Source: Eledone cirrhosa (lineage: Eukaryota). From it: DNA of 64,000 bases. Position 1 is the first letter of the stretch, and each line of letters starts with the position of its first letter. The stretch covers positions 249,240,001 to 249,304,000 of the forward strand of contig OZ024742.1 of NCBI GenBank assembly GCA_964016885.1. Reading direction: 5' to 3'. This document shows, piece by piece, positions 1-64,000 of this stretch. Position numbers and translations under genes: made by a program. Below the pieces are notes generated by a model. That model saw nothing but the letters and a program-made list of their open reading frames with translations. It was not told the origin of the DNA and did not search any database.

Positions 1-302
1 AGGTGGTGTTGTTGTTGTTGGTGGTGGTGGTGGTGGTGGCGCTCGTGCTGGTGGTGGTGGTGGCGCTCGTGGTGGTAGTGTTGCTGTTGTTGGTGGTGGC
101 GCTCGTGGTGGTGGTGTTGTTGGTGGTGGTGGCGGTGGTGGCGATCGTGGTGGTGGTGTTTTGTTGTTGTTGTTGGTGGTGGTGGCGTTCGCGGTGGTGG
201 TGGTGTTGTTGTTGTTGCTGGTGGTGGTGGTGGCGCTCGTGGTGGTATTGTTGTTGTTGTTGGTGGTGGTGGTGGCGGCGCTCGTGGTGATGGTGGTGGT
301 GG

Positions 303-333
<31 letters not shown>

Positions 334-2530
334 GGCGTTCGTGGTGATGGTGGTGGTGGTGTTGTTGTTGTTGGTGGTGGTGGTGGTGTTGTTGTTGTTG
401 GTGGTGGTGGTGGTGGTGGTGGCGCTCGTGGTGGTGTTGTTGTTGTTGTTGGCGGTGGTGGTGGCGCTCGTGGTGGTGGTGTTGTTGTTGTTGTTGGTGT
501 TGGTGGTGGTGGTGGCGCTCGTGGTGGTGTTGTTGTTGTTGTTGGCGGTGGTGGTGGCGCTCGTGGTGGTGGTGTTGTTGTTGTTGGCGGTGGTGGTGGC
601 GCTCGTGGTGGTGTTGTTGTTGTTGTTGGCGGTGGTGGTGGCGCTCGTGGTGGTGGTGTTGTTGTTGTTGGCGGTGGTGGTGGCGCTCGTGGTGGTGTTG
701 TTGTTGTTGTTGGTGGTGGTGGTGGCGCTCGTGGTGGTGGTGTTGTTGTTGTTGTTGGTGTTGGTGGTGGTGGTGGCGCTCGTGGTGGTGGTGTTGTTGT
801 TGTTGTTGGTGTTGGTGGTGGTGGTGGCGCTGGTGGGTGTGTTGTTTTTGGTGGTGGTGGTGGTGGCGCTCGTAGTGGTTGTGGTGGTGTTGTTGTTGTT
901 GTTGGTGGTGGTGGCGGTGGCGCTCGTGGTGGTGTTGTTGTTGTTGTTGTTGGTGGTGGTGTTAGTGGTGGTGCTGTTGTGGGTTGTGGTGGTAGTGGTG
1001 GTTGTGGTGGTAGTGGTGCCCGTGGTGTTATTGCTGGTGGTGTTGTTGGTTGTGGTGGTGGTGCTGTTGGTTGAGGTGGTAGTGGTGGTGGTGGTGTTAG
1101 TGGTGGTGGTGCTGTTGGTTGTGGTGGTAGTGGTGGTAGTGGTGGTGGTGGTGTTAGTGGTGGTGGCGTTGTTGGTTGTGGTGTTAGTGGTGGTGGTGCT
1201 GCTGGTTGTGGTGGTAGTGGTGGTGGTGCTGTTGGTTATGGTGGTAGTGCTGCTGGTGGCTGTAGTGGTGGTGGTGGTGTTGGTTGTGGTGGTAATGGTG
1301 GTGGTGGTGTTAGTGGTGGTGGTGCTGTTTGTGGTGGTGGTGGTGTTAGTGGTGGTGGTGCTGTTTGTTGTGGTGGTAGTGGTGGTGGTGGTGTTAGTGG
1401 TGGTGCTGTTGGTTGTGGTGGTAGTGGTGGTAGTGGTGGTATTAGTGGCCGTGGTGTTGTTGTTTGTGGTGGTGGTGTTAGTGGTGGTGGTGTTAGTGGT
1501 GGTGGTGCTGTTGGTTATGGTGGTGGTGGTGTTAGTGGTGGTGGTGCTGTTGGTTATGGTGGTGGTGGTGTTAATGGTGGTGGTGTTAGTGGTGGTTATG
1601 TTAGTGGTGGTGTTAGTGGTGGTGGTGTTGTTGGTTGTGGTGGTAGTGGTGGTGGTGGTGTTAGTGGTGGTGGTGTTAGTGGTGGTGGTGCTGTTGGTTG
1701 TGGTGCTAGTGGTGGTCGTGGTGTTAGTGGTGGTGGTGCTGTTGGTTATGGTGGTAGTGGTGGTGGTGGTGTTAGTGGTGGTGGTGTTGTTGGTTGTGGT
1801 GGTAGTGGTGGTGGTGGTGTTAGTGGTGGTTGTGTTGTTTGTTGTGGTGGTAGTGGTGGTGGTGGTGATGGTAGTGGTGATGGTATGGTAGTGTTAGTAG
1901 TGGTGTTGTTGGTTGTGTGGTATGGTGGTTATGGTATAGAGTTGTTAATAGTGGTATAGTATGGAGTTGTTAACAGTCGTGTTGTTGTTGGTTGTGGTAG
2001 TAGTGGTGGAGGTGAAGGTAGTAGTGATGGTATGCTGTTGTTAGTAGTGGTGTTGTTGTTAGTAGTGGTGGTGTTGTTGGTTGTGGTGGTAGTGGTGGTG
2101 GTGGTGTTAGTAGTGGTGATGGTATGGTGTTGTTAATAGTGGTGTTGTTGTTAGTAGTGGTATTGTTGTTGGTTGTGGTAGTAGTTGTGGTGGTGGTGTT
2201 AGTAGTGGTGATGGTATGGTGTTGTTAATAGTGGTGTTGTTGTTAGTAGTGGTGTTGTTGTTGGTTGTGGTGGTAGTGGTGTTGGTGGTGTTAGTAGTGG
2301 TGATGGTATGGTGTTGTTAATAGTGGTGTTGTTGTTGGTTGTGGTGGTAGTGATGGTGGTAGTGTTAGTAGTGGTGATAGTATGGTGTTGTTAATAGTGG
2401 TGTTGTTGTTGATTGAGGTGGTAGTGGTGGCGGTGATGGTAGTGGTGATGGAATGGTGGTGTTAGTAGTTGTGATGGTATGGTGGTATGGTGATGGTGGT
2501 GGCGATGGTGAAAATGATGTTGATGGTGGT
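1..2530. repeat. (GGT/GTT/GTA)n compound trinucleotide low-complexity array
   Basis: Continuous GGT/GTT triplets with recurring anchors (ggcgctcgt; ttagtggtg; gatggtatggtgttgttaatag). It produces the spurious poly-Val/Leu ORFs. Confidence 0.95.
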
Positions 2531-3585
2531 GGAAAAGAAGGAATCTGTAGAACGAAAGTTATTACGTCTCATTCACCACCACCTTCGTCTTTCTCTTCTT
2601 CCTTACTAACTGCACAAGGAAGTGTTTATTTACCTTCCCTAACCACTTTATAGTTAGAGGCGTCAGTATGAGTGTCAAAGACTTTCTTTACTAAACATTC
2701 AACCGACAACCAATTGTATGGAAAGGTGATATATCTACAGAGTCGGTCACCCCCACCCTATCGTCTCCTACCCCAAACCTACTTATACCCCTCATCTAAG
2801 TACCTCGTTATCGTAGTCATCGTCGTCATTGTCGACCCCGTCCTAGTTGACATGCTGTTTTCCCTACAAATATGGACTTAACCAGAAATTCGTTTAATTA
2901 ACATTCTCAGTATTGCCTTTTCTAGAACCTCGGTTTAAAAGAGTTGCGGCATTTATTCTGGTCTTTACTTTCCAGCGAAGTAGATTTCCTCATTTCAAGA
3001 TTGGTGGTCTCATCACTCTGTGAATTCCGTACTATTTCTATCGATCTCTATTTCTTCGAACCGCTAATGTACAATTTTAATTGAACAGCGAGCTTAAACA
3101 AAGTCACTCACAAACTCACGCACAAATATATACACATAAAAATTCCACTTAATTCCCATCTACTAATGTCCACTCATAAGTCAATTGGGCAACTTAGGCT
3201 ATAGTAGTGTGTCTCAACTAAATCAAAATATACCTGTTATTTCACTATAAAGTAGACAGCCACCTGTAATTGCACTAGCTATTGCACTAAATAATGTAAA
3301 CAACAAAAATATGCTTTATCTTTATAGTACATATGAAACTAAAAAAAAAAAAATCACTTTAATCTCTCGAATAAACATATACACAGGAAGCTGAAGATTA
3401 CATTTTGTGGGCTGAAATATGAGCTTGCAGACACGAAGTGAAATAAATAAAACATTTATACTTTGGGTTCAAACATTTAATGATAAGTTTAATATATATA
3501 TATATATACACACACATATATATATATATATAAACTTCTGATTAAGTTTTTGAACCCAAAGTATAAACGTTTTATATATATATAG

Positions 3586-3670
<85 letters not shown>

Positions 3671-3677
3671 ATGTATA

Positions 3678-3723
<46 letters not shown>

Positions 3724-3729
3724 TGTATA

Positions 3730-3767
<38 letters not shown>

Positions 3768-4214
3768 ATGTATATATATATATATATATATACATGTGTG
3801 GGTTTGCGTGTATAAAAAAAAGAGAATGTAATGAAGTATGAGAAATGAAGTAAAATTGAATTGTAGATATAGTTATTGGTATAAAGAAAACGAGGGTTAA
3901 GAATGTATAAATCTTATGTATCTCTACAATGTTCTGAAAGATTAAAATATAAGGATTCTCTATCCACTTCAGATAAAAACTTTGAGGAAAATCTTACATT
4001 GAAATCAATAATAAACCTTTAAATCCACCATATGCCCCGCCTCAGTCGAAGGTATTCATTTGAAACTTTACATGCACACACGCATTCACACACAAACACA
4101 CAAATACACACACACACGCACTAACACAAACACAAACACTCACAAACACACACACATACATGTATATATTATATATATATATAAATGTAGGTATATATAT
4201 ATATATATATACCT

Positions 4215-4266
<52 letters not shown>

Positions 4267-4268
4267 TT

Positions 4269-4363
<95 letters not shown>

Positions 4364-4686
4364 AATGTAGGCATATCTACATTTCAGGTGTGCACCATGA
4401 TGGTATTAGTATTGCTATTTCCTTGAACACTAGACCTACTTCCCTCTTCTTCTCTCTGTTGATAACATTAGCCTGTTTATATACAAGTTAAGTACCACAG
4501 GTGATCTCCAATAAATTCCTATAAATCATCTCAACACACACACACACGCACATATATATATATATATATGTAAATGTATATATTTATTACGATGCGTTGA
4601 ATATCAAGGTAGAATATAATACGTAATTTGGTGTAGAGTAGATATGTATAATCCTATAATTATACCATACAACTATATATATATAT

Positions 4687-5140
4687 ATATATCAAAGGTA
4701 TATATTGAGTTAGGAACTCAAAATAATCTCTTACTCGTATATTATAATTGATTGAGTTCCTAATTCAATATATACCTTTGATATATTCGGCTCGGTTTAT
4801 TTGTTGAGCTATTTCAAATGTCGAATAAACCTGGCTGCTATTTTTAGTGGTGTTAGTGTTTGTGAGACACGCTAAGATACCATGTGCGTTATTATATATA
4901 GCACACTATTCAGTTTCTTAATATACTTAGAAGTGTCTAGGATACTAATTTGCCACCCACCGATGAGCAAGGATTGGTATTTCTATTCACAATTAATTAG
5001 TATTGCCAAACAGCAGCAAGCTGTCTGGGTGATTGGTAGTTACCACAATTCCGGTTTGTATTTATTTTCTTGAATTTTTCTTCAGGCAAACCCTATTGTC
5101 TATAGTTAGTATTCTTTTCACCTTAGCGAATCTGGTCCCT
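4687..5140 (+). mobile_element. Penelope-like pseudo-LTR remnant with 5' fold-back and degenerate hammerhead
   Basis: ~35-bp inverted arms at 4687-4721/4752-4786 abut (TA)n; a hammerhead-like fold lies at 4954-5031. Confidence 0.55.
4954..5031 (+). ncRNA. Degenerate type-I hammerhead ribozyme
   Basis: caccca-CcGATGA-gcaa...ttgc-cAAA-cagc agcaa gctg-TC-tgggtg: all three stems pair and a GUC site is present, but there are two core substitutions. Confidence 0.65.
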
Positions 5141-5196
5141 TGCGATTTGAACACATATATGTATATATATGTGTTCGTTTTTTTTATATTCCATTA

Positions 5197-5328
<132 letters not shown>

Positions 5329-5541
5329 TTCTTTCTTCTTCTCTCTTCACTATCACTTCTTTCCCTCATGGCCTTTTGATAGATAAAAGGCGTGCTACGG
5401 ATCGATGTTCTGTTTTATGCATCGAAACATCCAAGATCCGTAGTAAACAGCTGACGAGGGGAAACTTTTCTTCTCTTGTTTGTGTCCCGATTACCTTCTA
5501 ACACTTTGTTTTCAGTAACCACACAGCCTCGCATCGTAACC

Positions 5542-5583
<42 letters not shown>

Positions 5584-5831
5584 TTAGGATGCGAATATAT
5601 ATATATATACAAATAAAGATTCAGCGAGAATCGCATTTCGGCGGGCAGAAAGAGCGAAGCGAAATGCAAAAATCAGAAATGATACTGGCAAAGTGCTCAA
5701 TAGTTAAAGACCAGAGCTAAACAATGTGTTAAGAAGCCATACAAAACTGAAAAGGTGGTCAAGAAGGCATTAACCACCCAAGCCAAAAACCAAATCAAGC
5801 TAAACAGGTCAAAATAAAATAAATGATAAAA

Positions 5832-5993
5832 AATAATTGTTTCTACTTTAGGCACAAGGCCAGCAATTACCCAGTGCATTACTGGTACTTTATTTTATCG
5901 ACCCCTTAAGGATGAAAGGCAAAGTCAACCTCGGCGGGATTTGAACTCAGATCGTAAAGGGACGTAACTATGCTGGAAAGCATGGCGTCCGAC
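5832..5993 (-). mobile_element. tRNA-derived SINE (family also at 19780, 19991, 21097, 33790, 58445, 59615)
   Basis: On the minus strand: B-box gagttcaaatccc, core ttgcctttcatccttaaggggtcgataaaataaagtacc, tail gtagaaacaattatt. Multiple copies occur in the window. Confidence 0.85.
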
Positions 5994-6314
5994 TAAATGA
6001 TAAAAAATAATGATAACCAGACCTGGACTCCCGGAATTGCTGTTAAAATCCGATGTAGAGTTTCTGTGACACCTAAATCAAAATACAGTCTGTTTAAAAA
6101 TATAAGTTTTGGGTATAACGATCGAACAAGGAATATCACGCTATCAATAGGTATTTCGCTCTGTACCAAATAAGTGAATGACACGGTGGTAAGTTAAACC
6201 ACGTGTGGAAATCACAAGGGGAAATACCCCAGATTTTGGCAAAGTAATTCAGTCAGTGTAAATCATGCAAAAAATACCATAAATAGCACAAATCGAATAA
6301 GTTCTCAACCGAGT

Positions 6315-6388
<74 letters not shown>

Positions 6389-6934
6389 CATATATGTACG
6401 TATGTATGCATTTTCCCTCTATCTGTCGGCCAATGCGGTCAGTGGAAATTCTACGCTAGAGTTCTATAGAGGACAAATGGTATGCAAGTGTGGCGATGTT
6501 CGCAGAGATGCTCTGGGCCGTTGACGAAATCGAATTGACACGTCTGTTCGATACGTACTGGTCGAGTGTAAGGGCATAACTGCCTCGTGGAGATTTGTCG
6601 AATAGCTATTATCAAGTGTAGAGAAGTTCGGGCTTTCGACTGAGTTCATGTTGAAGATCGCCCCGCTGGTTTCTTTTGGCTGGGAAGGACAGGCAGTTTT
6701 CCTAAAACAGGTTTGATAAAGTACCACATTGATGATTGGCGTGAATAAGAGCACCGGAACTGCAGCTACAATAAGGTGAGAGGAAGAAAAAAGAAGCCAT
6801 CCACGCTTCTTTGCCCAGATTAATAATATATTGCAGTATTCATTTCACGCAGCAAAAACTGGCATGACAAGAAAGGCGTGGGTTGGACGTACAAAAATTG
6901 CGTATCGCGACACACGAAAGATGGTTCGGAAGGG

Positions 6935-8765
6935 GGAAAACCTTAACAAATGGAGCCTGGAATATTACAACCCTTACAGATAAGGAGCAGGTACTATTGG
7001 CGGAGGCTAGATGCTACCGGCTAGATATAATCGGGATTTCCTCAACACAGTTCCGTGGCTCTGATATGTTGATTTGGATGCAGGATGGAAACTCCACTAT
7101 TCAGATGTGGCAACAGAATTGACTGTGCAGGTGGGAGTAGGGATACTCACAAACCCATTAGAAGGGAGGATCTGCCTCATGAAGCTCACACTGAAATATA
7201 GGTCTCTGTGGGTGATGCAAGTTTATGCACCAAACAAGGAATCCGAATACAGGTCCTTTCCTGATGAAGTCACTGCAACGTTAGATGTAGTTAAGACAGT
7301 GTCGCATATCCTGATAGGAGACTTCAATGTTCATGTTGGCACTGACCACCTGTTATGGAAAGGAGTGATTGGAAGGAATGGTGATCCCTGATCTAAATAT
7401 AAATGATGAGGCTTTATTAGACATCTGTTCTAGCAATGGACTCTCTATCATGAAGACCTTCTTCCAGCACAGAGACATACATAAATATACATGGATGGTA
7501 TAAGGGGAATCAGAGACAGAGCGCAATAATTGATTTTTTTTTTTTTTTTGTCTCTGGTCTCTTCCATTATGTACCGGGTGTTCATTTTAAGAGAGGGGAT
7601 GAGCTGTCACCTGATGAACATCTAGTTATTTTTCAACTTGAGACTATCTGAAGCTAAAGAAGTCCTCAAATCTGGCAGATCCAGGGCGATTTAGAGTATC
7701 AAGTGGGAATCGTTGGTGGATACGGAAGTCAGAACCAGGTACGCAGATACTATTGCATCCAAATTCAGAGAACTCCCTGAGCAAATTGAGGCTGTTGAGA
7801 CAATTTCTGCTTTAGTAGTTAAATGCTGCGAACGAAAGAGGATTGGTGTGTCCCCGGATGTCAGGAAGCCCCTTTGGCTCAAGATGTTTTCTGAGCAAAG
7901 AAGGAAGCATAGAAATCTTGGCTTGGAAATAAGTCCTCCAAGTATGCACGAAGAATCGCAGCAGAGACAGTAAAGGCATCCAAAGTTAGGACATGGGAGG
8001 ACATTGGGATTAAGCTGAAATCAAACTTCAGAATCCAACATAAATAAATTGTTCTGGCAGCCCATCAGCCAACTTGGTAATAAGAAGCCCTCTTCAATGA
8101 CCCCTATCAGGAACACGCCTGGGTTTCTCCCTTGTTCAGAGAGGTGCATCCTCGAAAGGTGGAGAGAAACTCTCCTAATCTCTAAACCCGAAATCAACCG
8201 TATATTCTGATATACACAAGGTGCATCTGGGAGCGGTGATTAATCACTCTGAGGCTGAGGTCACATGAGCAGTTAAAAAGCTCAAATGTGGCAAGGGCAC
8301 TGGGAAGATGAAATCCAGCCCGAGATCTTAAAGTATTCCCGGGCTGACTCGTGTGTGCAGGGTGGCCTTCATGTCTGAAAAAACATAAGCAATTGCAATC
8401 AGTAATGATAATCCCAATGTTTAAATTGGGAGACAATGGAGATTGTTTGAATTACAGATGAATCTCCTTGTTAAGGCTCAGCAGTAAAGTTTACGCTAAG
8501 TATCTGGCAAAGTGATGCTGGGAGATTGACTCCTCCAAGCGAGCTGAAGAACAGATTTGTTTTCGCCCCTGACGCAGCACAGCCGACGAAATATTCACAC
8601 TGCGGCAGGTGTTCGGAAAATCGTGGGAGTATTATCAAGATGTATATTTTTGTTTTGTAGACCTCGAAAAGGCATATGGCCTCGCTCATCGGGACCTGCT
8701 GTGGAAGATTCCGTAGGAGTATGGGGTCGATAGTTAGCTTCTTGCTGCCCTGATGTCTCTATAAG
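6935..8765 (+). mobile_element. Decayed RTE-clade LINE (Rex3/Expander-like), APE endonuclease to mid-RT
   Basis: GAWNITTLTDKEQVLLAEARCYRLDIIGISST, QVYAPN, LIGDFNVHVG...WKGVIGRNGDP and later FVDLEKAY..LLW...EYGV; many stops and frameshifts. Confidence 0.85.
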
Positions 8766-9281
8766 TATATCTAGATGGATTTGATTTTTACATGAGTAAA
8801 ACGTGAGATGATAAAATAAAAGACCTTTATTGTTGTGTTAGTTTACTGGGTGTATGCTACGTGTTATTTTTTACTTTGATATTCTGGCAGTAACATGTGT
8901 TGTTAATGCGGTTAGAAGTGTCAAATTTTCAGCCATATATTACCTGCTTAACATCACGCCAGCCAGGTTGATTCTCGGTGGTCGTTTCAACGGCTAGAAA
9001 TAACAGCTAAGCTACTTTAAAATCACTCCCTACCATATTAAAATGGAAATGACGTATTTGATCATTTAGTCCGAGATATATATACATACGGCGTGGTTGT
9101 TACTCGGATAATTTTGATCGTACGTCCACTCGTTCAGAGATTTCTATACCTTAAAATACCGCAACATCTAGGTTAACTTCTTAGACAATGATTGCGAAGA
9201 CATGCGTCGTGATGGAAACATATGCAAAGAATTGAACTGGTATTCTATATGTGAGGAATGATATTACTTAACTCTTTAAGA

Positions 9282-9632
9282 CAGAAGTTCTCAAACTTTT
9301 GGGGCCATCGCCCCCTCACGGCCACGTAATACCCTCAGCGCCCTCACCAATATTTCCAGAGAGACCTACCTACACGCAAATTGTAAATAATATATAATAT
9401 CTAAAATCGTTAGTTCATATATAACAAATAATATAATATATACCATGTATAAATAAATATTTTACATTTTCTATTTTACTATATTTTTATATGATATGTA
9501 TCCTTTGATATTTAATATACTATTATATCATTTCTAGCGCATCCAACAATCACTCCCTTAGGCCCCATTGCACCATGTAGCCCTTCTCAATGCCCCCCTA
9601 TCTGGGGGTAGTACCCACTTTATAAACCTTTG
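9282..9632. mobile_element. hAT/Charlie-like MITE (old)
   Basis: Imperfect TIRs cagaagttctcaaactt / cactttataaacctttg; 8-bp flanks ctttaaga / aattaaga (6/8 match) consistent with a TSD; AT-rich core. Confidence 0.55.
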
Positions 9633-10216
9633 AATTAAGATATTAAAAACTGAGAAAATCTTGAGTTCATCCTGACATTTTCTGGCCAAAAAATATGAGG
9701 AAATAAATGGAATTTACAAGGTGGTTCCATTTCTATAAACAATTTTACTCTGAACTTGTTCTTCAGTCAACCCAACTTAATGGCATATTTTAAAGATATA
9801 CAGCTACTGTTATTTTTAAAGCTGTTTTTATTTTCTCTGTCAGTTTGCTATCTGTGTTTACGTTTCTTTTTGTGTATTTGTTTGTTTGTTTGTTTGTTTG
9901 TTTGTTTGTTTGTTTGTTTGTTTGTTTGTGCTATTTTCCCCGCGATGCACCGTGTGTTGCTGAGTTCAGTAAGTAGATCCAGTGCCGTGTGGACTATATT
10001 TCCTTACTATTGAGATAGATGCTGCAAGTCTGTTACTGTTAAATAACGGAAGAATAGAACACTTCCGCTCTTCACTATCTTAGTACCTCTGCCAACTCCA
10101 TAACATCACAATTTGGCAACAGGAGAGAAAACAACAACAGAACACACAAAAACAAAAACAGAAAAAAAAACAATGACGAAACCATCTCTGACATCCACAG
10201 CATTAACACAGACACA

Positions 10217-10492
<276 letters not shown>

Positions 10493-12009
10493 TGTATACG
10501 TTTACACACACGAGAACATATAGAACTACATAAACAAATAATAGATAGATAAGTAAATAAATATATATTTAGCAATTATCTGCTAGTAAAAAACCCGAAT
10601 GCTGTCAGCGATTACTAAGTGTGAAAAGCAGCTTAATGAGAAGCAAGATTCAGAGCTACATTTAACCGAAACTTAAACAACATGGGTTTAGCGCAAGGAA
10701 TATTCACCACAATAAAAACAACAAAAATACAACATGGCAAAAAGAAAAACTCATTGGAAATTCACCAAAAGAAACAATAAAACTTGCATGTCGGTAATAA
10801 TGTTTGGAAAAGACCCAAGAAACTCTCAGAAGATCTAATGACATAAGCAATTTATGATTATGAAGGTCAGATTTACAAATGTTTACAGTTCTTTCTGGCA
10901 AATGATAAGCAAAGAGTTGTTTTCTTCGACTTCATCCACATTGCTCTTCTGTTTATATATGATAAATTCTATGCATCAACACAACGAGCGCTTTTGTATG
11001 TGTGATTCTTCGGCCTACAGACGTAAGCTGAACGTTGGCACATTCACTCACAATACTGCTTCCACTGTCATCCACCTTTTAGCAAATTTCCTGGAGGAGA
11101 GTGCTTTACGCTCCATCCTTACTTTCCTTTGCAATAACATGTATAAATACTGCTTAGAGTTTCGCCCGAGAAAGTAGTATCTAATAGCCTTTTTGACCCG
11201 GTTAAATGTAAACTGTAGAGCAATCGTCACCATGGATTCATTCAACAATCGTATTCATTCAACAAATGTCTTACATACGACAATAGTTTTTCGACAATAT
11301 AATGCTTGGCACTGAAGCTAGAGGTTCAGTAAACGACATACCTTTGTCTGTGAGGTTTATCATGAATCTGCCATAGACTTTCTGGATATTGTCCGCAGTT
11401 CTCCTCATTTTTTTCGCTGCCCAATTCTTCCACATTTTCATTTTTCCTAATCACTAAATCTTTATTGAATGATAACGTGGAAGTTACACCGACATCACTG
11501 CCCGACTGATTGAGAGCTGTGAGCTCTTGATAATATTCTACATACCAGGCACGCAATATTTGACTTGGTTTCAACCAGGTCTGTGATATGACATACTGAT
11601 GATATACACAATGATGTCAAAAGGAGACTAATAGTTTTGAAGTGTGTTACAATATAAAAGAACAAGACAAGATAAATGAGTTTAATCTTCGACAATATTT
11701 CCCATCATTTATCACCCTGATCACCTGACATCTGGGTGGGTATTCAGAATACTAGCCTCTCCTCCACTGCCAAATGTAATGTCAGAAATTCCGTAAGCAA
11801 CTTCGTGATTAACTGATACAAAAAAAAAAAAAATGAGGAAAAAACGGAAAGAGAAAGTAAGAGTGGGAGAGGGCCTTAAACAGCTTCTTATTGCACTTTG
11901 CTCTCGTCTCAGAAACGAACACGGCCACATTATCCGTATGTTCTTTGCTCTTCCGTACATGTTGACAAATGATGTAAATAAAACACTTCCTACCACACAC
12001 CTGGGACGA

Positions 12010-12258
12010 TGTGCAGCTAAGTGGTGGTTAGGGTGTCGGACCACAATCATAACGGCATAAGTTTGGTTACGGGCAATGCGTTGTTTCCTTGAGCACGTCA
12101 CTTTATTTCACATTGCTTCAGCCCACCCAACTGTCAAAATGTGTTGTGTGAGTAATTCAATGGGCCAGTCGTGTCATACATTGTCAGACTGAATCTAGCT
12201 TAGAACTACGATAAAAGTACACATTCACGGAAAGGCTCTGTCATTTGCACGCTAATTA
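12010..12258 (+). mobile_element. Degraded tRNA-derived SINE (CORE-like, same family as 41638)
   Basis: tRNA-like head followed by atgcgttgtttccttgagcacgtcactttatttcacattgc. Confidence 0.6.
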
Positions 12259-12280
12259 AAGAGATAATTGTATTTATGTG

Positions 12281-12311
<31 letters not shown>

Positions 12312-12412
12312 CGCGCGCGCGCGCGCGTGTCAGTGTGTGTGCGTGTGTGTGTGTGTGTGTGTATATGTGTATATACATACTTGCATATATATAGGGATAG
12401 ATAGATAGAGAG

Positions 12413-12477
<65 letters not shown>

Positions 12478-12955
12478 AACAAATATTAGATGCTAGGTAA
12501 AGTGTTTGTTAATGCAAGAAGAAATAGTAAAAGATACTTAAAAACTGCTAAATAAATGAGCTTTTGTTAATTGGTTTAATTCATCTCTGCAGATACGTGA
12601 CAGCGAAATATACAGCAAACTTACGTCGTTAACAGTTGGATTTAATTTACTGTTATTTAAACTTATCATTTTCTTATTAAACACAAATTTACATTCTTCT
12701 TTACACATACCATTAAGTGATTTTCGTGTTGTTATTTTGTCATTGATGTTGTTGAAGTTGTTGTAATTTTTCTTCTGGTAGTTGTTTTTTTTGTTGTCTT
12801 TTGCTTGTTAATTGTTGGTGTTTATATTTATGTTTTATTTTAGGCTTACTGCATAATATGCGTAAATTATTTAAACAAAAGTCCATGTTTTTTGTCTGTC
12901 AATCTATCTAACACGCTATATATCTACTTACATACCTATCTATCTATCTATCTAT

Positions 12956-13135
12956 GGGGGTTGCACATTTTTTCGGGGGTATGTGTTACCCATATGTACT
13001 GTCTCCCCCTATTGGGGAAAATCGACTAATTTTTTAAATTGCATTTGTGATAATATTTTACACGTTTTTATTGTATGTAAACTTCCCCCTTTGTATTTGT
13101 CCCCTTCTTTTGTGCCCCTGTGGCTAATAAAGAAA
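12956..13135 (+). mobile_element. Tx1 LINE 3'UTR fragment A
   Basis: Homologous to the 3'UTR at 16095-16306 and near-identical to 16427-16612; ends AATAAAgaaa followed by (CTAT)n. Confidence 0.85.
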
Positions 13136-13137
13136 CA

Positions 13138-13196
<59 letters not shown>

Positions 13197-13208
13197 ATAT
13201 CTATCTAT

Positions 13209-13468
13209 GGCCTTCTCTCTACATCAGCCTGTAGGTGGAAAAGAGGAAGGAACGAGGGAGCACCCTCTCTCTCTGTGACCCTGAGGAGAAGGGGTTGCAC
13301 ACTTTTTTCGGGTGTGTGTACGACCCCCCCCCCCCAAACGCCTCCTCCCTATTGAGGACTTTATTGTTAATTTTATGTTTGTTATTTGTTTTCTTTACTC
13401 GCCTTTTTGTGTAAACTCCCCTCTTGTATTTGTCCCCTTCTTTTGCGCCCTAATGGCAATAAATAGAA

Positions 13469-13469
<1 letters not shown>
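13209..13469 (+). mobile_element. Tx1 LINE 3' fragment B (last codons + 3'UTR)
   Basis: Aligns to 16019-16306; flanked by (CTAT)n on both sides. Confidence 0.85.
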
Positions 13470-13495
<26 letters not shown>

Positions 13496-13500
<5 letters not shown>

Positions 13501-16306
13501 AGCTGCGGATAGGAATAGGAAGGAAAGGGAGCTAATAGATAGAGTAGAAGAGGCAATTAGAAGCGGCGACGTGGCCAGAGTGCTAGCGTCGAGAACGGCT
13601 TTGAGCCAGTTTTTCGACGCGAAGCACGAAGGCTGCGTTGTCCGAAGTAAAATACGTGCTCTAGGGAACGAGGGGACCAAAGCTGTTAGCTGGGCCCGCG
13701 TGACAGAGGCCAACAGTGGAACTAAATCCACCATCCGGTCTTTGCGAGACCTGGATGGACGGGCGATTCTTGAGCCTAAGCAGATGTGTGAGGCCTTTCA
13801 AAGGCACTTTGCCCGACTGTTCGGGAGGGACGGGGAGCCGGTTGGGAACGTGGACTTCGGTCCATACCTCGACGGCCTGCCGCGCCTCTCGGACAGGGAG
13901 GCGAAGTCCTGCGAGGAGCCGATTTCGGCCGCTGAGATAGAGGACGTGTTGAGCCAATGCGGCAAACGCAAATCCCCGGGTCTCGATGGTCTTCCTTACG
14001 AATTATATCTAGCTATGCCGGACTTGTTCCCCGATCTCCTCGAGGCGGTCTACTGCAACTGGCAACAGAACGGGAGAATTCCCTGTACTGTGACCAAGGG
14101 CGTAGTCACGCTAGTGAGGAAGGACGAGAACAAGGGGGACGAAATAAGTAACTTCAGGCCCATAACACTGCTAAATACAGAGTTACAGATTTTGGCCAAG
14201 GTGCTAGCAAAGAGGTTGGCGCTTGTCGTGGGCAACCTGGTGGGAGATGCGCAGACATGCGCTATCCCGTCCAGGTCCATCCATGACAACCTCCACCTCA
14301 TGCGATACATCATAGAGAGGGTTGGGAACGAACCCGGCTTTGGTGGGGCTCTGATCAACTTGGATCAATCTAAGGCGTTCGATAGGGTCGACCATGGTTA
14401 CCTGGATGCGGTGCTAGCGGCGGCAGGCTTCGGACCCGTTTTCAGGGGCTGGATCACTGCTATGCACAGCAGCCGCATCTGCTCTAGGGTCAAGGTGAAC
14501 GGCTACCTCTCGGAGCCGTTCCAAATCGCGCGGTCCATCCGACAAGGGTGCCCTCTCTCCTCCCTTCTGTATGTGTTGACTCTAGAGCCACTACTGCGGA
14601 AGTTGGAGTTGTTGCAGGGCATCCCTTTGGAACCGGGATTGCGGAAAGCGGTGTCGGCCTACGCCGATGACGTGACAGTAATGGTGTCGACGGCCTCCGA
14701 AATCGAGGCGGTCGGCACCTTACTGGAGGAGTACGAAAGGTTCACAGGGGCTAAGCTGAACCGGGACAAGTTGATCGGTTTGCAACTCGGCACGTGGAGG
14801 GGCAGACCGATGCCCTCCGATGGCGTCGTCGGACGCTGGACGGAGGGCCCGGTGAAGTTGCTCGGGGTCTGGTTCGGACCGGACCTCCAGGTGGAGAAAA
14901 ACTGGGCGGAGGTTACGAACAGGGTGTTTGCACTGACCCAGAAGTGGGCCAGTTGCAAACTATCCCTGAAAGGTCGGGCGGAGGTGGCGAACACCTACAT
15001 AGCGTCCGTCATCTACTACCGCCTGACCGTAGTGCCCTGCCCAAGGGAAACCCTCACCAAGATGGAGCGCGCGCTCTTCCAATTCCTTTGGAAGAGGCGG
15101 GCTCCTATGGTGAGGAGATCCATCTGCTGTCAACACCCTTCGAAAGGAGGGCTGGGGATGCCGTGGCTAATGATGCGTAAACACGCATTAAGGCTACGGC
15201 ACCTCTACGTATTCCTCACCGGACAACCGGTGTGGGCCTCGTTTGTGAGACGAACCTTTCCCAGACTCGTCTCACTCACCGAGCTGCAATCCTGGGTCAA
15301 GCAAAGACCGAGAAAACTGGGCGCCTGGCACACTGAGTGTGCCCAGGCGCTCACCGCCCTCTGGCAGGCGGATCCGGTTATCAGTGGAGACTCCACCGCA
15401 ACATTCTATAGAGGGCTGGTACGCAGCAGGTGCGACGACGCCCTCGGAGAAGCCCTAGACATGGAGGAGGACGAACTGGCCAGCCTGTTCGGTAGGACAT
15501 TCAGCCCGGGACCTATGGACAACTTCCAGAAGTCCCTGGCCTGGCAGTGCTACCGAGGGGCTTTACCCGTTCGAGAAAGGCTCTACAGACACGGGCGCCC
15601 GGGTAGGGACCCCGCCAAAAAGATCTGTCCCAGATGCGTGTGCGACGAGGAAACCGTTGCACACGCATTGGTACACTGCTCGGGCGTAGCCGATCTGTGG
15701 GGCTATGTCGAACAACTGCTGTCATGGGTGGGACCGATCCGGTTGACCACCGAGTCTATTGTAATGATCAAGCCGCCTCCCCCCTTCAAAGAGGAAGCAG
15801 AGGCGGTGTTTCTGTGCGTAATAGCCATGGCGAAAGAGGTTGTATGGTGGACGCGTCTGAAAGGACTGAGGTCAGGCACCTTTCTCTCTGGCCAACAACT
15901 GGTCCGTTTCTTCCGATATCATTTCGGAAGAAGGATCAGGATGGAGAGAGAGAGGTGCTGCACCCCAGCCGTTTCTATGAAAGATGGGTGAAAGTGGCGA
16001 GAATGGCCCGTGTGAATGGGCCTTCACTCTACATCAGACTATAGGTGAGGAAGATGAAAGACCAAGGGAGCACCCCTTCTCTGTGCTCCTGAGGAGAAGG
16101 GTTGCACACTTTTTTCGGGGGTGTGTGCGACCCCCCAAGGCGCCTCCTCTCTATTGAGGATTTTGTTAAAAATTTTATTTTTTGTTATATCTTATTTTAT
16201 TTTTATATTTTGTTATTGCCTCCTCCTTATTGAGGACGCCTTTTTGTGTAAACTCCCCCCTTTGTACTTGTCCCACTTTTGATGCCCTAGTGGCAAATAA
16301 AAGAAA
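13496..16306 (+). mobile_element. 5'-truncated Tx1-clade non-LTR retrotransposon
   Basis: GC-rich RT frame, 3'UTR, AATAAA at 16296, (CTAT)n on both flanks. Confidence 0.95.
13571..15991 (+). CDS. Tx1/L1-type ORF2, partial: reverse transcriptase + C-terminal zf-RVT-like motif
   Basis: KSPGLDG, FRPITLLN, DQSKAFDRVDH, QGCPLS, YADD, CPRC..ETVAHALVHC. The frame is open from the truncation point; a frameshift near the GA run at ~15945 moves the true C-terminus (…NGPSLYIRL, ends 16044) to another frame. Confidence 0.92.
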   Translation: MARVLASRTALSQFFDAKHEGCVVRSKIRALGNEGTKAVSWARVTEANSGTKSTIRSLRDLDGRAILEPKQMCEAFQRHFARLFGRDGEPVGNVDFGPYLDGLPRLSDREAKSCEEPISAAEIEDVLSQCGKRKSPGLDGLPYELYLAMPDLFPDLLEAVYCNWQQNGRIPCTVTKGVVTLVRKDENKGDEISNFRPITLLNTELQILAKVLAKRLALVVGNLVGDAQTCAIPSRSIHDNLHLMRYIIERVGNEPGFGGALINLDQSKAFDRVDHGYLDAVLAAAGFGPVFRGWITAMHSSRICSRVKVNGYLSEPFQIARSIRQGCPLSSLLYVLTLEPLLRKLELLQGIPLEPGLRKAVSAYADDVTVMVSTASEIEAVGTLLEEYERFTGAKLNRDKLIGLQLGTWRGRPMPSDGVVGRWTEGPVKLLGVWFGPDLQVEKNWAEVTNRVFALTQKWASCKLSLKGRAEVANTYIASVIYYRLTVVPCPRETLTKMERALFQFLWKRRAPMVRRSICCQHPSKGGLGMPWLMMRKHALRLRHLYVFLTGQPVWASFVRRTFPRLVSLTELQSWVKQRPRKLGAWHTECAQALTALWQADPVISGDSTATFYRGLVRSRCDDALGEALDMEEDELASLFGRTFSPGPMDNFQKSLAWQCYRGALPVRERLYRHGRPGRDPAKKICPRCVCDEETVAHALVHCSGVADLWGYVEQLLSWVGPIRLTTESIVMIKPPPPFKEEAEAVFLCVIAMAKEVVWWTRLKGLRSGTFLSGQQLVRFFRYHFGRRIRMERERCCTPAVSMKDG

Positions 16307-16320
16307 TATATCTATCTATC

Positions 16321-16395
<75 letters not shown>

Positions 16396-16426
16396 ATCTC
16401 TCTCTCTCTCTCAATATATTCTATAT

Positions 16427-16612
16427 GGAGATGAGGGTTGCACATTTTTTTCGGGGGTCTGTGTTACCCATATAAACTGTCTCCCTCTATTGGGGAAAAT
16501 CGACTAACTTTTAAATTCCATCTGTGATAACATTTTACACGTTTTTATTGTATGTAAACTTCCCCCTTTATATTTGTCCCCTTCTTTTGTGCCCCTGTGG
16601 CTAATAAAGAAA
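16427..16612 (+). mobile_element. Tx1 LINE 3'UTR fragment A' with target-site duplication
   Basis: Near-identical to 12956-13135; a 32-bp flank is duplicated at 16395-16426 and 16670-16701. Confidence 0.85.
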
Positions 16613-16614
16613 TA

Positions 16615-16670
<56 letters not shown>

Positions 16671-16957
16671 ATCTCTCTCTCTCTCTCAATATATTCTATA
16701 TAGAATAGAAAACGAAAAATCAGAGAATATGCTCCGAAATCATAAGACGTGTCCGTCGAACCTGCGGGTCCAGAATCAGACAGATCCACACAATGATCGC
16801 GTCTCGAGCTGTCCGCCGGGGAAACATTTGTAACACAATAAATTGAGTTCAGATGCATCACTGAGTTTTCGTTTTCTATTCTATCATACTCTGCTCTGTA
16901 AGAGCATAGAGTGCTCAACCGGCATACCGCCTATGGAAGCATCTTAGCTACCATCAG

Positions 16958-17070
<113 letters not shown>

Positions 17071-17177
17071 TTTCGTATCTCCAAAGAAATACGGTTTTTA
17101 GGAAGCCGTAGCTATGAAAAGACCGGGGGGGGGGGGCTAACGCCCTCTGGTGATGTCCAGCAGAAGCAAGGGTGACA

Positions 17178-17222
17178 ACCGTCTAAGCATTTCTAGCTTA
17201 ACTGGCCTTCGTTTAGGGCGGT
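17178..17222 (-). ncRNA. Degenerate minimal hammerhead (inverted copy)
   Basis: Reverse complement: accgcc-ctaaacga-aggccagttaagcta-GAAA-tgct-TA-gacggt; the core is mutated. Confidence 0.55.
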
Positions 17223-17644
17223 CCCTCCCACCCACCGCTTGCGACTGATGGATTAGAAGACAGACGAGAATATATATAGTTTTCTCGTCTGTGTAAATGA
17301 GGTGATTAATCTCATTTGCATATGAAGCTGCATTTAAAAAGAAATAGGTCTCGCTTCAAGCATAGCTTTATACAATATGTATAAATATTTCGTATCTCCA
17401 AAGAAATACGGTTTTAGGAAGCCGTAGCTATGAAAACACCGGGGGGTAAACAACGAAATATTTATAGATATTGTATAAAGCTATGCTTGAAGCGAAACCT
17501 ATTTCTTTTTAATTATAAGTTGAGCCGACTTATACAACTTCATATGCAAATGAGATTAATCACCTCATTTACACAGACGAGAAAACTATATATATATTCT
17601 CGCCTGTCTTCTAGTCCAGCAGTCGCAAGCGGTGGGTGGGAGGG

Positions 17645-17688
17645 ACCGTCCTGACGAAGGCCAGTTAAGCCTGAAATGCACACACGGT
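17645..17688 (+). ncRNA. Minimal type-I hammerhead ribozyme (cleavage region mutated)
   Basis: accgtc-CTGACGA-aggc cagttaa gcct-GAAA-tgca-ca-cacggt. Combining both copies gives GAAATGCATAGACGGT with a palindromic stem III. Confidence 0.7.
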
Positions 17689-17839
17689 TGTCCCCCTTGC
17701 TTCTGCTGGACATTACCAGAGGGCGTTAGCCCCCCCCCCCAGTTTTTTGCATAGCTACGGCTTCCTAAAACCGTATTTCTTTGGAGATACTAAATATTTA
17801 TACATATTGTATAAAGCTATGCTTGTAGCGAAACCTATT

Positions 17840-17983
<144 letters not shown>

Positions 17984-18079
17984 GTAGGAGGTGAGTTTTA
18001 TTTTAGTACAATAAAGCAATGCAGATATCGGATAAGAAGCACTCTACAGTTTGTAGGACTGGAGTATACATAATATATA

Positions 18080-19153
<1,074 letters not shown>

Positions 19154-19452
19154 TATATATATAAAGATAAAAATGAGGAAGTTTCGTTTACATATAAAAT
19201 ATATTTATTGTGTATCAACGTTTTTTTATGCACGTTCCGCAGAGATTCGCTGTGCATAGAGTGCTTGCTTTGGTAACAACAGAAATTCACCGAGCCACCC
19301 ACTCTCTCTATATATATGTATACTCTTCTACCTGTACCAGCCATCCGGCTGAGGCCATGCTGGGGTACCGCCCTTGTTGCTACACATTCCATTTCCAGCC
19401 TGTGTTGGCTGGCCATTGCTGTAAGAGGGAGTTCATTGCTGCTGCCCTTAGG

Positions 19453-19493
<41 letters not shown>

Positions 19494-19494
19494 T

Positions 19495-19525
<31 letters not shown>

Positions 19526-19566
19526 AAGAGAGGCAGAGTGAGATAGATGGATAGATAGATGGATAG

Positions 19567-19597
<31 letters not shown>

Positions 19598-19779
19598 AAG
19601 ATAGAGAGCGAGAGAGATCTATTGAGCTATCTCTCTAGTTATCTCTTTCCCTTTGCATATATCTATCTATCTATCTCTCTCTCTCTATATATATATGTGT
19701 GTCTTAGTTTGTTTGTTTGTGTGTGTATGTATGTGTTTATGTGCTGATTCTAAGAAATAAATGATTATTATAAGTGTAT

Positions 19780-20165
19780 GGAGGAGCAGTAACGGTAGAG
19801 CGTCGGACACCTTGCTTCATGGCATAGAGTTATGGCCCTTTTACCTTCTGAGTTCAAATCCCGCCGAGGTTAGCTTTGCCTTTCATCCTTACGGGGTTGA
19901 TGAAATGAATCATAAGTAATACACTGGAGTCAATTTAATCGACTTCCCCTTCCCACAAAACTGCTGACTTGTGCCTAAATCCATTATTGTGAATTGGCAG
20001 TATCGGTAGAGAGTTGGATTATGCTTTCCAGCATAGTTACGTCCCTTTACGATCTGAGTTCAATTCCCGCCGAGGTTAACTTTGCCTCGATAAAATAAAG
20101 TACCAGTAATGTACTGGAATAATTGCTGGCCTTGTGCCAAAAAGTAGAAACAATTATTATTATTA
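19780..20165 (+). mobile_element. Two tandem tRNA-derived SINEs
   Basis: B-box gagttcaa(a/t)tccc and the shared core at 19850-19910 and 20056-20110; (ATT)n tail. Confidence 0.8.
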
Positions 20166-20204
20166 TGAGTTTTACAGCTTACCACAACCAACTTAATGTT
20201 ATTT

Positions 20205-21085
20205 TAAGGAATGCCGGACCACAAATAATAGCCGAGAGTAAAACTAAAACCCAAAACGTCGGTGGGCTGCGGCTCGGCACTTGTAAAAGCCATCCATGCC
20301 ATCCAACAGCGTCGTCGCGCCCTGGACGGACGACCGGTAAAGTTGCTCGGGATTTGGTTCGGACCAGACCTCCAGCTAAATAGGATTTGGGATGAGGTTA
20401 CGATCAGGGTGGCCACTTTCACTTAGAAATGAGCTGAGAGGAAGCTGTCCCTGAAAGGTCTGGTGGAGGTGGCAAACGCGTACATCGCGTCCGTCATCTA
20501 CTACCGCCTGGCCGTCGTGACTTGTCCCGGTTCACGCCTCGCCGAATTGGAGCGGCTCCTCTCTAACTTCTTGTGAAGGGGACAGGTTCCTTTAGTGAGG
20601 CGGTAGATCTGCTGCCAGCACCCTCTGCGTGGAGGGCTGGGCATGCCATGCTTAATGATACGTAACCATGCGCTGAAGCTGCAGCAGCTCCAGACATTCT
20701 GCCTAAACGGTGAACAGGTGTGGTCGCTGTTTGTGAGACAGGCCTTTACGTAGCCCATCTCTTTGACTGAGCTGCAGTTCTGAGACAAGAAGAGCCCGTG
20801 ACAGGATGCCTAACGTCTAGAATGTTGCCATGAACTCACTGCTCTCTGCCAGGCGGGAAATACAGTCAATGACTCTTCCGTTCTTGTGTTCTATAGCGTA
20901 TTAGCGTATTAGAGGTGGACAAGTGCGACGACACATTCGGAGATGCTCTGGGCGTCGACCAAGTCGAACTGGCCAATCTGTTCTAGAGGAGCTTCGAGCC
21001 AGGGAGGATGTATAATTTCCAGAAATCCCTCGTTTGGGAGTGCTACCAGGAGGCACTGCCGGTTCGAGATAAACTCTAGAGGCAC
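20205..21085 (+). pseudogene. Decayed internal Tx1 ORF2 fragment
   Basis: Collinear with 14760-15590 (LSLKG..EVANAYIASVIYYRL, CCQHPLRGGLGMP); many stops. Confidence 0.9.
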
Positions 21086-21096
21086 AGATTGGCAGT

Positions 21097-21274
21097 GGAT
21101 TGGCAATATCGGTAGAGAGTCGGACGCCATGCTTTCCAGCATAATTATTTCCCTTTACGGTCTGAGTTCAAATCCCGCCGAGGTTAACTTTGCCTTTCAT
21201 CCTTAAGGGGTCGATAAAATAAAGTACCAGTAATGCACTGGTTAATTGCTGGCCTTGTGCCAAAAGTAGAAACA

Positions 21275-21310
<36 letters not shown>
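21097..21310 (+). mobile_element. tRNA-derived SINE with (ATT)n tail
   Basis: Same family as 5832; tail at 21276-21310. Confidence 0.85.
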
Positions 21311-21625
21311 GTTCTTTGAGTCTCAGTCATTGATGTTAGTTAACTGGAAAGTTTGTTGAAATGAATATCAAGCCACTACCTGCAGCCTCAGATATTCAGG
21401 ACGTATCGGAGGGTTCTTGCTGTTCCCAGCAAGCAAGCCTTTTGAAGTGTTCCAAAAAGCGGGGCGGGACCAATTTTCTTTAACCATCTTTGGAAACTCT
21501 TTGACATAGTACCTAGTGCGCCTAAGACAATCGGGACCACTTTGACTTCATGGCAGTTCCAAATTCTTTTAACCTCCCACTCTAAGTCTTGGTATCGGTT
21601 AATACGAAAACCCATTTCATTCGTC
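21311..21625 (-). mobile_element. R4/Dong-like LINE 3' end (restriction-like endonuclease C-terminus)
   Basis: RYQDLEWEVKRIWNCHEVKVVPIVLGALG...LQKACLLGTARTLRYVLNI*, short UTR, then (TAA)n on the minus strand. Confidence 0.85.
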
Positions 21626-21632
21626 TGACCTC

Positions 21633-23580
21633 ATGAATATTAGCAGTAGCAGCCGTAATTACAGCAGCAGCAGCAGCAACAGTGGCAAGGAAAACAACAG
21701 TAGCAGCCGAAACAGCATCAGCAGCAACAGTGACAAGGAAAACAACAGTAGCAGCCGAAACAGCATCAGCAGCAGCATAAACAACAACAGCATTAGCAGC
21801 AACAGCAACAACAACAGCAGCAGCAGAAACAACAACAACAAGCACAGCAACAGCGGCGGCGGCAGTAGTCGTAGTACCTGCAGCAACAACAAAAGTAACA
21901 GCAGCTCTGACGACAACAACAACAACAGAAGCAAAGAAAAACCAATCTCGTTTGCAGGTATCGCAAAGAACCTGGAAAACATCCTCATAATAAATGAGGA
22001 ATTACAGGAAGCGAAGAAGATGGTGACGAAAACCGGACACCGAGCAATCTGCAAGGCAGCCGAAAATTTTTTCGAAACCCAGCAGCACTGTACGGACACG
22101 TACCGTACAGTAAGCACAAAATCCCGTAGGGTTGAAAGAGCCACAGAGGCTCAAATACAAAAAGCCTTAGGGTCTGTGTGGCAGCGGAAAACGCATATCA
22201 CCCGAGGCAAGAAATATGCCACTGTAGACGTGCTTTTTGCCACACCCCAGGAGGCAAAGGCTCAATCCTTAGTGATCCTAAGGAGCGAGGAAATGGTGTT
22301 GGTGCCCTCCTACTGCGGGCAAAAAATTGTTAGGGTCAAACTTAACCACGCCCCCCCCCCCCCCCCCTCCCCCGGGATAGCCCCTTCTTGGCTGGCCGCG
22401 TCTGTCCTCGTCGGAATCGAGGACAAAACAACTGTACTGCAAGTACAGAAAAAAGTAAGAGAAGATTGGGTCGGCACCTCCATTGAGATGTTAATCCAAA
22501 CCAACCAGGAGTGCATCGAATCTATCCTGGATGTGATAGATTCGATAACGGCACTCAACTGCCCATAAGTGTTGAGGGCAAATTCCGAAATGCTTTTGCT
22601 GTGGATCGAAGACTCACCTCAGGGCCTTCTGCAACGAGAAGACCCTGAGAAAGGAGAAAACCCCCCTCTTTCCGAAACCGGCTCCACGGCTACCAGCAAC
22701 AGGACAAGCGGCAACCAGGAACGATAGGTCCGTGGCACCCATACCCACGCCACGGAAATCAAGAACAGCAGCAGCAGTGGAAGTATTAACAACAACAACA
22801 GTAATACCAAATGCAGCTGCAACAGAGACTCCACTGCAACATCACCAACAACAACAAGTGAAAGAGTGGAGCTGGTACCCCTCCCCGAACTCACAGAATC
22901 AGACATGGAGTGTGAGGTGGGAGAGGGATGGCAAAAGTCGTAAGAAGGCACAAACGCAGAAGCAGAGCATCGCCGCCTTCGAAAAGGGAGGAAAGAAATG
23001 AAAAAAGGGTAAAGGCTACTGCAAAGAGACTCACAGCAGCAACACCACCAACATCATCACCACCCACACTAGCACCACCATCACCACCGGCGACAACCCC
23101 ACCGCCAACAACAACAACACCTTCAACACCACCACCACAAGCACCAACATCGCAAACACAACAACAAAACACACACACCCAGCAACAACGACAAGAAAAT
23201 AGCAGAACCACACCCCACCTCCAGAAAAACAAATGCACGGCAATAAATACACACAACAAGAAACTAATGACTTACATAATTGAACACACAGACATTTCAC
23301 AGCACGACTACATAATACCAGCACCAATCAAAACGCCAACGAACATAAACTGGTAAAAATAGCACAGAAACAATACACAAACATTAAAACGAAATTCCCC
23401 AACGCAGTTGTGGATTTCAGAGACCTAGGAGGGACTCTCAACCGGAGAGTATATTCGGACATACTCATAGAAGAACCGACGACCAGCCGAAGGGACGATT
23501 CAACGGTCCCTTCACCAGACGATCAAGTGAAAAGGGATGGAGAAACCATCCTTCCTCTACGAAAAGTACGGTAAGTGGGC
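21633..23580 (+). pseudogene. Tx1 ORF1 (gag-like), frameshifted
   Basis: Low-complexity N-terminus, RRM-like segment (VDVLFATPQEA...VRVKL), zinc knuckle CFCCGSKTHLRAFC at 22591-22632, Thr/Pro-rich tail. Confidence 0.7.
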
Positions 23581-23609
23581 TTTCCCATCTTTTCCACTCC
23601 ATTTTAAAT

Positions 23610-26600
23610 ATGACCTCACTCAGAATAGGCAGCATAAATGCGCGTGGCTTGGGGTCGTCATGGAAGCAGGGTCACCTGCTCAACGACCTCAGGTCACTAA
23701 ACATAGATGTAGTGGCCATCAGTGAGACCAGAATCTCCGAAGCACCGATCTTTGGCGGCTACGATGTGTACGCATCTTCCAGCCGTCCTGGATTGGGGGG
23801 AGGAGTTTCTGTGCTTTTTCGGAGAGGTTTGGATCTCGCCATACGGGCCATCTTCCTAGACCCAGAGGATAAGTTGGTGGTGCTGGACGTGACCAGCGGA
23901 GACGGGCAAGATTTCAGGCTAGTGGCGGTCTATGCCCCGACAGGAGCAAGGCGGCCTGATTTCTTCAGGCGTCTGGAGACCTTTCTTGGAACGTCCCGCT
24001 CTTTAGTGTTAGTGGGCGACTGGAACGGGATCTTGGATGCACGCTGGGACTGTGTGGGTATTAGCGGATAGAGGTGAAGGGTGCAAGAGCCTCACCAACC
24101 TGCTCAGGCGTTTTGAACTGTCTGACAGGTACCGATTGGATTTCCCGAATGTGCCAATGTGGACTTGGACAAATCGCATAGGGTCATCCAGATCATATCT
24201 AGATAGAGTGTTTTGTAGGGAAATAGATAGGTCTAGCATAGGCTGTCCACAATTCAAGATAGTCAGCTACACGGACCACAAATTCGTGATCTGTGTGCTT
24301 GACTTAGGTAGGCTTCATAGACGAGGACCCGGCTACTTGAAGCTAAACGCGTCCTTACCAGCGTGCAAGGGCTACAGAGACCGGATTAGCGAACTAGTTA
24401 AGCGGGCGTTGACGGGGGCCATCGTCAACAACAAGTGGTGGTTTGCTCTGAAAAGAGCGATTAGAAGAGAATCGATTAGGTTTGGTAAGCCTTTAGCAAT
24501 AGAGAAAAAAAGAGCAGAGGGAGAATTAGTTAGAAAATTAGACGAGGCGCTTAGCAAAGGTTTTGCGACCGACGTGCTTGCGGCGAAATTGGCCCTTGAC
24601 CAATTCTTTAATGCAAAGCACGAAGGCTGCGTTGTCAGAGCTAGGGTGCGTGCTCTCAGACACGAGGGGACGAAAGCCGTTTAATGGGCCCGAGTGGCGG
24701 AGGCGCGTCGTGGCAACAACGCCACGATCCGGTCTTTGGTGGACCACGACGGGCACATGCTACACGATCCCGCGAAAATGTGTGAAGCTTTTCAGCGACA
24801 CTTCGCTCAGCTGTTCGGGGGTAGCGGTGGGCCGGGTCGAGGGATGGACTTTAGTGTCTACCTCGACGGACTGCCGCGGCTCTCGGCCACTGAGGCGGAG
24901 TGTTGCGAAAAGCCGATAACAGCCGCTGAAGTAAGGGAGGCAATGACTGGCTGCACAAGGGGTAAATCGCCTGGTTTGGATGGTCTGCCCTATGAACTTT
25001 ACGTACAGGTGCCAGATTTGTTCGGAGGCCTCTTGGCGGACGTCTACTGCAACTGGCAACAGAACGGGAGAATTCCCAGTTCTGTGAGCCGAGGAGCGGT
25101 GGCACTGCTGAGAAAGGGTCCGAACAAGGGGGATAACATAGATAATTTCCGGCCTATAACTCTGCTAAACACAGAGTTCAAGATTTTGGCCAAGGTGCTA
25201 GCAAAGAGGTTGGCGCTTGTCGTTGGTGGTCTGGTGGGAGAGGCGCAGACATGCGCCATTCCCGACAGATCTATCCACGACAACCTCCACCTCATGCGAT
25301 ACATCGTAGAGAGAGTAGCTAGGGAACCTGGCACGGGTGGGTCCTTGATCAATTTAGATCAGTCGAAAGCCTTCGATAGGGTCGACCATCGTTACCTAGC
25401 GGCAGTCCTGAGGGCGGCTGGCTTTGGGCCCGACTTCAGAGGTTGGATCGCTGCCATGCACAGCGACATCTGCTCTGTGGTGAGAGTGAACGGTCACCTT
25501 TCGGAACCGTTCAACATCATGCGCTCGGTCCGCCAAGGATGTCCCCTCTCGTCCCTCTTGTACGTATTGACTCTCGAGCCATTACTGCACAAACTGGAGA
25601 CGTTGAGGGGGGTCCCCCGCGAACTAGGATGCGGAAGATCCGTGTAAGACGATGTCACCGTAGTGGTGTCGAACGCCAAACACATCGGCGATCGGCACTA
25701 CACTAAGAGAATACGAAGCGGTGACAGGAGCAATGATCAACCAGGAAAAGTCAGTGGGCCTGCAGCTCGGCACCTGGAGAGGCAGGTCCATGCCGTCCAA
25801 CAGTGTCGTCGGACGCTGGACGGACGGACCGGTTAAATTGCTAGGGTCTGGTTCGGTCCGGACCTCCAAACGGTCAAAAACTGGGACGAGGTGACGAGCA
25901 GGATGGCTTCTCTCACCCAGAAATGGGCGGAGAGGAAGATATCCCTGAAAGGTCGAGCGGAAGTGGCTAACGCCTGACCGTCGTACCTTGTCCTAAGCCC
26001 CGCCTGACTGCCCTGGAGCGTTTGTTCTTTCGCTTTTTGTGGAAGGGATGCGCTCCGATGGTCAGGCGGTCCATCTGCTGTCAACACCCGCTACGTGGAG
26101 GGCTGGGAATGCCGTGGCTGATGATGCGCAGACACGCGCTCAGGCTACGACATCACCACCTCTTCCGCGACGGTGATCAGGTCTGGTCGCCGTTTGCTAG
26201 ACATGTATTTCCCCAGCTCGTTTCCTTAACGGAGCTGCTGTCCTGGGTCAAGCGAAGACCGAGAGGGAGCGCCTGGAGACTGGAATGTCTTCAGTCGCTC
26301 ACAGCCCTCGACCAATCGGGCAATGTGATCGGTGGAAACTCCACCTCGGCGTTCTATAGAGGATTAGTGGAGGGGAAGAGCGACGACGTACTTGGGGAAA
26401 CTCTAGGCGTCGACGAAAATGAACTAGCCAATCTCTTCGGAAGAACTTTCGGGCCGGGACCTATGGACAATTTGCAGAAATCTCTGGCCTGGCAGTGCTA
26501 CCGAGGAGCCTTGCCAGTTCGGGATAAACTCTACAGGCATGGAGGTGCCGTCAACCGGGCATGTCCGAGATGCGCGCAGGGTGACGAAACCGTCCTGCAT

Positions 26601-26984
26601 GCGCTCGTACAGTGTCCGAAAATTGCTGACTTGTGGGTTTATGTCGAACACATGCTGTCGCGTGTAGGACGGATCCAGCTATCAGCTGAGTCCATCGTGA
26701 GGATTGCCCCGCCCTCTTCCTTTAGCCGGGAAGGGCAGGTAGTTTTTATCTGTCTGGTGGCCATGGCGAAAGAGATAGTATGGTGGACACGTTTGAAAGG
26801 GCTGAAGACGAGCACTTACCTCTTCGGTGATGCCCTGATTAGATTAACGTTTTTAAAATTTCATTTGAAAAGGAAAATCAGGCTAGAGAGGGAAGTGCTC
26901 TCTTCCCAGAATTTTGTTGAAAGATGTGTGAGAGAGGCAAGAATGGCCCGAGTGAATGGGCCTACTCTGGTTATGTGTCTGTAA
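23610..26984 (+). pseudogene. Tx1 ORF2 (APE endonuclease-RT-zf), disrupted
   Basis: MTSLRIGSINARGL, ISETR, VYAP, VGDWN, YLDRVF, YTDHK, QGCPLS. Stop at 24682, YADD region damaged at ~25645, several frameshifts. Confidence 0.95.
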
Positions 26985-27231
26985 ATTAAAGGTGGAAAAC
27001 TGAGAGAGGACACTTGCCCTGGTGGTCAGGGTCACTGTGGCTTTTTAATGGGCTTTCTCCACGAATGTCCCTCCGAAGTCTCCCCCCTATTGGGGAATTT
27101 TTCATTGTTCTATTATTACATCCTCTGTTTCTTGTTTTTTACACGCAGACATGCCCATTGTACCGCCCTGCATTGTCCTGTACTGTCCTTAATGTCTACT
27201 TTATGTAAACCCTTGTGGTTAATAAAGAAAG

Positions 27232-27314
<83 letters not shown>

Positions 27315-28539
27315 GGTTATAGAATGTGAGAAACGTTAAAATGTAATTTACTTAACCACTGTATTCAAATATCACCAGTTTTGATTTTGTATTTCATGGC
27401 CTGCTACCTCTGTAATCGATAAATTCACTCTACGTCAAGTATTAAGATCTATTACTGATTAGAATCCTACTCGACTCTTACCCACAGAAGCTGCATCCTT
27501 CTACTAAAATTAGAAATGACAGAATCATCATTATTTTCCCATCAGAATCCTCATCGTTATCTCTGCAATAACAGCTCAGTCTATGCAGAACAATTAAGTA
27601 TCAACTGCTGCTCAAACCACACAGAAAATAGCAAATAAAATGAAATAATTATAAAGAAATAAAATAATATAAAATACAAAACTTACATTTAAAAATACCG
27701 AAAGTGAAATAGCATTAAATACAAAAACAAAAATCTTTATTTGAAGAATTGCTTTTGACATAGTTTAGTATATAAGTGAAATTTAGCTTCAAATTCAGTG
27801 CAAAGTAATAGATCTTGTCACCTCTATTTGTGTAAAATAACACGACTCGCTCATAAGTAACGTATAGACGAAGCAATTGCTAAAAAATATATTTGGAAAT
27901 TAATGAAGAAATTCCTCGAAAAACTTTTCTGTATTTTCATATCAAATTTCAAAAGATGTAGTTTTATTTCTTCATTTCTTTCTTTTTGTATTTCTTATTT
28001 TTGTTCTCTGTCTGTGAGTCCGGCCTCTCTTATTTATCTCCATCTTCTTCATAACTGGAATTTATTTATACACTAAGTTTTAGTTTCAATTTTTTTTTCT
28101 GCCCGTTGGATATTAGATACGTCAGTTTGTTAACATGGGTAAATAAATATTAAATTTACAAATAACATAGTTGAGTTGGTACACATGTACTTACTATAGA
28201 AAACCAATAGATTTTAATTAATCAAAAACTGTTTAAAAATTGTATAAGCTGTATGATTGGTGTGCTCAACTTCCCCCACCACCACTACATATCCACATTC
28301 TAATTTAAATTAATACATCTTTCAAAATATTTGGTTGTCTTAACTTGAATCATTCGGCTTTTTTTCTCCTCGTTACGGGTATAATAGGTGTAATTTTAAT
28401 TGCTTGAAATTTTCTGTTTCCCCAGTTACCGCATATTAGCAAAGCAATCTACACATTCAAAATACATTATTATAATTTATATGACTAAGTTGTAGCCCTC
28501 TGAACTCCACCCCATCCATAGGGTTGCATTATCAATATG

Positions 28540-28617
<78 letters not shown>

Positions 28618-28619
<2 letters not shown>

Positions 28620-30545
28620 CGGTTTTGAATTTGTATGGGCTTCGCAAAGACCATAAGGCAAATAGTGACCCAATCACAGGACCCCCAACACGACCAGTCT
28701 GTGGAGCTTACATTGCTAACAACTACAGACTCTCCTACTTCATCTTCCTGATCATACGGCCTATCGCCGAAATGACGGCAGTTTTATGCGACAGCATGGA
28801 GGACCTTCTCCTCAGAATCAACGTATACATCCTTTCTAGGGATCTATCAGGCTGTACAATAGGAAGAATGGATGTAATGTCCCTATACACATCCATCGAC
28901 GTTGATTTTTCTGTGGAAAAATGCATAGAAATTATCGGTGAGAGTGATGTGGAATTCCATGGGATTGATACCAGTAAGTTGGGACTCCTACTTAAACTAA
29001 CATGCAATAAGTAATTCTTAAACACGAATGACCACAGCAGCCTCTACTCAACAAGGACAGAAAGAGGCAGACCATTAAATTAAAGAAAACGATCGAACAT
29101 GCGATGGGGGCCAGTATAAAACTAACCCTTAAGGAACATGTGTGTGTTCAAACTTAATGGCAACACATATGCCCAAGAGGAGGGATAAACCATTGGTGTT
29201 AACATTTCAGGTGACATAGCTAACTTCTTTATGGTATGGTGCGACAGAAAATTTAAGGAACAATTAGACGAGAATTTTATAACTCTGACTATGTACTCCC
29301 GCTACTTAGTTGACATAAATATCGTAGTAAAACACACCCACAGGAGAACAGCCAGGAATTAGAGAACACCACTATGGAAAGCATCCAGCAAATAACTAAC
29401 TCCATCCACCAGAGTATTAAAGTTGCTATAGACTACCTAACTAAACACCCCAACCATAGATTACCCGTACTAGACACAGAATTCTAATAGTAATAGAACG
29501 CAAATCATCCATTCGCATTATGCCAAACCTATGACCTTCAAATACCTGATCCACCGAAACTCAGCTGTTTCGGATTATATACAAATCAACATTCTTACTG
29601 TCGGCTTAGTAAGAGTGATGATGAAAGTGTCCTGCATTAACAACCCTAAAGAATTAGAGAGACACATACAACACTTCATCCACCGCATGCAGTTCTCTGG
29701 GTACAATCAGTGAGACAAGATCAGGGTATATAAAGAAGCCAGAACCAAATGGGCAAAGATTGTAGAAAATGATGAAAATGGGACTTGTCCCGTGTATAAG
29801 AGCAAATTGTGGAATAGAATAGAAAGGATTAGGAATAAGGCAAGTAAATTCAACTCGTGGTATGATAGCAATAAATACCAGACTGTAATGTTCATCAATA
29901 CAACCCTCAGAGGTGAACTAGCTTATAGATTGTGAAGGGCCCTAGGCAAGCTAAAATTAAACATTAAGATAGTTGAAAGACCAGGTATTACCATAAAAAA
30001 TCTAATTAGTAAAACATACCCATTTCAAAGATCCCCCTGTACTAATAGAAAATGCATAATCTGCAAGTTGAGCCCGCAAACTACCTGAAAAACTAGGGAC
30101 GTAGTATATAGCAGAAGATGTACTGAGGGACAGTGTAGGAATAAGAACACAACATACATAGGTGAAACAGCCCGTAGTATAGTAGAAACGATAAGTGAAC
30201 AATGGCGAGAAAGCCAGCATGGAAGAAACTCATTAGCACTCCACCAACATGCCAAAATAGAATATAGGCGCACATTAGAGAACATAGAGGTAAAAATGAT
30301 ATCCACACACACAGAAAAGATGCTATGCTCAGACAAATCAGAGAGGCGACAAACATTTACGAACACCAACCAAAATTAGACAGAAAACATGAGTTGAATA
30401 GCAGCCTCACAACTAGTAATTAAGGACAAAATGAAGACATACAGACACACATAGAAATCAAACTAACAAAACAAATCAGACACACACAGACAGAACAAAC
30501 AACCAGCTAGTGACAAGTAAATAAACATAAATAAACAAACACACG
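28618..30545 (+). mobile_element. Decayed Penelope-like element (RT + GIY-YIG), 5'-truncated at (TA)n
   Basis: LYGLRKDHK..PPTRPVCG, MDVMSLYTSID, LPVLD, HYAKPM, VVYS..C..YIGETARS; collinear with 53725-55640. Confidence 0.9.
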
Positions 30546-31040
30546 CGCTTGTACATTCACCTCTAGATTCCTATGGCTTTCCTATGGTCAGAAGCATATA
30601 CTCTTACATCTGATACAGACCGACAAAATACGCCCACACACCTCTACGTTTTCCTTCACAGCTCTGTATACACACACAGACACACAAGCACACACACACT
30701 TATATTAACATACCTTTGCTCACAGCTTCGTACTTACAAGCACACACACACTCTTTTACTTACATATATACATACATACCCTCGTAGCTTCGTACAGACG
30801 TATAACAACACACGCGCGCACGCGCAAATACAGCTGCACACGTATAGCTCTATATACAAAATGGTTTCTTTTCCATTTCAGGTAGACGCGCTCCATCATC
30901 CACTTTAAAGTATATCATACAATAAACGCCAGCATCAGTAGTTTTCCAAAAGATGTCAACATGAATGGACCTGCTATTTTTCTCTAAGAACTCTGATTCC
31001 GCCCCGCCCGTCCCTTCAATCGTTCTAATTTCTCATTCTT

Positions 31041-31078
31041 TCTTCTGATGAAGGACTAACATCCGAAATGTTTAAGAG
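31041..31078 (+). ncRNA. Minimal hammerhead ribozyme
   Basis: tctt-CTGATGA-a gga ctaaca tcc-GAAA-tgtt-TA-aga(g): core intact, stems short. Confidence 0.6.
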
Positions 31079-31194
31079 CCTCTTCCTGTTATTTCAAGCG
31101 TTAACCTTAATATATTCCTTTCATATACAGTACCGATTGTGTTGTTATTTCTGTTTACCTTTTACATGTATATACGGAGAGGGGGGGTGCAGAA

Positions 31195-31291
<97 letters not shown>

Positions 31292-31452
31292 GTAGTGCTG
31301 GAACTAGGGAGACCACTAATCATGAAAGTACTCATGCAGAGGAGGTATAGAAGACAAATGTTGAAACGACTTCGCGCCGCGGTCGGGATTTTACCTATCT
31401 ATCTATCTAAATCTAAATCTACATCTATACATGTATCTCCTCTCTCTCTATG

Positions 31453-31534
<82 letters not shown>

Positions 31535-31535
<1 letters not shown>

Positions 31536-32740
31536 CTAGGTCGGGTAAAATTCCCGAGATCCATGGACCACTTCTCCCCAGCGGTCTCTGTCCCTCATTA
31601 TCGCTGCCATGTCCTGCGTCTCCAACAGACCAGTGTATGTCATTAGGGCATCAACATACGTTAACCTTGGTCTTCCTCTTCCAGTGTGTCCATGTAGGGG
31701 GCTCCCACAGGAGCACTGAGTGCAATGTCAACTCTTGATGTCGGTGAACATGTCCAGCTAACCTCAGTCTCCTCTGTGTCACTTTTGAGCTGACTTTTGG
31801 GAGGCTCCTATACAGCTCTGAGTTTTTCATCCTCAGTGTATACTGATTAATGTTCAGAGCCATCCTTAGCATTCTCGTGTAGCACCCATCCACCATCTGA
31901 GCGAGTTTCTTGGTCAGTGTCCAAGTCTCAGACTCCACTACAGCAATGAAGAGGCGGATTTGCAGCGATCTCAAGCTGTGGCACGCCGCCCAGGCTTTGC
32001 TCTTCCTCTCAACCACATCATCTTCCGTATTCCCAATCTTTGCTCCCAAATACAGGAAGTCCTCAACCAATTCTAGCGGCTTCCCGCCTACATTAGTGAT
32101 CCCCTCTAGCTTCTCAACATTCTCTATCAGATATTTTGTTTTAGTCTCATTCATTCTCAGCCCCACACTCATCTACACAGTCTCAACCTCCTGCATCAAA
32201 TCCTCTGCCTCCTTCACTGTATTTGTCACCAAAACTATGTCGTTGGCAAATTCAGCATCCAATATCGTTTTCGCCTTAACTCTCCTGCTCTGAGCCGGTG
32301 CTACAGTAGACCTGGTTTTTCTCGAGTGCAAGGCGCATACAATAGTCCACTATGATGATAAAAAGGTAGGTTGCCAATGTATCTCCCTGGAGCACTTCAG
32401 CCAGTATCCCAAAGAACTCTGTCATCCCATCAGGTGTAATGACTTGGGCTTTGGTGTTGGTGTAGAGCAGTGATATCAGGTCCCATATCTTCTTCGGGAT
32501 TCCATAAGCCTATAAGATCTTCATCAGGCAGTGACAGTCCACAGAATCAAAGACCTTCCTAAAGTCAATGAAAACAATGACCGCATGAAAGCACTTTGCT
32601 CTAGCTCCCTCTAATATCCTCCTCAGTATCAGGATGTGACTGGTGGTTGATCTTCCCACTCTGAAGCCGTTCTGGTTGTCCCTGAGCTTCTTCTCCATCT
32701 AAGGCTGGATCCTGTTAAGAATCACCCTGTTAAGAATCAT
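31535..32740 (-). mobile_element. 5'-truncated RTE-clade LINE (RT and C-terminus)
   Basis: [49 protein letters not shown]; near-identical to 60630-61497. Confidence 0.9.
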
Positions 32741-33100
32741 CATATATATATATATATATATATACATACATACATGTTTGAGTGCGTGTGCATGTCTCTG
32801 TGTGCAGGTATGTATGTATATATGTATCTATTTATGTAAGCATGTATGTGTGTATGTAGCATTGAAAGTCGCTAAAATGAACACTCTATGCCAGAGGTTA
32901 ATAGTTTTATAAAGGTCGTGTAAGTGTTGTGTTATTCTAGCTCATTAGAACGACCTGACTGTATACACATACACACACACATATGCACACAGACACACAC
33001 ACACACACACTCTCTCTCTATCTCTCTCTTTCACACGCACACACACACTCTCTCACTCTCTCTTTCACACAAACATATTATATATATATATATATATACT

Positions 33101-33136
<36 letters not shown>

Positions 33137-33154
33137 TATATATATATACATATA

Positions 33155-33296
<142 letters not shown>

Positions 33297-33789
33297 TACG
33301 CATATATACACATATATATATATCTATATACAATGTGTGTGTGTGTGTGTGTGTGTGGGTGTTTGTGTTTGTGTTTGTGTAAATAATCACCACAATACCA
33401 AGACACTGGCGAGTAGAAGATAGCTTAGAGTATATTATATACCTGGGTGTGTTTATTGGCTAAAGGTGAAAGATAAGTAAAGATGTGGTGTGAGGGTTAG
33501 CTGGTAGGAAGTGAATATAATAAACATACCTAAAGAGGATTAAATGGAGAGAGAGAGGGGTGGGGGAGACAGTAGCAAAGTGACGACAAAACGATGATAG
33601 CGTGATGACAACGTGATGACATCCAGCGAAGGCGATACAATGTATCATATGACCAAATGGATGAGGCAGACGAAACATCATGTCAATAATGTATAAGTCA
33701 AGAAAAAATAAGGATATTATGTTTGTCTGTTAGCCAGGATTATAAAAGATATAATTGCTATTGTGTTCATGTTGTTATTTCTATTCTGT

Positions 33790-33985
33790 GGGCGGTGGAT
33801 TGGTAGTATCGGAAGAGCGTCAGACATCATGCTTTGCAGCATAGAGTTATGACCCTTTACATTCTGAGTTCAAATCCTGCCAAGGTTAACTTTGCCTTTC
33901 ATCCTTACGATGTCGATAAAATAAAGTACCTGTAATGCATTGGGATAATTGCTGGCCTTGTTCCATGAGTAGAAACAATTATTTG
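33790..33985 (+). mobile_element. tRNA-derived SINE
   Basis: Same head, core and tail as the 21097 copy. Confidence 0.85.
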
Positions 33986-34739
33986 TATTCTGTTGCGAAC
34001 TACGATGCAAGTCTTCTAATTTTTTTTCTATCAAATGTGGAGTATTAAGTGTTTTGTTCATGCAATACCATGAACCAATGCAGCTAACGGATATTGTCAT
34101 ACGTGGACGGCTCTCAAACAAAAGAGTTAGAGAATAACCATAAATAGAGAAGCGATAGTCAAGTATGTCTGACAATTATTAGATATAAAGAAGGAAAATA
34201 AAAGCTAAATTGTAAATGACAGTATCGCTTTTCTCAGCACAACCACAAGGATATGGTCCCAACGTAGAAGAGCCGAACTATCACTGTCATTACCTCCATC
34301 TCTCTCGCCCTCGCCATCTCTTTGTATGGTGAGCAAATGGGATCCCACGTGCTGGCCTCCTCACAGCCCCGGTGGACAGAATGGAGAAGGTGTTTCCCTT
34401 CCCCGGAGGATGGTAGGGAGATGCACTGCAAGAGCCACTAGCATCAAATGATAAGCTGGGTAAGTGAGAGTGGTTGTGATACATTCTACTGTAGAATTAC
34501 AGTACAAGGAACATGGGCTGATGAGCTGGGAGTAGAGAAGAGGGTAATGTCGTCTTTTTCTGTAGAGTTACACCGTCCTCAGCTTATGGAGTTTGATATT
34601 TTTAAACTAATGGTAATTGCTCGATATATCATTTTTATTATAATTTCATGTCCGATTTCCATGCGGAAATCGGGTGGACGGGTTGACGTGGTTTAAAAAA
34701 AAAAGATGTGTTAGAAACACACACACACACGTATGTATG

Positions 34740-34786
<47 letters not shown>

Positions 34787-34859
34787 TGCTTCTGAGGCTG
34801 GATGCTTTTCTTAACGTACTGCACTCTGGGGGAAACGCGTATTGTATTATAGCCATGAA

Positions 34860-35147
34860 TCAACCAAAGTGTTGTGAATAAAATTCGTTATACGAAAATT
34901 GTTTGGAAGCCGGTCGTGTGAACCGTCCATTTTCAGGTTGTATAGCTAATGCGTTGCCCAATATAATACCACCATCTGACCTTGGGATTGGTATTCTGAG
35001 GTTAACAGGCTCTGACCCTTCAAGCAGACAAGGCGGGCCTGAAAAAGATGAAGTGTTTGTATTCGCTACTTTTCTTTTGCCTTTGAATAAATGATAACAG
35101 GCTACTATTGATCCAATAAATACGATGTTATACTTCAGATTTGCTAC
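34860..35147 (-). other. Possible host terminal exon (hydrophobic segment + cytoplasmic-like tail), unassigned
   Basis: Stop-free frame ...IVFIGSIVACYHLFKGKRK...GPPCLLEG...QFSYNEFYSQHFG*; pyrimidine-rich AG acceptor at 35039-35040; non-repetitive sequence. Confidence 0.3.
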
Positions 35148-35923
35148 TTAACCGTTGCACCAGATTCTCTGGCGCATCTGTTCAAATCCTTAATACACCG
35201 AATCAGATTTTATGATCTTAGATGATAAGACTAAAAGAATGGCAAACAAAAAAAGAAGAGGGGGAAAACGAGAGAAAACACGAAAGCCAGAGTAAAAACC
35301 TATCCTGACATAAATATGAAAACATAGCAGGAACAAATTGTGCCAAACATTAAATCTGATGTGCTAAGATTGCTGCGAAGAAACAGGAAACCTAATTCAC
35401 AGCAAAACTTGAAATTTGTCCAAATTCTACGAAGTAATGTTTTAGTACTGACAATAAAATGCTAGATAGCAGAAAGGAAATACCCTACCATCTATAAAAA
35501 TAAAACACATGTAACTAACCAAAAAAAAAATAATAAATATATATATATATTTATAACCTTCTCATTTTTTTACAAGATATAACAAAAAATATCATCTGCT
35601 CTAATTTCAGTCATCTTAATTTCCTGTGATAAGCACAATTTTAGGAAAAAAATTCACTTATAAGTACCTTTAAATCAGAAAATGTTTGAGGAATTATATA
35701 TGCCTTACGCCATTTGATTTCAATATAATCCGTAGATAACTTTACTCTTCCAAATAAATACTTGTAAATAACTGGTTAATGCCACTAATTTGGGGAAGCC
35801 TCAAATATTAGATCATGGTTTCTGCACTTTTCTGCTGAACACAAAGTCACCCCCACTTCCCCCTCTCTCTTTCTCATAATCACATACCTAGTTCTGAACT
35901 GAATCTTTCTGAGAAAAATTTCG

Positions 35924-35960
<37 letters not shown>

Positions 35961-36459
35961 TCACCCACCCATGCATACTCACACACACATACACACACAC
36001 ATACACACACACATACACACACACTCACACACAAACATACATACACACACACACACACATATACATATGTATATAACACTGATTGAAATATTATGTAGGC
36101 AATTTCTGCTTTCACACTAACGCGGGATCTTCTGAAACTGAAATATAGATGCTTGCACGCAGAAGTAAATATTTCAAAAGAATTACGGCCAAATATTGCC
36201 TTTGGAAAATTGAAAGCGGTAACGGTAACGCGCGAAGAGGTTCTTTTGAGATACTGTGAAATGTATACAAAGAAAATTACATAATTAAATGAAGCGGGGA
36301 AAAAACCCTTGCTATGAACAGATAAGAAGCCTAATTTTCTTTTTAGAATAAGCGAATATTTTTAAGCTACCATAAGTGGACAATGATATTAATAGAAGTA
36401 ATATGACTAAACAAAAATATACTGAAGATATTAATAATAATAGAAATAAGACGTTTCAC

Positions 36460-37950
36460 TAACCGCATTTCCCGCCTGGTAGAGGCCAGCAGTCATCGCC
36501 TGGCAACATTGCAGATACCAGGCGACCAGTCTCGGTATATTCTTGATCCAGGACTGCAGCTCAGTAAAAGAGACGAGCTACGGAAAAGTCCGTCTCACAA
36601 GCGGCGACCACACCTTTTCACCGTCAAGGCAGAAAATCTGGTTATGACGCAGCCTCAGCGTATTTTGCGCATCATTAGGCATGTCATGCCCAGGCCTCCA
36701 CATAGAGGGTACCGGCAGCAGATGGACCGCCTCACTAATGGAACATGTCCTCTCCACAGGAGGTTGAGGAACTGCTCCAATTTAACGAGGCATGAACGGG
36801 GACAAGGCACGATGGTCAGGCGGTAGTGAATGACACAGGCGATTACGCGTGTGCCACCTACACTCAACCTTTCAAGGACAGCTTCCTCCCGACCAATTTC
36901 TGGGTGAGTGTGGTTACCCTGATTGTCACCTGGTCCCAATTCATATCTACCCAGATAACGCCGAGCAACTTTATAGGTCCGTCCGTCAAGCTTTCTTCGA
37001 CGTTGTTGGACGGCAGGAACTTGCCTCTCCAGGTGCCGAGGTGAAATCCCATCGACCTTTCTGGGTTTAGTTTCGCCTTCGTCAACTTTTCCTATTCCTA
37101 CAACCTCGATTTCAGAGGTTCGACACCATCACAGTGATGTAATCTGCGTATGCCGACACAGCCCTTCCGCGTCCTGGTTCGAGTGGGATGCTATGCCACA
37201 GCTCTGGGTTCCACAGTAAAGGCTCCAGAGTCAATACGTACGGAAGCGAGGAAAGAGGTCACACTTGACGGACCGATCGGTAGATCTGAAACGATTCCGA
37301 AAGATGACCATTAACTTTGACTACCGAACAATTGCCGCTGTACATTGCAGCGATCCGGTATCTGAAGACGGAACCGAAAGCAGCTGCCTTGAGGACAGCC
37401 TCCAATTATCGATGGTCAACTCTGTCAAAAGCTTTCGATTGATCTAAATTGATCAGAGCTCCACCGAAGCCACGTTTACATCCTACTCTCTCTACGATGT
37501 ATCGCATGAGGTGGAGGTTGTCGTGTATGGACCTGGTTTGGATTGCGCAATTTGCGCCTCCCCTACGAAATCTTCGACGACAAGCGCCAACCTATTCGCT
37601 AACACCGTAGCCAAAATCTTAAAATCTGTGTTATGGGCCTGAAATTATCTAACGTATCCCTCTTTTTCTCGTCTTTTTTTATCAGTGTCACTAAGCCCCT
37701 GCTCACAGAACTGGGAATACTCACGTTCTATTGCCAGTTGCAGTAGAGCGCTTTGAGGAGATGAGAGAACAATTCTGGCATGTATACGTAAAGCTCGTAG
37801 GGCAGACCATCCAAACCGGGTGACTTGCACTTTACGCATCCGACTAGGGCATCCCGAAATCCGACCGAAGTCATCGAACTTTCGCAACACCCATCATCGG
37901 CCGTCGAGAGGCGCGGCAGGGCGACGAGGTGGCGACTAAGGTCCGACACT
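36460..37950 (-). pseudogene. Heavily decayed Tx1 ORF2 fragment
   Basis: KSPGLDGLPYELY, HLGTWRG, RKLSLKG, PLVRRSICC..PL.GGLGM in broken frames. Confidence 0.9.
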
Positions 37951-39050
37951 GTCTTCTTCCTATCTCCCTTTTTTTAATTAACCTATTTCCGGTTCCTTTC
38001 TACAGGAATAGGCTGAAAAATTTGGTCCACCAGGCCAAAGAAATGTACGTTCCTGATATGGCTCTAGTAACTGACCTACATATTATGTATGTATATATAG
38101 GCCAGTTGCTACAACGCAGCAATATCAGGAATATATATATATAGTCAATCACACACACGCAGGCAAATATACATACAGATATGTATGTGTGTGTGAGTCT
38201 GTGTCTGTGTGTGTTCGCGCGTGTGCGTGTACATTGTTTATTATGTACAAGATAGAAAGTACTCAGGAAAATTTAAAATATAATTATATTTATTCGGCCG
38301 TTGCATTCTGTCGTTAACCTAAGGTTTATGAATAATCATGATCATATTGACCTGGTTAGTCAATCAAACCAGTCTGTATATTGATTACCGTGAAAATTAA
38401 ACGAATAGCAGAGGCATCACTGCGAAAATAGTGTCCGTGGTTAAAACGGCGTGTACTCAACCGTCAAACAGAAAAATAACTATCAAAAGTGTTTAGTTTC
38501 GATTTTCATTACATGTATAATCAAGATCTGCTAACTTGGCTTCTGCAAGAAAGTAGATTATATTCGTATAAAGGAGGTCATTTTTATCCTTTATTAGACA
38601 CCATTTCCAACGTACATATATAACACAATATTTTTCACACACACTATGTTAAGGTTAGTCATTCGTGTCTCGACAACATCGATAATTTGATAAGAAAAAA
38701 AGCTTATAACTATGCAATTTCTATACAGGTGATTCTATTTTTTCAAAACAGTGTTTGGCAGGCAGACACTCGCTCGCTCTGATTGTCAACAATTTCAAAT
38801 GAAGGATGTTTCATTCAGCATACCCGCTCCATTAAATCTAAAGGATAGAGAAAACTCTCTTCTTTAAAATAAATGACCCTCAGTTGTATGCATTTTATTT
38901 TATAACATGTAATGTTGTAGTGATGTTTTCTAGTCAAGTGTAACGAAATTTAATATTATGCACATTAAAAATCTCATGAGGTATGTATACATTTATTGTA
39001 AACATAAACATATCTTTTCTCTACATCTCCCTCTCCCTGTCTCCCTTTCT

Positions 39051-39095
<45 letters not shown>

Positions 39096-39099
39096 CTCT

Positions 39100-39145
<46 letters not shown>

Positions 39146-39329
39146 ATACTTGGGGAGGGTCATATTTGCGTAATATTGCCAGAATTAATAACAGAACACA
39201 CTCACTGTTTGGTTGGTTTTCGCTTCTCGCTGTCTTTTATATCTGCGATCTAACTTACTCGGTCCTCAATGTTGCCATTGACTGACCGACGGTCAAAAAT
39301 AATACAGATACAATGTAGACACAAACACA

Positions 39330-39778
39330 TATATATAGTTTACATAATTTACATAAATCTTTCGTTGCACATCTGCAACATCGTCAGTGGTCTTATATTC
39401 TTTGTTCCTCCTGTTGTGTTGTATGTCTACGCCATTTTTTTTTATTCAGTCTGTCTATATATTTATTTATTTATTTGCTTGTTTGTTTATCTTATTTTAT
39501 TTTGTCTTCTTTGCGCATGCGTTTGCGTGTGTGCATAGTGTTATGTGTGCTGTGTGACTAGTGTGTATAGTGTTGTGTCTGCTGGGTGACTAGTGTGTGT
39601 TTATGTGCTTGTGTATGTATTTATTTATCTTATTTTATTTTATTTTATTTTATTTACTTATTTATACTTCTCTTAGGTCAGGGTTGTTTGTTTGGGTGTT
39701 GTTGTTGTTCCACTCATTCTTTCTGTTTAGCTTTGGTCTTCTAATTTCTATTTCACTGGCCTCTCTGATTCATCGCCG

Positions 39779-39780
<2 letters not shown>
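39330..39780 (-). mobile_element. Penelope-like 3' end / pLTR
   Basis: The minus strand reads ..[23 protein letters not shown], similar to the GIY-YIG C-terminus at 55480-55560, followed by an AC-rich UTR and a hammerhead. Confidence 0.75.
39350..39391 (-). ncRNA. Minimal hammerhead (core intact, stem I eroded)
   Basis: Reverse complement: acca-CTGACGA-t gttgca gatg tgcaac-GAAA-gatt-TA-tgt. Confidence 0.6.
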
Positions 39781-39854
<74 letters not shown>

Positions 39855-39877
39855 GTATGTGTCTATGTATGTATATG

Positions 39878-39942
<65 letters not shown>

Positions 39943-40423
39943 GAGTGTGTGTGTGTGTGTGTGCGCGTGAGTGTGCGTGAGTGTGTATGCGTGTGTGTGT
40001 GTGCATGTGTGTGTATATACATAAATGTATATATACTTTAAAAAATCAACAAGGAGAGGAATAGACAATGAATGAAAAAGCCACCGATCGTGAACCGAAT
40101 ACCTTAACCACAAAGCCACGTGGTGGCCTAGTTAAAGGTATTAGAGACGGTGGAGATCATGGTCTGGTATTAACTCCTGGTCAGAAGATACATGTAAGTT
40201 GTCCTATTAATATATATATATATATATATATATAGGAACGAGTAGGACCCCGACGGCTGAGCTCAAGCCGTTTCGACGGCTAATTCTGGACAGAATTAGC
40301 CGTCGAAACGGCTTGAGCTCAGCCGTCGGGGTCCTACTCGTTCCTATTACCCACTCTACTACCCTAAGTATTGAGTACTTTGGTGCGTTATGGTCCACCT
40401 GGTTCCTTACCACATTTCCTTCG

Positions 40424-40463
<40 letters not shown>

Positions 40464-40521
40464 TTTATATCAGTTATAAAAATATGTGCTTGTTGTATCC
40501 CAACAATTTAAATAGAACTTT

Positions 40522-40600
<79 letters not shown>

Positions 40601-40607
40601 TTCAAAC

Positions 40608-40646
<39 letters not shown>

Positions 40647-40776
40647 TAAAAGTTCTATTTAAATTGTTGGGATACAACAAGCAAATATTTTTATAACTGT
40701 TATAAAGCACTCAACAAATAATTGGACTAAAAATACGATATTAACAAATGGAAACCATATTTATAAAACCATATTT

Positions 40777-40839
40777 ATTTCATTATACATATTTCAAGGA
40801 CACCAAGTTAAATTATGGTGTGCTTTCATCAGATAAAAT
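40777..40839 (-). ncRNA. Type-I hammerhead, copy 1 of 4
   Basis: Reverse complement of 41131-41193. Confidence 0.75.
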
Positions 40840-41130
40840 ATAATATAGAGCAGTTTTATAAATAAATATTGACATACACTTAAAGAATGCAACCATTACT
40901 GTTGGAAGCTCCCGGATAGTGGAGTTATATCTTTAATTATACTATTAGGTAAGTTAGTATTGGATATTTTTAAATGACCGTAAGACAACGGCTTATTTAA
41001 AAATAACCAATACTAACTTACCTAATAGTATAATTAAAGATATAACTCCACTATCCGGGAGCTTCCAACAGTAATGGTTGCATTCTTTAAGGGTATGTCA
41101 ATATTTATTTATAAAACTGCTCTATATTAT

Positions 41131-41193
41131 ATTTTATCTGATGAAAGCACACCATAATTTAACTTGGTGTCCTTGAAATATGTATAATGAAAT
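41131..41193 (+). ncRNA. Type-I hammerhead, copy 2 of 4
   Basis: attttat-CTGATGA-aagcacacca(taatttaact)tggtgtcctt-GAAA-tatgta-TA-atgaaat: stems I and II pair; stem III is quasi-palindromic. Confidence 0.75.
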
Positions 41194-41261
41194 AAATATG
41201 GTTTTATAAATATAGTTTCGAATTGTTAATAGCGTATATATATATATACGCTATTAACAAA

Positions 41262-41361
41262 TGTTGCTCAAGGACATAACGCATCGCCTGGTCCAGGAAT
41301 CGAACTCACAACCTTTCGATTGCGAATCCAATTCTCTAACCACTCAGCCACATGCCTTCAC
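41262..41361 (-). mobile_element. tRNA-derived SINE head (mirror copy)
   Basis: Reverse complement of 41638-41737 with two substitutions. Confidence 0.85.
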
Positions 41362-41393
<32 letters not shown>

Positions 41394-41406
41394 TATATAC
41401 ATATAT

Positions 41407-41737
<331 letters not shown>

Positions 41738-41805
41738 ATTGTTAATAGCGTATATATATATATACGTTATTAACAATTCGAAACTATATTTATAAAACCA
41801 TATTT

Positions 41806-41868
41806 ATTTCATTATACATATTTCAAGGACACCAAGTTAAATTATGGTGTGCTTTCATCAGATAAAAT
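41806..41868 (-). ncRNA. Type-I hammerhead, copy 3 of 4
   Basis: Reverse complement of the 41131-41193 motif. Confidence 0.75.
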
Positions 41869-42159
41869 ATAATATAGAGCAGTTTTATAAATAAATATTG
41901 ACATACACTTAAAGAATGCAACCATTACTGTTGGAAGCTCCCGGATAGTGGAGTTATATCTTTAATTATACTATTAGGTAAGTTAGTATTGGTTATTTTT
42001 AAATAAGCCGTTGGCTTACGGTCATTTAAAAATATCCAATACTAACTTACCTAATAGTATAATTAAAGATATAACTCCACTATCCGGGAGCTTCCAATAG
42101 TAATGGTTGCATTCTTTAAGTGTATGTCAATATTTATTTATAAAACTGCTCTATATTAT

Positions 42160-42222
42160 ATTTTATCTGATGAAAGCACACCATAATTTAACTTGGTGTC
42201 CTTGAAATATGTATAATGAAAT
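42160..42222 (+). ncRNA. Type-I hammerhead, copy 4 of 4
   Basis: Same sequence as 41131-41193. Confidence 0.75.
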
Positions 42223-42390
42223 AAGTATGGTTTTATAAATATAGTTTCGAATTGTTAATAGCGTATTTTTAGTCCAATTATTTGTTGAGTGCTTTATAAC
42301 AGTTATAAACATATTTGCTTGTTGTATCCCAACAATTTAAATAGAACTTTTACATATATATATATATATATATATATATAAACGTTTGAA

Positions 42391-42437
<47 letters not shown>

Positions 42438-42656
42438 AAAGTTCTATTTAAATTGTTGGGATACAACAAGCACATATTTTTATAACTGATATAAACCATA
42501 TATATATATATATATATATATATAACGAAGGAAATGTGGTAAGGAACCAGGTGGACCATAACGCACCAAAGTACTCAATACTTAGGGTAGTAGAGTGGGT
42601 AATAGGAACGAGTAGGACCCCGACGGCTGAGCTCAGCCGTCGGGGTCCTACTCATT

Positions 42657-42730
<74 letters not shown>

Positions 42731-42975
42731 TAGGACAACTTACATGTATCTTCTGACCAGGAGTTAATACCAGACCATGATCTCCACCGTCTCTAATACC
42801 TTTAACTAGGCCACCACGTGGCTTTGTGGTTAAGGTATTCGGTTCACGATCGGTGGCTTTTTCATTCATTGTCTATTCCTCTCCTTGTTGATTTTTTAAA
42901 GTATATATACATTTATATATATACACACACATGCACACACACGCACGCATACACACTCACGCACACTCACGCGCG

Positions 42976-43031
<56 letters not shown>

Positions 43032-43064
43032 TATATATATATACATATACATATACATATACAT

Positions 43065-43121
<57 letters not shown>

Positions 43122-43259
43122 AGGCGTGTGGCTGACTTTATTTCACGTTGCTCCTTCTACCTGGAGTTGTGACCGATAGATAGTATTAGCAATTGGAAAG
43201 ACCAACGGAAACATTGTTCCCTCGGTCCGATTTGACGAAAGTCGATCGTTCCTTTTATA

Positions 43260-43525
43260 TATATATAAAATTGATGCTGTCTGTGTGTCCTCATTTTTGT
43301 AAAGTCTATACAAATCCACATTTCTACTCCGATTGACTTCAAACGTGCATTTATATATTCCTTGCGGTCTAAAGATATTAACTGCCGCTTTTTTTTGTTT
43401 TCAATTTTCTGTTGTTAAATGGGTGTTAGGCGCCGGTTATCCATCTCCGTCGCGCTCTTATAATATCTGTCTGTATGCCTGCCTGTCTGCATAAAGTCAT
43501 TCTGACGTATAATCTTCGATACATT
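43260..43525 (+). repeat. Dispersed repeat, probable Helitron 5' portion (second copy 48970-49260)
   Basis: Shared tactccgattgacttcaaac..atatattccttgcggtctaaagat; both copies begin in TA tracts. Confidence 0.5.
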
Positions 43526-43736
43526 CACACGCAGACACGGGCGCACGCGCACACACACGCATACACACACACACACGCACATATATATATATACATATAT
43601 ACTTATATATACATATATATATACACATACATATACACACACATATATACACATATACATATATATATATGCATATACGAACACATATACACATATATAG
43701 ATATACACATAAAAATATATGTATATACACACACAC

Positions 43737-43822
<86 letters not shown>

Positions 43823-43823
<1 letters not shown>

Positions 43824-46563
43824 TAGCAGTTTAGCCCGGCGTTGCTCGGGTTTGTTCATTTGCTATGAAAAGTTACATACAGGTAAACGTGGTTTGAAAG
43901 CGAATAAGCTTATCAATTAAGTACATAAAGCAGTTGAACCGGTTATTAAAAGTTACGAACCAATTAGCATTTTGGTCAATCAATGATGGGTTAATAATCT
44001 TCCAATAGCGAATTTAGTAGACCAAAGTTGCAAGTTGGTGGCCCTGATGCCGCTGGGTGTCAGATTTAGTCCGCCATGAGATACCCTACCAGGAAATAGT
44101 GTTCCAGACGGCATAGCTCCAACACCTGCACCAACATCTATAGCACCTCTTTGTAGACGATATTGCGTGTCATCCCTTGAGGAGAGTAAGCAAAAAGTCC
44201 ATTCCTGCTCCCTGCGCGGGAACAGGCAACATAAAGTTGGCCATGGGAGAAGCATGGCTCCCCCAAATGGATGCCCGCCACCGACAATGTTTGCCCTTGT
44301 GACTTGTTAATGGACATGGCAAAACATGGTCTCACTGGGAATTGGGATCGCCGGAAATCAAACGGGATATCTGACGCCGAGGGGAAAAGGTTCATCCTTG
44401 GAATGAAAACATTCTCCCCTCTTCCGCACCCCGTTACAATGGTGGCCTCAATCAAGTGGGTGTCAGTGACTTGACGAACATGCGAGTACCGTTGCACTGC
44501 TTTGGTGGACGCAAGTTCCTTATTAGCATAATGGGTCAGCCAACCCTAAGCTTAATAATGTGAGGTGGGAGCCCTGGGGGCTCAAGGAGATTTAATAACT
44601 CAACCGGATAATTAACGATATCGTCGGGGTCTGATTTGAAGATGTGCTCTTTACCGGGAATCTTCTCAATCAGCTGCTCGTTAATAAAATTAACCATGGT
44701 ATTTTTCGGAGCAAGGATGGCTCTTTCGCTGAGCCAATCGAGGTTTTTAAAGTTAGATGAGACATTAGGAAAAACTGCTTCCCAAAGGTCAGAAGGGCTG
44801 CTCACAATGTTGCACAGGGTGTCGATTGCTATGCCACCCTTGTCATCCGCAGGGATCTTGCCCTCACTAAGTGCTAAAATGTTCTGTGCTGCAGACATGT
44901 TGTCACCATACAAATGAGCACGCATATTTGTGCTCAGGTACAAACTATTCACCTGGAGCCACAACATGGACGACTTAAGACAGGCACGCACTTCATCAGC
45001 TCTTGTCCATTTGTGGATGACAGGCAGCGTTTTTCGAAAATCCTCTGATAGCACAAGGGTTACGCCACCCATAGTAGCCGTAGAATCACTAATGTCTTTC
45101 CGGGCCTCGTCCAATGCCTCAAAGGCACCCTTGTGTGCCATTGTGCACTCATCCCAAACAATGAGGCAACATCTTTTGAGAACCAGAGCTTTGTGTGAAC
45201 TCTTGCTGATATTGCATGTTGGTGTTTCAGTTTTTACTAAATCCAAAGGGAGTTTAAAGGTTGAATGTGCTGTCCTGCCTCCCGGCAGCAAAGTAGCAGC
45301 GATCCCGGACGATGCAACGAACAACGCAACTTTTTTCTCCTGACGAATCTTAGCGAGAATCAAATTCGTTACAAAAGTTTTTCCGGTACCCCCAGGAGCG
45401 TTTTTTATTTGGGGGATCAGGGGGGGGGGGGGTGACCTTGAGGTATAACCAGTCAGTAGTTCCTTCAAATGCTCTGGCAGTTCCGTAAGAGGGGGCAAGG
45501 TGACCTTACCGTTTAAGCAGCACATTGAAAGGTGGCTCCCCAGCCCACTTTGTAGCATTTCAGAATTGGCAATTGAAGCGCATCTCGCCTATATTTATGT
45601 CAGAGCGCATCGAGTAATTAACGTTTTGCTCATACTTGAAATCCCCTAGGTGCCAGTAAGAGCTGTTGGGGCTCGTCACACCGCGTGCAGCTTCTCGTCG
45701 TCGACTGTTACGCTTGAACGTAGAACATTGGTTGTGTGGTTGGTGGGAAGGTCTGGCAGCAATAGCAGAAGCAACATTTGCAATGCTAATGGACCGCCCG
45801 TCTGCATCTTCAGAAGCCATGGAAGTAGTCATAGCCGCAGCGTTCGTAGGAAGGCGAGCCGTCCGTTGTTTTAAACGTTCCAAAGACCTGGAAGCAGCAG
45901 TAGTCGCATCGTTTCTAGCCAGGTGCTTCGACCTTTGTTCACGGCTCTCTGAAGCCCTGGAAGAAGCCTGGTATGAAGCCATTTTGGCTAGGCGTGCGGT
46001 GCGCTGTTGGAAACTTTCAGCGGCTCGACATTCTGCTGAACGTAAGGCTGTCTGTGAAAGTCTTGAAGCATTTTCCTCAGAGGACCCGTTTGCTATAGTA
46101 GCCTTTTGCGCCACTGCTGACGCGGTATGTCGACTGAGGCGACTTCTCTTTTTAGGTGGCATTTTGTCCAAAAAAAAGGGTGAAAGTTACTTCTACAGAA
46201 AAAATTGACTTTGAAAGTCTACTGTCTGTTTAGGAATATTGTTATTGTTGTTGTGATACAAATGTTAGTAAGTAAATGGGTATCGAAAAATATGGGGTGA
46301 AAGTTACTTCAACATAAAAATTGAATTTGAAAGTATAAGGCTGATAATTGAATGTAAAAAGATTTATAAGAAAGGACCCCCAAAAAAATTTACAGCTATT
46401 TGTATGTATGTGTGTATTTTTATGTCGAAAAGAAAGGGTTAAAGTTACTTGTACAGAAAAATTTAGTTTGAAAGTGTAAGGCCGATGTGTGTGTAAATTA
46501 AGTGACATGTATTTGTATGTATGTGTGTATATGTATGTATGTGTGTATATGTATGTATGTGTG

Positions 46564-46595
<32 letters not shown>

Positions 46596-47415
46596 TGTAT
46601 GTATGTATGTATGTATGTATGTATGTATTAAAGGTTGAAAGTTACTTCAACATAAAAATTGACTTTGAAAGTATAAGGCTGATAATTGAATGTAAAAAGA
46701 TTGATAAGAAAGGCCCCCCCAAAAAAAACTTTACAGGTATTTGTATGTATGTGTGTATTTTTATGTCGAAAATAAAGGGTTAAAGTTACTTATAGAGAAA
46801 AATATAGTTTGAAAGTGTAAGGCCGATTGAAAAACTTACAGTTTAGTAAATGAAAGTCAGCTTCGAAATGGAGTTTGAACGCGCTAATACAAACACACAC
46901 ACACACATATATCTGTCTTTTAGTGTGTCTGTGTGTTTCTCTCTCCCTCTTTATCATTATATCCCTCTTTATCATTACCTGCTAATGTTATTTCTAAAAC
47001 AAACTGTGTATGCGTTGATTGATTGAAATTCCCGCGTTCCTGTTTCTATGACGTCAATCGTAACCATACCAACATATATGTGTATGTATGCACCCACATA
47101 TATGTGTGTATATGTTTTTTTTCAATGTTTCTCTTTTTCACAAACACTTATAAGAGAAGGTAGCAATTTTAAGGGGAGGTGATGAAGGAGTAGATATAGG
47201 AAACGTATATCATATGCGAGAGGAGAAATCATCGATTGTTGAAATAAATCGATTTTTCCGTAATTGTGGCATTTTTTACCCAATAAGTTCGCCCATGACC
47301 CAAGTTAGAATATTTGTAAACATTCTGCTTAACTATTCATTCAATACTTTTGGAATTGTGTAAATGTATAAAATTGAAACATACAGACACAAAAATCTGC
47401 CTTTTATAGATAATG
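43823..47415 (-). mobile_element. Internally deleted Helitron
   Basis: Minus-strand 3' hairpin cccgagcaacgccggg + CTAG|T at 43823; candidate A|TC 5' end near 47410-47415; RepHel remnants inside. Confidence 0.9.
44138..46162 (-). pseudogene. Helitron RepHel remnant: N-terminal region joined to a PIF1-family helicase, Rep domain absent
   Basis: MPPKKRSRL..., CQF*NATKWAGE/SMCCLNGKVTLP, then APGGTGKT, ASSGIAATLL, GGRTAHS, IVWDE, QFPVRPCFAMSINKSQGQTL, FSHGQLYVACSR. Confidence 0.93.
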
Positions 47416-47496
47416 ATATATATATATACATACATACACACACACATATATATATATATATGCATACATACACACACACATATATATATATATGTA

Positions 47497-47543
<47 letters not shown>

Positions 47544-47868
47544 TTCCAACGGAAACTTCAATACTTATATATATATATACAGATACAGTGTAGGTCGTTT
47601 TAACCAGTCTTTTATTATTCAAAAAACTTCTTGACAATAAACAGTAACCCTTTGTGCGCCATTCATCTAACTGTAGAGCAACAAATACCAACTAAACGAA
47701 GGATTGACAAGAACGATGGCAAATGAAGCTTCGAGGTAAGCAGTTTCCTCCCGAGTTGTTAGTTCACGCGGGATTCTCTGCTACACCTTTTCGTAATAAT
47801 ACCGAACAACGTACTGCTGGTTACTCCCTCCTCCAAAAGACGTACAAAGCATCTCTCTCTCTCTCTCA

Positions 47869-47959
<91 letters not shown>

Positions 47960-48011
47960 TCTCTCTCTCCCTTTCTCTCTCTCTCTCTCTCGCTCTCTTT
48001 ATATATATATA

Positions 48012-48962
48012 TATATGTTATAGGAACAGATTAAAGTTTAAGCAAAGAATCGCTGCTTTCAACATTAACGGGATCTTCTGAAACTAAAAAATTTAATCTG
48101 TGAACGCAGAAGTAAATATTTCGAGAAACATTGCAACCGAAGGAAAACAGGAAGACGATATTTTGGTTTGTGAAGACGTCCCCTGGTAATGAACGAAAAA
48201 AAAGCGATGATAAAACGTCGTTATGTGGACCGAGAAGAACAATTTCATGCAAAGAGAAGACCAAGTTTATGGTATAAATGGAGTCGTTAGACTAATATTC
48301 TATTTAAAATAACGGAATGATTTCCAGCCACGCAGATTAAGAATGATGTAAATAAAATTGAAAACGAAAATGACAGAGGCTATTAAAATAGTAAACGTAA
48401 AGAGTGAAGATTTAGGCTAGTACATACGTATGCCCCGACGGACATACACATACATACGCACACACAAAATACTTACATACCCCCTCCCCCCCTCACACAC
48501 ACGCACGCACGCACGCACGCACGCACGCGCGCGCGTATGTATAAACCTTACGCATTTCTACAGTATTTTCCCCAAACTTAAGACATAGGTTACTTATGTA
48601 CTCCGGATGGTCATGGGCACTTTCACTTTTCCAGATATTGATTATAGGGCCTCCTGGCAGATAACCCTCCTTTAACCTCTTCCTTGGAGTCGACTGAAGC
48701 ACTGCAGTGCAATGCAACGAAACGTCATAACTTCTGGAGTTCGCAACCGATTTTATAAAACTTGACACATGGGCTACGTTTATCTTACAGATGAATGAGA
48801 ACTCTCAGCATTGGTACACATTGATATTGGGCAGGAAACCCCTTTTGGAAAAAGCCGAGGATTTTGTAAAAGTATAGTTTTCGAAGCAGCACTGAAGTGT
48901 TGACAGAAATGGTATACACAACTGCTATTTAATACCCGAGCAACGCCGGGTACTTCTGCTAG
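48012..48962 (+). mobile_element. Non-autonomous Helitron
   Basis: 3' hairpin + CTAG|T; homologous to 51113-51804, with partial copies at 58048-58445 and ~36100-36200. Confidence 0.85.
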
Positions 48963-49367
48963 TATATATATATAACTGTTGTTGTCTATGTGTGTGTGTG
49001 TCCCCCCTCACTTTTGTAAAGTTATACAAATACAAATCTTTACTCCGATTGACTTCAAACTTGCATTTATATATTCCTTGCGGTCTAAAGATACTAACTG
49101 CAGCTTTTATCTTTCAATTTTCTGTTGTTAAAGAGGTATTGAGTGCTGTTTATCGATTTCCGTCGAGCCCTTATAATATATGTCTGTATGTCTGACTGTC
49201 TGCATAACGACACTCTGACGAACACGTCATTGCTGACGTATTATCTTCGCTACATTCACACACACACACACGCACACATATACTTATATATACATATATA
49301 TATACACATATATACATATACACACACATATATATATACACATATACATATATATATATCTATATAT

Positions 49368-49745
49368 GATAAACGGAAAAAATGAAACGAAATTTCATTT
49401 CTCACTCTTAGTACGGCTGTTACTTAAGAGTGAGAAATGAAATTTCGTTTCATTTTTTCCGTTTATCGTTTTCGGTACCCCGGCCGATTAACTCACTCGA
49501 TATGAAAATTAGGCTGCTCAGCCGTTAATATGCACAAGGAAAGTATATACTTTCAGACGTTCAATCTTCTGGCAGGAAGGTATACGTTGCTGACGATAGC
49601 TAATAAGCTTGAAACTAGTACAGCGTTCCTTTGTCAGTGTTGAACAAATGAGCAACAATGGTTGCTAGACACTGTACGGCTTAATACATTTCGAATTTTG
49701 TTTATCGTGAACTCGTGCGCCGATTTTTCGATACTCGATTATTCT
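49368..49745 (+). mobile_element. Penelope-like pLTR with 43-bp terminal fold-back
   Basis: Perfect inverted arms at 49368-49410/49425-49467; hammerhead at 49584; (TA)n on both flanks. Confidence 0.75.
49584..49626 (+). ncRNA. Intact minimal type-I hammerhead ribozyme
   Basis: acgttg-CTGACGA-t agc taataa gct t-GAAA-ctag-TA-cagcgt: stem I 6 bp (one GU), palindromic stem III ACTAGT, GUA site. Confidence 0.85.
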
Positions 49746-49950
49746 ACTATATATATATATATATATATATAAACTGTGGATGTGTGTGTGTATGTCCGTA
49801 CCCACAGAACTTCTACAATTTGCAACTGATTTTCTTCGAATTTGGAACAAACTTACGTTACATTCCCAGGAGTGTTTTGGACTCATAAAACTTTTAATTT
49901 TTTGTTAATGCGGCCCCCAGACAAATATTGGTTGGCTGGTTGCACGAAAA

Positions 49951-50021
<71 letters not shown>

Positions 50022-50169
50022 CATTTACATCTAAAGAGAGAAAGGTAGATGTAGAGAGAGAGAGTGGTGAGATAGGTCGCTATACAGAGAGAGGTAAAAG
50101 ATATTCAGATAGAGAGAGAGAATGGCGACGACGCTGGTTCACACACACGCACACACACCAACACACATA

Positions 50170-50211
<42 letters not shown>

Positions 50212-50510
50212 CTGTGCATTCTTTATTGTTCTCCATTCTGTAGAGGAAGAGAGAGAGGGGAGTATGAGTGAGAGAGAGAGAGACCGAGAGAAAGAGTAAG
50301 AGGGTATGAGAAAAAAGGGAGGGAAGGGTTGAGAAAGAAAGAGTGTAGGGAACTTTAACTTCTATTTATTTATCTATTCTTTACACACTGTTTAACTCTC
50401 CCCTTTCCTCAACCTAACGTCTCTTTCTCTCTTTCACACTAGACATACTGTGACTGTGTGTGTTATATATATTTTTGTCCGCACACACACACACACACAC
50501 ACAAAAAGAC

Positions 50511-50597
<87 letters not shown>

Positions 50598-50602
<5 letters not shown>

Positions 50603-51095
50603 TTAAATAGAAAATATGAATGGAATAACAACATCACAACTTACAATTAAGGACAAAATGAAAACACATAGAATAATCTACCAACTAGTAACATGTAAAT
50701 AAACAAATAAATAAACAATTAAAAACACACACATTCGCCCGGATGTAACACATGCGCAAACTAAGCACACAACACACACAAAAACATGATGGCGTAGGAC
50801 AGAACAAAGGAGAGGCACAAACAAAGAAAAAAAATCCCCAGTCACTGAAGAGGTCACAGAATGTGTGACGAAAGAACTTTGACAATATATGAACAACCGT
50901 CCGCTTGTGAAACCAACAAACGAGCCGGAAATTTACAAATTTCTTAAATTTATAAATCTAATTAATAATAAATTGGAGTAAAAGCAACTGGTGCGTGTGT
51001 TTTTTATTGGCAACATGACCATCCCAAATATAACAATATCGGTTTCAACACACGTTTTCAGATAAAGAATCTTGCTAAACAAATTCAAAAACGAT
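50598..51095 (+). mobile_element. Upstream pseudo-LTR of the Penelope-like family
   Basis: Direct repeat of 55524-55980 (KLNRK.EWN..., UTR, hammerhead). Confidence 0.85.
50841..50883 (+). ncRNA. Minimal hammerhead in pLTR
   Basis: gtca-CTGAAGA-g gtcaca gaatg tgtgac-GAAA-gaac-TT-tgac. Confidence 0.75.
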
Positions 51096-51112
51096 ATATA
51101 TATATATATATT

Positions 51113-51804
51113 TGTTATCAGAACAGATTAAAGTTTAAGCAAAGAATCGCTGCTTTAACATTAACGGGATCCTCTGAAACTAATGTTAAACTAATGTTCT
51201 ATTTAAAATAACAGAATGATTTCCAGCACCGGAGTTTAAAAATGATGTAAATAAAATTGAAAACGAAAATGACAGGGGTTATTAAAATAGTAAAAGTATA
51301 TAGTGAAGATTTAGGCCAGTACATACGTATGCGCCGACGGACATACACATATATATACATACGCACACACAAATACATACACATGCATTTCTACAGTATT
51401 TTCACCAAACTTAAGACATAGGTTACTTATGTACTCCGGATGGTCACGGGCACTTTCATTTTCCCAGATATTGATTATAGGACCCCGGCAGATAACCCCC
51501 TTTAACCGCTTCCTTGCAGTCGACTGAAGCATTGCAGTTCAATGCAACAAAACGTCATAACTTCTGGAGTTCGCAACCGATTTTCACAAAACTTGACACA
51601 TGGGCTATGTTTTTTCTACAGATGAATCTGAACTCTCAGAATTGGCACCCCTTGAGTAAGGGACACCTGGGAGCAGGAAACCCCTTCTTGAAAAAGCTGA
51701 TGATTTTGTAAAAGTTTAGTTTTTGAAGAAGCACTGAAGTATTGACATAAATGGTATACATAACTGCTATTTAATACCCGAGCAACGCCGGGTACCTCTG
51801 CTAG
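51113..51804 (+). mobile_element. Non-autonomous Helitron
   Basis: Homologous to 48012-48962; same 3' hairpin and CTAG|T. Confidence 0.85.
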
Positions 51805-52032
51805 TATATAATAAAATAACAGGAGGCTGAACTGGTGTAATTCCTTTTAAAGAATTACACCAGTCCAGCCTCCTGTTATTTTATAATAATTAACTTCGTA
51901 CTCGCACCACCAACAACACAAACGAAGAGTTGCATTACATCGAGTGCTCTCCATAATATTACATCGAAGTTGACCATACGGAACGACCAGTTCTATTCAG
52001 TGGTGAACCAACAAACCTAAATATATGTATAA

Positions 52033-52126
<94 letters not shown>

Positions 52127-52214
52127 ATAGGGAGAAAAAGACGATTATTAGGAAGAAAGATATATTTTTTCCTTTTTATTTTTTCTCTTTTTTCTTGGTT
52201 AGGGAATGTTTAAA

Positions 52215-52480
52215 ACAAAATATTTTACTTTGTGTGAAGTGTTAAGGTATTAGTTAATTTATTTATTAATTAACAATGGCATTTATTTATTTATTTATTT
52301 ATTTATTTATATATTTAATGATTGTCTATTGCCGGTTTCAGCATTTTATGCATTATCAAAGGGGGGAATTTGTATTGATGTAAAATATTGGTGATGTTGA
52401 ACATGTTAAGGAGATGCTGAAGAAATAATAATGTTATTTACAAACAAGGTTTTTGAACTGAAAAGAAAAAAGAAAAAAAT
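52215..52480 (-). repeat. Dispersed repeat with degenerate hammerhead (second copy 62078-62330 +)
   Basis: Reverse complement tTGATaA-tgcat aaa atgc t-GAAA-ccgg-ca; the 62197-62227 copy keeps GAAACCGGTA. Confidence 0.55.
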
Positions 52481-52489
52481 GGGGGTAAT

Positions 52490-56105
<3,616 letters not shown>

Positions 56106-56950
56106 CATAGTACATCTTTAACTATCATGCATTCTGCAATATATTCTTTATTAAATAAAAATAGCTGTTTTTAACGTCAAACAATGGTATTAATCACCAT
56201 TGTAGATATTTTCATGCTGTAGTTATTTTGCATAATCCACTTCATTAAACCAGACAGACATATAATTAAATGTGTTTTTATTGCTTTACTGGTTTCAGTC
56301 ATTAGACTTGCGGCCATGCGGGAGCTAGATAACCTAACATTGTATCTTCTTATAACACGTTAGGGTGTGGTTTCGTTACTATTTCTATGAAGTCCTAGAA
56401 CAGCATAAAGGCGCTCTCGTCGGCTGGCTGAAACACATTCTCTATAATTTATGTATCAAGCAGAAGCAAAAAACGATAAAAACGATGCCAAATAGGAAGA
56501 AGGCACGGAAGTATGAGATCTGCTTACATGAAATACATCGAAAGCTATAGACTTCTTCTGCAATGCAGTTGCGTTTATTTGGTGTAAGAGTGCCAGCTAC
56601 TTGATGGGAAAGTATTAGATAAATCTATTGCTTATATTCACAATCTGCAATCTTCTGTTATAAAGGCTAGTAAATATAAAATAGCATTCTCAGTGTGTAT
56701 CATGTGACTAGTCAGAAGTTAAGATGTACGGAATACAGGGTCGTACATTCCTCTATACGCTTGCCTGATGCCTACAGATTGAGTGGAATATCGCGAAGAT
56801 GAAGACGATAATTTCACATACTATACAACTGTTGACAATAAATCTAGCAACACGCACACTTAGACGCATACACATATACACAAACACATATATGCACATA
56901 CTCACAAACGGAAACACACTTACATACACCCCTCAGATACCTCTCTCTCG

Positions 56951-57030
<80 letters not shown>

Positions 57031-58005
57031 GATGATGCCATGAGAGTGTCAGAATAAGGGTGTATGCCCGGGGGATTCATTGTGTGTATATGTATGAGTT
57101 TCTATTCACAAGTGTGTGAATGTGCGCGCTAATGGTTTTACTTAGAGCGGGACAGTGTATCAGCAAAGTATATTTACGGTTATGCATTTGCACGTACACA
57201 GCATGTAAATATCCATATACACATATATGTGTTTAATACTTTATATGTGTATATGTTTGCATTTCTCTCTCATACACACACACGCGCGCGCGCGCGCACA
57301 CACACACGCACACTCACACACACACATACATACATACATACATGATATGATGGCTTTCCCCTCGTTATCGAGTATGGTCATTGCACAATATAACATTATT
57401 AATAGTTATTAATTCTATTGTGCAATGCCTGAGCGTGAAGATCTTTTTTAAAGTGAGGAAAGACTGTGCCAATCCCACTCTCTGAGCGACAGTAGCTATA
57501 ACCCGAAAAGAAGAAAAGATCAACATCATCGGTAACTACTGAGCCGCGTGTTGATTGTGTCTTCGAAATTTCAACATGGTTTCTTGTCAAATAGTTCTAC
57601 TAATACTACTGTCCAACTACTGCCCTTCTTCTACTCCATACATGCTGGTTCTTTATATCTTGTTAAATATTTCGTTGTACATACAGCTTAATATTTGACA
57701 AGTCAGATCAGTAAGTTCTCGAGGGCACAGTCAATCTCTTATTTTCGTTTTAAATGTACGTAATTATTTGTATTTACGCCAAGTATTGAGTCTTTTCACT
57801 CGTTAGTTAATCTTAGTTTCGAAGTGAATAGTTTATAGGGCAATTTTAAATGTATCCTGCAGTATTAATTAAGAGGAAAAGAGAAAGTTCGAGAGAAAAT
57901 TCATTATCCACAAATGATCTTATGAATGAGCTTTTGATAAGTTTTACTGACACTTTAATGAAATTCAACTGGGAGATAGAACAGAAATTAGAACAGAAAT
58001 TAATC

Positions 58006-58051
<46 letters not shown>

Positions 58052-58444
58052 GATTAAATTTTAAGCAAAGAATCGCTGCTTTCACCCTTAACGGGACCGT
58101 CTGAAACTAAAGAAAATAAACATGTGGACACAGAAGTAAATATTTCGAAGAACGTTGCAACCGAAGGAAAACAGGAAGGGGATACTTTGGTCCGTGAAAA
58201 CGTTCCCTGGCAATGAACGGAAAAAAAGCGAGGATAATTACGCCGTTATGTGGAGCGATGAGAACAATTTCACGCAAAGACGAATAAATACAAAACAAAA
58301 GCATAACCACATTTATAGTATAAATGGAGTCATTAGACTAATATTCTATTTAGGAAACCGAATGATTCTCAGTTCTGGAGTTTAAGAATAATGCAAATAA
58401 ATTTGTTGAACGAAAATGACAGAGGTTTTTCAAATCGTAAAGTA

Positions 58445-58640
58445 AGTAATAATTGTTTCTCCTTTTGGCACAAGGCCAGCAATCACCCAGTACATTACTG
58501 GTACTTTATTTTATCGACCCCGTAAGGAAGAAAGACAACGTTAACCTCGGCGGAATTTGAACTCAGATCATAAAGGGCCGTAACTTTTTGCTGCAAAGCA
58601 TGGCGTCAGAGCCTCTATCGATACTGCCAATCCACCACCG
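58445..58640 (-). mobile_element. tRNA-derived SINE
   Basis: Same family as 5832; interrupts a partial Helitron copy. Confidence 0.85.
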
Positions 58641-58713
58641 TAAAGTAAGTAATAATAGTTAAGATATAGGCCAGCACATACACACACACACATGCACACA
58701 CACACACACACAT

Positions 58714-58875
<162 letters not shown>

Positions 58876-58879
58876 AGGT

Positions 58880-59095
58880 TATATTTAATTTTTTGGGATA
58901 CAACAAGCAAAATATTTTTGGATTCCAACCAGAATGGTTGCATTTTCTCAGAGTATGTCAATATTTATTTATAAAACTAACCTATATTATATTTTATCTG
59001 ATGAAAGCGCACCATAGTTTGCCTTGGTGGCCCTTAAAATATGTATAATGAAATAAATATGGTTTTATAAATATAGTTTCCATTTGTTAATATAT
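58880..59095 (+). repeat. Diverged solo copy of the hammerhead unit from the palindrome
   Basis: Aligns to 40660-40690 and 41075-41230; hammerhead at 58991-59053 with GAAA changed to AAAA. Confidence 0.75.
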
Positions 59096-59101
59096 TGTAT
59101 A

Positions 59102-59147
<46 letters not shown>

Positions 59148-59362
59148 ATTAGTATATTTACCAACATATGCGTACAGATGTACACTAATGCTAGCAAATA
59201 CATAAGTTATGTCATAGTACCTAGGTGGTTCAATGCAGGAGGATGCAGAACAATTATATGAAAGACGTAAAATAAGAAAATTTTAAAATTAAAAATTAAC
59301 TTACTAAAATTTTAGGAAGTAAGTTAATTTTTAATTTTAAAATTTTCTTATTTTACGTCTTT

Positions 59363-59494
<132 letters not shown>

Positions 59495-59614
59495 GCATAT
59501 ATACATACACGTGCATACGCGAATATACACGTCATGCGGTCTTTATATATTTTTATGTATTATCCTTATCGAGCCCTCTACGGATTTTAGTCTTCACATT
59601 TATTATTATTACTA

Positions 59615-59808
59615 TATGGATTGGCAGTATCGGTAAAGGGTCTGATGCCATGCTTTGCAGCAATGAGTTACGGCCCTTTATGGTCTGAGTTCAAATCCCG
59701 CCGAGGTTCACTTTGCCTTTCATCCTTACGGGGTTGATAAAATAAAGTACCAGTAATACACTGGTTAATTGCCGGCCTTGTGCCAAATGTAGAAACAATT
59801 ATTATTAC
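59615..59808 (+). mobile_element. tRNA-derived SINE
   Basis: Same family as 21097. Confidence 0.85.
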
Positions 59809-59886
59809 TATATATATATATATATATTACTATATATATATATACACACACACATATATACATATATATATATATATATATGCATG

Positions 59887-59925
<39 letters not shown>

Positions 59926-59976
59926 ACGCAAATATATATATATATATATATAAATATATATATATATATGTATACG

Positions 59977-60019
<43 letters not shown>

Positions 60020-60576
60020 ACTGAGGATTGCAGACCTGCCAACTTCTAAAAACCATTAAGTGCCCCCAAACGGTGAGATATGAGGAGAAATGAAAGCTAT
60101 AACAATTTTTACAGGTGACATTTTCGACCCATCCCGAATGTGGGTAGGATATCTCCCCATCGGGCGGGGAGAGTTTCATGTCAGGGATCAGTAACCCTTT
60201 TTTTTTTCTTTTTTTTTTTTTTACTAATTTTAAAAATCTGTATAGGTGAGAGTTGACCTGTATGGGGTTGTCCCACATTTAGCATCAGTTACAAATTCTA
60301 GAAGTGGCCCTAACTGAATTATTGAAACTAACTTTCTACAACATAGGACAGCAACCAAGTATCTTTCAACCCTTTACTGCATTACTAGCTGCATCGCCTA
60401 AAATAATTTCCACTTAGATAAAAACGTGCATTGTGTCTCGATTGGTGAAATGTCATAGAAACTAAAACATGATACAATTGTATCAACAATCTGTTTGCAG
60501 GTATTACTTCGTAAAACGCCTGTCTGTCGCATTCTCACAGTCTCTATCTCTCATTCTCTCTCTCTCTCTCTCTCTT

Positions 60577-60617
<41 letters not shown>

Positions 60618-60629
60618 CTATCTATCTAT

Positions 60630-61497
60630 CTAAGGCGGGTAAAATTCCCGAGATCCATGGACGAGTTCTCTCCAGCGGTCTCTGTCCCTCATTATCGCTG
60701 CCATGTCCTGCGTCTCCAACAGACCAGTGTCTGTCCTTAGGGCATCAACATATGTTAACCTTGGTCTTCCTCTTCCAGTGTGTCCATGTAGGGGCTCCCA
60801 AAGGAGCACGGAGTGCAATGTCAACTCTGGATGTCGGTGAGCATGTCCAGCCAACCTCAGTCTCCTCTGTGTCACTTTTGAGCTGACTTTTGGGAGGCTC
60901 CCATACAGCTCTGAGTTTTTCATCCTCAGTGTATACTGATTAATGTTCAGAGCCATCCTCAGCATTCTCGTGTAGCACCCATCCACCATCTGAGTGAGTC
61001 TCTTGGTCAGTGTCCAAGTCTCAGACCCATACAGCAGCACAGACTCCACTACAGCAATGAAGAGGCGGATTTTCAGGTCTCTACGAAGGTCCGACTTCCA
61101 CACCGATCTCAAGCTGTGGCACGCCGCCCAGGCCTTGCTCTTCCTCTCAACCACATCATCCTCCGTATTCCCAATCTTTGCTCCCAAATACAGGAAGTCC
61201 TCAACCAATTCCAGCGGCTTCCCGCCTACATTAGTGATCCCCTCTGGCTTCTCAACATTCTCTACCAGATATTTTGTTTTAGTCTCATTCATTCTCAGCC
61301 CCACACTCATCGACACAGTCTCAACCTCCCGCATCAAATCCTCTGCCTCCTTCACTGTATTTGTCACCAAAACTATGTCGTCGGCAAATTCAGCATCCGA
61401 TACCTTTTTCGCCCCAACTCTCCTGCTCTGAGCCGGTGCTACAGTAAAGCCAGAGTCCTGGTGTTTCTCCAGTGCAAGGCGCATACAATAGTCCTTT
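60630..61497 (-). mobile_element. 5'-truncated RTE-clade LINE 3' end with open frame
   Basis: [32 protein letters not shown]; ends at the stop codon followed by (TAGA)n. Confidence 0.92.
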
Positions 61498-61506
61498 TTA
61501 TCATCG

Positions 61507-61603
<97 letters not shown>

Positions 61604-61614
61604 TATAATATATA

Positions 61615-61690
<76 letters not shown>

Positions 61691-61727
61691 GTATAAATAT
61701 ATATATATGTATATATATATATATGTG

Positions 61728-61761
<34 letters not shown>

Positions 61762-61892
61762 ATAAATGTAATGTGAGTTTTTTTAATATTAATATTAACA
61801 TTCGATTCGTTTGCAATTATGCAAGCAAGCCTCAATTTTAGAGCCATGTCAGTAGAATGAACACTTCATTCTTGCTCTTGTGTTGTCATGTG

Positions 61893-61968
<76 letters not shown>

Positions 61969-62899
61969 GGTGCGCTATATATATATATATATATGCTGGC
62001 CCTTGAAATATATATATATATATATTTTATATAAATATATTATATATATATTTATATCATATATATATATATACATAACTTTTTCTTTTTTTCTTTTCAC
62101 TTCATAAACCTTGTTTGTAAATAACATTATTCTTTCTGCACCGTTTCTTTAACATGTGCAACATCACCATTCTACACCAATACACATCACTATCATTTGA
62201 TAATGCATAAAAATCCTGAAACCGGTAATAGACAATTATTAAATATATAAATAGATAAATAAATGCCATTGTTAATTAATAAATAAATCGACTAATACCT
62301 TAACACTTTACACAAAGTAAAATATTTCGTAAAATATATATATATATATATATATATACATCCATACATACTTGTGTGTACGTATGTCTGCATCAATGTA
62401 TAAATAATAGAGTTACGAACAGAAACTGTTTTCTTATAAAACAATAGAAGACAAAAACAAAAAACAAAACAAAGACGCTACTTAAAAAAACCTGTGATTG
62501 CGATCTTCAGTTCTGTGTGGAATATTTTTGGAGAAAAAAGACTGAAAAACTGACAGATAGACAGACATACAAACAGACACACACATATATATATACACTC
62601 ACATACACACGGATACACACACACATATACATACACACACATACACATTCATGTAAAGGGATATATATCAACTATCAATCTCTCCAACTCTATCCATCTC
62701 TCTGTTTTGTCTCTGTCAATTTACTCCTTCCACTCTCCCCCTTCTCTCTCTCTCTCTCTCTCAGCCCCTTCTCTCTCTATCTATCTATCTCACCCCCCTA
62801 TCTCCCTCTCTGACCTTTACACACTCAAGCATATGCATTCCTGTAAAATATCATTTCATCTAAATGTATTTTTTCACGTACGCGCACACTCATACACAT

Positions 62900-63890
<991 letters not shown>

Positions 63891-64000
63891 AGTAACATTA
63901 AGTGAAGGAAAATAACGATATATTTAAAATAATATTATCATCTTCAATATCAGCATTATAATCACTATCATGGTAATCATCATCATCATTAAGAAGAACA

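Follow-up and report, generated by a model that had tools for sequence, protein, structure and literature searches.

Insertion into microsatellites has been described for several LINEs, among them the teleost Tx1-clade elements Kibi, at (TC)n, and Koshi, at (TTC)n (PMC4494074, PMC3812793), crocodilian Tx1 families that target (TTCC)n/(TTTC)n (PMC4494074), and Dong, Waldo and Mino, which target (TAA)n, (ACAY)n and (AC)n, respectively (PMC3812793). How APE-type LINEs gain or change such targets is, by the account in the sections of PMC3812793 drawn on here, not well understood, and the grafting of hairpin loops, as reported in the part of PMC1950540 used here, failed to transfer specificity cleanly. 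Microsatellite-targeting Tx1 elements are already known; the comparison made here suggests that a TATC/GATA target is an apparently new variant, and no Tx1 element with this target was found in the literature covered, which did not include Repbase, Kojima & Fujiwara 2004 or Fig. 3 and the supplements of PMC4494074, any of which could list one.

Alignment of 3′ ends reveals that positions 12936..16701 of the window, a 64,000-nucleotide stretch of the Eledone cirrhosa genome, hold four 5′-truncated copies of L1/Tx1-group LINEs, all on one strand of a single (TATC)n tract (c1 to c4, Table 1). Their shared 3′ parts are 94% identical between c1 and c4, 86% between c2 and c3 and about 76% in the remaining pairs; the stack therefore comprises three or four subfamilies, in agreement with the original prediction of at least three. 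Against other genomic copies the identity of c1 reaches 98% and that of c4 99.5% (to several copies), while c3 corresponds to reference positions 2918-5725 and is 99.3% identical to the full-length copy L050; c2 had no match above about 85% among the loci compared. Poly(A) is absent from all four, as had been claimed, but the elements do not run straight from GAAA into the repeat: each ends in AATAAA, then nothing, A or TA, then GAAA and two variable bases (CA in c1, TC in c2, TA in c3 and c4) before TATC. The 5′ ends of c1, c2 and c3 directly adjoin (CTAT)n, as first noticed, and c4 is preceded by a unique stretch that forms part of an exact 87-nt duplication recurring 3′ of c4; since this duplication begins in TATC, c4 also fits the pattern. 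We considered, and rejected, a 3′ transduction that would have moved c4 together with c3, because matches extend further 5′ than c4 in the element sequence: among 16 further listed matches, 14 include the first base of c4 and continue 5′, the remaining two (c1 and L013) beginning inside c4. The 842-codon open frame of c3 encodes the RT and zf-RVT but not the APE, and relative to full-length copies the frame is shifted by an insertion of 2 nt close to the ORF2 C-terminus; c3 itself is therefore dead, and the recent activity once read from this frame is shown instead by other copies that are about 99% alike. The stack probably represents four separate insertions of a young APE-type LINE group in the same orientation at C^TATCT, brought together in one repeat by the preference of this young and abundant family for TATCT.

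Table 1. Features of the insertion stack and of the sister-group copy, in window coordinates
Feature	Position	Strand	Basis or remark
(CTAT)n target tract, 5′ of c1	12936..12955	+	sequence and junction
c1: subfamily C 3′-UTR fragment	12956..13135	+	alignment; 5′ boundary uncertain by 2 nt
CA tail and (TATC)n, about 18 units	13136..13208	+	sequence
c2: ORF2 stop region and 3′ UTR, more distant subfamily	13209..13469	+	alignment
Spacer TC and (TATC)n	13470..13496	+	sequence
c3: subfamily A copy, 5′-truncated	13497..16306	+	alignment, domain search
TA tail, (TATC)n and (TC)n-AATATATTCTATAT	16307..16426	+	5′ copy of the c4 duplication occupies the final 87 nt
c4: subfamily C 3′-UTR fragment ending at GAAA, independent truncation	16427..16612	+	alignment
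TA tail and 87-nt 3′ copy of the c4 target-site duplication, beginning in TATC	16613..16701	+	
Sister (ATT)n-group copy, near full-length, broken, between (ATT)12 and (ATT)26	21312..27232	+	internal control

We then located further copies by protein and pattern searches of the genome; the resulting sample is biased towards young copies and contig C1, and L065 and L085, which have a common 5′ junction, were both kept in the counts. Genome-wide, NN-TATCT follows 1,672 of the 1,974 exact 3′ ends of subfamilies A and B (85%) and is missing from about 15%; among the sampled copies TATC lies within 8 nt of the 3′ end in 72/83 and TAT stands at +3 in 80/83. The tabulated 5′ flanks are likewise not random, in line with the original prediction: when a 5′ junction is scored as (TATC)n if the preceding 24 nt hold two or more TATC, 57 of the 75 clean sampled junctions (76%) and 45 of the 62 from truncated copies alone qualify, against a background of 0.38% of random window positions, and reverse-orientation GATA was seen at none of the 75. 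Another 3′ end of the family lies no more than 200 nt upstream in 13/75 copies, so stacking is common. A Tx1 family is called microsatellite-specific, in the part of PMC4494074 used here, when more than 20% of its flanks are one repeat; the 85% at 3′ ends and 76% at sampled 5′ ends exceed this value, the target being (TATC)n or C^TATCT and not (TC)n or (TTC)n.

The target is C^TATCT, a short motif used for the most part within microsatellites but also in minisatellites, in (TA)n and in short runs of TATC. Several copies are located in (TA)n, TACC, TTTC or unique DNA, and (TGTC)n flanks nine older-subfamily ends, all nine resembling the TATC subfamilies at the 3′ end, as retrieved by a pattern search that detects such ends and that a family with a different 3′ end would escape. 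In view of these exceptions and of the roughly 15% of ends without NN-TATCT, the specificity is loose. The original prediction of one family specific for (CTAT)/(ATAG) in fixed orientation thus stands as to preference and orientation, but the insertion group is a set of subfamilies rather than one family and recognizes a short motif loosely.

Automatic matching returned non-pure target-site duplications for 27/75 copies. Fifteen judged clear by eye all begin with TATC, two bases after GAAA, 14 of them preceded by C, with lengths such as 11 nt in L046, 18 in L056, 13-15 in L059, 16-19 in L079 and 8 in L085; no duplication of at least 8 nt was found in 7/75 (L053, L062, L075, L089, L100, L102 and L105). 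On both sides, the duplications connect TATC with unique sequence. Furthermore, the expectation that an empty site would carry the target was confirmed at L059, where a contig of public run X1 joins positions 1434 and 5406, omitting 3,971 nt that comprise the element, TA and one copy of the duplication and retaining a single TATCT site; of the two loci tested the other, L109, gave no empty allele and is filled in runs X1-X3. In some full-length or nearly full-length copies, TATC-like filler separates the duplication from the 5′ end (22 nt in L050, 25 nt in L056, 11 nt in L046), so part of the 5′ TATC was carried or added and is not target. In several copies, including L046 and L059, the 3′ end is followed by just one unit of TATC, and L061 appears to have one extra TATC before its duplication. 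The two tail bases track element lineage, nearest neighbours agreeing at a rate of 0.67 over 84 copies, compared with a mean of 0.32 and a maximum of 0.48 in 2,000 shuffles; two element-derived bases thus stand in place of poly(A).

The full-length copy that the original prediction had called for was recovered as L050 (5,725 bp), with an ORF1 of 595 aa and an ORF2 of 1,145 aa containing Exo_endo_phos (PF03372), RVT_1 (PF00078) and zf-RVT (PF13966, below its cut-off). The APE catalytic residues align with those of human L1 ORF2p (PDB 8sxt; E 4.8e-48), which is the best PDB match of this ORF2, far above R2. The copies show the features of APE-type non-LTR elements of the L1 group, namely 5′ truncations, a fixed 3′ end, target-site duplications and an ORF2 with APE, RT and a C-terminal cysteine-rich zinc motif. 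Intact APE-RT copies about 99% alike are present in the genome; 65/83 copies are at least 99% identical to a reference, and 15/83 are full-length. The TATC families form one clade (97/97) in a tree drawn without Tx1L, Keno, Kibi, Koshi or L1 references, and architecture together with named homologs suggests membership of the Tx1 clade: one homolog is named ‘Transposon TX1 149 kDa protein’ (26%), fish proteins with ZCCHC3-type domains are also recovered, and the nearest named homolog, from Argonauta hians, is 67% identical over the RT. The zf-CCHC matches of ORF1 are weak (E 0.05 and 0.003, below the Pfam cut-off). Atlas hits of ORF1, at 0.89-0.92, fall in clusters of the CCHC and ZCCHC3 types and are no more than a lead.

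The control for the flank counts is a sister group with 68% ORF2 identity to the TATC group, in which (ATT)n is present at 50/55 3′ ends and 20/27 5′ ends (6/13 in truncated copies), whereas ATT occurs at 0/62 truncated 5′ ends of TATC copies. As (ATT)n is the target of the sister lineages, the group has undergone one switch of target; among 60 loci from searches seeded by two outside homologs, only ATT-group copies and no further target families were found. The two groups have almost the same endonuclease hairpin loop (ANRSGSSRS in TATC, TNRIGSSRS in ATT), and 21 endonuclease positions separate them. Positions 152, aligned to L1 R155, and 194, in the hairpin loop, are candidate target determinants, but since all 21 differ across a single evolutionary split no one residue can be singled out.

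We propose, with considerable confidence, that these elements insert at C^TATCT, for the most part within (TATC)n and with fixed orientation, likely through an endonuclease nick and RNA pairing. Judging from where the duplications start, AGATA^G on the bottom strand is the likely nick site of the endonuclease; the tail-less RNA, presumably a read-through transcript ending NN-(UAUC)n, would anneal to the freed GATA end and prime copying, and the top strand would usually be cut 8-20 nt from there. TATC remains on either side of every insertion, so that the target is preserved and later copies can line up head to tail. A quite different account, in which insertion is random and the element's own tail seeds (TATC)n, with 5′ TATC supplied by template jumps or the tails of earlier copies, could draw on the filler in L050 and L056 and on the 13/75 5′ flanks formed by earlier-copy tails; it is nevertheless very improbable, because TATCT is present in the empty allele, TATC is linked with unique sequence by the duplications on either side, 5′ TATC occurs in 57/75 copies when only 13/75 have an earlier copy upstream, and L046 and L059, among others, have a single unit after the 3′ end. 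Still harder to credit is an account in which insertion is random and selection or assembly effects then retain only microsatellite copies, or in which one insertion was duplicated locally: the genome is indeed very microsatellite-rich, yet the orientation is strict (GATA 0/75), the phase of the 3′ junction is fixed, the choice of repeat is family-specific (TATC or ATT) among copies about 99% alike, and the window copies differ in subfamily and truncation.

A closer competitor, possible but doubtful, holds that a loose endonuclease nicks near TAT in both groups and that pairing of the read-through tail (UAUC or AUU) sets the microsatellite, the target therefore being inherited from the site of the parent copy. 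The absence of poly(A), the inheritance of the tail bases with lineage, the near-identical hairpin loops, the TAT common to TATC, ATT and the secondary (TA)n targets, and the apparent extra TATC of L061 are all consistent with it; the C before 14/15 clear duplications, a base outside any RNA-primer pairing, argues for the endonuclease, as do the 21 differing positions, one of them aligned to L1 R155, and the belief, voiced in the sections of PMC3812793 used here, that endonuclease cleavage is the main factor in microsatellite targeting. We advance only tentatively the idea that two currently mobile LINE groups have split onto different microsatellites through a target programmed by the RNA tail, or else by a residue or two of the endonuclease. 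If it is, insertion would be retargetable and repeat-guided, and how APE LINEs switch targets would be answered. Because TATC and ATT are the targets, within a single genome, of two sister groups that share 68% ORF2 identity and have intact, young copies, exchanging domains, residues or tails can show directly whether the nuclease or the RNA tail picks the site. The group also makes up a large part of the genome's young LINE activity, exact 3′ ends numbering about 2,000 for A and B alone and first-look candidates about 56,000-62,000 for the whole related group; moreover, each insertion duplicates the repeat, which bears on the growth of microsatellite-rich octopod genomes.

Among known systems, the telomeric-repeat LINEs SART1Bm and TRAS1 likewise use an APE and a fixed position in a short repeat in one orientation, but SART1Bm, in the parts of PMC7265360 used here, needs a long poly(A) tail where the TATC group has only two inherited bases ahead of its target. 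Human L1 has the same APE-RT-cysteine-rich ORF2 with aligned catalytic residues and a similar duplication length, and differs in using TTTT/AA with poly(A); the TATC group has a weak CCHC knuckle match in ORF1. Dong, Waldo and Mino are alike in targeting microsatellites, the (TAA)n of Dong being the (ATT)n target of the sister group. Dong, however, belongs to the R4 clade with a restriction-like nuclease and Waldo and Mino to the R1 clade, whereas the ATT sister group has an APE and an L1-like ORF2 and belongs to another clade. Kibi and Koshi are, similarly, APE-type LINEs specific for a microsatellite, from which the present group is set apart by target rather than by sequence comparison, namely C^TATCT in (TATC)n in an octopod host. 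The crocodilian families share both a tetranucleotide target and a Tx1-type element, and are described, in the portions of PMC4494074 drawn on here, with old repeats, whereas the octopod group uses a different repeat and has numerous copies that are intact and about 99% alike, together with an insertion that is polymorphic.

The stack in the (CTAT)n tract comprises four LINE copies (c1-c4), which, as the original prediction had it, all lie on the plus strand (12956-16612), with c1, c2 and c3 each beginning directly after (CTAT)n. At all four 3′ junctions AATAAA..GAAA is followed by two variable bases and then TATC; the noted absence of poly(A) holds, but the 3′ end does not pass directly from GAAA into (CTAT)n as had been claimed. 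Over their shared 3′ parts c1 and c4 are 94% identical, c2 and c3 86%, and the remaining pairs about 76%. The start of c4 is preceded by a unique stretch, part of an exact duplication that begins in TATC and recurs after the copy; because related copies reach further 5′, c4 represents an independent truncation. At 87 nt, this duplication far exceeds the 8-20 nt typical of most copies. The third copy, c3, has coding sequence for reverse transcriptase (RT) plus zf-RVT, lacks the endonuclease and carries a 2-nt insertion close to its C-terminus.

Features of the window, with the basis or context of each
Feature	Position	Strand	Basis or context
(GGT)n-like tract, 2.5 kb	1-2510
LINE copy c1	12956-13135	+	sequence and alignment of 3′ ends
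LINE copy c2	13209-13469	+	sequence and alignment of 3′ ends
LINE copy c3	13497-16306	+	sequence and alignment of 3′ ends
LINE copy c4	16427-16612	+	sequence and alignment of 3′ ends
c4 duplication, exact 87 nt	16340-16426 and 16615-16701	+	sequence comparison
Long inverted/repeated segments, non-autonomous DNA transposon-like	17060-17260, 17620-17830 and 17290-17560		by eye; just past the stack
Minisatellite	18650-18848		37-bp unit, 5.4 copies
Sister-group element, near full-length, broken	21312-27232	+	between (ATT)12 and (ATT)26
Frame resembling Pif1/Helitron-type helicase	44536-46186	-	by eye
Frame resembling Penelope-type RT fragment	53570-54298	+	by eye
Frame resembling RTE-type RT fragment	60630-61865	-	by eye

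A search of the 3.0-Gb genome with the C-terminus of c3 gave 55,937 first-look candidates, of which 150 were scored; the former figure reflects the entire related group, because a sister-group query returned a similar number. Around the scored matches we sampled 80 stretches, mostly from one contig (C1), selecting 20 by long frames and 60 by shorter frames, and 77 of these 80 loci yielded 83 copies with a 3′ end, 15 of them full-length and 65 at least 99% identical to a reference. The full-length copy that had been sought was found in L050, the 5,725-bp reference of subfamily A, with an ORF1 of 595 aa (weak CCHC match) and an ORF2 of 1,145 aa with APE, RT and zf-RVT, its APE catalytic residues being alignable with human L1 ORF2p. 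Among named homologs, one from Argonauta hians is closest (67% across the RT), which points to a likely octopod host. These LINEs are likely candidate members of the Tx1 clade. At loci L060 (junction at oriented 4243), L067, L079 and L093 the 5′ junction runs on into other element parts, and these copies have either recombined or lost internal sequence; at L060 a single frame of 1,532 codons joins part of ORF1 with ORF2. L065 and L085 share an identical 5′ junction and flank but differ in 3′ flank and tail bases, the outcome of a duplication after which copies recombined or underwent conversion.

Genome-wide, NN-TATCT comes next at 1,672 (85%) of 1,974 exact 3′ ends of subfamilies A and B. The 5′ flanks were tested for randomness on 75 junctions (the 83 copies less four at a locus edge and four with element sequence upstream): 57 have at least two TATC within the preceding 24 nt, against a window background of 0.38%, and the reverse orientation, GATA, lies upstream of 0 of the 75. 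Truncated copies alone show (TATC)n in 45 of 62 cases. Stacking is common, a further 3′ end of the family lying at most 200 nt upstream of 13 of the 75 copies. An automatic search for duplications returned 27 non-pure matches among the 75, some being chance matches in minisatellites; the 15 judged clear by eye span 8-20 nt and begin with TATC two bases past GAAA, with C preceding 14 of them. An empty site was also looked for, and the decisive case is locus L059, where a contig of sequencing run X1 joins both flanks, skipping 3,971 nt that correspond exactly to the element, two tail bases and one duplication copy, while retaining a single TATCT site. The site therefore predates the insertion, the two tail bases are element-derived and the insertion is polymorphic; at L109, the second locus checked, only the filled allele was seen. 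Tail bases track element lineage (agreement 0.67, versus a shuffled mean of 0.32 and maximum of 0.48). This is a real, recently active LINE group inserting at TATC sites. Contigs from runs of other organisms (X5 and X6) match parts of the L059 element, in X5 with identity reaching 99% across a few hundred bases, and close family relatives thus exist in one or more other labelled species.

The specificity has limits: about 15% of A/B 3′ ends deviate from the NN-TATCT motif, some copies sit in (TA)n, minisatellites or unique DNA, 7 of 75 have no duplication of 8 nt or more, and (TGTC)n adjoins nine older 3′ ends. At L050 (oriented 2059-2080), L056 and L046, 11-25 nt of TATC-like filler separates the duplication from the 5′ end. 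Filler occurs at some full-length or near full-length copies, so that part of the 5′ TATC is not target; the transcript could have brought it along from the upstream flank, or it could have been added in second-strand joining. L050, L086/L087, L091 and L121 show insertion at a TATCT-containing step of minisatellite units, some of these arrays holding two copies, and at L097 a short inverted repeat about a (TA)n run directly precedes the element.

Members of the sister group are associated with a different repeat, which makes target choice testable. (ATT)n is present at 50 of 55 of their 3′ ends (2 of the 55 mis-ended by script). Of the 5′ ends that could be read, 20 of 27 have it too (background 1.6%), comprising 14/14 full-length and 6/13 truncated copies; ATT precedes 0 of 62 5′ ends of truncated TATC-group copies. 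The 5′ flank of the window's own sister-group element resembles the ATT tail that ends a common short repeat, which likewise precedes the L168 and L171 copies. The two groups share 68% identity in ORF2, and intact copies were found for both ATT lineages, the second being F. A tree of 21 rows groups the TATC families in a single clade (97/97), next to the two ATT lineages, with basal branching unresolved, and therefore one target switch took place, which may have gone either way.

What is observed is the site, orientation, duplications, empty allele and intact young copies; the mechanism that we posit is by analogy with target-primed reverse transcription, which is well documented in L1, R1 and R2. 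The bottom strand would be nicked at AGATA^G; the transcript, passing the weak AATAAA, would read through into the flanking repeat and pair with the freed GATA end; and the top strand would be cut at a variable position. TATC remains on either side after every insertion, which accounts for head-to-tail stacks. The choice of repeat might be set by the pairing of the putative RNA tail, which we consider rather unlikely; we favor the nuclease as its putative determinant. Twenty-one endonuclease positions separate the TATC from the ATT group, among them position 152, aligned to L1 R155 (Y versus C/R), and, in the hairpin loop bounded by residues that align with L1 T192 and S202, the groups differ mainly at 194 (S versus I). 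The L1 study implicates R155 and the hairpin loop in DNA contact downstream of the nick but saw no base-specific readout of the +1 nucleotide in L1 (PMC1950540), for which reason positions 152 and 194 are leads only.

The TATC target appears new relative to the papers searched, in the consulted parts of which we found no TATC/GATA-targeting LINE, although one may be listed in Kojima and Fujiwara 2004, in Repbase, or in the supplements or Fig. 3 of PMC4494074. The LINE microsatellite targets given in the consulted portion of PMC3812793 are ACAY, AC, TC, TTC and TAA, GATA not being among them, and the corresponding portions of octopus repeat papers give L1-Tx1 families without a target (PMC13282606, PMC8967140). 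The closest parallels are the Tx1 families Kibi, Koshi and those of crocodilians (PMC4494074), which likewise target microsatellites, their repeats being (TC)n, (TTC)n and (TTCC)n/(TTTC)n, respectively, as against TATC here.
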